Position numbers and translations under genes: made by a program. This document shows, piece by piece, positions 1 to 64,000 of a DNA stretch of 64,000 nucleotides (positions within the stretch are counted from its first letter, which is position 1; every line of letters starts with the position of its first letter). The stretch lies in the NCBI GenBank assembly GCA_963811705.1, contig CAWESL010000008.1, positions 454,673 to 518,672 on the forward strand, given 5' to 3'. Below the pieces are notes generated by a model, which was not told the DNA's origin, ran no database searches, and saw only the letters and a program-made list of their open reading frames with translations. Source of the DNA: Ignavibacteriota bacterium (GTDB taxonomy: Bacteria > Bacteroidota > Ignavibacteria > UBA10030 > UBA6906).

Positions 1-2
1 AA

Positions 3-128
3 CTGCGATACGAGTACGGGAACTACCGGAAGGTTGCTCTCGTGCACAACATGAGCGTGTCACGCGAGCGGCTTGAGGAGGCGATCGCGAGACTCACCTC
101 CGCCATAACGTATGCGGCAATGTTATAG
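3..128 (+). CDS. 3' end of a gene entering the window (possibly a PLP aminotransferase C-terminus)
   Basis: Open frame LRYEYGNYRKVALVHNMSVSRERLEEAIARLTSAITYAAML* ending at TAG 126-128; product guess rests only on the ERLEEAIARL helix. Confidence 0.3.
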   Translation: MRYEYGNYRKVALVHNMSVSRERLEEAIARLTSAITYAAML

Positions 129-1040
129 ACCCCGAGTTCCGCTGTCGTAGTCTGCCTCTCGCATAACCTCTGCAAGCTGCGCGGCGGTCCAGGCATTCCC
201 CTGAAACACTTTCACGAGCCTGCCCTTCGGATCGAGGACCGCGGTCCGAAGGTTGTGATCGATCAACCCCTCGGAAGGTGCATACGACAGGCCGAAGCCG
301 TCGGCGAATGCAGCAAGGTCCCTCCCCGTCGTGTCGGGATCCGTTCCGAAATCCCAGACGCTGAAGTCTGCGTCGTAATTCTTCCCGTACTCCTTCAAGA
401 CCGGCGGTCGATCGAACGATGGGTCGAAACTGATCGAGACGAGATGCCAGCGGCCCGCCATCGACCGGTCGTCCGTCAAGAGCTTCTGTGTCTCAGCGAA
501 TCGTCGGCTCATCCTGATGCAAAAATCGGGAAGAGGACAGCGCGTATAGACAAACGTCAACGCAAGGACCTTCCCCCGGAAGTCGGATAGGCGGAATGTT
601 CTCCCCTCCTGGTTCAATAGTTGGATGTCGGGGATCTCTTCCCCAGCACGATAGAGCCGCTTCAGTTCCACCTCCTCCGCCGTCAAGGTGTTCAGCCGGT
701 CGCCTCTGCGAAGCACCTGCATCGTTTCGAGCCAGCTTTCTGTTCTGGAGATGGCGAGCGTCGCTCCGACAGAATCTCCGACCGCTATGCCGTTGAGGAT
801 CGCCGGATCTTTCACCTTGAACGGCATCGTCATCGCGGGCATGTAGTTTGGAATCGCGTCATGGCGGACCGTCACCCGCCCCCGGGCCGAATCGATTCGC
901 GTGACCCTGCCCTGCAAGGGGAATGTTACGAGATCGACGCTGGTATCCTTCTTCGCGCAAGACGCGATCATGAGGGCCGTGACCAGGAGCAACCAGGTCC
1001 GGCTCAGGAAGCTGCAGAGCGTGGCGAGATGTCGTGTCAA
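123..1040 (-). CDS. SCO1/SenC family protein with N-terminal CusF-like copper-binding domain (probable lipoprotein)
   Basis: HDAIPNYMPAMTMPF (CusF-like), FVYTRCPLPDFC and distal His (IDHNLRT) of SCO; lipobox-like IASC; TTG start at 1040 is inferred. Confidence 0.85.
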   Translation of the reverse strand: MTRHLATLCSFLSRTWLLLVTALMIASCAKKDTSVDLVTFPLQGRVTRIDSARGRVTVRHDAIPNYMPAMTMPFKVKDPAILNGIAVGDSVGATLAISRTESWLETMQVLRRGDRLNTLTAEEVELKRLYRAGEEIPDIQLLNQEGRTFRLSDFRGKVLALTFVYTRCPLPDFCIRMSRRFAETQKLLTDDRSMAGRWHLVSISFDPSFDRPPVLKEYGKNYDADFSVWDFGTDPDTTGRDLAAFADGFGLSYAPSEGLIDHNLRTAVLDPKGRLVKVFQGNAWTAAQLAEVMREADYDSGTRGL

Positions 1041-1096
1041 GTGCTTCGTGCTTGCAATCCGCTTTCCAAGGTTTACGGTCGTCTGTCGGCCGTTCC

Positions 1097-1561
1097 CTAC
1101 CCTTTGAGAATCGCATTGAATCGTTTCTCTGTCGCCGCTCTCGTTCCGTCGGAGCAATGAACAAGCACACGCTCAAGTGCGCTGTCCTCCAGCTCGTGTA
1201 CCGACCGGAGAATGTTCACGAACGTGGCGAGGTCCGCGTCGTGATGCTGCAGGACCTGATCGGCGTTCGAGACAACAAGTGTGAGGCGGGGTCGATCGAG
1301 CCAGCCCAGATCGCCGAGGCACTCCTCGACGGCATCCCAGTTGTCCCCGAAATAATGCGGAAATTGAAGCGCTGCGGCAAGCTCCTGAAACAGACGCTCC
1401 TTTGTCTGGCACCGTTGACCGCGGACAATCCGGACAGTCTCCCCCTTTGCGGCCTGGATTTCAGCCGCGAGATCATCAATATCGCTTTCCGGGATCGTGA
1501 TCAGGTGTGCCCATCCCGGGAGCTCTTCCAGGTCAGTGAGAGTGAACCCCGTGTGTGTCAT
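1097..1561 (-). CDS. Barstar (ribonuclease inhibitor) family protein
   Basis: ALQFPHYFGDNWDAVEECLGDL barstar signature; overlaps the 3' end of the RNase gene. Confidence 0.85.
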   Translation of the reverse strand: MTHTGFTLTDLEELPGWAHLITIPESDIDDLAAEIQAAKGETVRIVRGQRCQTKERLFQELAAALQFPHYFGDNWDAVEECLGDLGWLDRPRLTLVVSNADQVLQHHDADLATFVNILRSVHELEDSALERVLVHCSDGTRAATEKRFNAILKG

Positions 1562-1949
1562 CCTTCGGCCCTTGATGATGCGTTGAGGGGATGGGGACAA
1601 ACGTGCGATAGTGGTCCGCCGTGTACCATCCATGGTTGGTGTCGAAATCGACGAGAACCCTCTCCGCCCCCCGATTGACCCCCTTCGTTTTGGGATGCAC
1701 GTCGAACTCGTGATAGTGACCCCGGGGCAAATGTCGTTCGCGGTTGTACCAGATGCGGCCGCCGACGTAGCCTTTGGGGGCCTTCCCGTTGAGAACGACA
1801 TAGTTGTAGACATCGAGCGCCCGTTGCGGGACTGCCCCGCGATAGCGCTCCACGGGCGCTTTCTGCGGGTATGTCTCCGTCTGCTGGGCGGTCACAAATG
1901 CACCGGGGACCATGAACAACACGACCGCATACAGAACATAGTGTTTCAT
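1533..1949 (-). CDS. Secreted guanyl-specific ribonuclease (barnase/N1/T1/Sa family)
   Basis: Signal peptide; GGRIWYNRERHLP, YHEFDV, NRGAERVL and YTADHYRTF motifs. Confidence 0.85.
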   Translation of the reverse strand: MKHYVLYAVVLFMVPGAFVTAQQTETYPQKAPVERYRGAVPQRALDVYNYVVLNGKAPKGYVGGRIWYNRERHLPRGHYHEFDVHPKTKGVNRGAERVLVDFDTNHGWYTADHYRTFVPIPSTHHQGPKDDTHGVHSH

Positions 1950-2028
1950 CGGGATGATCCTCTGTACGACAAATGATTGCATTGGAAGATAACGACATCG
2001 GGGATAAAATTCGAGGCGCAGGCCGGGT

Positions 2029-2793
2029 CTACTCGACGACTCTGAATCGGAGCGCATGCACCGAAGCACGGAACCAGACGAGTGTGAACAGAACGAAGCC
2101 AAGTGACTCGTAGGGGATCAACGACAGATCTCCGCCGATCGTTGCATACCGGAGAACATCGGTATGCCAGGTGAGAGGATTGAAGGAAGATAGAGCCCGG
2201 AGCCATCCCGGCATGGTCTCGACCGGGTAGAAGATGCTGCTCATGAACATCAGAATGAAATAGATCGCATTGAGAAGAGTGTTGAACATATCGTTCCGTC
2301 GGATGCGCAGCGCAAAGAAGGAGAGGAAGAAGAACCATCCCGCGGTGCCGATGACGACGACGATGATCAGCATCCCGAGCCGTTCCCACAGGATCGCGAT
2401 GTTCAGGGCGAGAGCCCCGACGGCGATGGTCAGGGCGGCTTGAAGAAGCGCCATCAGGGAATTGAACAGGATCTTGCCAATGAGAAATTCTCCGCGGGTC
2501 ATCGGATAGGTGAGAAATTCGTAGAAGATGCCGTTGTCGCGGTCGACGAAGAATCCGTACGCCGTGTTGATCGCAATGCCGAACGCGGACATCGCGAGCA
2601 CCCCCGGCAGGAAGAATGCGTTGTACGACAGTCGATCGGCACCCACTTGAACGCCCTGTCCGAAGGCGGAATTGAATGCGAGACCGAAGAGAAGCAGGTA
2701 CGCCAGTGGAATCAGCAGGTCGTAGAAGATCCAGATCATGCTCGTGGCGCGGATCTTGTATTCTCTGTACATGACGGCGAGCACCATGCTCAT
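2029..2793 (-). CDS. ABC-2 type transporter permease
   Basis: About six hydrophobic segments, SSIFYP..MPGWL...NPLT motif; overlaps the ATPase stop. Confidence 0.9.
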   Translation of the reverse strand: MSMVLAVMYREYKIRATSMIWIFYDLLIPLAYLLLFGLAFNSAFGQGVQVGADRLSYNAFFLPGVLAMSAFGIAINTAYGFFVDRDNGIFYEFLTYPMTRGEFLIGKILFNSLMALLQAALTIAVGALALNIAILWERLGMLIIVVVIGTAGWFFFLSFFALRIRRNDMFNTLLNAIYFILMFMSSIFYPVETMPGWLRALSSFNPLTWHTDVLRYATIGGDLSLIPYESLGFVLFTLVWFRASVHALRFRVVE

Positions 2794-3776
2794 TGCTGGG
2801 CTCCTTTCGCCGGGGACCCGCCGAGCAACTCCACGTAGACATCCTCGAGTGTCGCCCCATGCGTTTCGAGCGCGACGATGGGGCTGCGGGCAGCGAGCTT
2901 TCCAATCGCTTCAAGGACGTCTGCGCGGGTGACCGGGACACTCATGGTGACGGAGTCGCCATGGCGCGTGATGGCGACCGGCGCAAGAGAGCACAGCGCC
3001 GCGAACACTTCATCGCTGAGGGACCGAAAGGTGACGCTGATGTCGATCAGATCGGAGACCCGCGCAGTGATTGCCCCCAGGTCGCCAGAGGCGACCACGC
3101 GGCCGTGGTCGAGCAAGGCGATGGTATCGCAAAGCTCTTCCGCTTCTTGAAGGATGTGCGTCGTGAGGACGACGGTCCTTCCGGCCCGCGCCTGTTCGCG
3201 GAAGGCGTCGAGGGTCGAGCGCTTCGTGATCGGGTCCATCCCGGTTGTCGGTTCATCGAGAAACACAATGGGGGTGTCCGCCATGAACGCCTTCGCGACC
3301 TGGACCCGCCGTTTCGCGCCGCCGCTAAGATCGATCACTTTTTGCGCGTGGAATTCGTCCAGCCCGAACCGCGCGATCGCTTCACCGATCTTCCGCTTCG
3401 TCACATCCTTCGGCATGTTCTGAAAGCGGGCGAAGGTGACAAGGTTGTCCACAACGCTGAGGTAAATCTCCACGGCATTTTCCTGGAGGACGGAGCAAAT
3501 GCGCCGACGGATCTCGACGGGGTGCCGCACCACGTCGAACCCGAGGAGAGTGACTTCTCCGGAAGTTGGAAGTATCAGCGTCGTGAGAATGCGGAGAAGC
3601 GTGGTTTTGCCTGCTCCATTACGACCGAGCAGGCCGAACACCTCGCCCCGCCTCACCGTCAGATCGATACCATTGAGGGCCGTGACAGCCCTCGAAGTTC
3701 CGGCGCGATAAACCTTATGGAGGTTTGCGCAACGAACGGCTATTTCATCGCTTTGGGGATTCATTCTCAACTTCAA
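2790..3776 (-). CDS. ABC transporter ATP-binding protein (DrrA-like)
   Basis: GRNGAGKT, LSGG, FLDEPTTGMD, TTH motifs. Confidence 0.93.
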   Translation of the reverse strand: MKLRMNPQSDEIAVRCANLHKVYRAGTSRAVTALNGIDLTVRRGEVFGLLGRNGAGKTTLLRILTTLILPTSGEVTLLGFDVVRHPVEIRRRICSVLQENAVEIYLSVVDNLVTFARFQNMPKDVTKRKIGEAIARFGLDEFHAQKVIDLSGGAKRRVQVAKAFMADTPIVFLDEPTTGMDPITKRSTLDAFREQARAGRTVVLTTHILQEAEELCDTIALLDHGRVVASGDLGAITARVSDLIDISVTFRSLSDEVFAALCSLAPVAITRHGDSVTMSVPVTRADVLEAIGKLAARSPIVALETHGATLEDVYVELLGGSPAKGAQQ

Positions 3777-4008
3777 GTCCCTTGGCTAACTTCCTGCATT
3801 TCAACAGCCGGTGTGGAAGGATCCTTGTGAATATATGAATTTTGTAACATTTTCACCGCAAAAGCGTACCTCGGTATAGTGATCGTGTATTCCATCGGTG
3901 CTCAAGGGCTGATCTGACGGATTGTGGCGAACGGCAGTGACGTGCAAGCCCGGGCATCGAAACGTGCAATGGAGGAATCGTTCCAACGCTCGCTCCAGAG
4001 GAACATCC

Positions 4009-5913
4009 ATGAAGACGCGCCTCTCCCTTTTGTTCATGGCTCTCCTGCTCGGCGCATATTGCCGGGCGGGTGAGCAAACCGTCCTTTCTCTTCGAGACTT
4101 CACACAGACCGAGCTGAAGGCAACCGGCATTACCGTCACCCAACCGACAACGGTCCATATCCGCGCACTCGGCGGCGGCGACGAAGAGGGCTGGGGATCG
4201 AAAACAAACTCGATGTTCGCTTATGGCTGGATTATCAATGCCGTGTCGAAAGATATCGTCTGGGAGATGACACTGCAAAATACCTCTTCGTCGTCGGACG
4301 ACAGGAAGTTTGACGGCACGATCAACCTTTCTCCCGGGAAGTACGAAGTGTACTTCACCGCGTACGCCTTCGTCGAGCACTCTCCCTTCTCTCAATTCCA
4401 GATCAATATCGACCACCGGGAATCGCCGCTGTTCGACGGACAGCAGGAATCGAAGCACGACTTCTTCGGTTGGCTGAAAGACCTTTGGTCAGGAGACGTG
4501 AAACGCGAATTCTACAAGCGCGCCCCCCGGTGGGGGATCGACCTGCTCGTCGATGAATCGGTTGCCTCGTCGATTACGCAATTTACTCCGCCGCTTGCGA
4601 TCCCCGATCTTGTGTCTCACGCCATCGGATTGGGCGACAACCAGTGTATCCGGATCGCGTTCGAACTGAAGGATCAGACAACCCTTCACCTTTACGCTCT
4701 CGGAGAACGAGGGAGAGAGAACGAACTGCCTGACGGTGGATGGATTGTCAACCTCGCCGACCGCAAGCGTGTCTGGGCGATGGATAACGCGGAAGTGACG
4801 TACGCGGGAGGCGCCTCGAAAAATATCGAGTTCCGCGGAGACGTCACACTCGATCGCGGTCAGTATCTGCTCTATTATATTACGGACAATAGCCATTCGA
4901 TGGACGACTGGAACCAGGCGCCGCCGTATGATCCCTTGGACTATGGCATCAGCATTGCCATTCGGGATGAATCCGAGCGCGCGAATTTCAGGCAGATCCC
5001 GTACAACGATTATGACAACGTGATTGTGAGCCTTATTCGGCCGGGTGATGATGAGCATCACACAGACGGCTTCTCCCTGAAACAGGATGCGGATCTCCGG
5101 GTCTACGCGATCGGCGAACGTTCGGGGGGCAGACGTTCCATGGCGGACTTCGGCCAAATCATCAACGCGCGGACCCGCGCAAAGGTGTGGACGATGGATG
5201 TCGAGAGGACGTCGTATGCAGGCGGGGCGCCGAAGAACAGATATATCGACGAGATCATCCATCTCCCCAAGGGGAACTACGAGGTCACCTATACGACCGA
5301 CGACTCGCATAGCTACGACGATTGGAATGATGATCCGCCGTTCGACCCGTCGCATTACGGCATCACGGTGATGGGTGTCGGCCCGAAATTCTCCCCCTCG
5401 ATCATCGGCAAGTATGTGGAGGAACGCGACAAGAGCATCATTGCCCAGATCATCCGGCCCGGCGACGACGAAGACCGCACCGTGCACTTCCGGCTCGACA
5501 AGCCGATGAGAATTCGAATCTATGCGATCGGCGAAGGGATGGGGAGGGAGATGTTCGACTACGGCTGGATCGAGAACGCCAAGACCGGCGATAATGTATG
5601 GGAGATGACATACCCGATGACGTTTTACGCCGGAGGGGCGCGCAAGAACCGGATGGTGAACACCACGCTGACGCTCGAGCGCGGCGAGTATTCCCTGCGA
5701 TGGAAGAGCGATGACTCGCACTCGTACAACGATTGGAATTCGGATCCACCGGACGATCAAGACTACTGGGGAATCACCGTTTTCCGCGATGAAGGAGAGG
5801 ACTTTGCACCGAGGCCCGCTGTGCCGCAGGAGCCCGACGAACCCTCGATGCCTTCGCCGCCGGCAACGCCGGGTCACAGGATTCCACCGCCACCGCAACC
5901 ACCGAGGAGATAG
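4009..5913 (+). CDS. Secreted hypothetical protein with four ~140-aa internal repeats and a Pro-rich tail
   Basis: RBS GAGGA, signal peptide; repeated YAxGE...VWxM...YAGGAxKN...DSHSxxDWNxxPP. Confidence 0.85.
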   Translation: MKTRLSLLFMALLLGAYCRAGEQTVLSLRDFTQTELKATGITVTQPTTVHIRALGGGDEEGWGSKTNSMFAYGWIINAVSKDIVWEMTLQNTSSSSDDRKFDGTINLSPGKYEVYFTAYAFVEHSPFSQFQINIDHRESPLFDGQQESKHDFFGWLKDLWSGDVKREFYKRAPRWGIDLLVDESVASSITQFTPPLAIPDLVSHAIGLGDNQCIRIAFELKDQTTLHLYALGERGRENELPDGGWIVNLADRKRVWAMDNAEVTYAGGASKNIEFRGDVTLDRGQYLLYYITDNSHSMDDWNQAPPYDPLDYGISIAIRDESERANFRQIPYNDYDNVIVSLIRPGDDEHHTDGFSLKQDADLRVYAIGERSGGRRSMADFGQIINARTRAKVWTMDVERTSYAGGAPKNRYIDEIIHLPKGNYEVTYTTDDSHSYDDWNDDPPFDPSHYGITVMGVGPKFSPSIIGKYVEERDKSIIAQIIRPGDDEDRTVHFRLDKPMRIRIYAIGEGMGREMFDYGWIENAKTGDNVWEMTYPMTFYAGGARKNRMVNTTLTLERGEYSLRWKSDDSHSYNDWNSDPPDDQDYWGITVFRDEGEDFAPRPAVPQEPDEPSMPSPPATPGHRIPPPPQPPRR

Positions 5914-5942
5914 AAGGAATTTCGATTGTTCCTCGAAAGACC

Positions 5943-5971
5943 TTGACATTGCTCTTCTTCCACGGTACTTT
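5943..5971 (+). promoter_or_regulatory. Sigma70-type promoter
   Basis: TTGACA(5943-48)-17 bp-TACTTT(5966-71). Confidence 0.6.
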
Positions 5972-6032
5972 GAAGATGTGGGAACGCGTCCTTCCTGAAA
6001 GAGGCGTGTTGACTAGCAAGCGTAGAAGGAAG

Positions 6033-6071
6033 AACCTCTTTCGTCCTGTTGCAGGACGGGAGAGGTTTTTT
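6033..6071 (+). terminator. Intrinsic terminator/attenuator in the leader of the SPFH gene
   Basis: Stem AACCTCTTTCGTCCTG-ttg-CAGGACGGGAGAGGTT (with G-U pairs) followed by a T run. Confidence 0.7.
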
Positions 6072-6170
6072 CGTTTCTCGCGGCGGCAACTCTTCTCTCC
6101 ATATGTTCAGGCACACCCGAAGATGTGCGATCATGCGAATTCCTCCACACTATTCCGGACATGACCTACC

Positions 6171-8141
6171 ATGATAGAATCCTTTCTTCTCATCCTCACC
6201 ATGACGGTCATTATCGTCGTCGGGATCTGGCTCTCGCTTGGCTCGATCTACAGCATCGGCCCGACACAAGTGGGACTTGTCCGCAAGCGGATCGGCAGGA
6301 AACTGCCGGGCGATAATCCCGTCGCCTTCAACGGCGAAGCAGGGTACCAGGCCGATCTCCTGATGCCGGGCCTTCGCTTTAAGTTTTCACCGTTTTTCGC
6401 CGTGACAAAGCATCCGTGGGTGCAGGTTCCGGCCGGGCAGATCGGCGTGGTCATCGCCCAGGTGGGAAAACCGCTTCCCATCGGAGCCAAGTCCGCAGCA
6501 TACAAAAACGAGTTCGGCGATTTCACGGACTTCCGCGCGTTCGTCAAGGCCGACGGCCAAAAAGGCGTGCAACGTCCCGTGCTCGCTCCCGGCACACTGG
6601 CGCCTGTGCATCCGGTGGCATTTCTCGTGCTCACGAAGGCAATGGTGTATGGCATCCCCGTGTCGGAAGATCTGCGCAGGGGCATCAAACAGAGCGAAAT
6701 ATCGGTCGAGGCCTTCGGTCTCTCCGAGATGCAGTTGGAGGTGACCCGCATCGAACCTCATGCGACCGAGGGAGGAAAAGTCGTCGACATGATCGGGGTT
6801 GTCACAACCCTTGACGGTGATTCTCTTCCCGCCGATGACATCGCGAGTCGGTTGGGCGGATTTGACGACATCAGAGCATTGGAAGAAGCAGCCCGGCGGG
6901 ACGGGGTTCCCCCTCTCTCCAATTCGAAACTCATCGAGACAATTCTTGGCAATAAGAACGGCGAGCACAAGAGCTATCAGGACTTCCAGGCGTTCCTTGA
7001 CAAGGGTGGCAAAATCGGACTCCAGCACGACCCTCTTCTCTATGGCGCGTACAACCTCAACCCATTCCTTGTGCGCGTCGAGCAGGTTCCCATGCTCGTC
7101 GTGGAGCAAGGACAGGTGGCGGTGGTGAAATCGTATGTCGGTCTCCCGACGGAAGATACGTCCGGCGCGGACTTCAAATTCGGCAGCCTCGTCCGACCCG
7201 GACATCGCGGGATCTGGGAAGAGCCTCTCAGGACCGGGAAGTATACCATCAACCCGAGAATTTATCAGGCGGAGATCGTACCTACCGCCATCCTGAACCT
7301 CAACTGGTCGACAGAGACGTCAGAAGCGCACATGCTCGATGAGCGGTTGACCTCGATCGTTGCGAAGAGCCGGGAAGGCTTTCAATTCAGCATCGATTTG
7401 CAGGTGCTCATTCACGTGCCGGACACGCAGGCATCGCGTGTCATCTCCATGGTCGGAAGCATGAAGAACCTCGTCGACGAGGTCCTGCAGGCCGCGGTCG
7501 GCAATCTCTTCCGCGACAAGCTCGGCGGAATGCCGGCGATCAAGTTCATCGAGACTCGACAGATGGTCCAGGAAGAGGCGATGTTGCATATCGCAAAGCA
7601 GCTTGACGTCTATGAAGTGGAGACAAAAGGGGTCTACATCCAGGATGTCGTCTATCCGCCGCAGCTCGTGAAGGTCCTCACCGAACGGGAAATCGCAAAC
7701 CAGGAAGTTCAGACCTACAAAATGCAGCAGACGGCGCAGGAGCAGCGCATTGCAACGGAAGCGGCGACCGGGAAAGCGGACATGCAGAAGCAGCTCGCGC
7801 AATCGGAAGTCGGGATCACGATCAAAAAGAACAATGCCGACGCACGGGTGCAGGAAGCCCGCGGCGATTCGGAATACGTGAAACAGACGGGAACGGCGCA
7901 GGCGGACGTTATCCGAGCCCAGGGGGTCGCGAAAGCGGAAGGGTTCAAAGCCCAAAACGAAGCGATTGGTCAGGTCGGCACAATGCTCGTGAATGTCGCG
8001 ACGGTGCTTTCCGATAAGAACGTGAAGATCGTTCCCGACATCCTTGTTACCGGCGGCGGCGGTTCCGTCGACGGGCTTGCCGCGACGCTGACAAAGCTGT
8101 TTGCCGGGAAATCGCTCGAACCGACAAAGAAAGACAAATAG
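6171..8141 (+). CDS. SPFH/band 7/flotillin family membrane protein
   Basis: N-terminal TM, repeated VPAGQIGVV/VEQGQVAVV modules, SPFH core (KSREGFQFSIDLQV), Ala/Glu coiled-coil, KIVPDILV tail. Confidence 0.85.
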   Translation: MIESFLLILTMTVIIVVGIWLSLGSIYSIGPTQVGLVRKRIGRKLPGDNPVAFNGEAGYQADLLMPGLRFKFSPFFAVTKHPWVQVPAGQIGVVIAQVGKPLPIGAKSAAYKNEFGDFTDFRAFVKADGQKGVQRPVLAPGTLAPVHPVAFLVLTKAMVYGIPVSEDLRRGIKQSEISVEAFGLSEMQLEVTRIEPHATEGGKVVDMIGVVTTLDGDSLPADDIASRLGGFDDIRALEEAARRDGVPPLSNSKLIETILGNKNGEHKSYQDFQAFLDKGGKIGLQHDPLLYGAYNLNPFLVRVEQVPMLVVEQGQVAVVKSYVGLPTEDTSGADFKFGSLVRPGHRGIWEEPLRTGKYTINPRIYQAEIVPTAILNLNWSTETSEAHMLDERLTSIVAKSREGFQFSIDLQVLIHVPDTQASRVISMVGSMKNLVDEVLQAAVGNLFRDKLGGMPAIKFIETRQMVQEEAMLHIAKQLDVYEVETKGVYIQDVVYPPQLVKVLTEREIANQEVQTYKMQQTAQEQRIATEAATGKADMQKQLAQSEVGITIKKNNADARVQEARGDSEYVKQTGTAQADVIRAQGVAKAEGFKAQNEAIGQVGTMLVNVATVLSDKNVKIVPDILVTGGGGSVDGLAATLTKLFAGKSLEPTKKDK

Positions 8142-8190
8142 GATCCATACTGCCAGGTGGAGATCGGGGTCCACCATCGGGAGATTGTGC

Positions 8191-8400
8191 ATGAATATTA
8201 CGCCGGAAAATTGGAGTACGGTCGAACGGGAGATTAAGGAGGAGGGAATCGAAGAAACGATCTATGATGAGAAGGGATTCCTCAAGACGATCGTCTCCAA
8301 GAACGGGACGCGATACGAGTTGCCTGTTGAAGTTCTTTCGCAGCTGGTAAATTCCGGAGCGGTGAAATTCAAAGTCGACGCGAGAAGCATACGCCGGTAG
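8191..8400 (+). CDS. Small hypothetical protein (69 aa)
   Basis: GGAG RBS, protein-like composition, fills the gap between SPFH and deoC. Confidence 0.55.
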   Translation: MNITPENWSTVEREIKEEGIEETIYDEKGFLKTIVSKNGTRYELPVEVLSQLVNSGAVKFKVDARSIRR

Positions 8401-8459
8401 CGGTCGAAGCAGCGGGAATGGGAGATACCGGAGAGCGAAACCATGCATGGAGTGATTTC

Positions 8460-9176
8460 ATGACGGAAAGTCTTCGCGCTATTGCCAGGATGATCGACCA
8501 TTCCTTGTTGCACCCGACGCTCACGGACAATGACCTTCGAGAGGGGTGCGCCGTCGCGAGGAAGCATGGCGTGGCGTCGGTCTGCATCAAGCCCTATGCC
8601 GTCCCCCTCGCGGTGAGCGAACTGAAAGGGAGCGGGGTTGCGGTGGGCACGGTCGTGGGATTCCCGCACGGCGGAAGCCACGTCGCGGTCAAAATCAAGG
8701 AGGCGGAGCGCGCGATCGCCGATGGTGCAACCGAGCTGGACATGGTCGTGAACATCGGCAAGGTGCTGAGTGGCGACTGGAAATATGTCAGCGACGAAGT
8801 GCAGAAGCTCAATGCCCTTGCCAGAGAGTTTGGCGCCATTCTCAAAGTCATCTTCGAAAACGATTACCTGGAACAGGATGAGTACAAGACACGTCTTTGT
8901 CAGATCTGCAATGAACATCGCGTCGCCTTTGCGAAAACCTCCACAGGCTACGGCTTCGTAAAGCGCGAGAACGGGATGTACCAGTATGATGGCGCGACCG
9001 ACTACGATCTGGCCTTGATGCGGGATACCTGCGACGATCACGTCCTCATCAAAGCGGCGGGAGGGATCCGGACACTGGATGATGTTCTGCGGGTTCGCGG
9101 ACTCGGGGTAGCGCGCGTTGGTGCAACTGCTACGGCCGCGATATTGGATGAAGCGAAGAGGCGCGGATATCAGTAA
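8460..9176 (+). CDS. deoC: Deoxyribose-phosphate aldolase
   Basis: IDHSLLHP, TVVGFPHG, ELDMVVN, KVIFE, KTSTGY, IKAAGGIR. Confidence 0.95.
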   Translation: MTESLRAIARMIDHSLLHPTLTDNDLREGCAVARKHGVASVCIKPYAVPLAVSELKGSGVAVGTVVGFPHGGSHVAVKIKEAERAIADGATELDMVVNIGKVLSGDWKYVSDEVQKLNALAREFGAILKVIFENDYLEQDEYKTRLCQICNEHRVAFAKTSTGYGFVKRENGMYQYDGATDYDLALMRDTCDDHVLIKAAGGIRTLDDVLRVRGLGVARVGATATAAILDEAKRRGYQ

Positions 9177-9553
9177 TTGGATTTCCCTCGCGTTGAGAGA
9201 GATGGCGGATGAGACTCTCCTTGGGTTGATGGCGCGCCCGGACGCTTCCGGCTTTCCCTACACCTTGAAAGTCATTCTCCACCATCGCGAGTCGCTGCTT
9301 CAGTCGCGACGATCTTCGGATTATCCGGCGGCAGGAAGCGTGAAGCCGTCGCAGGTAGCAAGAAGAAGGCGATGACAAGGTATCGGAAAGGGGTACTTCA
9401 GCAATCTCGATCTCTCCTTGCCTGACGTACTGTCTTGGGCTGGGATGGGGGAGGCGGAAGACAAGGCGCTCTCCTCGGGCGCGCGGCGGATACTCGTGAC
9501 CGGGGTGGCGGTGACGGCCTGGAATCCGGAAGGCAAGCGAACAGGATTCCCCG

Positions 9554-9927
9554 AAAAACATGGCAGGCTAGGCAACCACAATTCGGGGTCCCAAAACGCT
9601 CAAAAAGCCCCGTCGCTATTGAAGAAAAAATATGGCAGGCTAGGCAACCACTTTTTTCGGTCATATATAATTGTCGACTCACGCTGAAAGGCTTGCAACT
9701 GACGCGCGGGATGATCCTGACAAAGCATCGCTTCCGCCGACGTGCGGCAATTTTCGATGAGACGTTGCAGTTGTCGATGCAAAGGCCAGGAGGTGTTCTG
9801 CGGCCAGTAGGGGAAGCCCTCCCCAAAAACATGGCAGCCTAAGCAACCACTTTTTTCTCTTCGGGAACAGCAGTTTCGCCGCGGCCTGCTTGCACGAAAA
9901 AGAAGGCAGCCTAGGCAACCGCTTTTC
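9554..9927 (+). repeat. REP-like palindrome cluster 1 (4 copies)
   Basis: 16-bp cores at 9562, 9634, 9833, 9905 (GGCAGSCTARGCAACC) with A-rich left and mostly T-rich right flanks. Confidence 0.9.
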
Positions 9928-10000
9928 TGCCCTATGCCATGGGAGAAGGCCTCTGCTGCCAGGGAAAGCGAACTTCGGGGATAGCCGAAAGGATGCAACA

Positions 10001-10574
10001 ATGGCGTTTCATAGTGTCGATGAAATCCTGCGTCAGAAGCATGCAACCTATCATGAGATCTGCGTGCGCCTTGCCGGCGTGACGCCGAACCAGGCGAAAT
10101 TCCCTCCCCCGCAGGGAGGGTGGTCGATTGCCGAAGTTCTCGAGCATGTTAATATTGTTGAGCGTCAGATGCTCACGGTGATCGTCAAGCTCACCAAGAA
10201 GACCGAGGACGAACAACAAACCGCTCGCGGAAGGTGCGATGACGCCGGTGTCACTCCAGAGTGTCATCGATCGAAGCAAAACAGAGAAATACCAAGCAAG
10301 CGAATCCGCGCTCCCGACCGGCACGATCAGCGTTGACGTTTCACTCAAAAATCTTCAGGACGTCGAGGATCAACTCGATGGGCTGCGTGCCAGACTCGAA
10401 TCGATCGACTTGACGCACGCCGTTTTTCCGAACCGGTTCTTCGGGCCGCTCACTCTCGGGGAATGGCTCGCGTTCGTGGAAGTCCATGAGCGCCGGCACC
10501 TGGGTCAGATCGAGTCCATCATCGCGTCGCCCGGTTTCGCCGAACTTGGAAGTCAAACCAGGATAGCAGGATGA
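10001..10574 (+). pseudogene. DinB/YfiT-like four-helix metalloprotein, frameshifted near 10230
   Basis: First frame gives GWSIAEVLEHV; second frame (10239-10574) gives FGPLTLGEWL..HERRHLGQI; real lesion or sequencing indel. Confidence 0.75.
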
Positions 10575-11056
10575 GGCTCTGGTCACTGCATCCACAATAC
10601 CTTGATGCGAAAGGGCTCGTTGCCGCGTGGCGCGAAGCTCTCCTTGCTCAAAAGGTGTTGGAGGGTAAAACCAGAGGATATCGCAATCACCCTCAGCTCA
10701 TCCGGTTCAAGAAGACCAGGCTTCCTGTAGCCGCCATCGGAATGTTCCTCGAGGAAATCGCGCGGGAAGGAGAGCGCCGTGGCTACAATTTCGATCGGTC
10801 CAAGATTCGGTCCGCTGACGGCAGTCGGCTGATGAAAATCGTCGTTTCTGGAGAGCAGGCCGAGTATGAATTCGAGCTTCTCAAGTCGAAACTATGGATG
10901 CGGGATCGGCAAAAGTTAAAGGAACTGCGACGGGTACAGCGCGTTCGGTTAAACGGCATCTTCAGACGCAAGAGCGGAGGAATTGAAGCGTGGGAAAGAG
11001 TCATCCCGCGGATTGCGCTGGCGATGTATTCGTGGAAGTCGGGGATTGATCGCTGA
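10571..11056 (+). CDS. Pyrimidine-dimer DNA glycosylase/endonuclease V family protein
   Basis: MRLWSLHPQYLDAKGLVAAWREALLAQKVL..GYRNHPQL signature. Confidence 0.85.
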   Translation: MRLWSLHPQYLDAKGLVAAWREALLAQKVLEGKTRGYRNHPQLIRFKKTRLPVAAIGMFLEEIAREGERRGYNFDRSKIRSADGSRLMKIVVSGEQAEYEFELLKSKLWMRDRQKLKELRRVQRVRLNGIFRRKSGGIEAWERVIPRIALAMYSWKSGIDR

Positions 11057-11132
11057 CGTTTTCCCGGCCCACCCCGGAAGCGCAGCGCTCCCAATCACTG
11101 GAGTGCGCATGAGAATCAAGCAATCGGGAACC

Positions 11133-11546
11133 ATGAGACAGCTTCCGTGGCGGGTCGCTGCAATCCTCATGGCGACCGCATGGTGCATCGGGTGCCATCA
11201 CGGCGAACGAGGGGTTCTCGTCATCGCGAACGAGACCGGGAAGGATCTGTTCTGCCTTTGGACGATTGCTCCCAGGGATAGTGTCCGGGAGATGCTCGTC
11301 GCGCCAACGGAGGATTCGCTCAAGCTTGGCATCGTCAAGGATGGTGATGAGATTTCTGTCGCGCTCCCGCCGGGATATGCTGCAACGGATCGCATATCCA
11401 TACGGCTATATTCTCTGGATGCGACAGGCTCACCGCGGCGATACCGACTCGAGAGTCTGACGATGACATCGGTCCAACATCTCGAAGCAGTCAACTGGAG
11501 TCCCGTCGTCATCAAAAATGTCGAAGCAAGTATGAACAAACGTTAG
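11133..11546 (+). CDS. Hypothetical lipoprotein
   Basis: Hydrophobic leader ending ...WCIGC; same strand as neighbours; start uncertain. Confidence 0.55.
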   Translation: MRQLPWRVAAILMATAWCIGCHHGERGVLVIANETGKDLFCLWTIAPRDSVREMLVAPTEDSLKLGIVKDGDEISVALPPGYAATDRISIRLYSLDATGSPRRYRLESLTMTSVQHLEAVNWSPVVIKNVEASMNKR

Positions 11547-11610
11547 GTGAATTCTCTCGTTTACCTGCCATTTAGGCCTTAGTCCTGGTCATCGCATCCC
11601 TCCGCGAAGA

Positions 11611-11639
11611 TTGACAATCCTCGTTCTCGTATCTATATT
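11611..11639 (+). promoter_or_regulatory. Sigma70-type promoter
   Basis: TTGACA-17 bp-TATATT, 76 bp upstream of the 11715 start. Confidence 0.6.
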
Positions 11640-11714
11640 TCTGAACATTCGAATCCTTGCCGAAGCACCGTCGCATCGCTCTTCCATTTTCCCTGGAAAT
11701 CAACTACTGCTACT

Positions 11715-12134
11715 ATGGAAACTCCTGTCCTGTCCGACCCGGACGTATTCCCTACCGACCAAGTTCTCTCTGCTCATCTCAGGAAAGCGAGGGCCTCGTT
11801 CGTTTCCCTGTTCGACTACAATCACAAGACTTTCCCCGAATTCGAAGAGCGGTGGAGGTTCTACAACGACGGGAAGAGCTGGTTGATGAATGTGTCGAGG
11901 AAGAAGAAGACCCTCTTCTGGCTTGCTGTAATGGACGGAGCCTTCCGCACGACATTCTACCTGAATCCCCGCGCAGCGGATTGTGTGCCTGCCAGCAAAA
12001 TCCCGAAGGAGCTCAAGGCACGGTTCAAAGAAACCGAGGGAAAGAAGTTCAGGGGAATCACGGTCGTGATCACGAAGAAGAAGGATGTGGAGATTTACAA
12101 AGAACTGCTCACCTTGAAGATGGCGACACTGTAA
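11715..12134 (+). CDS. DUF3788 family protein
   Basis: WRFYNDGKSWL...KKKTLFWL...FRTTFY pattern. Confidence 0.7.
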   Translation: METPVLSDPDVFPTDQVLSAHLRKARASFVSLFDYNHKTFPEFEERWRFYNDGKSWLMNVSRKKKTLFWLAVMDGAFRTTFYLNPRAADCVPASKIPKELKARFKETEGKKFRGITVVITKKKDVEIYKELLTLKMATL

Positions 12135-12166
12135 CTCTCGTCCTCACGCATCGCATGGAGAGCGCC

Positions 12167-12775
12167 ATGGCCACCCGAACAACAAAGAGGGACCTTGCGG
12201 AACTTGCCTCAGGGAATCCCCGGAAAAAATATCGACGGGCGAAGGAGTGCGTTGCTATCGCGCGGACCCACCCGCGGCAACTCTATCCCTACCTCGGCTT
12301 TTTCGTAGACCTGATGAGGAATGACAACAACATTCTGAAGTGGACCGCGATCGATGTTGTGGGATATCTTTCACAAGTGAATACCGGCCGTCAGGTACGT
12401 CAATGTCTGACGTGTCTCTCGGCGTTTCTCAGCGGTGGGAAACTCATCTCGGCGAACCACGCAATCGGTGCGCTGTCCCATGTCGCGCTCGCCCGACCGA
12501 AGTACCAGGACAGGATAACGCAGGAACTTCTGAGTGTCGAGTGCTATTCGTATGAGACGGACGAATGCCGGAATATCGTCCTGGGGAAAGTCATTGACGC
12601 GTTCGGATCGTTGCTCGATCATGTGTATGCAAATGTTCAGGTCCTGGGTTTTGTGTCGCGGCAGCTAAAGAACAGCCGGGCGGGAACGCGAAAGAAAGCG
12701 GAACGATTTCTGAGGAGTGTCGAGAGGGCGACGGGAGGCGGTCGACGGGCCGATAGTGGGCTCAGGTTTTCATGA
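12167..12775 (+). CDS. Hypothetical all-helical (HEAT/ARM-like) protein
   Basis: GGAG RBS; helical pattern (P..LYPY..FF..L, ECRNIVLGKVI). Confidence 0.65.
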   Translation: MATRTTKRDLAELASGNPRKKYRRAKECVAIARTHPRQLYPYLGFFVDLMRNDNNILKWTAIDVVGYLSQVNTGRQVRQCLTCLSAFLSGGKLISANHAIGALSHVALARPKYQDRITQELLSVECYSYETDECRNIVLGKVIDAFGSLLDHVYANVQVLGFVSRQLKNSRAGTRKKAERFLRSVERATGGGRRADSGLRFS

Positions 12776-13254
12776 CACACGCGGAGCCCCGAATGTTCAG
12801 CACCCGAGATGGGACCGGGACAACAACCGTCGAGGCGCAGATCGTTGACATGGTAAACCGCGAGACCAATGCCTGGAATGAGTGCGACGCCGAAGCGCTG
12901 GTTTCGCTCTTCCACCCCGATATGGTTTGGGCCTGGCCAAAGGATGAACATGCCCACGATCCTGTGGACTGGGTTTGCCCGTTGGGGCGCTACGACAAGG
13001 GGCGTTGGAAAGCCGGATGGTGTCGACTCTTCGACACGTATGCGCTCGAGCACAATCGTCGGGACATTGTGAAAATCACCGTGACTTCCGAGGGGGATGG
13101 AGCATTTGCGGTGGTCGATGTTGACACCCTCTGGCGGCATCGGACGACGCGAGAACCATTTCATTGGAAGGGACGGGCGTGCAAGATCTACACGAAGGTC
13201 GGGAGCGGTTGGAAGCTCATAGCGCACACCGGACTTCTCCATTACCCAAGGTGA
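12772..13254 (+). CDS. NTF2-like/SnoaL-like family protein
   Basis: AWNECDAEALVSLFHPD...GWKLIAHTG; ATGA overlap with the upstream gene. Confidence 0.75.
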   Translation: MTHAEPRMFSTRDGTGTTTVEAQIVDMVNRETNAWNECDAEALVSLFHPDMVWAWPKDEHAHDPVDWVCPLGRYDKGRWKAGWCRLFDTYALEHNRRDIVKITVTSEGDGAFAVVDVDTLWRHRTTREPFHWKGRACKIYTKVGSGWKLIAHTGLLHYPR

Positions 13255-13259
13255 CCCCG

Positions 13260-13715
13260 ATGATTCCCGGTGCTCGGTATGTCCATACGAATCTGATTGC
13301 CTTTGACTGGAGGAACCTCGCACGATTTTACAGTGAAGTGTTTGGGTGTACACCCGTCCCCCCCGAGCGGCACTACGCCGGGCCCGCCCTCGAGCGCGGG
13401 ACCGCCGTTACAGGTGCGCGTTTGGACGGGATTCATCTCACATTGCCTGGATACGAAGGCGGTGGCCCGACCCTGGAGATCTATACCTATTCCATCGTGG
13501 CAGACAGTTCTCACCCGGCGGTCAATAGGCCGGGGTACGCTCACATAGCGTTCGCCGTTGATGACGTCGAGCGGGCCCGACAATCGGTGCTTGATGCGGG
13601 CGGGAGAGGCGTGGGGGATGTTGTAACGCTTCGCACGGCAACCGGGTCGGCCGTTACCTGGTGTTACGTCGCTGATCCCGAAGGAAACATCCTCGAGCTT
13701 CAACGATGGGGTTGA
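13260..13715 (+). CDS. VOC/glyoxalase family protein
   Basis: YVHTNL..FY..VFG, GYAHIAFAVDDV, YVADPEGNILEL. Confidence 0.9.
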   Translation: MIPGARYVHTNLIAFDWRNLARFYSEVFGCTPVPPERHYAGPALERGTAVTGARLDGIHLTLPGYEGGGPTLEIYTYSIVADSSHPAVNRPGYAHIAFAVDDVERARQSVLDAGGRGVGDVVTLRTATGSAVTWCYVADPEGNILELQRWG

Positions 13716-13736
13716 CCATGCGAATCGACCGGGACC

Positions 13737-14336
13737 TCATTCACGGAAGACGAGATGATGGGGGAGTTCGGGTGCGTTCACGTTGAGAGCCGCCAGGAAA
13801 GAGGGATCGGTCCGGTCTCGATCGAGCTGGAACAGGAGCGGCTCGGTCGTAAGAAACGATTGCGCGGGCTTTCCAACATAGGACCCGCAACTGCTGTAGA
13901 TCCATTCTTCGGGGTTTTTGACAAGTCCGGCATTGGAGGGATTAAGGTGAATGTACCGGGCAATCTGGAGGCAGCTATCGTCTTCACGCGCGACCTTCAT
14001 GCGGTAGCGTCCTTCGAAGAGGTGGCCGGTCCGAGAGAGCGAATGATTGACATGCTTGGCGTATTCTCCACAGACTGCTTCCATGAAGGCAGAGATGCCA
14101 AACGCCTTCAGTTGTTTGATCAGCATATGGAAATGGTTTGGCATGAGGCAGAAGGCCATGATTGATGCTTCTGCAGGGTTTAGGAAATGGTTCACGAAGT
14201 CGAGGAACTTCGTGTAGAACTTGTCAGACCGATAGATCACTTGTCGGTCGACTCCCCGGTTGTAGACATGGAACGCGCGGCCGGTAAGTCTCACCATTTC
14301 TTGTCGTGTGAATGACTTTCTATGTCCTCGGTTCAT
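13737..14336 (-). mobile_element. REP-associated tyrosine transposase (RAYT, Y1 HUH family)
   Basis: FHVYNRG, CLMPNHFH (HUH), GHLFEGRY, YIHLNP (catalytic Tyr), W.YSS; four REP-like palindromes directly upstream; start uncertain. Confidence 0.88.
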
Positions 14337-14499
14337 GGGATCCACCTTTTCATGAATATGGAGAGTGGCGTGAATTGTAGAGTATGGCGGCGGGAGCATC
14401 TCGTTGTCGAATTCGGCGGGGTCCGGTGAGTTGGCGGAGCGGAAGAGAGAGCCTACATAGTATATACTTTGCAGGGAAGTGTTTTCCGAAGCCAAGTGT

Positions 14500-14693
14500 A
14501 AAAAAAGTGGCAGGCTAGGCAACCTCTTTTCTGAGCGTCGAAAAAGTAGGTTGCCTAAGCAACCATCTTAATCTTGGTGCCGTTGACTCAAAATTGGCTT
14601 ATCTGAGGCGTATTGATCAGGAAAAACATGGCAGCCTAAGCAACCATGTTTTTCGAGACCCAAAAACATGGCAGCTTAGGCAACCATGTTTCT
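14500..14693 (+). repeat. REP-like palindrome cluster 2 (4 copies) upstream of RAYT
   Basis: Cores at 14509, 14549, 14630, 14670; the 14630 copy extends to GAAAAACAT...ATGTTTTTC. Confidence 0.9.
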
Positions 14694-14721
14694 TACACGT
14701 TGGACTCCCGAAGGCGCCCAA

Positions 14722-15216
14722 ATGCCTGCCGAAGATATTCACATCGCAAAACTCCCCGCCATCCGCGTCGCGAGCGCCTATGGGTTCGGCTGCCAGCCGG
14801 AAGAATATGCATGGAACCAACTCGTCCGGTGGGCTCAACCGAAAGGACTTCTCGAGGATCTCCGGGCTCATCCAATTTTTGGCTTCAATAATCCGTACCC
14901 GACTCCGGAGTCGCCGAAGTACGGTTACGTCTTCTGGATTGGCGTGGATGGCACTGTGGAGCCTGAAGGGAACATACGAATCGAAGAGTTTTTCGGCGGC
15001 TCGTATGCTGTTGCCCGATGTGAGGTGCTAGGAGACCCGGGCGGACGCATACCCGCACAATGGAGGTCCCTCACCGAATGGTGCCGGCAGAACAATCATG
15101 CGATGGGAAAACATCCAGCTCTCGAGCAATACCTCTCGCGTCCCGACGACATCGCCCATCTCGTCATGAATCTCTGTTGCCCGATTATCGAGGAGGTGCC
15201 CGCCGTCGCGAGATAA
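14722..15216 (+). CDS. GyrI-like small-molecule-binding (AraC effector) domain protein
   Basis: PEEYAWNQL..WA, FGFNNP, GGSYAV..C, W..L..W, LEQY pattern. Confidence 0.8.
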   Translation: MPAEDIHIAKLPAIRVASAYGFGCQPEEYAWNQLVRWAQPKGLLEDLRAHPIFGFNNPYPTPESPKYGYVFWIGVDGTVEPEGNIRIEEFFGGSYAVARCEVLGDPGGRIPAQWRSLTEWCRQNNHAMGKHPALEQYLSRPDDIAHLVMNLCCPIIEEVPAVAR

Positions 15217-15267
15217 CCCGCGCCTACAGCGCAGAAGAAGCCGCATCGCTCGGGAAGAGCTGACTCC

Positions 15268-15405
15268 ATGAGCTTCGAAGAAGTGATGTTGCAATATATC
15301 GGCGGCCCGACGCTCCTTATCCGCGTGGCAGGACTCAACATCCTGTCCGACCCGACGTTCGATGCTGCCGGCAAAGGTGATCGACTGATCTGGGTAGTCT
15401 CTTAA
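15268..15405 (+). pseudogene. N-terminal remnant of an MBL-fold metallo-hydrolase
   Basis: MSFEEVMLQYIGGPTLLIRVAGLNILSDPTFDAAG then stop after 45 aa, before the HxHxDH motif. Confidence 0.6.
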
Positions 15406-15419
15406 CGCAGGAACTTCCG

Positions 15420-15770
15420 ATGCTCTCCTATTGCGGTTTGGAATGCAGCACCTGCCCCATTCATCTGGCGACACTGGAGACCGAGCCCGTACGACAGTAT
15501 TCGATGCGCGTCGCCATCGCGAATCGGTGCACCGAAGTCTACGGTATGCCGATGAACCCGGAAGACATTACCGATTGCGACGGATGTACACTCCTGTCGG
15601 GACGTTTGTTCTCCGGCTGCGCGAAATGCGAGATCCGGCGCTGCGCTGGCGCCAGGAATCTTCTCACATGCGCGTATTGTCCTGACTACCCTTGTGCAGC
15701 CCTTCGCGCCCGGTTCACATCAGATCCCGGCGCACGGGTACAGTTGGAGAAGATGCGTTCATCGCAGTAA
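15420..15770 (+). CDS. DUF3795 Cys-rich (Fe-S/Zn) protein
   Basis: YCGLECSTCP...CDGC...C..CEIRRCA...TCAYCPDYPC. Confidence 0.8.
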   Translation: MLSYCGLECSTCPIHLATLETEPVRQYSMRVAIANRCTEVYGMPMNPEDITDCDGCTLLSGRLFSGCAKCEIRRCAGARNLLTCAYCPDYPCAALRARFTSDPGARVQLEKMRSSQ

Positions 15771-15943
15771 CACCATCGAACGGGATTCGACAAAACTCCC
15801 CGCCGTCAATTTGTAGAAGGACACCCCGCTCGCGAGCTTCCTCCCGTCGAGCTTCACTTCGTACGTCCCCGCGGGCTGACTTTCGTTTACCAGCGTCGCC
15901 ACCTCCCGCCCGAAATGGGAGGGGGAGATGAGGAGGGCCGGAG

Positions 15944-15978
15944 GAATTAAGAATTAAGAACGAAGAATTCAGAATTCT
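15944..15978. repeat. Heptamer tandem repeat (GAATTAA-like x5)
   Basis: GAATTAA GAATTAA GAACGAA GAATTCA GAATTCT. Confidence 0.7.
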
Positions 15979-16066
15979 TAGTTCAATCAGCTTTAGAGGG
16001 CTCGGGGACTTTGGGACTCTGTGAGAATCCGAGACTATGAGACAAGTGGAGAAAAGCGCGCTCCCG

Positions 16067-18862
16067 TCAACGAACCAAGAGCATCTTCCGAACCGCGGAG
16101 AATGACCCTGCAGTCAAGCGATAGAAGTACACCCCACTTGCCAGATTCGCTCCGGTAAATGTAAACGAGTATCTCCCTGCGGGATAGCGGCCGCTCGCCA
16201 GCGTCGATACCTGACGGCCGAGAACGTCGTAGACAACAAGCCGAACATCACTGGTCACTGACCACTGTCCACTGATCACTGTATTCGGATTGAATGGATT
16301 CGGAAAGTTTTGTTCAAGGTTGAACGATCGCGGCAATGCTGACGTCGCGGGCCGCACCTCCGTAAGGCTGAAGTACCCGGCGCTCGTTGCCGCCGCGATG
16401 CTCATCGGATACGCGACGACATCATGCGACCAGATTTCCACGTACTCACCGTCGTTCAGAGCGCCGTTCTTCAGAAGCCGGAAGTACGCCCCGGTGGGGC
16501 CATCCGGATCGCACGAGCCGGGGCCGTTTCCATCACAGCCTGCACCAATCCCGCCGTGCTTGTTGCTCTGCCAGCCAATGAAATCAGAGTATTGCGCAGC
16601 CAGGCTGTTGACTTCCGGCAATGTTGCGTTGTCGTCAAGCATGTCTGCCTGAAGCTGGACCCTCCCGGGCGCGATCGCGGAAACCGCTTTCACAATCTGT
16701 CCCACGACGTACCCGACGCTGTCGCCAGTGAAGTTCGGAAAGTCGATACCCTTGCTCCCGGGAGGAAGAATGCTCAGCCCGAGAAAGCGATCGGGGAACG
16801 CCTGCGCAAACGAGGTTGCGATTGCAGCAAATCCGTTCACCACCGCAGAATCCGAATAGCCGAGACTCTTCCACCGGGCCGTGTCGGCATCCGTGATGAT
16901 CGTAGGGTAGGCCGGCCTTCCGTCCGGGCAGGTGGATGTGTCGGTGGAAACGGGGCGCGGATATCCCGACGGCAGCCGGAGTTCTTCATCATAGACGCTG
17001 AGCCCCGGGATGTGAACTAGCGTCAGCGATCCGTAAACGCCGGTTTGCTGCAGATGGGCAGACAGGGCGTACGCGGCCGCTCTCCAGAATTCCTGTATGT
17101 TCGGATTCCATGGGAGCAGAATATAGGCGCTGATCCCCCTGCTGACCTCGCCTCCGATCGTCCAAACGTCAAAGAGGGGAGCACTGTTCGCCCCCGCAAG
17201 CGTGAGGAACCCGGCAGGCAATGAATGCAGATAGGTGGTTGAGGATTGATAGGCGGTCTCCAGCTCGAGGGAAAACTTCTTTCCATGCGAGACGGCGATC
17301 TGCACAAGGGAATCGAGGTAGCTCCATTCCCAATTGAACTGCCCCCACGTTGTAATGTTCGGGAGGATCTTCGCGATCGGAACGAAAATCGCGTGTCCGG
17401 CGACGTCATTTTGGTAGGCCATCGAAGTCGTCAATCCTGAAGCATAGGCCTGCGCCGCTGGTCGCTCATTGCTGTTTTCATCCATGACGTAAATACCGCG
17501 AGGTCGAGGGATCCCCGATGTGTCGGCAAGAGGAGTGCGTTGAATGGACGCCTGCATGATGACTTGCGTATATGGGTTCCAGGTATCCATCGTGAAGAAG
17601 AATGTCGAGGTTCCCTTCGACACGTCCCCCGTCGTCAGGCGCGAAATGAAATACGGCCCGTAATCACCGCCGGGGTCCGACATGCGATCAGGGCCGGCAA
17701 GACTGTCACACGGAGTGGGATTTTGCGAGCTGACGGCGCGATGGATAAAGAAGCAATACCCGGCGTCTCGAGTCGGATTGAAAATCGTTTGTGGTTCGCT
17801 CCAGGGCCCCCAAGGACGCTCCGCCGTGCGCATGTAAATGCCTCGCGGGTTTTTGGGGGTATCGTTCAGGCAATTGTAGAGCATGACCCATCGCTGGACA
17901 TACGGATTCCAGTCAACCCCGAGCTCGCCCATTCCGTCAGCCACCTGCATCGTGCCGCCGGGACCTGGCAGCGAATCGTGGAAGAGCGGCACCGCGCCAG
18001 CCTCACTCGTCGTGAAGACGGGAGAACCGTCCGGATCGACAGCGTGCAAGTATTCAATTGCGGTCGAGTCGGCCATGGAACCCGCAGGTTTTCGTGCAAG
18101 GAAGACCGCACTCTTTCGATAGAGAGAATCTCCCTGGGTTCCCCAGAAATACAAATACCCATCCTGGCCGCGGCCGATTGCGGTGTTGATGAACTTCGCT
18201 CCCGGCTCGCGTGAAAAACTGTAGAGATAGTGGAAGGTGTTCGCATCGTCGTCAGACACGGCCACGACGGTTCTCGCCGGGTAACCGAGCGGCTCAGGAG
18301 GGGATGCGGTGTCTGTCGGATTGTCGGTCCCAAAGATCACAAACATTCTTCCACCATCGCTGATCCCGGAGACTGGACTCTCGTTCGTCCGAAGATGAAT
18401 CGCCGGTTGACCGAGGGCATTTAGGACGACCGGGTTTTTGTAGGCTCCAATAGAGTCGGTGATGAAGTCCAGGCGGAAGCATGGTCCCGCACTGGAATCG
18501 GACACGTACCCGATCGCATCGTTGTCAAAGTACTGGCGAGGCAAATCCGTTTGGCTGTTCGGATGGCCGTTGAATTTGTCCGTCGGGTGCGTATCCCCGA
18601 AGAGGAAAAATAACTTTCCATGATGTTCAAACGAGTACCCATGGTCAGCGCGGACAAGTCCGTACCGTGTTTGCGTCATACTCATCGTCGGCTGATGGAA
18701 TTCGAGATCGGTGTCGCCGGTGACCTGGCAGACCTTTTGGATTGAGCCCGGCACGAAGAGGACGGATCCGGAGTGTCCCGGCAGGCTGGAGTTGTCGCCG
18801 GACGAAGCTGAAGAAGGCACCACCACGAAGAGCATGGCAAGCGGAAGAAGAAGAGATTTCAT
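16067..18862 (-). CDS. T9SS-secreted protein: DUF4185-like domain + putative glycoside-hydrolase barrel + C-terminal sorting domain
   Basis: Signal peptide; LFGDT, PWGPWSEP, GGDYGPY; second domain GQFNWEWSYLDSLV..GKK; LEQNFPNPFNP...SGVYFYRL CTD. Confidence 0.75.
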   Translation of the reverse strand: MKSLLLPLAMLFVVVPSSASSGDNSSLPGHSGSVLFVPGSIQKVCQVTGDTDLEFHQPTMSMTQTRYGLVRADHGYSFEHHGKLFFLFGDTHPTDKFNGHPNSQTDLPRQYFDNDAIGYVSDSSAGPCFRLDFITDSIGAYKNPVVLNALGQPAIHLRTNESPVSGISDGGRMFVIFGTDNPTDTASPPEPLGYPARTVVAVSDDDANTFHYLYSFSREPGAKFINTAIGRGQDGYLYFWGTQGDSLYRKSAVFLARKPAGSMADSTAIEYLHAVDPDGSPVFTTSEAGAVPLFHDSLPGPGGTMQVADGMGELGVDWNPYVQRWVMLYNCLNDTPKNPRGIYMRTAERPWGPWSEPQTIFNPTRDAGYCFFIHRAVSSQNPTPCDSLAGPDRMSDPGGDYGPYFISRLTTGDVSKGTSTFFFTMDTWNPYTQVIMQASIQRTPLADTSGIPRPRGIYVMDENSNERPAAQAYASGLTTSMAYQNDVAGHAIFVPIAKILPNITTWGQFNWEWSYLDSLVQIAVSHGKKFSLELETAYQSSTTYLHSLPAGFLTLAGANSAPLFDVWTIGGEVSRGISAYILLPWNPNIQEFWRAAAYALSAHLQQTGVYGSLTLVHIPGLSVYDEELRLPSGYPRPVSTDTSTCPDGRPAYPTIITDADTARWKSLGYSDSAVVNGFAAIATSFAQAFPDRFLGLSILPPGSKGIDFPNFTGDSVGYVVGQIVKAVSAIAPGRVQLQADMLDDNATLPEVNSLAAQYSDFIGWQSNKHGGIGAGCDGNGPGSCDPDGPTGAYFRLLKNGALNDGEYVEIWSHDVVAYPMSIAAATSAGYFSLTEVRPATSALPRSFNLEQNFPNPFNPNTVISGQWSVTSDVRLVVYDVLGRQVSTLASGRYPAGRYSFTFTGANLASGVYFYRLTAGSFSAVRKMLLVR

Positions 18863-19429
18863 CGGGCGCTCCGGTTCTATCTATCAAATGCTCATCCCCC
18901 CCGGCGTGGTTAACGATTTTGGGAAGGAGAGAGTTCAATTCTCCGCCCGGCATACGGTGCCTGAGCTCTGATAAAATCGTAACTGCAACCGCAAATCAGC
19001 AATAGACTTAGCGTAACAGGATACATTCCTCAGGTCCGAAACCAGGCTGCCAAAACCGCCATGTCGTTCCGACCGAAACATGGCGTCGCCCTGGTCGAAC
19101 TTTTGCCCCGCGGCGGGAGTTATGCAATACCGAAGGACAGGGTCCACGAACCACAAGGACCTCGAGGTTGTCGACGCATTCTCTGAATCTTACGACCTGT
19201 AAAGAATGGCCTTGTTCCATGCCCGCGTTGGTAAGGAACTCAGCGTTCTCGTCAAGCGTCCTGGATACGTGGAGAAGATCTTCTCCAGGGGGAGTATTGT
19301 GGGGGTAACGTACGTCTTGGCTGATCCACAGGTGGCCGGTCAATTTCTTGCCTCCTCCCTCCGATCGAGTTTGATCGTCAGCGAAGGATTTGACTGTCAG
19401 TTCCGGAGACTCAAGAAAGGTGGACTCGA

Positions 19430-19906
19430 ATGTTTAGAGTGCATGAGCGTGTAACCTCGGCTTCGGCGAGAGAGGGTCTTGCCCCGCTGCTCATCCGATT
19501 AATTGTCGGCTGCGTCTTTCTCTCAGAAGGAATTCAGAAATTCCTGTTTGCTGAAGCGCTTGGGGTGGGACGATTCAGGACGATCGGCATTCCAGCACCC
19601 GAAGTCATGGCCCCATTTGTCGGGCTCGTCGAAACTGTATGCGGGGCTCTCGTCGTCATTGGGCTCTTCACGCAACTCGCTTCGATCCCGCTGCTCATCA
19701 ATATCAGTGTTGCCATCGGAACCACGAAGATTCCGATGCTGCTGCACAAAGGCTTTTGGGCCATGGCACACGAAGCGAGAGTTGACTTTTCCATGTTCCT
19801 CGGTTCGATTTTCCTCATTATCGTCGGAGGTGGACTGTGGTCTCTCGATTCCTTCATCGCGCGCCGGCGTAGTTCGCGGGTCGAAAACGGCAAATCCACT
19901 GGGTAG
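19430..19906 (+). CDS. DoxX family membrane protein
   Basis: LLIRLIVG.VF.SEGIQK, E..CG...IGL.T, GGGLWSLD; start uncertain. Confidence 0.88.
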   Translation: MFRVHERVTSASAREGLAPLLIRLIVGCVFLSEGIQKFLFAEALGVGRFRTIGIPAPEVMAPFVGLVETVCGALVVIGLFTQLASIPLLINISVAIGTTKIPMLLHKGFWAMAHEARVDFSMFLGSIFLIIVGGGLWSLDSFIARRRSSRVENGKSTG

Positions 19907-20149
19907 CCTTCCAGTTCCGTCTGCTATGACACGTGACCTTCGTTCGGATTTCTTTCTTCCTCTCCTGATCCCAAGAATCAGTATCCCCGGAACATTTTCT
20001 CTCGACTGTCGGTTTGAAAGCAATCCCCCCTCTTTCCACTATCAGGCGGGGCGACAGCCAAAAGTCGGAAACGCTGCAGGAGTGATCGGGAAACCGGGCG
20101 AATCCGGAGACACCGTAGCATACCGAACACAAGACTTGATGAGAGAATC

Positions 20150-20458
20150 ATGAAAGCTGTTGCGACAATTCTCCGTTGCGCAATCTGCATCGCTGATCCT
20201 GCAGGTTTCGGACAGGAAATCCCTCCCACGCCTCGTCACAAAGGTCGTGAGCATCGCGCGCCACATGCAAACAATGCGCTTCATCGTTCGCGCGGCAAGT
20301 TGGACGGCAGCACCGGTATGCCCTCGGGGAAACATGGCGCAGGGAAGAACTCGACGGGTGGCGGAAGCGGCTCGACGGACAGAATCACCGGCATGCCTTC
20401 CGGCAAGATTCTTCGGCATCCTCCTCGCATCAGGCATATTGGTGGAGGAAAAATGTGA
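20150..20458 (+). CDS. Small basic Gly/His-rich hypothetical protein
   Basis: GAGAGA upstream, signal-like N-terminus, TGMPSGK repeated twice. Confidence 0.45.
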   Translation: MKAVATILRCAICIADPAGFGQEIPPTPRHKGREHRAPHANNALHRSRGKLDGSTGMPSGKHGAGKNSTGGGSGSTDRITGMPSGKILRHPPRIRHIGGGKM

Positions 20459-20466
20459 TCGGCTTC

Positions 20467-21837
20467 TCAATAGAAGGTCACACTTACCGTCAGGCCGGCT
20501 GAAATGAACGCAGATGAAGAACTCGGGTCTTTGACCAGGACAGTCCTCTGGTTCAGGACATCGACGGGCAACGTCCATTCGACGACAGGAGCAATCGACC
20601 AATTGCCGACTGCCAACTCCACAGGAAGCGCGAGGCCGTACGACATGATGCTAAACACATCGTATGGCGACCCCGATACTCTCACGATTTCTTTCTTCTT
20701 CGACCGGAGGATTCTCTTCTGGAGAAGCCGCTCGCTCTGTTGCCCCCAGGTTGCTTCCGCGGTCGGACTGACCTCCAGCGTTCCGCCGAACACATTATCG
20801 CTGACAACGATGCCTGCGGAGACGCCGAGATCGATGCTGATTTCTGATCCGCCCCCGGCCGTGAAGTCGTCGAGAAGCGTCCCTTCCACATTCACAGGGT
20901 CGGTCTGGAGCCCGAGCGCGCCGCTGACTTCCTGATTTGTAACGGCCTGGGGGCGGGGGCTTGAGGCAGAATACCAAAAGTGCGTATACGCAATGGAACC
21001 GGAGAACACTGTTGAGGCGGAAAATTCGTAACCGGCACCCAGGCTGGTGACATCAGGGGTGGACAGCGACGTCGTTACCCACCCGAGAGAACCGGCAAGA
21101 TAGAGTCCGCTTGAATGGTGGTACGTTGCGGTCGGGCCGATCGACCCAGCGGAGATTCCATTGTCTCTGCCGCGATAGCTCGTGTGGCTCTCATATCCGG
21201 CATCGACTTCGAAACGCGTTGCGTGATCTTTCGTGTAGCTTGCGTAGTCCTCTTTCAGGACCTGGAGAGTGTCGTCGAGAGCTTCGGCGTTTTCCGTTGC
21301 GGCGTCGTCAATCGAAGATTCCCATGCTTCCACAATTGTCGCCATCGAGTCGCCGTAGAAGCCGGAGATGCTGTCCGCTGCTGCCCGATATGCCTCCTCG
21401 GCACTATCATAGTCTGCGGCAGTCTTGCACGTGGGGCACGTTGCGCTGCCGGCATGGAACGTTTGAAGATCCTTTTCGAATTGGGCCAACAGTCCGGTGA
21501 TCATTACCCGTGATGGAGTCCCGATCAGATTCATGGATTGTTCCTGCCGGCGGTTGAAGAGGCGCGCATTGTTTCTCCGGGAAACATCAAGAGAATCGTG
21601 GGCTACAGAGAGGGTGGAGTCGAGTCGTTTCCGAAGGGCCCATGAGCAGGAGAGGAAGTATTCATGGCCGTGGGTCACCAGGGTCTCGACGTACTTCTTC
21701 TGATCGCGGAGAAGCGAATCCGTCGCCAATCGCAGGGTGTTGCGGAATGCTTTGTCCAGGGTGTCAGGATTCTGAGCGAAGGCAGGCGCGGGGCCGAGCA
21801 GGGAAAACGCGAGAACAGCAAGGGCAAGGAGACGCAT
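20467..21837 (-). CDS. Hypothetical outer-membrane protein (helical N-domain, C-terminal beta-barrel)
   Basis: Signal peptide AFA; amphipathic strands; terminal AGLTVSVTFY. Confidence 0.7.
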   Translation of the reverse strand: MRLLALAVLAFSLLGPAPAFAQNPDTLDKAFRNTLRLATDSLLRDQKKYVETLVTHGHEYFLSCSWALRKRLDSTLSVAHDSLDVSRRNNARLFNRRQEQSMNLIGTPSRVMITGLLAQFEKDLQTFHAGSATCPTCKTAADYDSAEEAYRAAADSISGFYGDSMATIVEAWESSIDDAATENAEALDDTLQVLKEDYASYTKDHATRFEVDAGYESHTSYRGRDNGISAGSIGPTATYHHSSGLYLAGSLGWVTTSLSTPDVTSLGAGYEFSASTVFSGSIAYTHFWYSASSPRPQAVTNQEVSGALGLQTDPVNVEGTLLDDFTAGGGSEISIDLGVSAGIVVSDNVFGGTLEVSPTAEATWGQQSERLLQKRILRSKKKEIVRVSGSPYDVFSIMSYGLALPVELAVGNWSIAPVVEWTLPVDVLNQRTVLVKDPSSSSAFISAGLTVSVTFY

Positions 21838-22051
21838 AGGAGACCTTCCGCAGCGCGTGAATGGATGCCGTCTCTCGACGAGATTGTAGTTATAATCCTG
21901 GGCATGCGGATTTAGTTCCGCGGGGAGAAATATTCTGAGGTTCTTAAACCCCGATTCTTCCAGATGATTTCACCGGAAGCTTGATGTCGCTGTGATTGCG
22001 CGAACACCTGGCGGACAAAGGGTTCCGGGAACGAGCGAAGAGGGAGGTGCC

Positions 22052-22951
22052 ATGTTCTCTGCCGCAAAAAATTGGAAGGCGCATCGGATGCTCCGGTTGT
22101 TTGCGGACCGGTGCACAGCCCACGTCAGAAATGAACGGCAACGCACAGTGGTCCGTTCCGCCGTCCTGAAGATTGCAGAGGAGAGACAATCGGGCGCCGC
22201 CCCATTGTGTCTGGATCCGCGCTTCCGGCTTCGCGTAGAGTTGGAGGATATCGAGGAACATCGCCTTGAGTACATCCTCGATCAATTCAACGGTCTTTCC
22301 TATTCCGAGGAGCTTCAATTCCCAGGGCCACTCGAACGCAGGCTCATGGCCTGCCATCAGAATTCAGGTCTGCGATTTCATTGGAAGCGGCCCTTCCGAC
22401 GGGCATCAGTCTCCATACGACTGATCGATACGACCGTCGGATTCGGAGTGTTCGCAGACCGGGACCTCGAAGAAGGAGAAGTGGTCGGCGAGTATGCTGG
22501 GTTTGTATCGATCAGCGAGTCGGTTGCCGACAGGACGTACTGTTACGAGTATCCCGCCTTGCACTACGCCGGAGAAGAGACTTCCCTTGTTGTCGATGCT
22601 GCCCGTACCGGCAACGAGACCCGATTTATCAATCACGCCCTGCCGGAAGTCGTTACGCATAGTTTCGAATTCTTCAATGGTCACTGGCGTGTACCGTTCA
22701 CTGTCAATTGCGGCATCGAGAAGGACGAACAGCTCTTCATCGATTATGGGTCGGGCTATTGGGAAGGGCAATCCCGCCAACCGCTGGCGCTCTCCTCACG
22801 GGAAATTCCGCCTGATGAAGCGCCGGGTGAGGCGAACGAGTCCGGGGCAATTCCCGACGCGCAGGCGTCTGCGTGCGAAGAAGTCCTCGCGCAACCTCAT
22901 CACGAGGGGATGGGGGGACCGCAAAGCTATCAAAAAAACATGGTTGCCTAG
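22052..22951 (+). CDS. SET domain protein (putative protein-lysine methyltransferase)
   Basis: GGAGG RBS; GFGVFA....GEYAG, DA...GNETRFINH, QLFIDYG..YW; the stop codon lies inside a REP-like copy. Confidence 0.85.
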   Translation: MFSAAKNWKAHRMLRLFADRCTAHVRNERQRTVVRSAVLKIAEERQSGAAPLCLDPRFRLRVELEDIEEHRLEYILDQFNGLSYSEELQFPGPLERRLMACHQNSGLRFHWKRPFRRASVSIRLIDTTVGFGVFADRDLEEGEVVGEYAGFVSISESVADRTYCYEYPALHYAGEETSLVVDAARTGNETRFINHALPEVVTHSFEFFNGHWRVPFTVNCGIEKDEQLFIDYGSGYWEGQSRQPLALSSREIPPDEAPGEANESGAIPDAQASACEEVLAQPHHEGMGGPQSYQKNMVA

Positions 22952-23083
22952 GCAACCGTCTTAATGTTCGCAATTCCTCACTTTTGAGGCCGCAAACAAA
23001 GGACGAAAAACATGGCAGGTTAGGCAACCATCTTAATGTTGCCAAGCATCAAAAAACATGGCAGCCTCAGCAACCGCTTTTTC
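22933..23083 (+). repeat. REP-like palindrome cluster 3 (3 copies)
   Basis: Cores at 22942 (perfect GGTTGCCTAGGCAACC), 23014, 23060. Confidence 0.9.
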
Positions 23084-23124
23084 TTCATTTCTTCATTTCC
23101 CAATCACCTGTTCAAGGAGGTATC

Positions 23125-23487
23125 ATGAAGATTCTCGGCAAGCGTTTCTGGACCTGGATGAGCGTCTGGGCGATCTCCTTCTTTGTCAGGGGCGAAATGG
23201 CGGGAGCCCGTCCGAATCCGTCGAGTCCTCAGGAGGCGACGTCGACGACAAACCAAAACAAAACCGCCAACAAGGTCACGCACAAGATTCCCACGCCCGA
23301 ATTCACCCGGCACAAAGAGGGGTCGGGAAAAGCGGGATTGGACATTAAAAAGGGGAGTGAGCATGGCAGGGTCAAGGAAGGACCGTTGGGTTACAAGTTA
23401 CAGAATCCCAAGAAAGAGAGTTCGAAAACGATCAAAATGAACACCGTGAAAACGTCCAAGTGGTCAACGCATTCGAAGCCAAAGTGA
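23125..23487 (+). CDS. Small Lys/Thr/Ser-rich exported protein with Trp-rich leader
   Basis: AAGGAGG RBS; MKILGKRFWTWMSVW leader shared with the 23523 and 31319 ORFs. Confidence 0.75.
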   Translation: MKILGKRFWTWMSVWAISFFVRGEMAGARPNPSSPQEATSTTNQNKTANKVTHKIPTPEFTRHKEGSGKAGLDIKKGSEHGRVKEGPLGYKLQNPKKESSKTIKMNTVKTSKWSTHSKPK

Positions 23488-23522
23488 ATTCGGGCATGGC
23501 ATTCTCGATGGTGAGAGAGAGC

Positions 23523-23816
23523 ATGAAGATTATCGGAAAACGATTCTGGACATGGATGGGCGTCTGGGTTTTCGGACTCTTCGTCAAGGGGGAGGTGGTT
23601 GCGGCGTACACCCGATACAAGATCACGAAGGATGTCGTCAATGAAAAGACGAATTCACCCTTGCACGATACGCGCGGGTACAACGTGCCGCCGGATGCGA
23701 TCACGGTGAAGCAGACCGGCAAGACCGGCGGCACTGCGGGACTGAGAACCGATGCGGGTTCCAAGGATCCCGTCAAACGATCATCCAAAACGCTGAAGCA
23801 TCACTTTCGCAAGTAG
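23523..23816 (+). CDS. Small Lys/Thr-rich exported protein with Trp-rich leader
   Basis: MKIIGKRFWTWMGVW leader paralogous to the upstream gene. Confidence 0.75.
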   Translation: MKIIGKRFWTWMGVWVFGLFVKGEVVAAYTRYKITKDVVNEKTNSPLHDTRGYNVPPDAITVKQTGKTGGTAGLRTDAGSKDPVKRSSKTLKHHFRK

Positions 23817-23882
23817 CCGTAGCCTGGACATTGACGGCGCCTTCCTTCCTCACCGCCTCCGACACCCTGCGTCCGGCCTCCC

Positions 23883-25058
23883 CTATCGGCCGATGACTTC
23901 CGAGTTCGGAATGTTGATCTGGAACGTCAGTTCGTAAGCATCGACATAGTTCTTGGTCGGCTTGGTCCTCTGACCGTTCGGCAGCGTCTGTGGTTGTGTC
24001 CAGTAGACTTTCTGCACGACAAGCTTCTGAACGCCATTCCCGAAATTCTGTGCCTTGCCAAACACCATGAACTGCGAATCCGTCAAATCGGATTCAAGTT
24101 CCTGGACAGTGTTTCCGATGATCACGACCGTTTCATCCCCCGACGGCTTCGGAAAAGTCACCGGTTGAACGCTCAGGGCCCGATCATCCCCTTCTTTCAT
24201 GGCGAGCACCTCAAGAGAGCGCAAGGTCTGATTGATGTACACATTGAGCCGGAGATCCTCCGATGGCAGATAGAGAATGCCGCCATTCCCACTGGCCGGC
24301 AGCCGTTTGATCCGCTGCAGTGTCACGGAGGCCTGGTTGAATGCGGTGGTGACGACCGTATGTTTTGGGGGGAGCGAAAACAGGATCGCTCCGTCGACGT
24401 AGTTCTTCGATTGCGATCCCGGGTCGAGTCCGAGGCACCCGCACGGGACGAGCGAAATCGTGTCCCGTCTCCCGCCTCCTCCGGGGAGCGACGCACGGAG
24501 CTTGCTGTCGACCAGGTTGGTGAGCGTGTTCGCGATGAAAAAGTTGAGGGCCTCTTCACTGAACGACGCCCCGTCGAGGTATGCGGGCTGGAGCGATGTC
24601 GTCGTGGTTAACGCTCCATGCGACGTAAACCACCCGCTGCACCGGGTGAACACGTCGATGGATTGACCGATTTGCCGGTCGAAATACGGAATGCCGTGGT
24701 ACCGGATGTCGGTGACGTTGTAGGTCACGATGAAGGCATTCCACACCTGATTTTCATTCGGAGTTGTGATGTTCTGCGTCGGCAGAAGATTGGGCTGATT
24801 CACGATCGCTGAGAAGCTGACATGCGCCGAAATCCCGGTGGAATTTGCATCGCGGGCGATGTGGGCATTGGTGCTGTCGACGCCCTGTTGGATCGCGAGG
24901 AGGACGCCGTTCACGATTGCGCTCATGACCACGGAACGGACATCATTGGGTCTGGGTGGTGGCGGTCCCTGCGCGGGGGGCTGGGCAAATCCCGCCGCTG
25001 CGCAGAGGAAGATGCAACTGGTGACGCGGAAAACAAGAGGCTTCATGGATGGTGGCAT
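23883..25058 (-). CDS. Secreted hypothetical protein
   Basis: AAGGAGGAG RBS, signal peptide (GFA-Q), Pro-rich linker, long open frame. Confidence 0.75.
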   Translation of the reverse strand: MPPSMKPLVFRVTSCIFLCAAAGFAQPPAQGPPPPRPNDVRSVVMSAIVNGVLLAIQQGVDSTNAHIARDANSTGISAHVSFSAIVNQPNLLPTQNITTPNENQVWNAFIVTYNVTDIRYHGIPYFDRQIGQSIDVFTRCSGWFTSHGALTTTTSLQPAYLDGASFSEEALNFFIANTLTNLVDSKLRASLPGGGGRRDTISLVPCGCLGLDPGSQSKNYVDGAILFSLPPKHTVVTTAFNQASVTLQRIKRLPASGNGGILYLPSEDLRLNVYINQTLRSLEVLAMKEGDDRALSVQPVTFPKPSGDETVVIIGNTVQELESDLTDSQFMVFGKAQNFGNGVQKLVVQKVYWTQPQTLPNGQRTKPTKNYVDAYELTFQINIPNSEVIGR

Positions 25059-25346
25059 AAAGCTCCTCCTTTCGTGAGGTTGGATCGAGGATGGCAGAAC
25101 GAAAAGATACGAGTGAGAGGGAGGTAAGACGCATCGTAAACACCGGGACGGGGTAATCCGTTCCGCGGATTCGTCGATCGCTCTCCTTCCGCGCTCCTTC
25201 CTCTTGCGATCGCTCGCACGGTTGTCCCGGGACCACAGCACGACGAGCGCTCGTTGCCCGCCCTCGCCGCAGAATCCCGTAAATGAGCCCGCAGGCCGAG
25301 AACCTTACTTTTAGCATAACGCTACATTAAATTACCTAAATAACTA

Positions 25347-25376
25347 TTGACAATAAGCCGTCATGCCTTATATTGT
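25347..25376 (+). promoter_or_regulatory. Probable promoter of the glnK-porin-amtB operon
   Basis: AT-rich tract with TTGACA at 25347 and TATATT/TATTGT 16-18 bp downstream. Confidence 0.45.
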
Positions 25377-25488
25377 TAGGTGCGCCTTTCAATCGCCCTA
25401 AACAAGCGAGGAAGCAGGAAGCCTGTGTGCCGGACAGCATCTCTCGTCATGGGACAGGCCCGACATCATAACCAACAAGAGGAGCGCT

Positions 25489-25827
25489 ATGAAGAAGATC
25501 GAAGCGATCATCCGGCCGCACAAAGCTGAAGAGGTACGCGAGGCTTTGCTCGACGCCGGTTTTTCGGGGATGACCCTCATCGAGGTCCGCGGTTTCGGAC
25601 GGCAGAAAGGTCATTCCGAAATGTATCGAGGTTCCGAGTACAAGATCAATTTCCAGCCCAAGATCATGGTGCAGATCGTTGTCGCCGACAAGGACGAAGA
25701 CAAGGCGGTCGAATGCATCCTCAAGGTCGCCAAAACGGGCGAGGTGGGCGACGGCAAGATCTTCGTTTCCACCATCGACGACGTAATTCGCGTCAGGACC
25801 GGAGAATCCGGCGATGCGGCATTGTAG
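25489..25827 (+). CDS. glnK: Nitrogen regulatory protein P-II (amtB-linked)
   Basis: MKKIEAIIRP, GFGRQKG..E.YRG.EY, TGEVGDGKIF, RVRTGE. Confidence 0.93.
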   Translation: MKKIEAIIRPHKAEEVREALLDAGFSGMTLIEVRGFGRQKGHSEMYRGSEYKINFQPKIMVQIVVADKDEDKAVECILKVAKTGEVGDGKIFVSTIDDVIRVRTGESGDAAL

Positions 25828-25858
25828 GGTCAACTACCAACGAATCAGGAGGGTTCTC

Positions 25859-26938
25859 ATGTTATTGAGAAAACGATCAAGCGCTCCGTGGGCGGGCATG
25901 ATGCTTGCGATGACGATCAACCTGTGTGCATTCGCCCAGTCCAAAGACACCACCGCCACGCCCGTGGTCATCGGGGGATACATCGACAGCTACTTCAGTT
26001 TCAATCTTGACCGTCCGATAACGCATGCAAACCAGCTTCGTAACTTCGATGTGACGGAGAACCAGGTGACGCTGGCGAACGCCGAGCTTTCTGTGACGAA
26101 AGTCGCCGCGCCATGGGGATTCCGATTGGACCTGGACTACGGTCCAACGAACGACATCGTCCAGAGTGGTGCGCCGGGATCGGTGGCAAACGTCGGGCAG
26201 GCGTACGTGACCTACGTTGCACCGCTGGGCAGCGGGCTGACCATTGACGCCGGAAAGTTCGTGACCCATATGGGGTTCGAAGTGATCAAGGCGAAGGACG
26301 ATTACAACTACAGCCGCTCCCTCCTCTTCGCGCTCTCCATCCCGTATTATCACCTCGGTGTCCGGGCCGCGTATCCCGTGAGCAGCATGCTGACGCTCAG
26401 TGGGTACCTGTACAATTCCTACAATGGTCCGACCGTAAACAGCGGGAAGACTTTTGGACTCGAGGCCAGCTTGGTGCCGAGCAGCACGTTCTCGCTCATC
26501 TTCAACTATATCGGGGGCCCCGCACTCCCGGACAGCGTTTCAAAGAAATTCCGAAACGTCGCCAATCTGATTGCCGTCTACCAGGCAACGGAAAAGTTGT
26601 CGTTTGCCCTCGATGCGGTGTATGGCCAGGAGAACCTCCCTTCAGCAACCGCCCTCTGGAAGGGGATTGCGGGATACGTGCGATATTCGTTGTGCGATCC
26701 GAGCACGATCACGCTGCGCGGGGAAATCTACAACGACCCCGAGGGATATACGACGGGGACGTCACAGAATATTGATGAAATCACTCTCACCTACGAATAC
26801 AAACCGATCGCAAACCTGATTCTCCGGGCTGAATACCGCTATGATTCAGCTGACGGTGTGGTCTATGATGGGAGCGGCGGACCGCTGACGAGACGCAATC
26901 AGGCGACGCTCGGTCTCGGTGCAATCGTGATCTTTTAG
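25859..26938 (+). CDS. Outer-membrane beta-barrel porin (OmpL-like/BBP2 type)
   Basis: GGYIDSYF, QAYVTY, GKFVTHMGFE, NYSRS, RAEYRYD, terminal Phe. Confidence 0.8.
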   Translation: MLLRKRSSAPWAGMMLAMTINLCAFAQSKDTTATPVVIGGYIDSYFSFNLDRPITHANQLRNFDVTENQVTLANAELSVTKVAAPWGFRLDLDYGPTNDIVQSGAPGSVANVGQAYVTYVAPLGSGLTIDAGKFVTHMGFEVIKAKDDYNYSRSLLFALSIPYYHLGVRAAYPVSSMLTLSGYLYNSYNGPTVNSGKTFGLEASLVPSSTFSLIFNYIGGPALPDSVSKKFRNVANLIAVYQATEKLSFALDAVYGQENLPSATALWKGIAGYVRYSLCDPSTITLRGEIYNDPEGYTTGTSQNIDEITLTYEYKPIANLILRAEYRYDSADGVVYDGSGGPLTRRNQATLGLGAIVIF

Positions 26939-26995
26939 AAGTACCGGAATGCAATAACCACACTGTCTCTTACCTGAGAGGAAGGAGAATTTCTT

Positions 26996-28564
26996 ATGAT
27001 GCGGACTTTCAATCGAATGCGGTATGTGATCACCTCGGTGGCGTTGCTGGTTGTTCTCCTGACAGCGGCACCGGTTGCACATTGCGGAAGTGATCCGGAT
27101 CCGTCCGGGACGAAAACGGGGAACGTTTCCGACGTGCCGGCCGCCAAGCCCGGTTCGCCGACTATCCAGGAACTCGGCGACGCGGTCGGGCACAATCGCG
27201 TGTCGATCAACTTCGTCTGGACGCTGGTCACCGGATTCCTGGTCATGTTCATGCAGGCCGGATTCGCACTCGTGGAATCGGGCTTGACCCGCGCCAAAAA
27301 TTCCGGTCACACCATGGCCATGAATTTCATGATCTACCCACTCGGGATGCTGGGGTTCTACCTGTGCGGTTTTGCGTTCATGTTCGGCGGGGTCGGTCCC
27401 CTTACCACGCTCGGCGGCTACTCCGGATTGAGCAGCGAAATTACAGTCAATCTCTTTGGGAAATCGTTCGGTCTCCTGGGATGGCAGGGCTTCCTCCTCC
27501 AGGGTGCCGGCTATGACACCGCAGCGTTCACCCTGTTCCTGTTCCAGATGGTCTTCATGGACACGACCGCCACGATTCCGACAGGAGCGGCGGCCGAACG
27601 CTGGAGGTTTTCCGCGTTCATGCTCTACGGGGTCTTCATCGGTTCAGTGATGTATCCGATCTTCGGCAACTGGGTCTGGGGCGGTGGCTGGCTCTCACAG
27701 CTTGGTGTCAATTTTGGCCTCGGCCACGGTCATGTCGACTTTGCCGGTTCGAGCGTTGTGCACATGCAGGGAGGAGTTATCGCGCTGATCTTCGCGTGGC
27801 TCCTCGGTCCCCGATTCGGGAAGTACAATAAGGACGGCAGCATCAATCCGATCCCGGCCCATAATGTTCCGTTCGTCATGATCGGCACGTTCATCCTCGC
27901 GTTCGGCTGGTTCGGCTTCAATCCCGGATCATCGCTTGCCGGCACGGACCTTCGAATCGCCGTCGTCGCTGTCAACACGATGATTGCGAGCGCGACCGGC
28001 GCTCTGTTTGCCACACTCTGGGTCTGGATCGTCCGGACAAAGAAACCCGACCCCACCATGATGGCGAACGGCATGCTGGCCGGGCTTGTCGCAATCACTG
28101 CTCCCTGCGCCTTCGTGAGTGCAGGCGGTGCGGCGATTATCGGCATTGTCGCCGGCATTCTTGTGGTCGAATCTGTCTTCTTCTTTGACCGGATCAAGAT
28201 CGACGATCCGGTGGGTGCTATTTCTGTCCACGGCGTCAACGGCGCATGGGGTTGTCTGTCGATCGGCCTCTTTGCCGACGGGACGTACGGCGACGGCTGG
28301 AACGGCGTCAGCGGGACGGTCACGGGTTTGTTCTACGGCGGCGGTCTCAGCCAGTTCTGGGCGGAGGCGATCGGGGTCGTCACCTGCTTTGTTACGCTGT
28401 CGATCATCTCGATCATCGTGTTCAAGATCATCGACGCAATTGTCGGGAACCGTGTTTCGCAGGAGGTGGAAATCGAAGGCCTCGACATCCCCGAGATGGG
28501 ATTGGCCGGGTATAGCGGGATCGTGCTGGACAAGTTTGGAGAAACCCCGCATCCGAAGTCGTAG
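26996..28564 (+). CDS. amtB: Ammonium transporter
   Basis: FMQAGFALVE, DFAGSSVVH, WFGFNPGS, DDPVGAISVH, EIEGLD. Confidence 0.96.
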   Translation: MMRTFNRMRYVITSVALLVVLLTAAPVAHCGSDPDPSGTKTGNVSDVPAAKPGSPTIQELGDAVGHNRVSINFVWTLVTGFLVMFMQAGFALVESGLTRAKNSGHTMAMNFMIYPLGMLGFYLCGFAFMFGGVGPLTTLGGYSGLSSEITVNLFGKSFGLLGWQGFLLQGAGYDTAAFTLFLFQMVFMDTTATIPTGAAAERWRFSAFMLYGVFIGSVMYPIFGNWVWGGGWLSQLGVNFGLGHGHVDFAGSSVVHMQGGVIALIFAWLLGPRFGKYNKDGSINPIPAHNVPFVMIGTFILAFGWFGFNPGSSLAGTDLRIAVVAVNTMIASATGALFATLWVWIVRTKKPDPTMMANGMLAGLVAITAPCAFVSAGGAAIIGIVAGILVVESVFFFDRIKIDDPVGAISVHGVNGAWGCLSIGLFADGTYGDGWNGVSGTVTGLFYGGGLSQFWAEAIGVVTCFVTLSIISIIVFKIIDAIVGNRVSQEVEIEGLDIPEMGLAGYSGIVLDKFGETPHPKS

Positions 28565-28666
28565 GGGATGGTGTTCGCCGAATTCACGGCTGCTGCTGTG
28601 TCAGTGTTCGCCGCGGCGCGATGGCACAGCAGCAGTTTCCCATTGAACCAAACGCAGAAGGAGTAA

Positions 28667-28996
28667 ATGATGAATGCTCTCATCCCAATCGGCGCGATCA
28701 TCCTCGGTGGAGCCATCGGCTATTCGTTCGGCGCCATCCAGATGGCGGCGTTGTTGAGAAACAAGAAACGTCAGGACGAAGGGAAACTGCGGAGCGGCTG
28801 GTCAATCATGCCGCACTCCTTCGGCCGTGTCGCCATTCTCATTCTCATCCTTGCGGTGATCCAGCTCGCCCTGCCGGAATTCTTCCGGGATCGCACGGCA
28901 CCCTGGCTGATCTCCGCGGGGGTGGTGGTGGGATACGGGTTGACGCTCGTCCAGCAACTTCGGCGACGCACGGACATAGGTCACGCGGGACGATAA
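28667..28996 (+). CDS. Small membrane hypothetical protein
   Basis: AAGGAG RBS; three hydrophobic segments. Confidence 0.7.
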   Translation: MMNALIPIGAIILGGAIGYSFGAIQMAALLRNKKRQDEGKLRSGWSIMPHSFGRVAILILILAVIQLALPEFFRDRTAPWLISAGVVVGYGLTLVQQLRRRTDIGHAGR

Positions 28997-29106
28997 CGGC
29001 CCGAATTGAGGACAATTCGGCTGCGGCCCGACCGTTGTCTGTGCGGAAGATCATTGCCTTTCCTGTCGGTCAATGGTACCTTTGATCGATTGAGAATTCG
29101 GACGCA

Positions 29107-30267
29107 ATGGAAATCTCTGGGGACAGTCTGGCGACGCCGATCCGCGTCGGGATTAAAAGCTTCGACAAATTTCTGGAACGCTATCACACCGATCATCCGT
29201 CGCTGGTGACGCTGCAGACGTCGCGCGATCCGGCGGCGGTGCTGAGTGCCCTGAGTGAACGAATCGGCATCGGCGCACGCAATGCGACCGATTTCCTCGA
29301 GTGCATTCACCTGAACCCGGGGTTCGGCGGTGCCGATGTGTTTCATCTTGCCAACACCGTTACGATCTCCCGCAAACCCTGGGTGTCGTTGTTTGAGCAT
29401 TATCTGCCCCGATGGAATCCCGCCTCAGAATTCGGCATGTCATTGCTGGCGCGTCCGCAATGCCGTCGACTCATCGCGATGAGCAACTATGCGTCAAGAA
29501 CTCAGGCGTCCAGGGCGCGACAATTTCCGGTGTTCGAAGAGACAATCCGAAAGAAGATTGTTGTCCTCCACCCGGGCCAGCCGACGCTCGCGAGTCCCTC
29601 CCGGGTCCGTTCGAGGGATGCTGAAGAACTGAAGTTCGCATTTGTCGGGGCCGATTTCTTCCGAAAGGGCGGGCGCGAGATCTTGCTTGCCTTCAACGCC
29701 TTGATCCAGGAAGGCGAGAGAGTCCACTTGACGATCGTTTCGTCGTTGATCACGGGAGACTACGCCTCCCGCTCGACATCGTTGGACGCCAAATGGGCAT
29801 TAGAGATGATCCAGGGGATGGGGAGCAGGGTGACCTACATCCCGTCGATGTCACATCACGAAGTCCTCGACCTTTTTCTCCGTTCGGATGTCTCTCTTCT
29901 TCCGACCTATCACGACACCTATGGCTTTGCCGTTCTCGAGTCGCAGGCCGCGGCGTGCCCGGTGATATCCACTGATTGTTGTGCCCTTCCCGAAATCAAC
30001 GATCCTGATGCGGGTTGGTTGATTCGGGTTCCCACCGATCCTCTTGGTGATCCGTATATCGAGACGGCGGAGCAGCGAGCCGTCTTCTCGCGCACAGTCA
30101 GCGAAGGATTGCGGGCGACCGTGAAAGAGATCTGCAGAAACCCCGAAGTCATTCAGGCGAAGGGGGGCACGGCCCTCGGCCGGATCGCCCGGATGCATGA
30201 TCCCTCAAGAATTCGCGACGCGGTCGAGGCGATCTGCATTGATGCCGTTCGCGGCGAGAAACTCTAA
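29107..30267 (+). CDS. Glycosyltransferase family 4 (GT-B)
   Basis: FVGADFFRKGG, LLPTYHDTYGFAVLESQAAACPVIST; start uncertain. Confidence 0.85.
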   Translation: MEISGDSLATPIRVGIKSFDKFLERYHTDHPSLVTLQTSRDPAAVLSALSERIGIGARNATDFLECIHLNPGFGGADVFHLANTVTISRKPWVSLFEHYLPRWNPASEFGMSLLARPQCRRLIAMSNYASRTQASRARQFPVFEETIRKKIVVLHPGQPTLASPSRVRSRDAEELKFAFVGADFFRKGGREILLAFNALIQEGERVHLTIVSSLITGDYASRSTSLDAKWALEMIQGMGSRVTYIPSMSHHEVLDLFLRSDVSLLPTYHDTYGFAVLESQAAACPVISTDCCALPEINDPDAGWLIRVPTDPLGDPYIETAEQRAVFSRTVSEGLRATVKEICRNPEVIQAKGGTALGRIARMHDPSRIRDAVEAICIDAVRGEKL

Positions 30268-30286
30268 AATCTAAAATTTCCGTCCC

Positions 30287-30363
30287 CGGTTCGACCCGGG
30301 TCTGTCCCGGGTCTGACCCCGACCTGTCCCCGACCTGTCCCGGGTCTGTCCCGGGTCTGACCC
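30287..30363. repeat. 11-bp tandem repeat (GGGTCTGWCCC/CGACCTGTCCC x6-7)
   Basis: Read directly; the same motif recurs at about 63300-63317. Confidence 0.8.
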
Positions 30364-30459
30364 CCATGGAACCCTCTAATTCCTTTCCCTGTTTGCTCTC
30401 TGGTGCCTCTTCGTCACTACGGAGGGTCCCAAACACTGGGCCAATACAGGGAGGGTCGT

Positions 30460-31263
30460 ATGAGTCGATTCACGCTTCTATTTCTGATTTTTGGTGCGCT
30501 TCTGATCTCTTCGTGTGCAAAAAAACCGGTCGGAATCGTGGAAAAGGAGTTTACATATAACGGCGGTGGCATCTCGATGAAGGGATACCTCGCCTATGAC
30601 GGCGATGTTCAGGGGGCGCGTCCGGGTGTCTTGGTCGTCCCAGAGTGGTGGGGACAAACCGACTATCCCCGCTTGCGCGCAAGAATGCTGGCCAAACTGG
30701 GGTATACGGCGCTCGCGGTGGACATGTACGGCGATGGAAAGACCGCTGACAGCCCCGCCGTCGCTGGCCGGCTCGCCTCCGAGGTCATGCAAAATATCGC
30801 CAATGCAAAAGACCGCTTCGTCGCCGCTTATGATCTCTTAAAAATGCAGCCGGAATGCGATTCAAGCCACATTGCCGCTATCGGCTATTGCTTCGGTGGC
30901 GGGGTCGTTCTGAATATGGCAATGCTGGGGGTCCCGCTCGACGGCATCGTCAGCTTCCACGGCAGTCTTCCCTCGCAGCCGCCACCCGGCGCCGAACCCC
31001 TCAAAGCGAAGGTTCTTGTTTGCAACGGAGCAGACGATCCGTTCAACCCTCCACCTGCAGTCAGCCGGTTCAAAATGCTGATGGACAGCCTGAAGGCCGA
31101 CTACAAATTCATCGATTATCCCGGAGCGAAGCATGCGTTTACCAACCGGGAAGCGGATTCTCTCGGCAGGCTCTTTAATCTCCCGATCGCGTACAATGCC
31201 GCAGCCGATAAGGAATCATGGGCGGCCATGCAGGATTTCTTTAAGGGATTGTTCGGAAAGTAG
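30460..31263 (+). CDS. Dienelactone hydrolase family lipoprotein
   Basis: EWWG, GYCFGG nucleophile elbow, GADD, GAKHAF; lipobox ISSC. Confidence 0.9.
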   Translation: MSRFTLLFLIFGALLISSCAKKPVGIVEKEFTYNGGGISMKGYLAYDGDVQGARPGVLVVPEWWGQTDYPRLRARMLAKLGYTALAVDMYGDGKTADSPAVAGRLASEVMQNIANAKDRFVAAYDLLKMQPECDSSHIAAIGYCFGGGVVLNMAMLGVPLDGIVSFHGSLPSQPPPGAEPLKAKVLVCNGADDPFNPPPAVSRFKMLMDSLKADYKFIDYPGAKHAFTNREADSLGRLFNLPIAYNAAADKESWAAMQDFFKGLFGK

Positions 31264-31318
31264 GGGCAGCGAACAGGGTGGATCATGGGGGAGTCTTTCG
31301 TTCTTCACAGGAGGCGAT

Positions 31319-31789
31319 ATGAAGACGATCGGAAATCGTGGCTGGATCTGGACATGCATCTGGTGCGCAGCGTGCTTCCTTGGGAATGGCAACCTGACCG
31401 CCGGCCCGCAGGAGCACCCGAAGACCACGACGCCAGACGCGGTGAAGGTCAAGCACCACAGCGTGCCGAAAGGATCGCATTCGAAGTCGAAGACGTTCAC
31501 CGACAGTTGGGAATCTACTCAGGGAAATAATCCGCACAAAGGGAAAGGAGTTCCCGACCACTGGGGAGGAACGGGGGGAACAAAGTCTCATGGCGGGAAG
31601 GGAATCCCCGATGACTGGAATCAAAACCAGGGAGGCACGGGGACAACCTCAACGGGCGGCGGAAAATCCGGAAAGGGGCACACGGACAATTGGATCGCGA
31701 CGGATTCTAAATCGACGACATCGCACAAGGTGACGTCTCACGCGAATCCCAAACCTCCGGTCCACGTTCAACCGAAAAGTCTGAAGTAG
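31319..31789 (+). CDS. Small Gly/Lys/Thr/His-rich exported protein with Trp-rich leader and internal DxW repeats
   Basis: AGGAGG RBS; MKTIGNRGWIWTCIW leader; four Kxx(T/P)DxW units. Confidence 0.75.
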   Translation: MKTIGNRGWIWTCIWCAACFLGNGNLTAGPQEHPKTTTPDAVKVKHHSVPKGSHSKSKTFTDSWESTQGNNPHKGKGVPDHWGGTGGTKSHGGKGIPDDWNQNQGGTGTTSTGGGKSGKGHTDNWIATDSKSTTSHKVTSHANPKPPVHVQPKSLK

Positions 31790-31997
31790 AAGGGGTTCTG
31801 GATATGGGCGTGCATTATTGAGCGCCGGACGCAGGAACAACAAACCGTGCACGATGCCGCCGTCTCGCATGCAGATGGTCACGAGGTCCCATCGTCTCCT
31901 GGACCTCGCGACGTAACTTGAAGGCGCCTGGTGCCTCGAACGTGTTGCTCATGCACATGAAAGACATGAAGCGATACCGAGAGGTATGATGTGTCGT

Positions 31998-34714
31998 TCA
32001 CCGGCGGGTTACTGCAATGCCTGTTCCCGGACCATTCCATCCCGCCACCTCAAAATGCAGTGTCCGCGGAATCCCGCTTGTTCCACGTGCCATCAGACCC
32101 ACCTTGATCTGTGTCGACTCTCCGGGAAGAAGTGAGAAGTAGTTATCGCTGTAGGTCGAGCTCAGAGAATCGGACTCCTCAAGAAGTCGCAGCCTGACAA
32201 AGTAGTCGATGTGCGTTCCCGGGTTCTGCACGGTAATGATGACCGGCGTTTGTCCTGACTCTCCCGCTTCCCACGACCTTCAGGTCCGCCGCGGGCATCG
32301 CATTCATGTCATCGAAGAGATCGGCAAACGCCTCGAGGTCTCCGCTCTTGCTGACGCCGATCGGATACATGAGACTCGACACGAGAGCTCCCTGCGGGTC
32401 CCGCAATTCGACGGACAGAAAGAACGATCGGCCCGCCATTGCCGCCGGAAGGGTGTAGCTGATCCTTCCCACTTTCACCGATCGGTTCTCGGGCGCCGAA
32501 GCAGAACCCTTTTGCGACACAAGTTCGCTGCCATCAATCCCCAGAAGCCTCGCATGATACGTGAGGTTCTTGACCGACGTCATACGTGTCGTTCAGGAGA
32601 TAGATATCAGCGGAAAACTCTTCGCCCGCCTTCCAGATGTACCGTTCGAAGTCCGCTCCGACATGGATCGGCCGGGAGGCACGCTTCATATAATAGTACG
32701 AGGGCTTCGGCGTTCCGTACCAATCCACCATCGACCACGAGACGCACGGCCAGATGTCATCGTACTGCCAGATGAGGAGGCCGCTGTTCTCGAATTTGTT
32801 TTCCCGGCAATACTCCATGTTGAATGAGTTCGCCAGCGCCTGATACAGCTGACTCTTGCGGATGAAATCGTCTGTCGACGTTGGGGACCCAAACTCGCCC
32901 GCATAGCGCTCGAGCTTCATGAGGTGCTGAAACCGGGTATTGTTCTCCCCGTGGTACTCGATGTATGTCGTGTCGGGAGGCCAGAGATCTTCGGCGGGGG
33001 TGAACTTCCGGTAATCCTCCGGGACGGGAAACGTATTGACGCCGGCCTCACTACGGAACGGACGAACGACCCGATAATCGGTATACGGCTTTAACCCGTG
33101 CCACACTGCCCAGTGATGGTCATCCCCCTGGTACGGCGATGCGCGGTGGAACTCCCTCTGCGGATCGAGCTTCTTCACCAAGGAATCGAGGGCGTCGATC
33201 ACCGACTTGCTCCCGACATCGTCGGGATCGAACTCGTTTCCGCCGCACCAGAAGGTAAGGCTTGGATGGTTCCTGAGACGCAATACCGCCGATGTCGCAC
33301 CGTCGAGGAAATTGTCGCGGTCGATGGTCGCGAAATTCCTGTTGCTCAGGAATTCCTGCCAAGCGAGGATGCCGTACTGGTCGCAGAGTTCATAAAAATC
33401 GTCCGTCTCATACAATCCACCACCCCAGACGCGAAGAAGGTTGAAGCCCGCGTCGCGCGCAAGGGTGAGGAGACGATCGTACCGGCTTCGGTCCAGGCGC
33501 AGGAGCTGGTCGACGGGAATCCAGTTGCCGCCCTTCGCAAACATCTTCCTGCCATTGACCTCAAATGTCCAGGGATACGAGCCGACCACTTTGCCGAGGA
33601 CATACTGACTGCCGACCTGATCTTTCATCGTCTTGAGGAACTGCTCCACGTTCTCATTCTCCACCAGTTTCAACTCGCGGACGCCGAACTGCGTCGAACT
33701 TCGGTCCGAGACATCGCCGCCATTCGACACTGCGGCATTCAGGACGTAGAGGTTCTGCTCGCCCATCCCGTTCGGCCACCAGAGTTTCGGATTCGCAATC
33801 ATCACCGAGAAGTCCACGGTCCTCGATTCACCGGGATTCAGCGCGACGCTCTGATGAAACTCGGCAGCGGTTTTCCCGGATTCCTTTTCCTGAATTACGC
33901 CGGAGAGTTCGCATGTTGCCGGCAACGAGGAAAGATTGTGGAGGTCAAGGGCGATGGAGCACTCCGCCTTTTTCACAGACGGGATGAGCGTGCGGATATA
34001 AGGATGGTCAACACGTAGCGGGCCGGTAACGCGCAGCTTGACCGGCTGCCACATGCCGATCGGGACGCCATGCGGTCCCCAGTCCCAGCCGTACATGCAT
34101 TGTGCGATCGAATAGAGTTGGTTGCGCGGGGTGTCCCAGGTCAACCCCCGGGCCATGGTATTCAGGCGCGCATCGGGTGTTGCTTCGAGTCGGACCACCA
34201 GCGAATTCTCTCCCGCAAATTTCAGCATGCCGTTCACATGAAATGAGCGCGGGTTCAACATCCCTTTGAGCTCCCCGACCCGTTGACCGTTCAGCCACAC
34301 TTCGCCCTGGAACGAAGTCCCTTCGAAGACGAGGTCGACCCATTTTCCCTTGAGTTGATCGCCAATCTGAAAATTCTTGAAGAACCACCATTCCTTCTCC
34401 TCGACCCACAAAGATTTTTCATTGTCATAGCCGTAATAGGGATCCGGGATTTCGCCGGCTTGGAGCAGGGCCGTGCGCACAGTACCGGGAACGATGTACG
34501 GCAGACAGTCCGGGGGGACGTTCCCCGGCATCTCGAGCCGCTTCGCCAGGCCAATGCCCTTCGAAAAGTCCTTCATGAGCCAGGGGCCGCTTAGGTCGAT
34601 GACACCGGACGATTGAGCGGTCTGCCGTGCGCAGAGTACCGGATCGATGTGCGTGAGGAACAGGGCAATCGCGAACAGGAGGAACAATCCTGATTTGCGG
34701 GACGATGCTTTCAT
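31998..34714 (-). pseudogene. GH2 beta-mannosidase/exo-glucosaminidase-like glycoside hydrolase with two frameshifts in the C-terminal part
   Basis: YGWDWGP, KGGNWIP, LRVWGGG, WQEF, WCGGNE in 32534-34714; protein continues in shifted frames near 32580 and 32270 (…SDNYFSLLPGE); could be sequencing indels. Confidence 0.8.
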
Positions 34715-34794
34715 GGGGATATCGCCTTGTCAGTGAGACTGATGGTGATTCGTTGTCGGCTGGTCAAGGGAGGTCAGCAAGAGAACGCTGAAAG

Positions 34795-35385
34795 CTATCG
34801 GGAAAAAAGGACGGAATCAAATGGGGCAGCTTCAGATCGTGCCGTCGCGAAATTGTCGCGCAGCGTAGATTGGTTCTTCTGATCCGTCGAGAGTTGTCGA
34901 TTCCGGGGCACGGTTTTAGCGAGAACGAAAGTGACAATGCCGACCACTGTCACGACAAGAATCCCGAATTGGCCGGTCCAGAGAGCAGGGTTGGATCCTT
35001 CTGTGTCGCGGGTGAAAGGACCTTCGATCACGGCACTCCAGGCGGAGTGGCCCAGCACCGCGCACCAGACGCTTCCTGTGTGTAGACGGAGTGTTCCCCA
35101 GAACACTGAAATCCCGACTGCCAGTCCCTGGAAGAGAAGGGCGGACAACGTGGGTAGGTCCTGCCGCGTATTGGCCTGAGAGGATGCGGGGCACATGCCA
35201 GAGTCACCAGATAACGCCGCTGGATGCCAGCGGGTGGAGAAGACCCGCGGTCGATGAGGCGTGTCCGCATGAAACCCCGTCAGCCGATCTCTTCACCGGC
35301 TGCAGTAGTGACTCCAACCACCGGAACCGAGCGTTAATGAAGCCCCGAGGGCCGCGAGAAAACGTCGATGAGATGAGCCAATCGT
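34795..35385 (-). pseudogene. Decayed CPBP (CAAX/Abi) intramembrane metalloprotease
   Basis: AAGEEIG*RGF (W to TGA), GVIW*LWHVP and TGSVW..VLGHSAW lie in different frames; 5' end lost at the REP pair. Confidence 0.75.
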
Positions 35386-35699
35386 GAAAAAGTTGGTTGC
35401 TTAGGCAACCATCTTAATGTTCGAAAACGGGCTCAAATAGGGCCGTCTTCATTGGAGAAAAAACATGGCAGCCTAAGCAACCGTTTTAATCTAACCTCTT
35501 CACCGGCTGCAGTAGTGACTCCAACCACGGAACCGAGCGTTAATGAAGCCGCGAGGGCCGCGAGAAAACGTCGATAAGATGAGCCAATCGTGAAAAAGTT
35601 GGTTGCTTAGGCAACCATCTTAATGTTCGAAAACGGGCTCAAATAGGGCCGTCTTCATTGGAGAAAAAACATGGCAGCCTAAGCAACCGTTTTAATCTA
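35289..35699. repeat. Tandem duplication of a ~205-bp unit, each containing a REP-like pair (cluster 4)
   Basis: 35289-35493 vs 35496-35699 differ by 2 substitutions and 1 indel; cores at 35395, 35467, 35601, 35673. Confidence 0.92.
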
Positions 35700-35709
35700 T
35701 CGCCTGTCG

Positions 35710-35829
35710 CTATTCATCCACCGGCGTCCACCGGTCCAGAAGCTTCTCCGGGATCCCGTCGATAAACCGCGATGGCTTCGAAAGGATCATCCCGCTTTCC
35801 CGGTCATACACGTTGATGGGGTAGGTAAT
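35710..35829 (-). repeat. Orphan duplicate of the last 40 codons of uvrD (direct repeat of 42774-42893)
   Basis: Encodes the identical peptide ITYPINVYDRESGMILSKPSRFIDGIPEKLLDRWTPVDE*; 8 differences, all at third codon positions. Confidence 0.93.
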
Positions 35830-35935
35830 GGCAGCCTACGCTGCCCTATTTTTCAGGCCAAGACAGAAACGTCATCCCTGTAATCTCTTACCCACGAGCC
35901 GGTTTCGGTGTGGCAAAACAAGGCAGCCTTGTTTT
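35830..35935. repeat. Two variant REP-like palindromes at the island edge
   Basis: GGCAGCCTACGCTGCC (35830-45) and AAAACAAGGC-A-GCCTTGTTTT (35915-35). Confidence 0.65.
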
Positions 35936-35939
35936 CCCT

Positions 35940-37769
35940 TCATCGCAGAAGAAGCATTGACTTCGTAACCGAATAGTTCCCGACGGTAAGACGGTAGAAA
36001 TAGACCCCGCTCGATAACGCCGCTCCGTCAAGAATGGCCTGGTAAGTGCCCGGCGATTGCCGCTCATCGACGAGCTCGGCAACGACTCGACCGAGCACAT
36101 CGTACACTTCCAATCGAACATCGCCCGCCCCTGGAATTGCATACCGAATCATGGTCGTCGGGTTGAATGGGTTTGGAAAGTTTTGTCCCAACATGTACTG
36201 CTTTGGTACTTCAATAAGCGCGCGAACGTCACTGGCCACGTATCCGGAAACGGTCACGTCGTCCACATACCATCCGAGATCTGCCCAGGGAGCATGAGAG
36301 GAAAAGGAGAAGCCGATTTGAGCCGACATTCCCGCGTAGGGGAGAAGATCAAGCGAGGGCGTGGTCCACGTCCCCCCGCCTGTTCCGGTATACGGGCCGC
36401 CAAGGTTCAACCACGGCCCTCCTTTAACCCTGATCTGAACGTACCCCGTATCTGAGGTAGAAAAACTATACCAGTGCCAGAACCGAAGGTGCGGATTGTG
36501 ATCGGAATCAGGAACCGCAAATTGCGGTGAGGTCAATCGCGATGCAGCATCGTCGATATAATTTCCGGCGAGTACTGTGGCCGCGCACTTGGTTCCGCTG
36601 TGTGCGATCCCCGGTCCACTCGTTGGCACACCCACCTGCCACGTCCCTGAGTCCGCGTACCAATCACCAATCCCGGTCTCCCAGTCCTCCGGGCTGCGCA
36701 GGATCTTGGGACCCGTCACTATGGCCACGTCATCGACATACCATCCGGCATCTGCCCATGGAGAATGAGAAGCGAAATAGAAAGCCAACTGGACAGTCAT
36801 TCCTGCATACGCCTTCAGATCAAGCGACGGCAATGTCCAAACGCCGCCACCCGTGCCGACATACGGTCCGCCAAGTGTCTGCCAGGGTCCTGTTCCGACT
36901 CTGATGAGAACGCGACCCGTATCGGATACTGAAAAACTAAACCAGTGTAAGAATCGGAGACGGGGGCTCTGACTGCTATCGGGCACCTCAAATGATGGTG
37001 AGATCAACCGCGTCGAAGCGTCGTCGATATAGTTTCCCGTCAGTACCGTCGCAGCACAATTGTTGCCTGAGTAGGCGGTCATGGGCCCGCTCGTTGGCAC
37101 ACCGACCTGCCATGTCCCGTAGTCGGCGTACCAATCGCCAATTCCCTCCTCCCAATTCTCAGGGTTATGAAATGTCTTTGGACCCGTGAGGACAGTAATG
37201 TCGTCGATATACCACCCCGCGTCTGTCCACGGCGCATGTGAGGTGAAATAGAACGCGAGTTGGACTGACAATCCCGCATACGCGCTCAAATCAAGCGAAG
37301 GCATCGTCCATACCCCACCGCCGGTGCCGACATACGGGCCCCCAATTTTCTGCCAGGCTCCCGTCCCGATTCTGATGAGAACATACCCAGAATCGGACGT
37401 TGAAAAACTGAACCAGTGCCAGAAACGGAGGCGCGGATTGCTCAGACTGTCAGGCACGATGATCGAAGGCGATATGAGCCGCGTGGAAGCGCCGTCGGAG
37501 TAATTCCCGGCGAGGACAGTTGCTGCGCACGCCAATCCGCCGTGTGCACTCCCTGGCCCGCTGGTGGGGGTTCCGACCTCCCAGGTCCCGAAATCCACGG
37601 ACCAGTTCTCAGACCAGTCACCTTCCCACCCTTCGTTCCAGACTGTATCGACACTCTGGGCATATGAGCCCTGTACCCAGATCAATAACATACAACACGC
37701 GGCAGCGGCGAAACGAAACGAATACGGCTGATGGGCGTGAACAGCGAATCTTCGAATGAATGTTTTCAT
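35940..37769 (-). CDS. T9SS-secreted protein with three tandem ~165-aa beta-sandwich (MAM/adhesin-like) repeats
   Basis: Repeated GTWxVGxPTSGP..A..G..CAATVL.GNY...LRFxHW...GWYxDD; QNFPNPFNP...SGVYFYRL CTD. Confidence 0.85.
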   Translation of the reverse strand: MKTFIRRFAVHAHQPYSFRFAAAACCMLLIWVQGSYAQSVDTVWNEGWEGDWSENWSVDFGTWEVGTPTSGPGSAHGGLACAATVLAGNYSDGASTRLISPSIIVPDSLSNPRLRFWHWFSFSTSDSGYVLIRIGTGAWQKIGGPYVGTGGGVWTMPSLDLSAYAGLSVQLAFYFTSHAPWTDAGWYIDDITVLTGPKTFHNPENWEEGIGDWYADYGTWQVGVPTSGPMTAYSGNNCAATVLTGNYIDDASTRLISPSFEVPDSSQSPRLRFLHWFSFSVSDTGRVLIRVGTGPWQTLGGPYVGTGGGVWTLPSLDLKAYAGMTVQLAFYFASHSPWADAGWYVDDVAIVTGPKILRSPEDWETGIGDWYADSGTWQVGVPTSGPGIAHSGTKCAATVLAGNYIDDAASRLTSPQFAVPDSDHNPHLRFWHWYSFSTSDTGYVQIRVKGGPWLNLGGPYTGTGGGTWTTPSLDLLPYAGMSAQIGFSFSSHAPWADLGWYVDDVTVSGYVASDVRALIEVPKQYMLGQNFPNPFNPTTMIRYAIPGAGDVRLEVYDVLGRVVAELVDERQSPGTYQAILDGAALSSGVYFYRLTVGNYSVTKSMLLLR

Positions 37770-37834
37770 GGATTCTCCTCGTCGTAACTCCCAAAGGAAT
37801 TTGTGATAGAGACAGTCGGAGCGTTCTCTTCCGT

Positions 37835-38620
37835 CTACAATCCGAACCGCATCTGGATGGTCGGAACCAATTCCGTCGTAACCCTCCCCGGCTGCTGAAT
37901 AGTTGCCAGCGGTCGCAGCAAGAAATTGAATTGCGGTTTCATGATCCCGCCTGTCGAAGTTCCCTGTGGGTCAAGCTCTTTCCTGGATTCCCATAGTTCG
38001 AGTTCCTCCTCATCGGCAGATTTGATGAGTGCGGGGATTGTTCCGCCGATGATAAGAGAAGCGCCTGCAAGATAGAGGAGCGTCTTCGCCGTGCCCGAGG
38101 CATCAGAGATGCCGGGGCCGGATTTCGGGTCGGTCTCACTTGCGGCAATGAGGATGATGCCCAGACCGGCGCCGCCTGCAGCAATCAGCCATTTCGTCTT
38201 TCCGGTGCGGCTGCGGCGCGCTGCCGATTGAAGATCAACAATGTGATAATTGCCGTTGAAGAGAACGCGAGCCGTGTCGATTCTCGTCGCGAGAGCGAAC
38301 GACGCAGGCTCCACGGAGACGACCGTTCCGTAGGAGCAATCATCTTCCCGGGTGAGTTTGAGGGCCTTTGGGAATGCACGCAATCGTGCCGATCGGGCCG
38401 GGAGTTCTTCGCTGCTCAAAGTGAACTCAGCATCCGGGTTGGAAATCGCCAGCGCCGTGATAATCCCTGCGCCTGCCACGACACATCCCGCAACGAGGAG
38501 ACCGGTATCGTATTCGGCAAAGCTGTCTTCGATCTGGCTGGAATAATTCGGCCACTGCGAGAAAGCATTTGAGAAGGCAGCAAGTGATGCGGTGAGCAAC
38601 GCTATGAAAAGGCGCTTCAT
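37835..38620 (-). CDS. Hypothetical exported/membrane protein
   Basis: GGAG RBS, signal peptide, Gly/Ala-rich hydrophobic segments. Confidence 0.65.
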   Translation of the reverse strand: MKRLFIALLTASLAAFSNAFSQWPNYSSQIEDSFAEYDTGLLVAGCVVAGAGIITALAISNPDAEFTLSSEELPARSARLRAFPKALKLTREDDCSYGTVVSVEPASFALATRIDTARVLFNGNYHIVDLQSAARRSRTGKTKWLIAAGGAGLGIILIAASETDPKSGPGISDASGTAKTLLYLAGASLIIGGTIPALIKSADEEELELWESRKELDPQGTSTGGIMKPQFNFLLRPLATIQQPGRVTTELVPTIQMRFGL

Positions 38621-38709
38621 GGTTTTCTCCGGGGGAAGGGAAGAACTCGTGCTGGCGAACGCGGGAAGAACTTCAACGGACAACATAGGGGAACAGAAGT
38701 GCAGGGGGT

Positions 38710-38726
38710 ACTACCCGAAGGGGTGG
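38710..38726. promoter_or_regulatory. Candidate NarL-type operator (copy 1)
   Basis: ACTACCCGAAGGGGTGG, 15/17 identical to 39437-39453; imperfect palindrome 90 bp upstream of the 38620 start. Confidence 0.45.
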
Positions 38727-38741
38727 ATTCTGAGCATCATT

Positions 38742-39350
38742 CTACTGTTTCATGACAGCACCGACCTTGTTCGCGACGTTGAGTTTCCTGTAGATGTTCT
38801 TTATGTGAAATTTGACCGTGTCCTTCGCAATGAACAACCCATCGGCGATCGCTTGATAGCTGTGTCCCTGGCGAAGGCGGGAGAGGACTTCCTGTTCGCG
38901 TCGCGTCAGTGGTTCGGGCAACGTCGTAGCACGGAACGATTCGGTGATCTTCCTCGCGATAGTCATGCTCATCGGCGCGCCTCCGTCCACGACCTCGGAG
39001 ATCGCCCTGAGGATTTCGGTTGCGGATGAGTTCTTCAATAAGTATCCCGACGCGCCGCTTCTCAGTGAACTAAGAATGACCTCATCTTCGACATGGACGG
39101 TCAGCATCACAATTTCCATCTCGGGCCACTGGTGCTTGACGATTCGCACCCCGTCGATGCCGGACATCCCGGGCAGACCGATGTCCATGAGCAGGACATC
39201 CGGTCTGCTGTGCCCAAGGTCTCGAATCGCAGCTTCGCAATCGGGATAGGTCGCGGCACATGAATATCCTTTCGATGATCCAAGCAGAGCGGAGAGTTTC
39301 TGACGCACGTCCTGGTCATCGTCCACAACGCTTACGAGGATTGATCGCAC
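38742..39350 (-). CDS. NarL/LuxR family response regulator
   Basis: VVDDD, LMDIGLPGMSG, GYLLK, LTRREQEVL...TVKFHIKNIYRKL. Confidence 0.93.
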   Translation of the reverse strand: MRSILVSVVDDDQDVRQKLSALLGSSKGYSCAATYPDCEAAIRDLGHSRPDVLLMDIGLPGMSGIDGVRIVKHQWPEMEIVMLTVHVEDEVILSSLRSGASGYLLKNSSATEILRAISEVVDGGAPMSMTIARKITESFRATTLPEPLTRREQEVLSRLRQGHSYQAIADGLFIAKDTVKFHIKNIYRKLNVANKVGAVMKQ

Positions 39351-39411
39351 TGCAGGTCTCCTTCCAGGTCGCAGGTCGAGGCTTCAGCGGGCGAGGGGGG
39401 GCACGGTGAAC

Positions 39412-42400
39412 TTACGCACCACGATCGTGTTGGGCAACTACCCGAACGGGCGGTTTGCCGCTAAAGTGAATGCATGTGCCCGTCCCCGGAGAGCCGGTGA
39501 TCGTCAGTATTCCTTTAAGGGTCTTCGCACGTCGGCGCATGTTTGAAATTCCATGCCCTGCTGTGATTTGCGCCGGATCGAAGCCTTTACCGTCGTCCGA
39601 GAGCTCAAGGATGAGAATGCCATCCTCGAACGACATCACGAGGGTGCTGTTTCTCGCTCCCGTCGCGTGGCGGACGACATTCGTCAGAGCTTCCTTGAAG
39701 ATCCGTGCCAGGTTCATACGCCACTCCGTGGTGAGGTGTATTCTTTCAAACTCAGGGGTAAGTCCCATGAGTCGGAAGGCGATCTCCGTGGATTCAAAAT
39801 GCCCATCGCTGAAGTTCTTCAAATATTCCGCCAGGTCCCGAAGGGAATCCTTTGCCGGGTCCATCTGCCATATCATCTCGCGCATCTCGTGGATCAGCGC
39901 GTTGGCATCGCCCGACAGCCTGCGGAGTTGCGTCGTGAGCGTTTTCCCTGCCTTGAACTGTGTCTGTTCCAGGACACTCGCGGTCATGGAAATCTTTGCC
40001 GCCCTGGCGCCCAGTTCGTCGTGGAAATCCGCAGCCATCTTACGACGGAGTTGTTCCAGCTCAAAAGTCATCGCGCGTTCGATCCGCAATGCGCGTTGTA
40101 TCCGGTAGCGCTGGGTCAGTAATGCCGATGCCAACACTATGGCGATCATGCATGCCCAGAACCACGGCTCCATCCAGAACGGTGGAGAAACATCGATGAC
40201 GAGGGAGAATGGTTCGCGGGTCCACTCCCCGTCGCTATTTGACGCCCTGATTTTGAGAACATAACGGCCGGGGGGGAGGTACGCGTAGTTCGCCTGTCGA
40301 ACCGTCGATGGTGTGGTCCAGCCTGAATCGAGGCCTTCCATCGTCCAACGATAGAGGTTCTTCGAAGGATCCTTGGTATGCAGAGCGACGAAGGAAAAAC
40401 TCAGAAGGCGCTGGTCGTACGGGAGCGTCAATGGAGAACCACTTGAGAAGGGCGGGGTTCCCACAGAATTCATCGCGAAGGATCGCACAGAGGTCACAAC
40501 GATGGTCGGTTGGATCGCATTAAATGTCCCCGATGGATCAAACGCACTGAAACCCTTGTCGCCCCCGATGAAGATCCTTCCGTCCCTTGCAGTGTATGCG
40601 GCGCCCAGATTGAACCCGTTCTCCGTAAGTCCATCTGCCACGAAAAACTTTGTGATCGTGCCTGTCGAGGGATTGAAGCGTGAGAGGCCGATTGACGTCG
40701 TCAGCCAGAGCATTCCGCTCGCATCCTGTTCCACTCCATACACGGTATCGTTGGAGAGGCCGTCCGACTCATCCCACGACTCCGTGTTCCCGGTGTCGAG
40801 GTCCGCTTTGACGAGTCCATGGCCGTCCGTTCCGAGCCATACGATCCCGCGATTGCTGGCATCCGGACGGATCGCAAATACGGTCGTCGCTGAGAGGTCG
40901 ATGCCGTTTCGTAATCGAAGCGGAACACGTTGATAGCCATCTGTTGCCGGATCCAATCGAACGAGTCCATGCCTCCAGGTTCCCAGGAGGAGTCGTCCCC
41001 TATCGTCAGCGACAATGGTGGTGATCCACGCCACGCTTTCGTGATCCAAGTACAATGGATGAGGGGTGAGAACGCCGTTTCGCTGATCGTACGACAACAC
41101 TCCGCTGCCGTTGGTACCGATCCAGAGCAGACCCCGCGTATCCTTGAAGAGAGCATAGATGGAAGTTTCAGTACCGTCCCGACGAGGGCGCAAAATGTGT
41201 GAGAGATCGGTGAAACCGGTTGCGGTGCGTTCAACCTTGTAGACTCCCGCCCGGAGCGTCGCCACCCAGAACGAAGGTCGTCCACCGGAAGAATCCTCCA
41301 GGATAGCGCGCACGGCTTCGGAACATTGCCACGATCGTATACAGTTGCCCGACGCCAGGTCCATCTCGCGCAGCGACGCACCGGTCCCGACAAGAATTCG
41401 TTGGACAGGATCTCGAGCGGGCTGACAGAAGGACCAGACCGCATTCTCCTTTACGATCGCCGCGCCAGTGTGCTGTGACTGATAGAACGCAAACCGGATC
41501 ATTCCAGGAGTGAACTTTCTCACTCCGTCCGCATGCGTGCCTATCCAGACGCTTCCGAACCGGTCCCCGTAGAGTGCGAGAATGCAACACGATCGACCTT
41601 CATCGCGCTGTGTTTCCAGTGGCAGAAACGGTGTCGACGATTCCGAGGCGAAGCGAAGATGGGAGCGAACGAAGACGCCGCGGTCGCGTGTGCCCGCCCA
41701 AAGTCCTTGCTGGAGGTCCTCGCCAAGCGATGTCACTTCGATACCGTCGATGAGCCCTTTTGTGATCGCCTTGAGCAGGGGATCGTACCTATCCAATCCC
41801 CGCCGTGTGCCGATCCATATCGAGCCGAGACTATCACACAGCAGCGCCCGGACGGTATCACACGAAAGAGCCGACTTCCTTTCTTTTGTTCCGCTGAAGC
41901 GGGAAATTCGGTCGGTCCGTGGTTCCCATCGGAAAAGCCCGCCCGGAGTGCCGAAGTAATACGCTCCATCCAGGCCCTTGCACATTGCCGCAACGTTTCT
42001 GTTGCGGAGTTCATTTCCAAGGGCACCGGTCATTTCGGAAAGTCTGAAGGAATTCTTCTCTTCCGTGAGGATCGACAAACCTCCTGTCGTTCCCACAAAG
42101 AGCTGACCACTGTCCATCGGCATGAAGGACGTAATGGCAGCGGATCGCGCAGGCAATCCCCATCGCTCAAACGAGTCGGTGGAGCGATTGTAGCGTGTCA
42201 TCCCCTCAAGGTCCCAACCCACCCACACCTCGTTTCGCCACTCGATGATGGCCCCGGCGCGATCGGTGATCGAACCCTGTTTCTCCCCATCCCTCGCCTG
42301 GTACTTCCGAATGGTATAGCCGTCGAATTTGTTGACGCCATCTTCGGTACCGAACCAGAGGAACCCGAGACTGTCCTGGAAGATTGCATAGACTGAATTG

Positions 42401-42627
42401 TGAGTGAGGCCGTCGTCAACGGTGATACGGTCAGAGGGCGCTGGCTTTCGCTGCGCATGGAGGGGTCCCACCAGGCAGGCAGTCGCGGCGAGGAACATCA
42501 CTATCGATGTGGCGATGCGCCGCCATCGATAATCGGAATGATCGACGGACATGAGGCAGAAAGTGTACGGAGTGGAACGTTTGGATTCACCGAGGAACGC
42601 AGTCGGTTTCAGGATCGAAACCGGCAC
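39412..42627 (-). CDS. Sensor histidine kinase with beta-propeller (Reg_prop/Y_Y_Y) periplasmic region, HisKA_3 type
   Basis: Repeated D..G.LW.GT..G blades, Y..LPPG.Y, PPFW TM, ADFHDELG, EALTN, DDGKGF, GHGISNM; start uncertain. Confidence 0.92.
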   Translation of the reverse strand: MPVSILKPTAFLGESKRSTPYTFCLMSVDHSDYRWRRIATSIVMFLAATACLVGPLHAQRKPAPSDRITVDDGLTHNSVYAIFQDSLGFLWFGTEDGVNKFDGYTIRKYQARDGEKQGSITDRAGAIIEWRNEVWVGWDLEGMTRYNRSTDSFERWGLPARSAAITSFMPMDSGQLFVGTTGGLSILTEEKNSFRLSEMTGALGNELRNRNVAAMCKGLDGAYYFGTPGGLFRWEPRTDRISRFSGTKERKSALSCDTVRALLCDSLGSIWIGTRRGLDRYDPLLKAITKGLIDGIEVTSLGEDLQQGLWAGTRDRGVFVRSHLRFASESSTPFLPLETQRDEGRSCCILALYGDRFGSVWIGTHADGVRKFTPGMIRFAFYQSQHTGAAIVKENAVWSFCQPARDPVQRILVGTGASLREMDLASGNCIRSWQCSEAVRAILEDSSGGRPSFWVATLRAGVYKVERTATGFTDLSHILRPRRDGTETSIYALFKDTRGLLWIGTNGSGVLSYDQRNGVLTPHPLYLDHESVAWITTIVADDRGRLLLGTWRHGLVRLDPATDGYQRVPLRLRNGIDLSATTVFAIRPDASNRGIVWLGTDGHGLVKADLDTGNTESWDESDGLSNDTVYGVEQDASGMLWLTTSIGLSRFNPSTGTITKFFVADGLTENGFNLGAAYTARDGRIFIGGDKGFSAFDPSGTFNAIQPTIVVTSVRSFAMNSVGTPPFSSGSPLTLPYDQRLLSFSFVALHTKDPSKNLYRWTMEGLDSGWTTPSTVRQANYAYLPPGRYVLKIRASNSDGEWTREPFSLVIDVSPPFWMEPWFWACMIAIVLASALLTQRYRIQRALRIERAMTFELEQLRRKMAADFHDELGARAAKISMTASVLEQTQFKAGKTLTTQLRRLSGDANALIHEMREMIWQMDPAKDSLRDLAEYLKNFSDGHFESTEIAFRLMGLTPEFERIHLTTEWRMNLARIFKEALTNVVRHATGARNSTLVMSFEDGILILELSDDGKGFDPAQITAGHGISNMRRRAKTLKGILTITGSPGTGTCIHFSGKPPVRVVAQHDRGA
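39437..39453. promoter_or_regulatory. Candidate NarL-type operator (copy 2)
   Basis: ACTACCCGAACGGGCGG, 87 bp upstream of the response regulator start, inside the kinase 3' end. Confidence 0.4.
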
Positions 42628-42773
42628 TCAGGCAGGCAAGACAAGGTAATCCGAACCGAACCGAGTATCAAGCGCATCGTTGAGTACTCGCAGACGAGAG
42701 AAGAAAACTCTTGAACAAGGCGACCCGGGACGCGTTGTTGCTTGGTTATTAGCAGGTTTCTCAGATCGATCAT

Positions 42774-43811
42774 TTACTCATCCACCGGCGTCCACCGGTC
42801 CAGAAGCTTCTCCGGGATCCCGTCGATAAACCGCGATGGCTTCGAAAGGATCATCCCACTCTCGCGGTCGTAAACGTTGATCGGGTAGGTAATATAAAGG
42901 TGCTCCTTCGCCCGGGTGCAAGCGACGTACATCAGGCGCCGTTCTTCTTCAATCGCGTCATCGTCCGTCGCCGCCCGCGCGGCCGGAAATCGTCCCTCCA
43001 ACGCGTACATCACGAAAACCGTGTTCCACTCAAGACCTTTCGCGCTGTGAATCGTCGAGAGGATCAGCTTCTCATCGTCGCTCCCGGGATCGCTGATGTC
43101 CGCGACGCTCTCCGTTGCCGGCTCAAGCGCAAGATCCGTCAGCAGCGTCGACAGTGAACGGTAGCGCTCAGTAATTTGCACGAACATCTCCAGGTCCTTC
43201 GCGCGCTTGTTGTGATCGTCGTACCGGAGTTTGAAGATCGGCTCATAGTACTGCAAGAGGCGCTGCACACGATCCGTCGGACTCAAATGTTCGGCGGAGG
43301 CGTCCTTCAGGGTCGCAAACAACGGGACGGTCTTCTCGGGGTAGGAATTGTAGCTCGGCCAAAAGGACGGGAGCCGGGTCGACGTCGCATCGCCGGCAGG
43401 TCCGACTCGTTTTGAAAGAATATCATCGAGAATCTTCTCGGCCGTGCGGGGGCCGACACCGTCCACCAGAAGCAGAATCCGGTTCCATGCGACAGCATCG
43501 CGGGGATTGTCCAGCACCCGGAGATAGGAGACGATATCCTTGATGTGGGCTGTTTCCATCAGCTTCAGGCCGCCGTACTTCACAAACGGGACGTTCGCCT
43601 TGGTGAGTTCCACCTCAAGATCGAAAGAAAGAAAGCCCGACCGGAACAGCACCGCAATCTCGCCCAAGGAGATCCCTTCTTCACGCAATTCGAGCACCTT
43701 CTGCACGATGAACCGCGATTGAATGTTCTCCGTCTGAGCGGCAATAATGGCCGGCAGCTCCCCTCCCAATTTGTGCGTGTACAGTTCCTTCGAAAATTTG
43801 TGCCGGGTCAT
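42774..43811 (-). CDS. uvrD: UvrD/PcrA-like SF1A helicase, C-terminal half
   Basis: AVLFR, STIHSAKGLEW, EEERRLMYVACTRAK; own ATG overlapping the HMT stop (ATGA) with AGGAAGG upstream. Confidence 0.88.
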   Translation of the reverse strand: MTRHKFSKELYTHKLGGELPAIIAAQTENIQSRFIVQKVLELREEGISLGEIAVLFRSGFLSFDLEVELTKANVPFVKYGGLKLMETAHIKDIVSYLRVLDNPRDAVAWNRILLLVDGVGPRTAEKILDDILSKRVGPAGDATSTRLPSFWPSYNSYPEKTVPLFATLKDASAEHLSPTDRVQRLLQYYEPIFKLRYDDHNKRAKDLEMFVQITERYRSLSTLLTDLALEPATESVADISDPGSDDEKLILSTIHSAKGLEWNTVFVMYALEGRFPAARAATDDDAIEEERRLMYVACTRAKEHLYITYPINVYDRESGMILSKPSRFIDGIPEKLLDRWTPVDE

Positions 43812-44653
43812 GCAATCGCCTTCCTGAGCATACGGATGTATTCCGGTGTCGTGCCGCAACATCCCCCGATGAACGTCGCGCCGAGTGCCGCCCAGCGCTG
43901 CGCGTACACGATGTAGTCTTCCGCCGCGATGTCGCACTCCATCGAGCCGTCGTGTTCATCGCCCGGCAGACCGACGTTCGCATAGACGCCGAAGGGAAGC
44001 GCTGACGCCGTGCGCAGGCGGTGGATGGCAATCCGCATGAAGCGCGGCGAAATACAATTGAGCGCGAGCGCCCACGGCCGGCAATCGTTGACGGCCTCCA
44101 CGGCGTCTTCGATCGGGTGCCCGTCGTAGAGATCTCCCGTTGTGGAGCAGAGAAAACTGACGACCGTCGGCAAACCCGTCGACGTTGCGGCCGTGCATGC
44201 CGCATGGGCTTCTCTCGCCGTCCCCATGGTTTCGCAGAGAAGCATGTCCACTCCGGCGTTCGCGAGACGCCGCGCATGGAGGGCGTGCTCCGCGGCGAGT
44301 TCCTCATCCGAGGGGACGAGGTCCGGACGATAGCAGTCTTCCAGCGGGGCGATCGATCCTGCGATTCTTACCGATCGATCAGGAAAGGCCGCGCGTGCCT
44401 GCTTCGCCAGGTCGACCGCCAGTGATGTAAGCTCTTCCGATCGGTCCGGGATTCCGGTAAGCCTGAATGTTCTCTGCGTTGTCCGGAACGTGTTGGTCGT
44501 TATGATGTCCGCACCTGCGGCAATGTACTCTTCATGAATGGTCCGCACCAGGCCCGGATCATCGATCAACGCATTCGCCGACCAGAGCGGAAGCCGCACA
44601 TTGGCTCCGCGCCGGGCAAGCTCAGTCCCCATGGCACCGTCTAGGAGCATCAT
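43808..44653 (-). CDS. Homocysteine S-methyltransferase family protein, lying between the two uvrD halves
   Basis: LLDGAMGTEL, GADIITTNTF, LNC, GGCCGTTPE zinc ligands. Confidence 0.92.
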   Translation of the reverse strand: MMLLDGAMGTELARRGANVRLPLWSANALIDDPGLVRTIHEEYIAAGADIITTNTFRTTQRTFRLTGIPDRSEELTSLAVDLAKQARAAFPDRSVRIAGSIAPLEDCYRPDLVPSDEELAAEHALHARRLANAGVDMLLCETMGTAREAHAACTAATSTGLPTVVSFLCSTTGDLYDGHPIEDAVEAVNDCRPWALALNCISPRFMRIAIHRLRTASALPFGVYANVGLPGDEHDGSMECDIAAEDYIVYAQRWAALGATFIGGCCGTTPEYIRMLRKAIA

Positions 44654-44654
44654 T

Positions 44655-44790
44655 GAGTACGCAGTAGGCAGTAAGGAGTATGCAGAAAACATACTGGATT
44701 CAGCCGGGAGTAGGAAGTATGACGTAGGAAGTAGGAAGAAAGCGGAGGCATTCGTCCCCCCCATCTTCCCATCTCCCCCATCCCCTCTCT
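44655..44790. repeat. Short 7/8-mer tandem arrays in the uvrD interruption spacer
   Basis: AGTACGC/AGTAGGC/AGTAAGG/AGTATGC; AGTAGGA/AGTATGA/CGTAGGA/AGTAGGA; CCCATCTY-type octamers abutting the uvrD-N stop. Confidence 0.75.
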
Positions 44791-45860
44791 CAGTCTCTCG
44801 CCCGCCGTATAATCTCGTTCGTTAAATCCAGAATCGGCTGTGTGCTCCGGTAATTCTCTTCGAGCTTGATGATTTTACAGTCGTCATACTGCTCGGGGAA
44901 CTCGAGGATGTTCCGCACGGTCGCGCCGCGGAAGCTGTAAATCGATTGCGCGTCGTCACCGACCACCATGACGTTGTGATGCCGGGAAGCGAGGAGCTGG
45001 ACGATTTCGGCCTGGATGAGGTTCGTGTCCTGGTATTCGTCCACCATGATGTATTTGTACCGGTCGCAAATCTTGGTCCGGACTTGGTCCACGTCGCGGA
45101 GCAGTTTCCGCAGATAGAGGAGAAGATCGTCGTAATCCATGAGATTGTGGCGCGATTTATATTCTTCGAATGCCCGTTGGAGCTGTCCGATCTCTTCAAG
45201 ATATCCTTCGTAGTGCGGGTATTCGTCCCGAAGCACCTCACGAAGCGGCCGGACGGTGTTGACTGCCTTGGAGAAGATATCGTAGAGCGTCTGCTTCCGC
45301 GGAAAGCGCTTCTCCTTCGTGTCGAACTTCAGCTTCGTCCGGAGCAGGTTCACCACATCTTCAGCGTCTCCCTGGTCAAGGATGCTGAACGATGACTCGA
45401 ACCCCACGAGGGGAGCGTACTGCCGCAGGACGAGGTTCGCGAAGGAATGGAAGGTCCCGCCGGCGACGTTTTCACAGCGGGCATCGAGCAGCATCGACGC
45501 CCGGCGCAGCATTTCTTGCGCCGCCCGGCGAGTGAACGTCAGGAGGAGGATAGCCTCCGGCTTGACACCCAGCTCGACGAGATAGGCGACGCGATAGACG
45601 ATCGTCCTGGTTTTCCCGGTGCCGGCGCCGGCGACGATGAGGTGCGGCCCGTTGACGGAAGACGCTGCCTCGTATTGCGCGGCATTCAGTTCGTTCCGGT
45701 AGTCGATCTTGAACTTCTGGGGAAGCGACGGTGCCGGTTCGAGCCCTGCGTCCGGGGTTTTCTTGAGGACGTATTTTTTCAACGTTGTTCGGTCTTGGTG
45801 CTCCAATTGGAAATTGGCAGTTGGGAATTCCCACGTGGCAATTGGGAACTGCCAATTCAT
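44790..45860 (-). CDS. uvrD: UvrD/PcrA-like SF1A helicase, N-terminal half
   Basis: Q motif LNAAQ, AGAGTGKT, TFHS, VDEYQD, VGDDAQSIYSFRG, EENYRS then stop; start is ATG 45860 (coupled to DUF72) or TTG 45782. Confidence 0.9.
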   Translation of the reverse strand: MNWQFPIATWEFPTANFQLEHQDRTTLKKYVLKKTPDAGLEPAPSLPQKFKIDYRNELNAAQYEAASSVNGPHLIVAGAGTGKTRTIVYRVAYLVELGVKPEAILLLTFTRRAAQEMLRRASMLLDARCENVAGGTFHSFANLVLRQYAPLVGFESSFSILDQGDAEDVVNLLRTKLKFDTKEKRFPRKQTLYDIFSKAVNTVRPLREVLRDEYPHYEGYLEEIGQLQRAFEEYKSRHNLMDYDDLLLYLRKLLRDVDQVRTKICDRYKYIMVDEYQDTNLIQAEIVQLLASRHHNVMVVGDDAQSIYSFRGATVRNILEFPEQYDDCKIIKLEENYRSTQPILDLTNEIIRRARD

Positions 45861-46861
45861 AATTTCTTGGCCGGGTACGCCTCCAGCGTGTCGAGGATCC
45901 CCTCGATCGTCTTCGGCGAATTCCCTTCGGCACGATTGTTCACGTACACATAGAGTGCGCGCTTTTCCGCGACGCACCGGTGCACCGCCTCGACAATTCC
46001 TTCCCGGAGTTCCGGGTTTTCTTCTTTGAGATGATCGTACGGCTTGAACATTTCCACCGCCTGTTCGTAGGTCCGTCCCGGTTTCAACAAGGCCCGGACG
46101 ACCGAAAAGTCCGTCGTCAACGTTCCCGAGATCCCGACCTGGCGGATGATCGGCGGCATGCGGGTCCAGTTGTTGAAGACATGCGAGACGCCGTGATCGG
46201 CGAGGAGCTTCAGGTAATCGCTCGTGAGAAAATCGCTGTTCCGTACCTCGACCGCATAGGAATACCCCCGGGGGAGCTTGGACAGAAAGTTCTCGAGGAG
46301 TGCCACGAAGCGTTCGTCGTCGATCCCGGAGTTCGGGTAGAATGTCGAGAACTCGAAAATGATCGCTCCCCGTTTTGTGCCGAGTGCGTCGAGCGGGCGG
46401 AGAAACGCGTCTTCGAAGAGGGCTGCGTTCAGAAAGTCCGGATTGTCCTTTCCGGCGAGAGCTCCGTAACGGGCGATGCCGGGATACCGGAACACGGTAA
46501 TTCTGTCGGTCACCTTCAGCGCGAGGCGAAAACCATCGGGGGTCTGATCATTGATGCGCTCCATCGTCTCGCGGTCGGGAAAATCGTAAAGCGCGAAATC
46601 CGCGCACACCGTCGGGAACAGCGCGGCATACTCCGCGAGGCATTCCTGCTCGAAGCTGCGCTGTGAGGCATATCGCCGGTTATACACCATCCCTTTCCAC
46701 CCCGGATATTTCCAGGACGACGATCCGAAGAGGATCCCGCGTGAGGCCCATGTCTCGAGCCGACTCTTGTTCCGTTCGACATACTCCGACGTCGGCGGCG
46801 GGGCTTCCGGAAAGAGCGGAAGGGTCGCATCCGCTGTTGGTGTCCGCTTCTTTTTTGGCAT
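45857..46861 (-). CDS. DUF72 family TIM-barrel protein
   Basis: GSSSWKYPGWKG.VY, YA..F.TV..D, YAVEVRN, YVYVNNRAEG. Confidence 0.88.
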   Translation of the reverse strand: MPKKKRTPTADATLPLFPEAPPPTSEYVERNKSRLETWASRGILFGSSSWKYPGWKGMVYNRRYASQRSFEQECLAEYAALFPTVCADFALYDFPDRETMERINDQTPDGFRLALKVTDRITVFRYPGIARYGALAGKDNPDFLNAALFEDAFLRPLDALGTKRGAIIFEFSTFYPNSGIDDERFVALLENFLSKLPRGYSYAVEVRNSDFLTSDYLKLLADHGVSHVFNNWTRMPPIIRQVGISGTLTTDFSVVRALLKPGRTYEQAVEMFKPYDHLKEENPELREGIVEAVHRCVAEKRALYVYVNNRAEGNSPKTIEGILDTLEAYPAKKL

Positions 46862-46952
46862 GATGCAATATACGAACGCAGGGAGAGGAAAGAAAAAGTC
46901 CACAGACGCGTGGACTTTTTCATGACCGACCGGACAACATCGCGTGAGAGGC

Positions 46953-47756
46953 TCAGCCACCCATGCCGGCCTGCATGCCGGTGATCAGGGCGAACGCCAC
47001 CCAGAGGATCCAGAGCGCGAACACAAGCACGAGGACCTTGGTCAGGTCCTTCATGAAGAGGCGTGAGAGGCCGATGCTCACCACGCCGAGGTCCCAGAAC
47101 GTAAACAGATTGATCTTTGCCAGGAGGAGGTGAATTTTATTGTCGACCGAGAAGCTGTCGAGGACAAAGAGAGCAAGGTTTGGTCCGGCATGGAGTTTAT
47201 CGAACCCGATGGCCATGATCGTTGTGACGATGGACTCGAGGCACCCGATGAAGAAGGTCAGCCCGACCACCTCCACCACTTTCATATACGGTGCGTTGAC
47301 TTTCATCACTGTTTTGCCGAGCAGCCAGTAGACCAGGCAGACAAAGAACAATCCGATGGGGACGATGATCACGAGTGATCCGGCGGTGGTGATCGTCATC
47401 CACGGCGAACTGGGGTCGGTGAATTTTTCCATCTGTTCGCGGGCCTGGTCGGCCTGTTCGGCAGTCATCTTTCCGTTCTGGATCTGTTCCTGGAGTCGTT
47501 TTTCCGACTGCTGGGAGATCTGATCTTTGAGCTGACTGGCGAGCGACGGGTTGCGCAACGTGAGTTGTGACATGCCGAACGCAATGAGGATGAAGATGAT
47601 CAACGGCACGACCCAATTGGAGGGAGTCGATGCGGTGTTGCGGACGTTGTCGAACAGCTCACTGGGCGCCGCGAAGATATTCGTCAGTCGTTCCGTGAAC
47701 GACATTGGTGCGACGGGCGGTTCACCGGTTGCTTGCGGGGTAGTGGTGTCTTCCAT
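46953..47756 (-). CDS. Yip1 family membrane protein
   Basis: IFAAPSELF, TM / soluble helix / multi-TM layout, INLFTFW; AGGAG RBS. Confidence 0.8.
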   Translation of the reverse strand: MEDTTTPQATGEPPVAPMSFTERLTNIFAAPSELFDNVRNTASTPSNWVVPLIIFILIAFGMSQLTLRNPSLASQLKDQISQQSEKRLQEQIQNGKMTAEQADQAREQMEKFTDPSSPWMTITTAGSLVIIVPIGLFFVCLVYWLLGKTVMKVNAPYMKVVEVVGLTFFIGCLESIVTTIMAIGFDKLHAGPNLALFVLDSFSVDNKIHLLLAKINLFTFWDLGVVSIGLSRLFMKDLTKVLVLVFALWILWVAFALITGMQAGMGG

Positions 47757-47827
47757 GGAGGCTCCTTTTGTGGGTTGGAGACGGGGCAACGTAGTGAAAA
47801 ACCTTTTGAGAATCAACGGTTTTGAAT

Positions 47828-47880
47828 ACGACATTTTTGTCGTTGCGTGACTTGACAGAGCGACAAATTTGTCGTATTCT
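47828..47880 (+). promoter_or_regulatory. dinB-operon promoter with two CGACA-N4-TGTCG palindromic operators
   Basis: ACGACA-TTTT-TGTCGT 47828-43; TTGACA 47852-57; CGACAAATTTGTCG 47861-74; TATTCT 47875-80 (17-bp spacing). Confidence 0.75.
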
Positions 47881-47900
47881 TTTGTCGGAACTCACCCTGG

Positions 47901-47972
47901 TCCCCCCATCTCCCTATCTCCCCATCTCCCCTTCGCGCGAAGGGGGGAAGGGGAGAACGGGGGAGGGGGAGA
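47901..47972. repeat. Pyrimidine/purine octamer hairpin element, copy 1
   Basis: (CCCCATCT)n-CCCCTTCGCGCGAAGGGG-(GGGAGA..)n; similar element at 51243-51330. Confidence 0.7.
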
Positions 47973-47979
47973 AAGAGCT

Positions 47980-49164
47980 ATGCGCCTCTATCTCCATCTT
48001 GACCTCGACAGCTTTTTCGCCTCTGTCGAAACCGCGCTCCGCCCCGAACTGCGTGGGATCCCGGTGTGTGTGGGAGGGCAGCGGGGAGGGCGCGGGATTG
48101 TAACCTGTCCGAATTACGCAGCGCGCGCGTACGGTGTCCGGACTGCCATGTCGGTGCGCGCGGCGGAGCAGCTGCTTCCGTCGACGGCCGTCTTTCTGCG
48201 GGGGAACCATCGTCTCTACGGCGATTACTCCCGGCGCGTCATGGCAATCCTGGAGTCGTTTGGACCCGGCGTGCGGCAGAAGAGCATCGATGAGGCGCTG
48301 ATGGAAATACAGGGATCCCTGCATTTCTGGGGGGACGATCCGGTTCGCATGGCGCGGGCAATCAAGGACCGCATTCAGGAGGAGACGGAGCTGACCATCT
48401 CCGCGGGGATTGCGCCCAATCCGCTCTGCGCGAAGATCGCGGCGGGTCTGCGCAAGCCGGACGGCCTCGTGCTGATACGGCACGGTCGGGTGCGCGAGAC
48501 GCTTGCGCCGCTGCCGGTGGACGTCGTGCCGGGGATCGGCAAAAAGACCGCGCCGCGTCTCCGCATGCGGGGGATCTTCACGGTCGGCGACCTGATCGCC
48601 CGGGCGCCGGAGCGTGACGGCTGGCTCGGGTCGCTGGTGCAAGCGTTGCTGGACGAGAGCGACGACCGCGAACACGGCGACCATCAGGCCGAAGAACATT
48701 CCATCTCGCGCGACAGGACGTTCGGTCAGGACACCGCCGACCGGGAACAGATCGAAACGACGCTCTTCATGTTGACCGAACGATGCTGCAAGACGCTTCG
48801 CGCCGAAGGCCTCGCGGCGTCGACGGTAACGCTGAAAGTGCGGTATGCGGATTTCACCACCGTGCAGAAACAGGAGACCCTCCCGTCGGCCGTGATGAAC
48901 GAAGAACAGATCTTCGCGGCGGTGCGGTCGCTTCTCGACGATCTCCTGCCGCCGTGGCGGTTCGTCCGTCTCGTCGGCGTCAAGGTCTCGAACCTCTCGC
49001 CGCTGGAAGGGCAACAGCTCGTCCTCGACGGCGGAGAGACGGAGCGGCTGTATCAGCTCCACCAGGAAGTGGACGCGCTGCAAAAAAAGTTCGGGGAGAA
49101 AAGCGTGCGGTGGGGGAAGGGAACAATGGACGATGGAAAATGGAAGATGGAGAATCGAGAATGA
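47980..49164 (+). CDS. dinB: DNA polymerase IV (Y family)
   Basis: HLDLDSFFASVE, YAAR..GVR.AM, SIDEA, KPDG, PGIG, RLVGV; catalytic acidic residues intact. Confidence 0.95.
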   Translation: MRLYLHLDLDSFFASVETALRPELRGIPVCVGGQRGGRGIVTCPNYAARAYGVRTAMSVRAAEQLLPSTAVFLRGNHRLYGDYSRRVMAILESFGPGVRQKSIDEALMEIQGSLHFWGDDPVRMARAIKDRIQEETELTISAGIAPNPLCAKIAAGLRKPDGLVLIRHGRVRETLAPLPVDVVPGIGKKTAPRLRMRGIFTVGDLIARAPERDGWLGSLVQALLDESDDREHGDHQAEEHSISRDRTFGQDTADREQIETTLFMLTERCCKTLRAEGLAASTVTLKVRYADFTTVQKQETLPSAVMNEEQIFAAVRSLLDDLLPPWRFVRLVGVKVSNLSPLEGQQLVLDGGETERLYQLHQEVDALQKKFGEKSVRWGKGTMDDGKWKMENRE

Positions 49165-49256
49165 GTTCGTAATCTTCAATTCCCGCCGTTTGTGTGGCGG
49201 GCCGTCCCACAGAATGAGCTCTTACAACGACGACGAAAAACATGCGATGCGTTTCG

Positions 49257-50135
49257 ATGCACGACGAATTCTCTCTTCTCCTCTCATCCCTCTCCCCCTA
49301 CCTCCGCGCGTGGGCGCGGCATGAGGTGTTCATCACGCTCGCGTCGCGGGATGCGTTCGCGCGGAGCGGGCTGAATGCCGGTATGGCGGCGGAGCTGTTC
49401 GGAACAACTCTCGCGGAACTGCCGGCGGACGGCGCTCTCCAGTACGCTCCGCACGGCGCGGGCACGGTCGACGTGATTGTCGAGGACGATGCGCTTGTCT
49501 GCCGGTTCCCGTACGACCATCCCGACCGCGCACGGCGGGGAACGCTGAACGACGCGTTCCTGCACCCGGAACGATTTGCCGGACGCCTTGCCGCCGCGCT
49601 GGCGCCGCTCGGAGGGGCGGTACGACTGGTGGTGCTGCACCCTGCGCCGCTGTACAGGACGGAGGAGATGTCGTTTGCGGAGTTTCTCGGGCGGCTCGAC
49701 CGGTTCCTTGCGATGCTGCCGCCGCCGCACCGGTATGCGCTTGAACCGGTCGGCCCCCTCTGTTTCCGGCGAGAATATTTCGCGTGCCTGCAGGCACGGG
49801 GCGTGGTGCACGTGCTCAGCGAGGGGGAGGCGCTGTTCCGTGCGCTGCCGCCGGTCAGCGATCAGCTCGCGATGCCCGGCGCGCTCGGTCATCCCTTGTG
49901 CGTGGTCCGCACCATGCCCGATCCGGTGGTCCCGGGCATGTTCCGGCCGGTCCCGGACGTCGCGCTCCGAAGACAGGGATGGCGTGATGTGGTGCGGCGA
50001 TGCCTTGCGGAACACCTCCCGGTGTATCTGTTCGCCGATGACGCAACGGATCCGCTCCGGTCGCTGATGACGTTGATGACAATGATGAATGATGATCTGG
50101 CGGAGAGGTCGGTGATCAGGAGCCATGCGGCGTAA
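49257..50135 (+). CDS. Degenerate DUF72-like protein
   Basis: Aligns by eye with 45857-46861 (RFP..G..N..FL....F...L..LG; F...L..FL..LP....YA.E; L..xGV.HV) but lacks GxSxW and NN motifs. Confidence 0.65.
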   Translation: MHDEFSLLLSSLSPYLRAWARHEVFITLASRDAFARSGLNAGMAAELFGTTLAELPADGALQYAPHGAGTVDVIVEDDALVCRFPYDHPDRARRGTLNDAFLHPERFAGRLAAALAPLGGAVRLVVLHPAPLYRTEEMSFAEFLGRLDRFLAMLPPPHRYALEPVGPLCFRREYFACLQARGVVHVLSEGEALFRALPPVSDQLAMPGALGHPLCVVRTMPDPVVPGMFRPVPDVALRRQGWRDVVRRCLAEHLPVYLFADDATDPLRSLMTLMTMMNDDLAERSVIRSHAA

Positions 50136-50242
50136 CTCACCTCCGTCCCCTCTCTTACAAAGAGAGGGGAGTGTGGAGACGGTACGTCCGGGACGTTCGC
50201 TCCCCCTTCTCATTATAAGAGAAGGGGGATGGGGGGATGAGT
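50135..50242. repeat. Composite double-hairpin intergenic element
   Basis: TCCCCTCTCTT..AAGAGAGGGGA (50146-70) and TCCCCCTTCTC..GAGAAGGGGGA (50201-29) inside outer ACTCA../..TGAGT arms. Confidence 0.7.
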
Positions 50243-50268
50243 TCAAACGAGAGGCGGATAAGCAAAAT

Positions 50269-50988
50269 ATGGACAATCAGCGCTCTTCTGCGGCAACCAC
50301 CGCTGTTGCGAGTTTACCCGCCAGTTTGTTGGCGGGCCGTCCCGCGGCCGTCGCCGTCCGCGCGTCTGCATCGCTCTCGTACGCCGCGCTGGTGAACCGG
50401 TTCCATGCCGAGCCGCACGGCAAGCTCTACTGCCTGCACGGCGATGCGATGGTGTTCCGTGTCGCGCTCTCTGCGGCGTCGCAGGCGCTCCTGCGCGGCA
50501 TGACCGTCGCCCTGGTGGATGGCGCCAACAGGTTCGACGCGTATTTCATCGCGGAGTTCGCGCGCCATGTCGAGGCGCGCGGCGGACCGCCGCCGGCGCA
50601 GCTGCTCGACAAGATCTACGTGTCGCGCGCGTTCACCTGCTACCAGATGGAAGCGGTGGTCACGGAACGGCTGCCGAAATTTCTCGAGCGGACGGGGTCG
50701 ACGGTCGCCGTCCTGTTCGGACCGCTCGATACGTTCTACGACGACCAGGCGCCGATGTTCGAGGTGAAGGCGGGAATGGAACGGATGATCGCGACATTGC
50801 GACGGCTGCGTGAACAGAAGATCGGCGTCCTGGTGGCATCGCAGGACGTCCGCCTTGCATCGCCGGAACGCAGCGGCCTGTTCCCCCGGTTCGCCGCGGC
50901 AATGGATGCGGTGTACACCGTCGGACAGGAAGAAGGTGCGCTGACGATGGCCGCACCCCACCATGGCGCCGGCAGGAATCACACGTGA
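50269..50988 (+). CDS. Inactivated RadA/RecA-fold protein (iRadA/ImuA-like)
   Basis: VALVDGANRFDAY, LLDKIYVSRAFTCYQM RadA-like core; no Walker A (LHGDAMV instead). Confidence 0.75.
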   Translation: MDNQRSSAATTAVASLPASLLAGRPAAVAVRASASLSYAALVNRFHAEPHGKLYCLHGDAMVFRVALSAASQALLRGMTVALVDGANRFDAYFIAEFARHVEARGGPPPAQLLDKIYVSRAFTCYQMEAVVTERLPKFLERTGSTVAVLFGPLDTFYDDQAPMFEVKAGMERMIATLRRLREQKIGVLVASQDVRLASPERSGLFPRFAAAMDAVYTVGQEEGALTMAAPHHGAGRNHT

Positions 50989-51000
50989 GAGGAGACACCG

Positions 51001-51333
51001 ATGGGACGCACCGTACCGACATTTACCATGGTCTTGCAGCAGGAGATCGACAGCTGGGGGAAATTCCGCCGAGCGCTGCGCAAGGAAGATCAGGACGCGA
51101 TGGACGAGCTCTTCCGCTCCGCGCAACTGCAGCTTGCGGGAAGCGCGTACGCCGCCCGGCCGATCCCCTTCGAGAGCATCGCGATGGCGATGCTGGTGGC
51201 ACTGCAGCGAAGGGTGCGGGAGCTGGAACGCAGTGCGAAGTCACCCCATGTCCCCCCATCCCCCCATCTCCCCCTCTCCCCTTCGCGCGATGGGGAGAGA
51301 GGGAGAACGGGAGAGGGGGGGAATGGGGGATGA
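51001..51333 (+). CDS. Small helical PolB2-associated protein (arCOG07300-like)
   Basis: MGRTVPTF...W.KFRRALRKEDQ...DELF signature; AGGAG RBS; C-tail encoded by a repeat element. Confidence 0.75.
   Translation: MGRTVPTFTMVLQQEIDSWGKFRRALRKEDQDAMDELFRSAQLQLAGSAYAARPIPFESIAMAMLVALQRRVRELERSAKSPHVPPSPHLPLSPSRDGERGRTGEGGNGG
51243..51330. repeat. Pyrimidine/purine octamer hairpin element, copy 2
   Basis: CCCCATGT/CCCCATCC/CCCCATCT..CCCCTTCGCGCGATGGGG..GGGAGAAC. Confidence 0.7.
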
Positions 51334-51337
51334 GTTC

Positions 51338-53647
51338 ATGACCGGCTGGCTCTTCGACATCTACGCCTCTGCGCAGGGCGTTACCGTCTGGCTGATCGAC
51401 GCGGAAGGCAGGAAGTACCGCTGCACCTATCCGTTCGTTCCGTCGCTGTACCTCCATGTCGATCGCGACGGCGCCGCCCGTGCGGAAGCGCTCGTGCGAC
51501 GGTTCCCGTTTCCCATCGCGTTCCACCCCGACCACCGGCGGGAACTCTACAGCGACGACGTGTGGGACGTCTACCGCGTCGACGTCCACGACCCGCTGCG
51601 CTTCAAACAGGTCGTGCAGACGCTCGAACGCAACTTCCCCCATTATGTCTTCTTCGACTCCGATATTCCCGTTCCGCAACGGTTCCTCTATACGACGGGA
51701 CTGTTCCCCCTGGCGTTCGGGGAGTATGCGATCGACGGGGAGGGGCGACTGATCGGGTGGGACCTGCAGGACACGTACGACGCGATGGAATATACGATCC
51801 CTCCGCTCGTCCTCATGACCATCAAGAACCGGCCCGACTTCGTTTCGGCAAAACACCGGAAGACGTTTCAACTGGAGATCTCGTACGACGGGAGAACCTA
51901 TGCCCTCGAACACCAGGAACCGGCCGAGATCCTGCGCGCGCTCAACGACCACCTCGCCCGCTGCGACCCGGACGTGATCATGACGGAACACGGCGACGCG
52001 ATCCTCCTGCCCATGCTCACGCGGTTCGCCGCGGAAACGAAGATCGACATCGCGTTCAACCGCGACCCCGCCGCAGGATATCTCACGTCGCGGGCGTCGA
52101 GCTATTTCTCCTACGGCAAGATCGTCCATAAAGAAGGCGCGTTCGAACTTGCCGGCCGGTGGCACCTCGACCTGGAAAATTCCTTCATGATGAGCGAAGC
52201 CAGCCTGGACGGCGTCGTCGAGATCGCGCGCCTGACGCAGCTTCCCGTGCAGCATCAGTCGCGCGCGACCATCGGCTCCGCGCTTTCGTCCATGCAGCTT
52301 TCCTGGGCGCAACGCAACGGCTACCTCATCCCCGCGCGCAAACGGGAGCCGGAAGAGTTCAAACCCGCGTCGACGCTCCTCCTCGCCGACCGTGGCGGAC
52401 TGATCTTCCAGCCGCTCATGGGGTTCCACGAACAGGTGGCGGAGCTCGACTTCGTTTCGATGTATCCGACGATCATGGTGGAACACAACGTCTCGCCGGA
52501 GACCGTGAACTGCCGCTGTTGCACGAATGCCATCGTCCCCGAACTGGGCTACTCCATTTGCGAGCGCCGGCAGGGGATCGTCCCCTCCACGCTGCGGACG
52601 GTTGTCCGCCGCCGCGCGTTCTTCAAAAAGAAAAAGAAGGCGCTCAAAGCGGCGAACGATCCCGCCTGGGTGTTGTTCGACCACCGGCAGAACGCGCTGA
52701 AGTGGATGCTCGTCACCTGTTTCGGCTACCTCGGCTACAAGAATGCCCGGTTCGGCCGCATCGAAGCGCATGAGACGGTCAACGCCTTTTCGCGCGACGC
52801 CATCCTCCGGGCAAAAGAAGCGGCCGAGGCGCAGGGGTTCCAGTTCCTCCATGCGATCGTCGATTGCATGTGGATCAAAAAACCGGGCGCCACCGAGGAG
52901 GACTATCACCGGCTGGCCGCACAGGTGAGTAAGGACGTCGGGATCGACCTTTCCCTCGAGGGGATCTATTCGTGGATCCTGTTCCCATCGTCGAAGATGG
53001 ATCCGCTCATCCCCACCGCAAACCGCTATGTCGGGTGGTACACGAACGGCGAGATCAAGATCCGCGGCATCGAAGTCCGCAGGCGCGATACGCCGCTGTT
53101 CATCAAGCGGATGCAGGGAGAAATGCTGCAACTGATGGGGGAGGCGAACAATGTCCGGGAGATCGAAGCGCTCGTGCCGTCGCTCCTGGCAAAAGCCGGA
53201 GAGTTTCTCGGAGTGCTCAGGCGCGGCCAGGCCGACCCCGTGGAGCTGGTGATCCATTGCCACCTGCTCCGCGAACCGGAAGAATACACCACCAACACCG
53301 TCAACGCTTCGGCCGCAAAGGCGCTCGCCGAGGCGGGGGTCCACCTCGCGGCAGGGGAAATGGTCGATTATGTGGTGGTCGACGCCACCGGGAAGAAACG
53401 CCCCGAGAAAGCACGGCCCCTCGCCCTGTATGCGCTCGAGGACGGGTACGATATCGACTTCTACACGAAGCTCGCGCTCAAGGCGGTGGAGACGCTTCTT
53501 CTCCCGCTGGGGTATCCGGCCGACCGGCTCGCACGGTTCTTCAACATCGGCGACGGAAGGCGCAAACGGGCCGCCCGGCAGGAGACGGACGGCCTGCAGC
53601 TCTCGCTCTTTGACGTCCAGGAAGACATCAGCAACAATGCGGCGTAA
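51338..53647 (+). CDS. polB: Family B DNA polymerase, PolB2-type
   Basis: Motif A ELDFVSMYP; motif B RQNALKWMLVTCFGYLG; motif C HAIVDCMW (PolB2-style, not YGDTDS); KIRGIE.RR.D; degenerate exonuclease; terminal QLSLF. Confidence 0.9.
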   Translation: MTGWLFDIYASAQGVTVWLIDAEGRKYRCTYPFVPSLYLHVDRDGAARAEALVRRFPFPIAFHPDHRRELYSDDVWDVYRVDVHDPLRFKQVVQTLERNFPHYVFFDSDIPVPQRFLYTTGLFPLAFGEYAIDGEGRLIGWDLQDTYDAMEYTIPPLVLMTIKNRPDFVSAKHRKTFQLEISYDGRTYALEHQEPAEILRALNDHLARCDPDVIMTEHGDAILLPMLTRFAAETKIDIAFNRDPAAGYLTSRASSYFSYGKIVHKEGAFELAGRWHLDLENSFMMSEASLDGVVEIARLTQLPVQHQSRATIGSALSSMQLSWAQRNGYLIPARKREPEEFKPASTLLLADRGGLIFQPLMGFHEQVAELDFVSMYPTIMVEHNVSPETVNCRCCTNAIVPELGYSICERRQGIVPSTLRTVVRRRAFFKKKKKALKAANDPAWVLFDHRQNALKWMLVTCFGYLGYKNARFGRIEAHETVNAFSRDAILRAKEAAEAQGFQFLHAIVDCMWIKKPGATEEDYHRLAAQVSKDVGIDLSLEGIYSWILFPSSKMDPLIPTANRYVGWYTNGEIKIRGIEVRRRDTPLFIKRMQGEMLQLMGEANNVREIEALVPSLLAKAGEFLGVLRRGQADPVELVIHCHLLREPEEYTTNTVNASAAKALAEAGVHLAAGEMVDYVVVDATGKKRPEKARPLALYALEDGYDIDFYTKLALKAVETLLLPLGYPADRLARFFNIGDGRRKRAARQETDGLQLSLFDVQEDISNNAA

Positions 53648-53737
53648 GGAACCGGAACCCGGAAGGTACTGTTCAACGGGTATTCCTCGCCGGCCTCATG
53701 TACTCACAATCACCATCACACGTTCAAGGAGGTCACC

Positions 53738-54349
53738 ATGCGTCACCCCGCAACCGCAGTACTCACCGCCCTCGTCCTGCTGGTCATGGTCGCAGCCAGC
53801 CCGCTCCTCGCGCAGGAAAACAAGGGCGACGCCGCAATGCAGGAAATGATGAAGAAGTGGCAGGAATCCATGACCCCCGGCGCCCCGCACAAAGCGCTCG
53901 CCGCTCTCGAAGGCACCTGGAATGCGGAAGTCCGCTCGTGGATGAGCGGTCCCGATCAGCCGCCCTCCGTCAGCAAGGGAACATGCACATACAAGATGAT
54001 CTTCGGCGGTCGCTATCTTGAACAGACGTTCACGAGCGAAATGATGAACATGCCCTTCTCGGGAACGGGCTACACCGGCTACGACAACACGAACAAGCGG
54101 TACTTCGGCTTCTGGATCGACAACATGAGCACGGGAATGTCGACGATGGATGGGACGATGAACCAGGCTGGAACCGTTCTGACGATGTACGGCAAAATGG
54201 ACGAGCCCGGCACGGGGGAACTTGGGAAGAACGTCAAGTATGTGACGCGTATCCTCGGCCCGGACAAAAACGTGTTCGAAGTGTACGACCTGACGCAGGA
54301 TGACGCGAAGGGGAAGATGATGGAGATTGTTTACACGCGAGCCAAGTAG
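53738..54349 (+). CDS. DUF1579 family secreted protein
   Basis: PGAPHK.L..LEG.W, GGRYL, G.GYTGYDN, WIDNMSTG; AAGGAGG RBS. Confidence 0.85.
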   Translation: MRHPATAVLTALVLLVMVAASPLLAQENKGDAAMQEMMKKWQESMTPGAPHKALAALEGTWNAEVRSWMSGPDQPPSVSKGTCTYKMIFGGRYLEQTFTSEMMNMPFSGTGYTGYDNTNKRYFGFWIDNMSTGMSTMDGTMNQAGTVLTMYGKMDEPGTGELGKNVKYVTRILGPDKNVFEVYDLTQDDAKGKMMEIVYTRAK

Positions 54350-54370
54350 CGTCGATAGTGCAAAGAGAAG

Positions 54371-54451
54371 GACGTATGACGGAGGACGTAGGAAGAAAAC
54401 GAAGGCAACTGAAAATGCTCTCTTCCTACGTCTTACGTCCTACTTCCTACT
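54371..54451. repeat. Inverted pair of heptamer arrays between convergent genes
   Basis: GACGTAT GACGGAG GACGTAG GAAG ... CTTCCTACGTCTTACGTCCTACTTCCTACT; same family as 44707-44738. Confidence 0.7.
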
Positions 54452-54467
54452 CAGAGCTATATCCCGG

Positions 54468-55934
54468 CTATCGTAAGTCGTACCGCAAAAACGCCGCCAT
54501 CGCGCCAGCCATCGCAAACAGCGTCAGTGCCGCAATGATGCCCACCGACGGGACGACGCCGGCCAGCACGGCGCGATTGTTCATCGAAGGCGCGACGTAG
54601 CCCGGCATGTCGCTGAGGTCAAGCGTGCCGCGCTCCCGGGGAGCGCTGAATTTAAAGCCGGAGTTTGAATCGAAGGTGATGCGCATCCCGCCCGATCCGC
54701 CCGATTCCTTTTGCTTCCGATCGATATACGCGGTGAACAACCGGCGGTATTCCCGCATCGCATTCTCATCCCGATCCTTCATCCCCGCATCGGTTCCGGC
54801 AAGATTCATCGCGGCGAGCTGGTACGCCGAAGCAGGAGAGAACAGCGCAAGCGTGAACCCGAGGTTCTGTTGCTGTGTCCTGCGAAGCCGCCAGCCCTCC
54901 TCCAACCGGCGACCTTCCGATTCGATCTTTGCCTGAAGGTCTTTCCGGTACCCGTCCTCTTCGTCGGTCCACTTCGTCATCTGCGCATCGCGATAGGCTT
55001 CCCGTTCATCGCTCGACATCGACTCCATGACCTTCGAGCGATCGCGCCACCGTTGCATTGCCGCATCGTTGTACACCTCCCATTGGTCCTTTGCGAACGC
55101 ATCGCGCTGGCCCTCCACCTCGGCATAACTGGGAACCGGAACAGCCAGCCTTGCGACCATCATTCCTGCACGGGGTATCACGAGAACGAACAGAATCCAG
55201 GCCGCCAGACAAAACAGGAACGAGAGACCGGAACTCCGCGTCGATGCGGAAACCAGCAACCCGAAGACAATAAAGAAGAGGAACAAAAGGAGGGAGAGAC
55301 CGGTCACTGCGAGCACCCTCTCCCAATCGTATCCGGAAAGCGGCACGCCCTCGACCACCACAAGGAACAACCCCAGCAGTATCGCGAGAGAAACAGGGAT
55401 GATCAGGCCGATGGTGGTTCCCACACCTTTTGCTGCGAGATACTGAACTCGCGAGACCGCGTTCGAGAACGTCAACGCCAGGGTCCCTTGTTCACGCTCG
55501 CCGTTGATGGCGTCGTACGTGAAGAGGATCGCGAATAGGGACAACACGACTGTGATGATGAAGGAGAAGTCCGCGGAGCGAAACAACGCGAACAGGGGGT
55601 TGTCCGTGTAGGTACTGTTCTGAAGATTGACGGATTGTTGATCGTTGATCGGCGAATACCGCCCCACGTCGTTCGTCACGCCGGCGACAAATACCTGCAA
55701 TGGGTCCGGCTGGCGGAAGGCCGTCATGCTCACGCTTCGCCACGATGATTCATGCGCCATCTGGTCCGACGCCAGCGCGCGCGCTGCCTCCAGCTTCCGG
55801 ACAGCAGTGGTGTAGTCCGTGATCCCCGCCTGAACGCTCAGGAGCATCAGAACCGACGCCACGGCAAAGGTCGTGAGGAACTTGGGACTGGAGAGAATGC
55901 TCTTGAGTTCTTTTCGCAGGATCATCGAAAACAT
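54468..55934 (-). CDS. ABC transporter permease with large extracytoplasmic domain
   Basis: KEL, YDAINGEREQGTL, SPA, terminal FLRYDLR. Confidence 0.88.
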   Translation of the reverse strand: MFSMILRKELKSILSSPKFLTTFAVASVLMLLSVQAGITDYTTAVRKLEAARALASDQMAHESSWRSVSMTAFRQPDPLQVFVAGVTNDVGRYSPINDQQSVNLQNSTYTDNPLFALFRSADFSFIITVVLSLFAILFTYDAINGEREQGTLALTFSNAVSRVQYLAAKGVGTTIGLIIPVSLAILLGLFLVVVEGVPLSGYDWERVLAVTGLSLLLFLFFIVFGLLVSASTRSSGLSFLFCLAAWILFVLVIPRAGMMVARLAVPVPSYAEVEGQRDAFAKDQWEVYNDAAMQRWRDRSKVMESMSSDEREAYRDAQMTKWTDEEDGYRKDLQAKIESEGRRLEEGWRLRRTQQQNLGFTLALFSPASAYQLAAMNLAGTDAGMKDRDENAMREYRRLFTAYIDRKQKESGGSGGMRITFDSNSGFKFSAPRERGTLDLSDMPGYVAPSMNNRAVLAGVVPSVGIIAALTLFAMAGAMAAFLRYDLR

Positions 55935-55982
55935 AAGTGCCTCAATGACTTAGGAACGTTTGAGACTGCTTCGACCTCATTC

Positions 55983-57401
55983 TCAGCGCACATCATACCG
56001 GAGAAACATCCAGAACGCCATCACGAAGAACAAAGCGTTCAGCAGAAGCAACAGCCCCATGTCAAGGCCGGCGTCGAGCACGGTGGGCCGCAACTCCTCC
56101 GGGTGATAATCAAAGGCCGGCAATTCATACGGATCGATGGGCTTCGGCTTCGCGTCGGTGTCCTGGTGTCTCATGATGATCATCGACCCGCCCGGGTTCA
56201 TCCCGGTCTTCGCGATCATGAAATTGCCGTACGCCTGCTGGTACGCCGCCGCTTCCTTCAGGAAATTCCCTTCGAGCGAGAGCGAAGTTCCTGCAAGCGT
56301 GGTGGCAGCGAGCGAGAACAGCGCGGTCGGCGAAAGTCTCGCCAGGCCCAGGGCCACCGCCCGCTGCCGGGCGAGATCGTTCTGGCGTCGCTCGTTGAGT
56401 CTGGCCGAAAGGTCGCGCATCTTCTTATCCCGTTCGTCAGCGAGTTTTCCCATGAATGCCTGGAACTCCTTCATCATCGAGTCGGGGCTTGCGGTGGAGG
56501 TCGGCTTGAACGATGCGGTGTGGTCCCGATCCTCCGCGAACAGTTGCATGTTCAGTCGCGTCTTCTGTGCGGCAATGTCGTCCACAGACAACACTTCGAC
56601 GGAATTCCCGGCGAGAAGAACAGCGATGCGCGGGATGATGAGTACGGTGGAAACCCAGACAACAAGGAGGATGAGGAACGACGTGGACGAGCGGTGCGTC
56701 AATGCAGAAATGGAGACCGCAAGAATGACGAACACCCCGCAATACAGGAGCGCCGCGAGAAGAATCAGGGCCAGCCGGGCCCAGTCATCAGCGGAAAGGA
56801 CCATCCCCAGCGTCGGAAGAAGGGCGCATCCCACAAGCATGGAGATCAGAACGGGCAGCACAACGGCGAGATAACGCCCGGTAATCTTTGCGATGATCAG
56901 GAGGACGCGGGGCAGCGGGCCCGAAAGGGCGAGCTTCAGCGTCCCTCCTTCCTTTTCTCCATTCACGGCATCATAGGCGAAAAGAATGCCCAGCAGACTG
57001 AGAACGATCTGAAGGACGAAATCCAGGTCCAGGGTCCGGAACGCGGCCAGTGCAGGCTCATCGCCGTAGAGGCTCCCCGAGCCGACGACCTCTCCCCGAC
57101 CGCGAATATCGATGGTACGGCCGATGTCGTTCGACACTCCGGAGAAGAGCGAAGCCAACGGCTCCGGCGGCAGGAAGATCCGGTGATCGCGCACCGCGAG
57201 CCAATCGGTCACTCCTTCAAGTTTCCGAATCTCCTGGCGTTTCGCGGCGTCGTAGCGCGCCATGCTTGTCCGGTAGTTGCTTGCTCCCGCAATAAACGCG
57301 AGGAGAATGAGAACGGCGGCCGTGCCGAACGTTACGGTGAACCTCGGCGTCAAGAAGATGTTGCGAAGTTCTTTGCGGACGATCAGGATGAACGGGTTCA
57401 T
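55983..57401 (-). CDS. ABC transporter permease (paralog of 54468-55934)
   Basis: KELR, YDAVNGEKEGGTL, SPT, terminal FLRYDVR. Confidence 0.88.
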   Translation of the reverse strand: MNPFILIVRKELRNIFLTPRFTVTFGTAAVLILLAFIAGASNYRTSMARYDAAKRQEIRKLEGVTDWLAVRDHRIFLPPEPLASLFSGVSNDIGRTIDIRGRGEVVGSGSLYGDEPALAAFRTLDLDFVLQIVLSLLGILFAYDAVNGEKEGGTLKLALSGPLPRVLLIIAKITGRYLAVVLPVLISMLVGCALLPTLGMVLSADDWARLALILLAALLYCGVFVILAVSISALTHRSSTSFLILLVVWVSTVLIIPRIAVLLAGNSVEVLSVDDIAAQKTRLNMQLFAEDRDHTASFKPTSTASPDSMMKEFQAFMGKLADERDKKMRDLSARLNERRQNDLARQRAVALGLARLSPTALFSLAATTLAGTSLSLEGNFLKEAAAYQQAYGNFMIAKTGMNPGGSMIIMRHQDTDAKPKPIDPYELPAFDYHPEELRPTVLDAGLDMGLLLLLNALFFVMAFWMFLRYDVR

Positions 57402-58129
57402 GCTTGACGCCCCGCCATGTGTTCGAGGTACAACGATTCCAGATCCCGACCCGCGAGGTCGCTTGCTTTGCGCTGCAGGACGAGCTTTCCCGAGCTCATG
57501 ATGCCGACGGTATCGGCGACTTCCTTTGCACGAAAGATGTCGTGGGTCGACATGAGAATTGCCTTCCCTTCGGACCGCAGGGAATCGAGCAGCTGCATGA
57601 ACTCGAACCCTGCCTGCGGATCGAGGCCGGAGGACGGCTCATCGAGCAGGATCGCCGGCGCGTTCTTCAGGATCGCGATCGCAATACCGCATTTCTGGCG
57701 CATCCCCTTGGAAAAGCTTTTGAGCTTTCTGGTGTGCGCCTCCGACTGAAGTCCAACCCGCGAGAGCGCCGCGCTGACTTCGCTCCGTGCGATCTTCCGC
57801 CGCACGCCCAGCTGCGCAAAGTATTCCGCATTTTGTACGGCGGTAAAATTCGAATACAACATTACGTTTTCGGATACGAAAGCGACGTACTCCTTGGCTT
57901 TCAAGGGATCCTTGTGCGTTGGAATCCCGTTGATCCGGGCTTCCCCGTCGGTCGGCTCGAGAAAGTTCAAGAAGATATTGATGGTTGTGGTCTTCCCTGC
58001 GCCGTTGCCGCCGAGCATGGCATAGATCTCTCCTGCCCGCACGGAAAATGAAACGCGGTCAAGCGCCAGCAATCCGTCTTCGTAGCGTTTGGAAAGATTG
58101 ATTGCTTCCAACATCGACGGCTGAGTCAT
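57398..58129 (-). CDS. ABC transporter ATP-binding protein
   Basis: GGNGAGKT, FSKGM, LLDEPSSGLD, STH. Confidence 0.93.
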   Translation of the reverse strand: MTQPSMLEAINLSKRYEDGLLALDRVSFSVRAGEIYAMLGGNGAGKTTTINIFLNFLEPTDGEARINGIPTHKDPLKAKEYVAFVSENVMLYSNFTAVQNAEYFAQLGVRRKIARSEVSAALSRVGLQSEAHTRKLKSFSKGMRQKCGIAIAILKNAPAILLDEPSSGLDPQAGFEFMQLLDSLRSEGKAILMSTHDIFRAKEVADTVGIMSSGKLVLQRKASDLAGRDLESLYLEHMAGRQA

Positions 58130-58190
58130 GATGTACCCTTCATGAATGTTGACAATCGACTATTGACCACTGACAAGTGTGCATTGATCT

Positions 58191-59686
58191 TTAACGTCGT
58201 GAGAGTCTAATCCCCAGCGCCACCACGCCTCCCACAAGCGCGACTATCAGGAGCAGAATCATGGTCGTTCCGAGCACACTTGTTTCCGCTTGCACTTCCA
58301 CGGTAACAGTCTTGTCCTCTGCGTTGACCGGTTCGTTCTCTGAGAGCGCGCTGGTCTGGAGGCGGATCTCGTACCGCCCCGGCGGTGTCCCCTTCGGAGG
58401 GATGAAAGCCATGTTGATGCGCTGCTCTCCGCTCACTTCGAGCTGGGGGACGAGCGCCGGATCGATCGATTTCGTCCAGTTCAACGGCGCGTCGGCCTTG
58501 ATTTCGATATTGTCCAACCTGCGTGTCCCCTCATTCACGACGTCGACGCTCATCGAGAGAGTACCATCGGCATGGATCGATTGGAACAGCTGCGAGGCGC
58601 GGACGAGCAAACGCCCTTTCCCGCGGGGAACGAGCTCGAGACGCAAGAAACCGACATCCAGCTTTTCAATCTCCGCCTGCGTCCAGACCCTGTCGCCGAC
58701 ATCGCCAAGAGAGGGAGCCCGGTCATGCGGGATGACCAGCACATAGAACGACAGCGACTTGTCCATCGGTACTGCGTCCGTGGGCGATCGGGCAGAGTGA
58801 CTTCGAGGGCGACTTTGCGCGTATCGACGCTTTCCATGAACCGGAACTGTCCGATCATCGCATTACTGGAGGGATCGCGAAAGAGCCGGCTGATCTGCTG
58901 CGGGAGATTCACCACTTCGAGACTGAACGTATTCGACGTCCTGCTGAAGAGTTCGAGTGTCAGATCGTACCGTGCGGTCTTTCCAAGCTCCCCCTCCTGC
59001 GAGAACTGATCGGCCTGAACGAGGACCTTGTTCACCGACGCGTCCTTTTGCAGAAAGATCTTCATCGTCCGTTGTGTTCCGCTCCCGTAAATAATGCTCA
59101 CGGTCACGGCGTCCAAATCCTGGAGAAGCGTGAAGTCGAGCTCCTTGGGGGCGCCGTACCGCAGGACATCGATCTTGCTCTCGTACGGCTGACTGATGAT
59201 CGCGCCGTCGTTGTTCTGGATCGACACATACACATTATTGATGATGTCGGGTTGGAGCGATCGGAAGAGTTTGTCGTCGATGTTGACAAGTTTGCGGAGC
59301 TCCTCGCTTCCCCCGGAAGCATTCGCCACAAGAAGGCGGACGCGCTTCTGGTTGTCGCGACCCTGGTACTTCACGGCGCGCACGATCGAAACATATTGCT
59401 CTTCGAAGAGCACCGCGAGGAGGGACTGCTGGTAGTTCACTTCCGCATCGCTGAACGACGCGTCGGCCCGGTCAAGATCCGATTGGGAGATCAGCCCGCG
59501 CTGAAAAAGCTCCTTCTGTCGGTCCAATTCCCGACGCGCGACATCGAACATTTCCTTTGCGCGTTTCAGTCCGAGAAGGCGATACTTGTCGTCCCGCTGG
59601 TTGAACATCGAGCCGGATTGTCCGAGGCCCTGCTGGATCGGAAGGGTGAGGAGAGCGAGAAGGACAACGACGGCGAATGTCCTCAT
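58191..59686 (-). pseudogene. NEW3 (NPCBM-associated)-like membrane-anchored protein, frameshifted near 58770
   Basis: N-part 59686 to ~58780 continues in ORF 58191-58766 (V.NEGTRRL.N, W...P, PPG.YE, C-terminal TM); lesion or sequencing indel. Confidence 0.7.
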
Positions 59687-59920
59687 CAGCGTTCCTTCTT
59701 TCCCTCAATGATTCTGATGTCCGGAAGCTCCTTGGGGTCTGCCTTGGGAAACGCAACGCTGAGAAGCTGATCGTCCCGGTACCCCCGGCACAGCCTGGCA
59801 ATCACGACGAGAAACGATTTCATGCGGCGGTCACCATACGATGCGATTGCAAATCGGCGGCCGGAGTCTGCCGCCTTGATTTCTTCGACGGCAACGTACC
59901 ACAACTGTTGCGGATCTCAT

Positions 59921-59956
59921 AGTTAAACAATGTTAGCGACTGTTAAGAAATGTGAA
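59921..59956. promoter_or_regulatory. Candidate OmpR/PhoB-type tandem binding site in the divergent promoter
   Basis: AGTTAA, TGTTAG, TGTTAA, TGTGAA at an exact 10-bp period. Confidence 0.55.
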
Positions 59957-60018
59957 CGGGTTGGCTTTTATACCGTGGACACTCGTACATTAGAGCGTTC
60001 GAACAGACGGGTTGCTCC

Positions 60019-61701
60019 ATGCCTCATCGCACAATATCGCTGCGCCTCATTGTGGCCACGATGGTTCTTGCTCTCGCCGGACTCATCGTGCTGCAATGGC
60101 ATTTATTGCGCCAGGCGATGGAATTGAAAGAGCAGGCGTTCCGGCGGAATGCGGTTGCGGCGCTTTGGACGGCGGTACAAAAACTGGATGCGGGGGAAGC
60201 CTATCGCAGCGTCATCAGCGCGACGATGGTCATGGATAGCACCCTCCCGCCGGGGCAAGCGAAAGTGTCTCGTTCCGGGATCGCGGCGACGGTGCGTGCG
60301 GGGGCTCTGTCTCCCGACTCCCTTCCCCTGCAAATGCACGGGGGGAAACTCACGTACATTGTCAAGTCGCCGCAATGGGTGCGCCTTCAGCAATTTGATT
60401 TCGGCGCGAACCGGGATACCGTCGTTGTCGACACGTTCAAGAATCCCGGGAGATATGAGGTCAACATCAACCGGATCGGCGAACAGGGCGACGAAATGTA
60501 TTACCGGTATACCGCCGACTCATCGCATTTCTACCTTCAGACCGGAACTCAGAAACGGCAACAAACGGTTTCGGTCAGTCTGAACACGGAAAGTCGACGG
60601 GCGATCGTGAACAAAGCGATGGACCGCCTGTTCATGATCGAGCAGAAACCGATTGAAGAGCGGATCCGTCCTGCGCTCCTCGACTCGGTGCTCCGTTCGA
60701 CATTCCATGACGCGGGCATCACCATGGGTTTCGAGCGCGGTATTGCGACGGAAGGGGATACGGCGCTGAGTCTTGTTGCACCCGCAGGGGCGGGTGAACG
60801 ACTCCGGCACTCCGCTTTTCGCGCGGCATTCCTGCCGGGGGACGCCCTCTCGCCGCGCAACAGTCTCGTGGTGGATTTTCCTGACCAGCAGGCATTCCTC
60901 CTGAGCCAGATGGGCCCGCTCTTCGGCGTCACGGCGATCCTGATGGTGATCATCGTGAGCGGCTTCGCGTATGCGGTGCGCACCATCGTCAATCAGCGGC
61001 GCCTTGCGGCGCTCATGACCGATTTTGTCAATACCATGACCCACGAATTCAAGACGCCGATTTCCACTGTCGCCCTGGCCGTCGAAGCGATTGAGCGTCC
61101 CGAAGTGGCGTCGCACAAGGACAAAGTCCAGCAATTCAACAGAGTGATCCGCGACGAGACGGCGCGGTTGCGGCGGCAGGTCGAGAAGATACTCGAGATG
61201 GCGACGCTCGAACGCGGCGACTACGAATTGAACTTCGAGCCGATCGACATCCATGCCCTCCTCCGTGAGGTGTCTGCGGGAGTCGCGCTCCAGGTGAGCC
61301 ATCGCGGGGGGAGCCTGCGCCTCGATCTCGAGGCGGGCGACCCGATGGTGGTCGCAGACAAGGTGCATCTCACGAACATCGTGAACAACCTCCTTGACAA
61401 CGCCAACAAATACTCTCCGGGCAAGCCCGTGATCGTTCTGACGACACGGACCAGCGGAGATGCGGTTGTGATCGCGGTGAGCGACGAGGGAATCGGGATC
61501 GCGCCGGAACATGTGGGGATGGTGTTCGAAAAGTATTTCCGGGTGCCAACCGGAAACCGACATGATGTGAAAGGGTTCGGGCTGGGGTTGAGCTACGTGA
61601 AGCTGATGACGGAAGCGATGCGGGGAAGCGTTGCGATCCGGAGCGTCGTCGGGAGCGGCACCACGGTGGAAGTGACTCTCCCGGCCGGGAGACGATCGTG
61701 A
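60019..61701 (+). CDS. Sensor histidine kinase (HisKA)
   Basis: Two TMs, THEFKTP, NLLDNANKY, DEGIGI, GFGLGL. Confidence 0.93.
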   Translation: MPHRTISLRLIVATMVLALAGLIVLQWHLLRQAMELKEQAFRRNAVAALWTAVQKLDAGEAYRSVISATMVMDSTLPPGQAKVSRSGIAATVRAGALSPDSLPLQMHGGKLTYIVKSPQWVRLQQFDFGANRDTVVVDTFKNPGRYEVNINRIGEQGDEMYYRYTADSSHFYLQTGTQKRQQTVSVSLNTESRRAIVNKAMDRLFMIEQKPIEERIRPALLDSVLRSTFHDAGITMGFERGIATEGDTALSLVAPAGAGERLRHSAFRAAFLPGDALSPRNSLVVDFPDQQAFLLSQMGPLFGVTAILMVIIVSGFAYAVRTIVNQRRLAALMTDFVNTMTHEFKTPISTVALAVEAIERPEVASHKDKVQQFNRVIRDETARLRRQVEKILEMATLERGDYELNFEPIDIHALLREVSAGVALQVSHRGGSLRLDLEAGDPMVVADKVHLTNIVNNLLDNANKYSPGKPVIVLTTRTSGDAVVIAVSDEGIGIAPEHVGMVFEKYFRVPTGNRHDVKGFGLGLSYVKLMTEAMRGSVAIRSVVGSGTTVEVTLPAGRRS

Positions 61702-62444
61702 AACAGGATCGCAAACGGAAGCCGGAGAATCGGAGCCGCATTCTGCTTCTCGAGGATGATCCCAATCTCGGATTCATCCTGCAGGAGCACCTGCAGCTGG
61801 AAGGATTCGCGGTGACTGCCTGCGCGAACGGCGTGGAGGGGTTGGACGCGTATCAGAAGGCGAAGCACACGCTCTGTCTTGTGGATGTCATGATGCCGGC
61901 CATGGACGGGTTCGCGTTCGCGCGGACGATCCGCGGGAGCGACGATTCCACGCCGATTATTTTCCTTACGGCGAAATCGCTGAAGGAGGACAAGGTCGAG
62001 GGGTTTCGGATCGGCTGCGACGATTACGTAACGAAACCTTTCAGCATGGAAGAGCTGATGTTGCGGATCCGTGCAGTGTTGCGGCGGGCAGGGCCATCGA
62101 CTCCGGAGGATGCGGGATCGACGCCGGAGATCTTTGCAGTGGGGAAATTTATGTTTGATCAATCGAAGCGGACGTTGCGGGCGGGGGAGAAGGAACGGCG
62201 GTTGACGAGCCGAGAAGCGGAACTTCTGCGATTACTCTGTCTCCACAAGAATCGCGTGCTTGAGCGAGATGTGGCGCTGCGGTCCATCTGGGGAAGCGAC
62301 TCGTTCTTCAATGGCAGGAGTATGGACGTCTTTATCTCGCGCCTGAGGCGGTATCTTGCCTCTGACCGATCGATTGAAATTCTGAATGTGCACGGGAAGG
62401 GATTCAAGCTTGTTGAGAGCAAGACAGCAGACAGTAGACAGTGA
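61698..62444 (+). CDS. OmpR family response regulator
   Basis: LEDD, DVMMP.MDG, FLTAK, DDYVTKPF, RSMDVFISRLR, HGKGF. Confidence 0.94.
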   Translation: MKQDRKRKPENRSRILLLEDDPNLGFILQEHLQLEGFAVTACANGVEGLDAYQKAKHTLCLVDVMMPAMDGFAFARTIRGSDDSTPIIFLTAKSLKEDKVEGFRIGCDDYVTKPFSMEELMLRIRAVLRRAGPSTPEDAGSTPEIFAVGKFMFDQSKRTLRAGEKERRLTSREAELLRLLCLHKNRVLERDVALRSIWGSDSFFNGRSMDVFISRLRRYLASDRSIEILNVHGKGFKLVESKTADSRQ

Positions 62445-62450
62445 ACAGGA

Positions 62451-62635
62451 CAAAAACATGGCAGCTTAGGCAACCATATTTTGCTGACCTCAAAAACAAG
62501 GCAGCCTAGGCAACCACTTTTCCCTGGTTAAAAGCTCTCTTTTAGGCCTGAAGATAAAGAACAGAAAATATGGCAGCCTAGGCAACCATATTTTGCTGAC
62601 CTCCAAAACATGGCAGCTTAGGCAACCTCATTTTC
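62451..62635 (+). repeat. REP-like palindrome cluster 5 (4 copies)
   Basis: Cores at 62460, 62500, 62572, 62612. Confidence 0.9.
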
Positions 62636-63059
62636 TAGCCTCGCCGAACACCGTCGCCACGATCTGCCTTCTCCCGCCATCATTCCGGTGCTCGCAAAGA
62701 TAGATCCCCTGCCATGTTCCAAGATTCAGCCTTCCATCGGTGACCGGAATGGTAACACTACTGCCCAGAATGGACGATTTGATATGGGCGGGCATATCGT
62801 CGTCTCCTTCGGTGTCGTGCTCATACGCGTCCCCGCCTTCAGGCACCACGTCGGTAAAGTAACGCTCCATATCCGAGCGCACGGTGGGGTCGGCGTTTTC
62901 GTTGATGGTGAGGGATGCGGAAGTATGTTTGAGGAAGAGGTGCAGCTCGCCGACCTGGACGGAGGCGATTTCCGGGAGTTGCGAGAGGATCTCGCGGGTA
63001 ATCAGGTGGAACCCGCGGGGTTTTCTCTCGAGGGTGATTTCGTGTTGGGTGATTTTCAC
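62628..63059 (-). CDS. yjbQ: YjbQ/UPF0047 family protein (secondary thiamine-phosphate synthase)
   Basis: [40 protein letters not shown]. Confidence 0.93.
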
Positions 63060-63139
63060 AGGAGCATTCTCCCTTGGTTAATCGACGGATGCGGGGGCCA
63101 GGCCCTCTTTGGCAGAATGGCCGCCATTCTGTCATGGGA

Positions 63140-63294
63140 GTCTGGCATAAGTGCCAGACATAAGTGTCAGACATAGGTGCCAGACACAAATGCCAGACAC
63201 ATATGCCAGACACAAGTGCCAGACACAAGTGCCAGACACAAGTGCCAGACACAAATGCCAGACACAAGTGCCAGACACAAATGCCAGACACAAG
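63140..63294. repeat. 13-bp tandem repeat TGCCAGACACAAG x11 with one inverted half-unit
   Basis: Units 63152-63294; preceded by GTCTGGCA (63140-47). Confidence 0.95.
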
Positions 63295-63378
63295 TGTCCT
63301 GACCCGGGTCTGTCCCCCCTTCCCCTTGACAATTCCTCCTTGACAATCGACAATCGATAATTGATCTTTAATGGATGG

Positions 63379-64000
63379 ATGCCCTCTCCGTCCGTAACGA
63401 CCTGCCCGCCTTTCCTCTCAACCTTCTCCCCCTTCTCCTCGCTGCTCCTGTGTGGATGGCTGATCGTCTCCGGCAAGGAGTCTGTCTATCGCCACCTCCA
63501 ACGCGGATGCAGCGACCGATCGTTCCTCATCGGCCTCGGAGCTTCCTCGGCGCTGGTTGCCATCCTCTTTGCCGGTCTCGACCCCTACGTCATCCCCTGG
63601 GGCGGGCTCGACCGCTACTTCACGCGCGCGGTCAACATCGTCACGAACGGGGTGTTCGGGTACGGTACTACGCCAATGGCGATCTTCCCTCCCGGCTACA
63701 GCTTCCTGCTCCTCCCGTCTGTCCTCATCCTCGGAGACAACCGCTGGGCTTTCTTTCTCACGAACCTCGCACTGCTTCTCGGTTTCGCGTTCGTTCTCCG
63801 GGCGGCACTCGAGAAACTCGGCGCCGAACGGCGGCTGGCAAACCTCCTCGCACTGCTGTTCGTGTTGTACCCCAACCGCATTCTCTCGGCGATCATCCCT
63901 TTTTCCGACGTCCCGTTTTCGCTTCTTTACGGCACGGCATTCCTGCTTCTCCTCGTTCGGCTGAACCGATCATCGGGGATCGGCTCCGCTCTGACGATCG
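63379..64000 (+). CDS. GT-C (ArnT/PMT-like) membrane glycosyltransferase, runs off the window end
   Basis: Frame not in the ORF track: D.Y..RA.NI...FPPGYSFLL...LYP.......SD..F with multiple TMs; start uncertain. Confidence 0.65.
   Translation, partial: MPSPSVTTCPPFLSTFSPFSSLLLCGWLIVSGKESVYRHLQRGCSDRSFLIGLGASSALVAILFAGLDPYVIPWGGLDRYFTRAVNIVTNGVFGYGTTPMAIFPPGYSFLLLPSVLILGDNRWAFFLTNLALLLGFAFVLRAALEKLGAERRLANLLALLFVLYPNRILSAIIPFSDVPFSLLYGTAFLLLLVRLNRSSGIGSALTI

Follow-up and report, generated by a model that had tools for sequence, protein, structure and literature searches.

The window, the whole 64-kb stretch of DNA analysed here, contains an operon that begins with dinB and ends with the gene for a PolB2-type DNA polymerase, two genes that diverge from it and, in the interval between the two groups, a promoter overlapped by a pair of short palindromes. 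The palindromes are predicted operators and are designated O1 and O2. The features are listed below in window coordinates, with the evidence for each in brackets.

45857..46960, minus strand: DUF72 gene, downstream of the YknW-like gene (Pfam DUF72, E 1.4e-31)
46953..47756, minus strand: divergent gene for a YknW-like membrane protein (NCBIfam YknW_fam, 44 bits, below cut-off)
47829..47842, no strand: O1, predicted distal operator, CGACATTTTTGTCG, extended form ATACGACATTTTTGTCGTTG (exact match; PWM score 26.5)
47852..47857, plus strand: -35 hexamer TTGACA of the dinB-PolB2 operon promoter (consensus scan)
47861..47874, no strand: O2, predicted proximal operator, CGACAAATTTGTCG (exact match; PWM score 24.8)
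47875..47880, plus strand: -10 hexamer TATTCT (consensus scan)
47881..47887, no strand: TTTGTCG, half-site-like (present in the sequence)
47900..47972, plus strand: G+C-rich palindromic repeat inserted in the 5' leader of dinB (seen in the sequence)
47980..49164, plus strand: dinB, Y-family DNA polymerase IV, first gene of the operon (Pfam IMS, IMS_C, IMS_HHH)
49242..50135, plus strand: gene for a 297-aa product with weak likeness to DUF72 (Pfam DUF72, E 1.4e-4, below cut-off)
50125..50988, plus strand: candidate iRadA, an inactive RadA-like partner of PolB2, start codon uncertain (position before PPB2-PolB2)
51001..51333, plus strand: PPB2, a small helical partner of PolB2 (translation begins MGRT)
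51338..53647, plus strand: PolB2-type family-B DNA polymerase (Pfam DNA_pol_B)

The operon of the bacterial PolB2 mutasome has the order iRadA-PPB2-PolB2, and its PPB2 carries a conserved MGRT (Comput Struct Biotechnol J, 2025; PMC11791011). The operon in the window ends in this published order. Its PPB2 starts with MGRT and lies directly before the PolB2-type gene, and the homologues of PPB2 in relatives are located between an iRadA-like gene and PolB2. Candidate iRadA has neither a Pfam match nor a significant PDB sequence match and is therefore named by position only; its homologues adjoin PolB2 in relatives. The best NCBIfam model for the polymerase is the type B polymerase NF004416 (402 bits, cut-off 516). 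The start of its listed open reading frame, at 50963, is too early because the first 125 codons look non-coding and overlap PPB2. The dinB product matches NCBIfam models of DNA polymerase IV below their curated cut-offs, and an NCBIfam search with the 297-aa DUF72-like product gave no match.

In the interval upstream of dinB, ATACGACATTTTTGTCGTTGCGTGACTTGACAGAGCGACAAATTTGTCGTATTCTTTTGTCGG is found where the first-pass annotation had described it, with one palindrome just upstream of TTGACA and the other filling the spacer up to TATTCT, a placement that the promoter scan bears out. Both palindromes are exact 14-bp matches to CGACA-N4-TGTCG, offset by 32 bp from start to start rather than the 33 bp first given, with a gap of 18 bp. 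Across the window, CGACANNNNTGTCG has two exact matches (47829-47842 and 47861-47874) where 0.11 are expected, and at least two matches arose in 0 of 100 dinucleotide shuffles. The consensus scan of 47650-48050 yields TTGACA-17 nt-TATTCT as the sole sigma-70-like promoter, matching at 10 of 12 positions. From this placement it follows that O2 occupies the 17-nt spacer and abuts the -10 hexamer; the 3' edge of O1 falls 9 nt before the -35 hexamer. The layout of an operator in the spacer of a sigma-70-type promoter, as judged by consensus only, also recurs in relatives: TTGACA is kept at the same position in orthologous promoters, and a counterpart of O1 is present again 31-32 bp upstream of the proximal site. 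For positions 47000-50000, sequencing runs that include the region comprised four DNA runs from a single study, each with a small share, and no RNA run.

Two other elements of the interval were set apart from the operators. The additional TTTGTCG half-site pointed out earlier does exist at 47881-47887, but of two genomes of the same genus, G002 has TTTGTAA in its place and G003 lacks it. It was rejected as part of an operator and, being unconserved within the genus, is treated as chance, which it probably is. The G+C-rich repeat at 47900..47972, related copies of which lie before PolB2 in the window and elsewhere in the genome, is missing from the leader in G003 and is not part of the switch.

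Over the 5.18-Mb genome, CGACA-N4-TGTCG matches exactly 25 times, with an all-A/T spacer in only five cases. These five sites have the highest PWM scores (24.8-28.9) and are all intergenic; the next score, 21.5, is the best intragenic one. Sites were sorted into intergenic and genic by a crude ad hoc gene finder, whose calls of neighbouring genes were left out. The A/T-spacer form is confined to four promoter regions, namely those of the dinB-PolB2 operon, of two paralogous small coiled-coil genes and of the interval between a DUF72 gene and an S24-peptidase gene. A scan of the recA, uvrA and ssb promoters, proposed in the first-pass annotation as a check, came out negative: this genome shows no site at recA, at either of two uvrA genes or at ssb (best PWM scores 3.0, -4.0, 1.8 and 0.5), which indicates a narrow regulon. 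Consequently, the label 'SOS' is used for the predicted regulon by analogy, resting on the translesion polymerases among its targets and on the type of repressor.

As the first-pass annotation had remarked, the window itself holds no repressor gene; the S24 gene is located on another contig.

G000:C13:70789-71436, another contig, strand not given: repressor gene, 216-aa product (profile search, Peptidase_S24)

This is the only Peptidase_S24 gene in the genome (PF00717, E 7e-25). It is single-copy and has a DUF72 gene on one side and a TonB-like gene on the other, the TonB label being given by eye. Its promoter has one A/T-spacer site and a second, weaker site 31 bp away, and a palindromic box in the gene's own promoter, the arrangement expected under autoregulation, is found for its orthologues as well. 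The protein combines an HTH_3 domain (residues 9-63), with Phage_CI_repr also above cut-off, and a Peptidase_S24 domain (residues 97-206). An alignment of 12 sequences shows no variation at G105, S139 and K175, and at position 104 it has Ala in 10 and Gly in two, which gives an Ala-Gly cleavage site, aligned to the VAAG site of E. coli LexA, and a Ser/Lys dyad. R32, T33, Q35, R36, W37 and E38, in the region of the recognition helix, do not vary among the 12 aligned orthologues, and neither does the GACA/TGTC core of the sites. Residues 95-207 align to E. coli LexA (E 1.8e-16); for the N-terminal part, alignments were obtained with the P22 C2 (E 1.8e-8) and 434 repressors. The structure model has a mean pLDDT of 66.6, with 52-62 in the HTH part, and only the match of its C-terminal domain was used. 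The best match of this predicted domain is 8gmu_A, a fragment of lambda repressor on a RecA filament (E 1.9e-10, TM 0.76 over the target), and further matches include LexA structures, CI and UmuD'. A recA gene is present in the genome. The first-pass annotation had offered two candidates for the protein that binds the palindromes, a lineage-specific LexA or another damage repressor; the Cro/CI-type DNA-binding domain speaks against the first, and an S24 gene bearing the same palindrome pair favours the second.

Of 40 relatives, 31 have an orthologue of the repressor, at 51-95% identity, a count that, like those given below, overstates the number of independent observations because related genomes are not independent. 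An exact CGACA-N4-TGTCG lies at most 250 bp upstream at 20 of 30 repressor loci, and one with no more than one mismatch at 26 of 30; at the remaining four the site is further upstream or beside a truncated match. A second set comprised 80 named loci in Ignavibacteriales-type genomes, partly overlapping the genomes of the 40 relatives, and provided 75 usable upstream regions. GACA-W4-TGTC is found upstream of 65 of these 75 orthologous genes, that of Ignavibacterium album among them; in 200 shuffles the mean count was 0.095 and the highest 1, and the reversed pattern occurred in 0 of 75. All 44 site pairs are spaced by 31-33 bp and 36 of them by 32 bp, as in the window. DUF72 is divergent from the repressor gene at 52 of the 80 loci, and an iRadA-like gene with PolB2 lies beside it at eight.

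The motif also stands in front of other genes. CGACAWWWWTGTCG occurs 71 times in 41 genomes, compared with six occurrences of a reversed control, and the cassette TTGACA-N2/3-(A)CGACA-W4-TGTCG-TAnnnT is found at DUF72, dinB, PolB2 and small-protein promoters. Small coiled-coil genes have a site in nine of nine cases and dinB rows have one within 400 bp upstream in 13 of 24. Two of the other 11 dinB rows follow a DUF72 gene whose promoter has sites, and most of the rest, 35-46% identical, may be paralogues. Among 20 further sites, 12 precede iRadA-PPB2-PolB2, DUF72, dinB or a Cys-rich small gene, and five were rejected as operators as they look like chance or in-gene matches. The first-pass annotation had named two outcomes that would count against its idea, absence of the motif from other repair promoters and orthologous operons, and control of nothing beyond the divergent gene, there called Yip1. 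The second was not borne out, and the motif is carried by the dinB, PolB2 and DUF72 promoters of relatives.

The divergent gene, here described as YknW-like, is itself divergent from an operator pair at seven further loci of relatives, and the pair of YknW-like and DUF72 genes is likewise divergent from operators in relatives. By its position, the YknW-like gene may share O1. The consensus scan of 47650-48050 found no promoter for it. By eye, the minus strand reads TTGATT, 17 nt, TACGTT at 47816-47788, kept in G003 and below the scan threshold.

The palindromes are very probably the operators of a chromosomal, autoregulated repressor, encoded by the gene at G000:C13:70789-71436, in which a Cro/CI-type HTH is joined to an S24 self-cleaving domain. 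It is improbable that they belong instead to a different factor, such as an HTH protein without S24, with the S24 gene merely one member of its regulon. Such a factor would account for G011 (98% complete, 10 contigs), which keeps a clear operator pair before a Cys-rich gene and in which three different queries detected no S24 domain or repressor homologue, and likewise for the fragmented assemblies G021 and G013, where operator-bearing promoters are present and the repressor was undetected. In G022, however, the apparent lack of the repressor is due to a contig that breaks off just past the operator pair, and artefacts of assembly may likewise explain the other gaps. A site pair of fixed spacing upstream of 65 of 75 repressor genes is the classic signature of autoregulation, and the shared invariance of the recognition helix and the GACA/TGTC core argues in the same direction. 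G028 and G030, which have canonical LexA, are without an orthologue of the repressor, and their few motif matches are without promoter context; the matches in G028, G029 and G030 and one site in G021 were set aside for want of a promoter cassette or owing to unclear context.

The phage CI/P22 C2 type of the N-terminal domain, and GC-rich repeats that show insertion of mobile DNA in the operon, would suit an immunity repressor of a prophage or mobile element whose operators lie near polymerase genes by chance. This origin of the sites is very improbable, since the single-copy gene stands between DUF72 and TonB-like genes with no phage genes in the flanks read, its orthologues keep the DUF72 neighbour at 52 of 80 loci across an order, and its predicted targets, genes for polymerases and repair, are spread over four unlinked loci. 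A still slighter chance is left to the palindromes being RNA or DNA hairpins, as in an intrinsic terminator or attenuator, and not protein sites. A simple scan does flag GCGACAAATTTGTCGT followed by ATTCTTTTGT as terminator-like (six pairs, a 4-nt loop and a T run), yet the proximal site lies between -35 and -10 and is thus not transcribed from that promoter. Moreover, degenerate distal sites change one arm uncompensated (TGTC to TGTT, TGAC or TGTG, with GACA kept), the sequence of the arms is conserved beyond mere pairing, and the spacing of 31-33 bp fits binding to one face of the helix.

Control by the S24 repressor would operate as follows. Each (A)CGACA-W4-TGTCG(T) site would bind one dimer, dimerisation being suggested by the palindromic sites and the protein family only. 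A dimer on the proximal site, in the spacer between -35 and -10, would exclude RNA polymerase, and the distal site, 32 bp or three helical turns away, would probably add cooperative binding. Once DNA is damaged, the Ser139/Lys175 dyad would cut the protein at Ala104-Gly105 under the stimulus of RecA filaments. The operon of dinB, the DUF72-like and iRadA-like genes, PPB2 and PolB2 would thereby be freed from repression, perhaps together with the divergent YknW-like and DUF72 genes. We infer the binding of these sites by the repressor, its cooperativity, its RecA-dependent cleavage and the induction of the operon by damage; control of repair and translesion synthesis is predicted from the presence of sites at dinB, the PolB2 module and DUF72.

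The distribution of canonical LexA is complementary. PF01726, the LexA DNA-binding domain, has no match in this genome, nor in any of 24 genomes from its family. The only two strong matches, beside an S24 domain, are in G028 and G030 of the same order (E 1.6e-25 and 2.3e-16), and both genomes are without the repressor orthologue. In G028, lexA adjoins DUF72, SRAP, an iRadA-like gene, PPB2 and PolB2. The Gram-positive LexA box is CGAAC-N4-GTTCG, and its 5-4-5 layout resembles the palindromes; in sister orders of the class, LexA works with boxes that have an N4 spacer, such as AGTGAACAAATGAGCACT. A divergent box of canonical LexA is nevertheless scarcely credible here, given that no PF01726 was found in this genome or in the 24 of the family, and given a sole S24 protein that reaches 67 bits against TIGR00498 (cut-off 111) through residues 95-215, its C-terminal half, alone.

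Most likely, the S24 repressor has come to replace LexA in one group of Ignavibacteria. A more specific account is tentative, though quite possible: within one order of Ignavibacteria, LexA would have been displaced by a phage-derived CI-type S24 repressor that now lies beside, and controls, the island of DUF72, PolB2 mutasome and dinB next to which a sister genome has canonical LexA, leaving a minimal, 'mutagenesis-only' damage regulon without recA, uvrA and ssb. The 'same position' of repressor and LexA holds for other genomes than the pair G036 and G028. Replacement in situ within one family, between the XRE-S24 repressor of G036 and the LexA of G028, was rejected as the G036 repressor has only dinB nearby and neither PolB2 nor DUF72.

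A close published parallel is the non-canonical LexA of Bacteroidetes, which recognizes GGA-N5-TCC, CTAA-N5-TTAG or the variant TTAC-N5-GTAA (Sanchez-Osuna et al., Nucleic Acids Res, 2021; PMC8565304). As described in the text of that paper, it likewise joins an S24 domain with Ala-Gly site and Ser/Lys dyad to a CI-type HTH in place of a winged helix, is autoregulated through a palindromic box with dyad and spacer, often with at least two sites per promoter, and regulates dinB along with further genes for damage tolerance; its lineage has no LexA and belongs to the same phylum (GTDB). The box here, GACA-N4-TGTC, is none of those given there and, unlike in those systems, recA is not a target (PMC8565304). 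The PolB2 mutasome and DUF72 are predicted targets here, and the terms 'polB' and 'DUF72', like Ignavibacteria and Chlorobi, are absent from the article text (PMC8565304). The nearest full-length homologues outside the order are 25-34% identical. In 12 full-length XRE-S24 homologues from other orders and classes, none of CTAA-N5-TTAG, GGA-N5-TCC, TTAC-N5-GTAA and GACA-N4-TGTC was found upstream, so that this comparison is neutral on a link to the Bacteroidetes clade.

FddR of Francisella, with the box GTG-N11-CAC, provides a second parallel (Perez-Varela et al., PNAS Nexus, 2026; PMC13148647). According to its description there, FddR too is a co-opted phage-type S24 repressor that controls itself and divergent genes and a small damage regulon without canonical SOS genes; it differs in box and phylum, and the repressor studied here has translesion polymerases as predicted targets (PMC13148647).

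With canonical LexA, the repressor would share the logic of an autoregulated, self-cleaving protein whose operator overlaps the core promoter. The targets also correspond, in that dinB and a B-family polymerase gene are controlled by LexA; the polB gene of E. coli is LexA-regulated. The DNA-binding domain is unrelated (HTH_3/Phage_CI_repr, no PF01726), recA, uvrA and ssb are outside the regulon here, and the box differs in sequence from that of E. coli LexA, CTGT-N8-ACAG (quoted in PMC8565304). Among phage proteins, the HTH is of the type of the P22 C2 and 434 repressors and the S24 fold is closest to the lambda CI fragment on the RecA filament. Operators in pairs, as for lambda CI, P22 C2 and 434, suggest cooperative dimers. 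The sites here are 32 bp apart. Unlike those of the phage repressors, the gene is chromosomal and kept throughout an order, and its predicted targets are host repair genes.

For the bacterial PolB2 operon, control by damage was inferred from nearby lexA genes, and lexA, SRAP and DUF72 are enriched near polB2 (PMC11791011). Neighbours of this kind are also found here and in G028. The present case differs in its predicted regulator, a CI-type S24 repressor for which a box is defined, and in an operon into which dinB is fused; the relevant passages of that paper give no operator, and its supplements may list Ignavibacteria operons or their regulator (PMC11791011).

By its domains, the repressor would belong to the non-canonical, phage-type kind of SOS repressor. 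A GACA-N4-TGTC-type box of this regulon was not found in print, nor was a description of such a regulon in the literature searched. We know of no earlier defined cis-element by which a single switch of the damage type would govern a bacterial PolB2 mutasome, DinB and DUF72 proteins, and their common element supports the proposed role of DUF72 in repair. The regulon would add a further case of LexA replaced by a phage-type S24 repressor. Since canonical LexA persists in close relatives, in one case encoded next to this gene island, the group is a good system for studying how an SOS network is rebuilt. The small uncharacterised proteins of the regulon are candidates for functions in the damage response. 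Should LexA have been displaced as outlined, the unexplained members, a 64-81-aa coiled-coil protein, an 80-aa zinc-ribbon-like protein and the YknW-like membrane protein, would be effectors new to the damage response, such as inhibitors of division or accessory factors of the mutasome.

The palindrome CGACANNNNTGTCG has two exact matches in the 64-kb window, at 47829-42 and 47861-74, against 0.11 expected, and none of 100 shuffles gave two or more. The first-pass annotation had described these two palindromes as 33 bp apart; both are exact, but the start-to-start distance is 32 bp. A scan of 47650-48050 returned a single sigma-70-like promoter, whose hexamers place the distal palindrome 9 nt before the -35 and let the proximal one take up the whole spacer as far as the -10, as originally proposed. 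The palindromes are very probably operators of a CI-type S24 repressor encoded outside the window. The signals and genes concerned, with the sequence of 47826-47888, ATACGACATTTTTGTCGTTGCGTGACTTGACAGAGCGACAAATTTGTCGTATTCTTTTGTCGG, are as follows.

Features around the promoter in the window
47829-47842, distal operator
47852-47857, -35 hexamer TTGACA
47861-47874, proximal operator
47875-47880, -10 hexamer TATTCT, after a 17-nt spacer
47756, likely ATG of a gene for a YknW-like membrane protein, divergent from the promoter
divergent side, with the YknW-like gene, a DUF72 gene
47980-49164, dinB (Pfam IMS domains), downstream of the promoter
after dinB, a 297-aa gene with weak DUF72 likeness
next, a 287-codon ORF, candidate iRadA (inactive RadA partner) by position
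51001-51333, a 110-aa gene (PPB2) beginning MGRT
near 51338, true start of the family-B polymerase, last in the operon

The heptamer TTTGTCG noted after the -10 is present at 47881-87, but as two genomes of the same genus lack it, it is treated as chance and rejected as a third half-site. No sequence match was found for the candidate iRadA. In the published bacterial PolB2 mutasome operon (PMC11791011) the genes follow one another in the same way, and its small protein PPB2 has the same MGRT motif. The listed polymerase ORF, starting at 50963, begins about 125 codons too early (50963-51337) and masks PPB2, a gene in a different frame that could escape automatic annotation.

On the downstream side of the divergent DUF72 gene, which it overlaps by about 120 nt, a UvrD/REP helicase ORF (44790-45977, minus strand, 395 codons) looks truncated or split, since it holds the N-terminal domain only and the next gene encodes a homocysteine S-methyltransferase. 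The dinB leader (47900-47972) and the PPB2/PolB2 junction (about 51255-51335) each carry a G+C-rich palindromic repeat, with CCCC/TCTCCCC runs, a central TCGCGCGA and then GGGGAGA runs; at the junction the repeat supplies the C-terminal end of PPB2's reading frame. Further copies lie at C1:25283, C2:208042 and C8:523996 of the same genome, and the family looks like REP-type miniature elements.

Across the window's own genome (5.18 Mb, 22 contigs) CGACA-N4-TGTCG has 25 exact matches, five of them with an all-A/T spacer, and ACGACA-W4-TGTCGT with at most one mismatch returns the identical five. When the orthologous sites of other genomes are made into a weight matrix, these five also score highest (24.8-28.9), the next best being 21.5, inside a gene. 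Each of the five is intergenic, and together they make up four loci: the window pair, the promoters of two coiled-coil genes on contigs C10 and C21, and C13:71480, between a DUF72 gene and the genome's sole Peptidase_S24 gene. The coiled-coil genes encode paralogues of 64 and 81 aa (L002 4046-4237, plus strand; L003 3729-3971, minus strand) with no family match, each preceded by a TTGCnn-N2-ACGACA-W4-TGTCG-TAnnnT promoter, and are candidates for damage-response effectors. A scan of recA, uvrA and ssb had been proposed as a check; recA, two uvrA genes and ssb carry no operator (best scores 3.0, -4.0, 1.8 and 0.5), leaving all three out of the predicted regulon.

The repressor (G000:C13:70789-71436) has 216 residues, with HTH_3 at 9-63 and Peptidase_S24 at 97-206, and Phage_CI_repr also scores above cut-off. 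In a search of solved-structure profiles, residues 95-207 resembled E. coli LexA across the cleavage site (E 1.8e-16), and residues 4-67 the P22 C2 and 434 repressors. An alignment of 12 orthologues keeps G105, S139 and K175 invariant, with Ala at residue 104 in ten and Gly in two, together with R32-T33-x-Q35-R36-W37-E38, the presumed recognition helix. The AlphaFold model (mean pLDDT 66.6; C-terminal domain 70-85, HTH 52-62) has its closest fold match in a lambda repressor fragment solved on a RecA filament, with LexA and UmuD' next.

Repressor orthologues (51-95% identity) occur in 31 of 40 related genomes. Within 250 bp upstream, 20 of 30 repressor loci, the window's own genome included, carry an exact CGACA-N4-TGTCG and 26 carry it when up to one mismatch is allowed; of the four that remain, three have it in exact form but about 350 bp upstream, and one has an exact site next to a truncated match. 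Named public genomes gave 80 loci (titled Ignavibacteriota, Ignavibacteria or 'Bacteroidota'; Ignavibacterium album included), partly from the same species, so that the two sets of counts are not independent. GACA-W4-TGTC is found in 65 of 75 usable upstream regions (200 shuffles: mean 0.095, maximum 1) and the reversed pattern in none of them, with the exact 5-4-5 form in 51. All 44 regions with a site pair space it 31-33 bp, 36 of them at the 32 bp of the window. In these regions the promoter of the repressor gene itself, TTGACA-17-TAnnAT, is located upstream of the two sites. On the opposite strand a TTGACA/TAnnnT promoter points towards the DUF72 gene; the stronger site occupies its spacer and the weaker one lies immediately upstream, an arrangement shared with the window. 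In 52 of the 80 loci the repressor gene has DUF72 as its divergent neighbour, and in eight an iRadA-like gene with PolB2 stands beside it.

The same cassette recurs at target genes. Homologues of dinB are present in 22 of 40 relatives, and in 13 of 24 dinB rows a site stands no more than 400 bp upstream, inside TTGACA-N2-ACGACAAAAATGTCG-TAnnnT, with a half-degenerate distal site about 32 bp upstream. Of the 11 rows that lack a site, two come after a DUF72 gene which diverges from the repressor gene and has its operators in common with it; most others are only 35-46% identical. All nine coiled-coil gene copies, in six genomes (five besides the window's), carry the cassette. Over 41 genomes CGACAWWWWTGTCG occurs 71 times, against six for the reversed control. 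Twenty further sites comprise seven before iRadA-like/PPB2/PolB2 genes, two at DUF72, one at dinB, two at a Cys-rich gene, three in front of unknown genes with flanks resembling a promoter, and five chance-like; seven of the 20 loci have a YknW-like and DUF72 pair on the divergent side of the operators. The Cys-rich protein (80 aa, four Cys pairs, weak double zinc-ribbon likeness; L180 2149-2391, minus strand) is encoded first behind the operator pair, before dinB, in several genera (L119-L122, L129, L137), and is absent from the window's operon.

We infer that a repressor on the spacer site would keep RNA polymerase off the promoter, and that the distal site, at a distance of three helical turns, would make binding cooperative and more stable. 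DNA damage would lead, presumably through RecA, to self-cleavage at Ala104-Gly105, by analogy with LexA and CI, and cleavage would derepress the polymerase operon.

Another factor might bind the palindromes instead. G011, a near-complete relative (98%, 10 contigs), has a good operator pair (L180, G011:C6:83254-88254) and yielded no S24 or repressor homologue to three queries; either the assembly has missed its repressor gene or the pair is bound by something else. Operators are likewise kept in G021 and G013, both fragmented assemblies in which the repressor was not found, and in G022 the contig ends directly after them. A prophage immunity region is a further, improbable alternative: the repressor's N-terminal domain is of phage type, but the targets are polymerase and repair genes at four unlinked loci. 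An RNA hairpin would agree with the scan's flagging of the proximal site as terminator-like, but the site sits inside a promoter and the distal sites are degenerate on one side with no compensating change.

A divergent canonical LexA box is the weakest reading, as the LexA DNA-binding domain PF01726 has no match anywhere in the genome and the repressor falls well under the LexA equivalog cut-off, matching by its C-terminal half alone. The original suggestion of a lineage-specific LexA or other damage repressor thus holds in its second half: the S24 repressor, whose own promoter carries the sites, is the predicted regulator. PF01726 was likewise found in none of 24 genomes sampled from this family; the only two strong matches, with an adjoining S24 domain, are in G028 and G030 of the same order, both without an orthologue. 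G028 has lexA, DUF72, SRAP (opposite strand), an iRadA-like gene, PPB2 and PolB2 in this order, and its lexA promoter bears a different palindrome, GGTATAC-N4-GTATACC. In 300 genomes sampled across the phylum, only the order itself yields orthologues (E at most 1e-79), and the five loci examined from the class's other orders (L173-L175, L178, L179) have canonical LexA with its own N4-spaced boxes. At L173, L175, L178 and L179, paired AGTG-NNC-N4-GNN-CACT boxes lie over a TTGACA/TATATT promoter before lexA.

Non-canonical LexA is known in Bacteroidetes (PMC8565304), and HdiR, named in that paper, and FddR of Francisella (PMC13148647) are of a comparable kind. The text of PMC8565304 mentions neither Ignavibacteria, DUF72 nor polB, and literature searches on Ignavibacteria with LexA, SOS or S24 found no account of the repressor or its box. 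The system thus appears, from sequence comparison, to be a known kind of repressor with a new box, its predicted core targets being the PolB2 mutasome, DinB and DUF72.

In two relatives the motif lies inside a longer palindrome, CCACGACATTTATGTCGTGG, preceded by ATTGCCA (L182 about 2516, G029; L185 about 2503, G030), with no ORF of at least 60 aa found nearby. Neither genome has a repressor orthologue; G029 gave no S24 or LexA match, and G030 has canonical LexA. This palindrome may be an element of another sort, perhaps a hairpin. Outside the order, full-length XRE-S24 proteins reach no more than 34% identity to the repressor, and 12 such genes showed neither the GACA-N4-TGTC box nor the published Bacteroidetes boxes. 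Upstream of one in the same class (L217, G283; 31% identical) lies a palindrome pair of its own, TTGATACGTACGTATCAA and TTGATACATATGTATCCA, which suggests that the class holds further independent repressor-box pairs.

Follow-up and report, generated by a model that had tools for sequence, protein, structure and literature searches.

A PolB2 polymerase, a DinB and a decayed DUF72 copy in one, apparently damage-inducible operon of an Ignavibacteria bacterium

An uncultured Ignavibacteria bacterium encodes an archaeal-type PolB2 polymerase, DinB as a second bypass polymerase and a DUF72 repair-like protein in decayed form within one operon which, judging from its predicted operators, is apparently damage-inducible. 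We consider it probable, at roughly 60%, that this locus encodes a translesion synthesis system under LexA-like control, with the bacterial PolB2 mutasome already known as its core, in which DinB would insert and the PolB2 complex would extend. The window analyzed is a stretch of 64,000 nucleotides (contig CAWESL010000008.1, positions 454,673 to 518,672 of the forward strand), and all coordinates refer to it.

Organization of the operon and its control region

The operon (47980-53647) consists of five genes on the plus strand, which in the list of open reading frames follow each other in the order DinB, g2, g3 (iRadA), g4 (PPB2) and PolB. The initial annotation had placed five co-directional genes behind an operator-bearing promoter, and the open reading frames were found as described, on the plus strand and preceded by one sigma-70-like promoter. 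The features of the region are the following:

45857..46960, minus strand: canonical DUF72 (PF01904, 1.4e-31; 1vpq, 6.4e-17)
46953..47834, minus strand: divergent membrane protein (weak YknW-family match)
47829..47842, no strand assigned: operator 1, palindrome CGACATTTTTGTCG, extended form ACGACA-N4-TGTCGT, directly 5' of the -35 hexamer
47852..47880, plus strand: promoter-like site TTGACA-17-TATTCT, sigma-70-like (10/12 matches)
47861-47874, no strand assigned: operator 2, CGACAAATTTGTCG, occupying the promoter spacer
47901..47972, plus strand: G/C-rich leader hairpin repeat (36-nt arms, 81% complementary; -60.5 kcal/mol, z -3.8)
47980..49164, plus strand: DinB, Y-family, Pol IV-like (Pfam IMS 2.8e-41, IMS_C 9.3e-30)
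49242..50135, plus strand: g2, degenerate DUF72 paralogue (start at 49257 in the source's gene call)
50137..50245, plus strand: G/C-rich intercistronic hairpin between g2 and iRadA (-65.6 kcal/mol, z -5.4)
50269..50988, plus strand: iRadA (g3), Rad51/RadA-fold core lacking the N-terminal domain (frame open from 50125)
51001..51333, plus strand: PPB2 (g4), formerly arCOG07300, a small protein starting with MGRTVPTF
51251..51332, plus strand: G/C-rich hairpin repeat at the PPB2/PolB2 junction (-67.5 kcal/mol, z -4.5)
51338..53647, plus strand: PolB2-type family-B polymerase (motif A intact; motif C I-V-D)

TTGACA-17-TATTCT is the only strong promoter-like site between 47600 and 54000, and no terminator-like site was found on the plus strand within the operon, so that the five genes apparently form a single transcription unit. 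The leader hairpin belongs to a repeat family dispersed in the bacterium's own genome, and the hairpin at the PPB2/PolB2 junction is 83% identical to it; the 3' arm of the leader hairpin is purine-rich and contains a Shine-Dalgarno-like run ahead of the DinB ATG. The divergent membrane-protein gene is the first of an opposite transcription unit and has its control region in common with the five-gene operon, and the canonical DUF72 gene overlaps it by 8 nt. The position of the membrane-protein gene is kept in related loci, and a divergent canonical DUF72 gene is present in 19 of 107 loci.

Operators and a LexA-like repressor candidate

Both operators are perfect CGACA-N4-TGTCG palindromes. Allowing up to one mismatch, this motif has 9 matches in the window against a shuffle mean of 3.85, and none of 100 shuffles reached 9. 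In 67 related loci, 27 perfect sites are located in promoter windows of 480 nt (0.84 per kb) versus 19 elsewhere (0.020 per kb), an enrichment of about 40-fold. The extended ACGACA-N4-TGTCGT motif was also found upstream of related operons, and another locus of the same genome (C13) has nearly the same layout, with TTGACA, operator and TATGTT.

Marker genes indicate a completeness of 100% for the genome, and it has no match to LexA_DNA_bind (PF01726). Its single S24-peptidase gene encodes a LexA-like HTH_3-S24 protein of 216 aa (HTH_3, 3.8e-10; Peptidase_S24, 7.1e-25), in whose sequence an A-G pair before the S24 domain as well as G-Q-S-M and L-K-K-V are visible. A perfect operator is located 44 nt 5' of the start codon of this gene, with the TTGACA layout of the operon promoter. 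At one related locus (L022), a 75%-identical orthologue of the S24 protein is encoded behind an operator and ahead of iRadA, and the gene order is the same at a second one (L019). None of the 27 sites obtained with at most one mismatch and an A/T spacer is near recA (C3:248164). Because the palindrome adjoins the only S24 gene and is so strongly enriched in related promoter windows, it has the appearance of an SOS box for this lineage, and the inducibility that had been claimed for the operon fits with this predicted, conserved operator.

PolB2, iRadA and PPB2

The polymerase carries KWMLVTCFGYLGY and HAIVDC, the latter aligning with D-T-D of Pyrococcus abyssi PolB, with the first motif-C aspartate replaced; in all 26 rows covering motif C, this motif reads I-[VI]-D or M-V-D. 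Its match to the PRK05761.1-2 models (2.3e-120) is far stronger than that to the Pol II models (8.8e-14 or weaker), all scores being below the curated cut-offs, and the control lists of NF004416 and NF004418 do not fix what these models stand for. The best PDB matches were Thermococcales PolB structures (7.7e-50). ExoI reads D-L-Q where archaeal PolB has D-I-E, the ExoII region reads HGDAILLP, and the N-terminal region reaches only 15.7 bits against archaeal PolB; judged by these motifs, the proofreading exonuclease site is lost. The loop EEFKPASTLLLADRGG (FKPA...ADRGG) corresponds to a predicted Rad51/RadA-type oligomerisation motif followed by D(K/R), and F-K-x-A and A-D-R occur in 25 of the 25 rows covering this region. 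Thirteen residues from the C-terminus, LQLSLFD was judged by eye to be a QLxLF-type beta-clamp motif.

Searching g3 against Pfam yielded no match. Its AlphaFold2 model (pLDDT 80.5) matched RAD51, RadA and DMC1 chains in Foldseek (E 8e-10 to 1e-8, TMq 0.54-0.65), and the top eight hits of a PDB profile search were all RadA or Rad51 (E 0.015-0.16). In the model, residues 1-33 are disordered and the strand at 53-58 leads almost straight into the helix at 61-75. A GxxxxGK[ST] P-loop motif was not found in g3, its Walker B aspartate is replaced (V-I-D-S aligns with I-I-F-G), and by eye no beta-clamp motif was seen at its C-terminus.

The MGRTVPTF start of PPB2 is also present in all 24 listed orthologues, and its N-terminal MGRT arm is a published PPB2 motif (PMC11791011, section 3.3.1). 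PF26485 (DUF8156) was found in all of 120 PPB2 homologues, among the matches listed. Conservation is confined to about the first 80 residues, and the open reading frame continues through the hairpin repeat. Three features that the initial annotation had named, a PolB with PolB2-style motifs and a degenerate proofreading domain, a RadA-like protein lacking Walker A (here with a Rad51/RadA fold in the predicted model) and a small protein beginning with MGRTVP, were thus recovered.

DinB and the DUF72 paralogue within the operon

The first protein of the operon has IMS, IMS_HHH and IMS_C domains with Pfam scores above the cut-offs, and its DLD...FFASVE and SIDEA motifs align with the solved Pol IV 7yll (E 8.2e-59), which agrees with the earlier proposal that the Y-family polymerase keeps its catalytic residues, as far as motifs indicate. 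Against the best NCBIfam Pol IV equivalog it scored 292.8 bits, under the cut-off of 389, and against PRK02406.1 it scored 247.4, under the cut-off of 256. QQLVLD is present at the position expected for a clamp-binding motif, and the tail after it looks like a RecA N-terminus. The genome has no other IMS-domain (Y-family) gene. In the DinB tree, 19 operon DinBs and two others form one clade (support 98/97), separate from the DinBs that genomes of the same family carry at other positions. Sequence comparison thus defines it as a Y-family DinB-type enzyme in a clade of its own.

The second gene, g2, matches Pfam DUF72 (PF01904) with E 1.4e-4 and 22.5 bits, under the 25.3-bit cut-off, and PF01904 is carried by 3 of 9 listed g2 relatives, the window's own protein excluded. 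Like the DUF72 family (1VPQ, 1VPY, 1ZTV), g2 has a predicted TIM-barrel fold (pLDDT 88, pTM 0.88), with DUF72 structures 1vpy, 1ztv and 1vpq as the top Foldseek matches (E 1e-5 to 6e-5), and a certain profile-profile match to its canonical DUF72 neighbours (hhalign probability 100, E 2.5e-40, 260 columns). Apart from its low Pfam score, g2 departs from that family in an invariant C-terminal tail that it has acquired and in keeping only 10 of the 37 columns that are invariant in canonical DUF72, a set defined on 10 canonical sequences, all of them from this lineage. The 27 lost columns include W88, D126, K149, R240, H256, N341 and N342 (numbered as in the canonical DUF72 of the window), and the initial description of g2 as a degenerate DUF72 therefore held. 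The g2 clade (18 rows) and the group of the window's canonical DUF72 together comprise 36 rows with a support of 100, and the closest canonical relative of g2 is the neighbouring DUF72 at 45857..46960. In our reading, g2 is a rapidly diverged duplicate of this neighbouring gene. An endonuclease IV-like DNA enzyme has been proposed computationally for the DUF72 protein TM1631 (PMC3828134); for g2, our guess is a non-catalytic role as a DNA-binding, lesion-binding or adaptor protein rather than an enzymatic one.

Of the related loci, 81 include 1300 nt or more of upstream sequence, and in 77 of these iRadA and PPB2 are encoded ahead of PolB2 in the same order. Seventy loci could be assessed for the other two genes: DinB is part of the operon in 18 and absent from it in 52, a DUF72-family gene adjoins iRadA in 22, and 48 have no g2. 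The locus is modular, the five-gene form is a recurring variant among several, and most related loci lack both the DinB and the DUF72-like gene. Several observations, this modularity among them, speak for an alternative in which the PolB2 mutasome only shares an SOS-type promoter with an independent DinB and an independent DUF72 paralogue, each acting by itself like unrelated SOS genes in other systems, with no hand-off between the polymerases and with g2 outside the complex: a DinB without a DUF72-family gene was found in 7 loci, the reverse in 7, and neither in 41 of the 70; LexA-like, Cdd1-like HhH and DUF72 genes occupy the same upstream position in other loci; and a canonical DUF72 gene at C13 is also under the same predicted operator. 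We regard such mere co-regulation as possible but rather unlikely, given that the operon DinBs are a clade of their own and not the local housekeeping DinB, that g2 is always directly 5' of iRadA, with open reading frames that abut or overlap in several loci (L005, L011 and L021), and that the loss of most conserved polar family residues from g2 argues against an ordinary independent enzyme. Among 61 sampled genomes of the order, PolB2 is present in 53, and 10 have PolB2 without an IMS match, indicating that the core works without the operon DinB and perhaps without any DinB; in 43 sampled genomes having both PolB2 and DinB, the genes are adjacent in only 5.

We find it very improbable that g2 is a duplicate without function that is decaying within the operon. 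In favour of this view, the g2 clade has a long stem (1.44) and long terminal branches, most canonical invariant columns are gone, and the gene has been lost from many related operons. On the other hand, the frame is intact in 19 of 19 aligned members, in which 11 columns are invariant and 9 nearly so and which all end in the same ...RSxIRxxAA tail, the fold is predicted confidently, and across the operons that the clade covers PolB2 has an identity of only 67-80% to the copy in the window. Equally hard to sustain is a recently acquired mobile island instead of a resident system, which would fit the G+C content of the operon (0.638, compared with a genome value of 0.571 and flanks at 0.576-0.580) and the reported passage of PolB2 from archaea into bacteria (PMC11791011), but not its wide presence in the order, the synteny of the flanks in relatives (DUF1579 downstream, membrane-protein and DUF72 genes upstream) or an operon G+C that follows the host from 0.51 to 0.65 in 9 relatives, and on general inspection no integrase or tRNA was seen.

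Proposed mechanism

In the translesion synthesis system that we favour, the HTH_3-S24 protein would bind both ACGACA-N4-TGTCGT operators and would be removed by self-cleavage after DNA damage, and its loss would derepress the five-gene operon as well as the divergent unit of membrane-protein and canonical DUF72 genes. Following published models, the FKPA...DR loop of PolB2 would bind iRadA, a PPB2 trimer would insert its MGRT arm, and the C-terminal QLSLF of PolB2 would bind the beta clamp. Archaeal Dpo2 is poor at insertion opposite lesions and good at extension of mispaired termini (PMC8764526), and by analogy to this biochemistry we infer a coupling of DinB as inserter and PolB2 as extender, in which DinB would insert opposite the lesion and the PolB2 complex would then extend. 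As the initial annotation proposed, g2 may also be a subunit of this system.

Comparison with known systems

The bacterial iRadA-PPB2-PolB2 operon and a predicted heteropentamer of its products have been published, as has the finding that lexA and DUF72 genes are enriched in its vicinity (Makarova 2014, PMC4104785; Timinskas 2025, PMC11791011). The proposed bacterial cassette of PolB2, an arCOG07300 protein and an inactive RadA is borne out by gene order and motifs, and calling the locus an uncharacterised system was overstated. In common with the published mutasome, our locus has iRadA, PPB2 and PolB2 in the one gene order that those papers describe for bacteria, the MGRT arm of PPB2, the PolB2 oligomerisation motif followed by D(K/R), a motif C of the I-x-D type, a dead exonuclease, DUF72 and LexA genes nearby, and a beta-clamp motif in one of two proteins (PolB2 or iRadA, rarely both). 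Relative to these descriptions, it differs in two further genes inside the operon, for a predicted active-type DinB from a clade of its own and for a DUF72 paralogue that is degenerate, in a repressor candidate that is an HTH_3-S24 protein and not a canonical LexA, and in the divergent membrane-protein/DUF72 unit at the same operator region. The accessible main text of both papers does not mention a linkage to DinB, and their neighbourhood tables are in the supplements.

Non-canonical LexA proteins of Bacteroidetes are HTH_3 (XRE)-S24 repressors (COG2932; PMC8565304). The candidate described here likewise joins an XRE-type HTH to an S24 peptidase, its genome has no canonical LexA, and a palindromic operator precedes its own gene and a dinB gene, whereas the motif is CGACA-N4-TGTCG and not GGA-N5-TCC or CTAA-N5-TTAG; Ignavibacteria do not occur in the accessible text of that study.

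The Dpo2 of Sulfolobus islandicus (PMC8764526, PMC7390963) is likewise a family-B polymerase without proofreading and with the first motif-C aspartate replaced, and its expression is damage-inducible, a likeness that is predicted here from the operators. Unlike the present system, it is archaeal and uses PCNA-type partners, and the Y-family Dpo4 is encoded apart from it and is not needed for Dpo2-dependent mutagenesis (PMC11791011). A strict scheme with a Y-family inserter and PolB2 as extender is weakened by this. The accessible parts of the cited PolB2 literature contain no biochemistry on any bacterial PolB2.

The ImuA-ImuB-DnaE2 and DnaE2B-PolY-RecA modules (PMC12926913) also combine, in an SOS-controlled operon, a RecA/Rad51-like protein, a Y-family member and a non-proofreading extender. 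Judged by its motifs, our Y-family protein has kept its catalytic site, like that of DnaE2B-PolY and in contrast to ImuB, while the extender belongs to family B and not family C, and the RecA-like protein has a predicted Rad51 fold and appears inactive. These cassettes have no homology to our locus beyond the Y-family gene. To the known PolB2 system, this locus adds an operon DinB with its own clade, a DUF72-family gene beside iRadA, a candidate SOS box and a divergent transcription unit.

Organization of the operon

Five co-directional genes occupy positions 47980-53647 behind one operator-bearing promoter, an arrangement noticed in the initial annotation and confirmed here by ORF calls and a promoter scan.

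Genes of the operon
47980-49164, + strand, ORF encoding DinB
49242 or 49257 to 50135, + strand, ORF (g2) with two possible starts, a degenerate DUF72 paralogue
50269-50988, + strand, ORF (g3) encoding iRadA
51001-51333, + strand, ORF (g4) encoding PPB2
51338-53647, + strand, ORF encoding a family-B polymerase (PolB2)

A consensus scan of 47600-54000 yielded one strong promoter-like site (TTGACA-17-TATTCT, 47852-47880) and no terminator-like site on the + strand within the operon. Three very stable G/C-rich hairpins are located in the 5' leader (47901-47972), in the gap between g2 and iRadA (50137-50245), and at the PPB2/PolB2 junction (51251-51332), with energies of -60 to -68 kcal/mol and z values of -3.8 to -5.4. 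In the repeat that forms them, a C-rich arm with 8-nt periodicity pairs with a G-rich arm, and the purine runs resembling Shine-Dalgarno sequences ahead of DinB and PolB2 sit within hairpin stems. No significant fold was detected in the DinB-g2 spacer (z -0.46). Because the genome holds 17 copies of a 12-mer from the hairpin repeat, we regard the hairpins as members of a dispersed repeat family and not as an operon-specific signal. A role as terminators was ruled out, given that they lack a U-tract, that the scan found no + strand terminator, and that they are copies of this repeat. A repeat of the same type is also present at 44750-44790.

The operon has a G+C content of 0.638 (GC3 0.76-0.83) compared with 0.571 for the genome, a difference that might suggest a recently acquired horizontal island. 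This was rejected: PolB2 is present in 53 of 61 genomes sampled from the order, the genes on either side are syntenic in relatives, and in nine relatives the excess is smaller or absent (-0.008 to +0.04 over the left flank), with the G+C content of the operon following that of the host. The public sequencing runs listed for 47700-53700 were four DNA runs, all of a single study (shares 0.09-0.33), and included no RNA run.

The PolB2 core

No Pfam or NCBIfam family matches g3. A profile built from 16 orthologues and compared with PDB gave eight best hits that were all RadA/Rad51 proteins, at weak E-values of 0.015-0.16. The AlphaFold2 model (mean pLDDT 80.5, core mostly above 90, residues 1-33 disordered) matches the fold of RAD51, RadA, and DMC1 chains with E-values of 8e-10 to 1e-8, solved RadA structures with FHTA-type peptides being among the hits. 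At the position of the RadA P-loop, strand 53-58 passes almost straight into helix 61-75 and GK[ST] is absent; the position of the Walker B aspartate is occupied by F/G. In the protein atlas, g3 neighbours clusters of bacterial proteins, 14-17% of whose members have the Rad51 Pfam family assigned; we treat this as a lead only. The single complex prediction, of iRadA with g2 from their family alignments, scored 0.07 against a mark of 0.32 and is evidence neither of binding nor of its absence.

MGRTVPTF opens the g4 protein and each of the 24 listed orthologues, and MGRT is given as the hallmark of PPB2, formerly arCOG07300, in section 3.3.1 of a 2025 study (PMC11791011). Homologues of g4 numbered 1097 proteins at E ≤ 0.001, and the best 120 of these 1097 all carry PF26485 (DUF8156).

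The polymerase matches the archaeal-type PRK05761 models at 2.3e-120 and the Pol II models at 8.8e-14 or weaker, missing all curated cut-offs. Its nearest solved relatives are Thermococcales PolB enzymes (7.7e-50), and no Pol II chain appears among the 60 PDB matches listed. Motif A is intact, motif C reads I-V-D compared with D-T-D in archaeal PolB, D-L-Q stands at ExoI, and over the exonuclease region the alignment scores only 15.7 bits. The loop EEFKPASTLLLADRGG contains an F-x-x-A motif plus D-R, and F-K-x-A and A-D-R are found in 25/25 related sequences that cover it; it corresponds to the element reported in PolB2 as a Rad51-like oligomerisation motif with a subsequent D(K/R) in the text of PMC11791011. 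Close to the C-terminus, LQLSLFD fits the QLxLF clamp motif reported in the same text (PMC11791011). Elsewhere in the genome (C14:66691-70578; minus strand, 1330-3684 of the fetched region L046) lies the gene of another family-B polymerase, 784 aa long. Among NCBIfam models this protein is matched best by those for Pol II, with no better than 2.2e-34 and scores well short of the cut-offs, and on this basis it belongs to a PolB group other than that of the window PolB2.

The reading of these genes as a PolB2 mutasome holds for its core, and it is this same core that had been published (PMC4104785, PMC11791011), which speaks against the label of 'uncharacterised system' given to it initially. 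The association of PolB2 with arCOG07300 and an inactive RadA, its occurrence in some bacteria, and a link to lexA are described in the text of a 2014 paper (PMC4104785). From the text of the 2025 study (PMC11791011) come the names PPB2 and iRadA, the statement that iRadA-PPB2-PolB2 is the only bacterial gene order, a modelled PolB2-iRadA-PPB2(3) pentamer, the clamp motifs of the system, and the observation that its neighbourhood is enriched in lexA, SRAP, and DUF72 genes.

Distribution of the five-gene form

We examined 107 related loci, 27 from GTDB genomes and 80 from metagenome contigs, with PolB2 proteins 40-91% identical to that of the window. Of the 81 loci having at least 1300 nt upstream, 77 carry iRadA and PPB2 ahead of PolB2. 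A match to iRadA was obtained in 86 loci, and 70 of these had enough upstream DNA to be assessed.

Table. Genes upstream of iRadA in the 70 assessable loci
DinB + DUF72-family gene + core: 11/70
DinB + core: 7/70
DUF72-family gene + core, no DinB: 7/70
DUF72-family gene + core, DinB not assessable: 4/70
Neither DinB nor DUF72-family gene: 41/70

DinB thus lies within the operon in 18/70 loci and a DUF72-family gene adjoins iRadA in 22/70, counts of loci that are not independent, since near-identical pairs are included (L014/L063, L088/L118, and L065/L066, for example). One locus, L002, was assigned to the first row by hand, as both genes are present and g2 was missed by the 400-nt gap rule. 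In distant loci, the + strand ORFs between an upstream DUF72 gene and iRadA resemble antisense reads of a minus-strand gene.

In an even, order-wide sample of 61 genomes, PolB2 was found in 53, an IMS gene in 48, and, from intersecting the tables, both in 43. The two genes are adjacent in five genomes (G000, G002, G003, G012, and G016), and PolB2 occurs without an IMS match in ten.

An operon-associated DinB clade

DinB has the IMS, IMS_HHH, and IMS_C domains of Pfam, and its acidic catalytic motifs align with those of the solved Pol IV 7yll (E 8.2e-59); its score is under the NCBIfam equivalog cut-offs. It is the sole IMS-domain gene of the 5.18-Mb genome, for which marker-gene completeness is 100%.

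In a maximum-likelihood tree of 32 DinB sequences, 19 operon DinBs and two non-operon DinBs clustered together (ultrafast bootstrap 98, SH-aLRT 97). A different type (clade support 99/98) is encoded by members of the window's own family that have DinB outside the operon, and some genomes have a third, long-branched type. The possibility that the operon DinB is a housekeeping DinB that has been relocated is rejected by this tree. The partial operon DinBs of L006, L008, L104, and L112 were omitted, as were L130, L133, and L149, the three of 20 fetched regions with no tblastn match of at least 300 residues at E ≤ 1e-30; the DinBs of these three are 28-30% identical and have C-termini of the third type.

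The C-terminal part of DinB carries QQLVLD at the position of Q-L-x-L-type motifs in relatives, followed by a segment that resembles the N-terminus of the organism's own RecA. We considered this tail as a speciality of operon DinBs and rejected the idea, as the K-[FYH]-G...G pattern is also found in the DinBs that related genomes encode away from the operon. Many operon-type DinBs (L016, L021, L027, L054, L064, L090, and L100) have a conserved further extension, ...EGY-x-LHSPVYE[LM], that is absent from L002 and from the window DinB, whose frame enters a purine-rich repeat instead.

A degenerate DUF72 paralogue

The match of g2 to Pfam DUF72 is weak (E 1.4e-4; 22.5 bits, cut-off 25.3 bits), and a word-based search recovered just 10 relatives, three of them annotated PF01904. 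Homology to DUF72 was shown by comparing alignments and folds. When an alignment of 19 g2-type proteins was compared with a second alignment, of 10 canonical DUF72 sequences from the lineage, hhalign gave a probability of 100 (E 2.5e-40, 260 columns). The AlphaFold2 model of g2 (pLDDT 88, pTM 0.88) has the DUF72 structures 1vpy, 1ztv, and 1vpq as its best fold matches, followed by other TIM barrels, with modest TM-scores of 0.44-0.53. Against PDB sequences, the g2 profile gave no hit at E up to 1, and the canonical profile matched 1vpq at 6.4e-17.

Of 37 columns invariant in the 10 canonical sequences, the window g2 retains 10; W88, D126, K149, R240, H256, N341, and N342 are among those lost. 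A ...RSxIRxxAA tail, absent from canonical DUF72 proteins, closes every one of the 19 g2-type sequences in the alignment. The extreme C-terminus (window 50100-50135) follows the pattern ...L-A-x-x-S-x-[IL]-[RK]-x-x-A-A, is basic, and ends in Ala-Ala; a role as docking peptide or protease tag is conceivable.

When 54 DUF72-family sequences of the loci examined were placed in a quick tree, g2-type genes formed a single 18-row clade (SH-aLRT 100, stem 1.44). Together with the short-branched, divergent canonical DUF72 genes beside the operon, they formed a 36-row group (support 100) distinct from the second canonical DUF72 type, which lies beside a LexA-like gene. The exact attachment of the g2 clade is unsure because of long branches, for which the program issued a warning. 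Local duplication of a DUF72 gene followed by rapid divergence is the simplest reading.

A candidate operator and LexA-like repressor

The control region holds two perfect CGACA-N4-TGTCG palindromes, one (47829-47842) abutting the -35 hexamer and the other (47861-47874) occupying the promoter spacer. With at most one mismatch, the window has nine matches compared with 3.85 expected, and none of 100 shuffles reached nine. Genome-wide, the unrestricted palindrome occurs 25 times and its reversed control once. Perfect sites with an A/T spacer number five, namely two in the window, one on contig C13, C10:304046, and C21:254423. The genome site scan found no operator near recA.

A genome-wide search found no LexA winged-helix domain. 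The single S24 peptidase gene of the genome, on C13, encodes a 216-aa HTH_3 + Peptidase_S24 protein. It and another canonical DUF72 gene, the second of the genome, are transcribed divergently, with a perfect ACGACA-N4-TGTCGT between them, and the pair spans C13:70786-72570 (2307-4093 of the fetched region L039); the layout TTGACA-operator-TATGTT nearly copies the window promoter. In the related locus L022, a 75%-identical S24 orthologue follows an operator and a Cdd1-type HhH gene and precedes iRadA, and this gene order recurs in L019, where tblastn gives a 77%-identical match. Across the 67 related loci with sufficient upstream sequence, perfect sites are concentrated in the 480 nt preceding the operon's first gene (27, or 0.84 per kb, versus 19 elsewhere, or 0.020 per kb). 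By this strict rule 26/67 loci have a perfect site, several of the misses having a site just beyond the 480-nt window or 1-mismatch sites only.

Further arrangements were observed around these elements. The Cdd1-type helix-hairpin-helix protein of L022 matches PF11731 (3e-27), and a small gene of this type with a LexA-like gene follows the operator in L018, L019, and L022. In L019 and L022 the pair stands directly before iRadA, at the position of DinB and g2 in the window; in L018 some 7-8 kb separate it from PolB2, which lies downstream, and iRadA is adjoined by a second operator and by a canonical DUF72 gene in divergent orientation. More distant PolB2 loci such as L065, L078, L081, L088, L097, and L118 have the pair seen on C13, LexA-like (minus) and DUF72 (plus), directly upstream of the PolB2 core. 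Of the C10 and C21 sites (regions L038 and L040), one is upstream of a family-less 186-aa ORF and the other of a family-less 245-aa ORF followed by a DUF932 gene; these ORFs may also belong to the regulon.

The divergent unit

On the other side of the shared control region lies a divergent unit, followed downstream by three overlapping ORFs, each in a frame of its own. Two of these three are the separate halves of a UvrD-like helicase.

Genes of the divergent unit and its neighbours
46953-47834, - strand, membrane-protein gene, weak YknW-family match
45857-46960, - strand, canonical DUF72 gene
44790-45977, - strand, UvrD-like helicase N-terminal half (PF00580, 9e-75)
43808-44764, - strand, homocysteine S-methyltransferase-domain ORF (PF02574, 1e-69)
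42774-43937, - strand, UvrD_C ORF (1e-47)

The membrane-protein gene overlaps the start of the canonical DUF72 gene. A divergent canonical DUF72 gene is present in 19/107 loci, with the membrane-protein gene alongside in most of these. The UvrD/methyltransferase/UvrD_C order is kept in six relatives (L002, L003, L004, L011, L012, and L016, by tblastn), and because these ORFs are downstream of the divergent unit, they may share the damage regulon.

Discussion

Four features are added to the published core: the integration into the operon of a DinB from a dedicated clade; a DUF72 paralogue that is degenerate and always adjoins iRadA; a candidate SOS box with a candidate non-canonical repressor for the lineage; and a divergent membrane-protein and DUF72 unit that shares the control region. 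A literature search by title or abstract found no operon linkage of PolB2 and DinB. DinB appears only as background in the text of the 2025 study, whose neighbourhood tables may already list it (PMC11791011), and this study was the only relevant one for DUF72 and SOS.

We infer that DinB and PolB2 are functionally coupled, and g2 may have a structural role. Further still, and with a chance of about one in five, the PolB2 mutasome may have been enlarged in this lineage to a self-contained bypass machine. The dedicated DinB would insert; the g2 pseudo-enzyme would be a lesion-binding or hand-over adaptor, with its tail as a docking or degradation signal; and canonical DUF72 proteins, under the LexA-like repressor, would be the missing enzymatic partner, acting on the lesion site. 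Were this so, the widespread DUF72 family would gain its first cellular role, and there would be a bacterial model of inserter/extender translesion synthesis by a family-B polymerase. Membership of DUF72 in the candidate DNA-damage regulon of the lineage is suggested by regulatory and genomic evidence, since one canonical copy is beside the repressor gene, a second is across the shared operator, and the degenerate copy is in the operon.

In the literature consulted, experimental knowledge of PolB2 comes from archaeal biochemistry, and the bacterial complex is known from in-silico models. The division into inserter and extender is drawn from archaeal Dpo2, which, as reported in the text of PMC8764526, is exonuclease-free, inserts poorly opposite lesions, and efficiently extends mispaired termini. 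The locus and its relatives constitute a natural experiment in which an extender-type PolB2 complex is genetically wired to a DinB of its own clade that is active as judged by motifs. Modules built on DnaE2 and containing active Y-family polymerases are described in a survey of bacterial polymerases from 2026 (PMC12926913); the portions of its text considered here mention PolB2 in passing only and contain no PolB2-DinB module. Our results do not overturn current views and offer concrete constructs with which to probe cooperation between a family-B mutasome and a Y-family polymerase.

No title in the literature searched concerned LexA in Ignavibacteria, and the portions of the Bacteroidetes LexA paper considered here do not mention this group (PMC8565304). 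The HTH_3-S24 architecture of the C13 protein is like that of the Bacteroidetes 'non-canonical LexA', and the operator differs from the motifs published in those portions (PMC8565304). The candidate operator/repressor pair would thus extend the idea of a non-canonical LexA from Bacteroidetes to an Ignavibacteria lineage, with a new motif.
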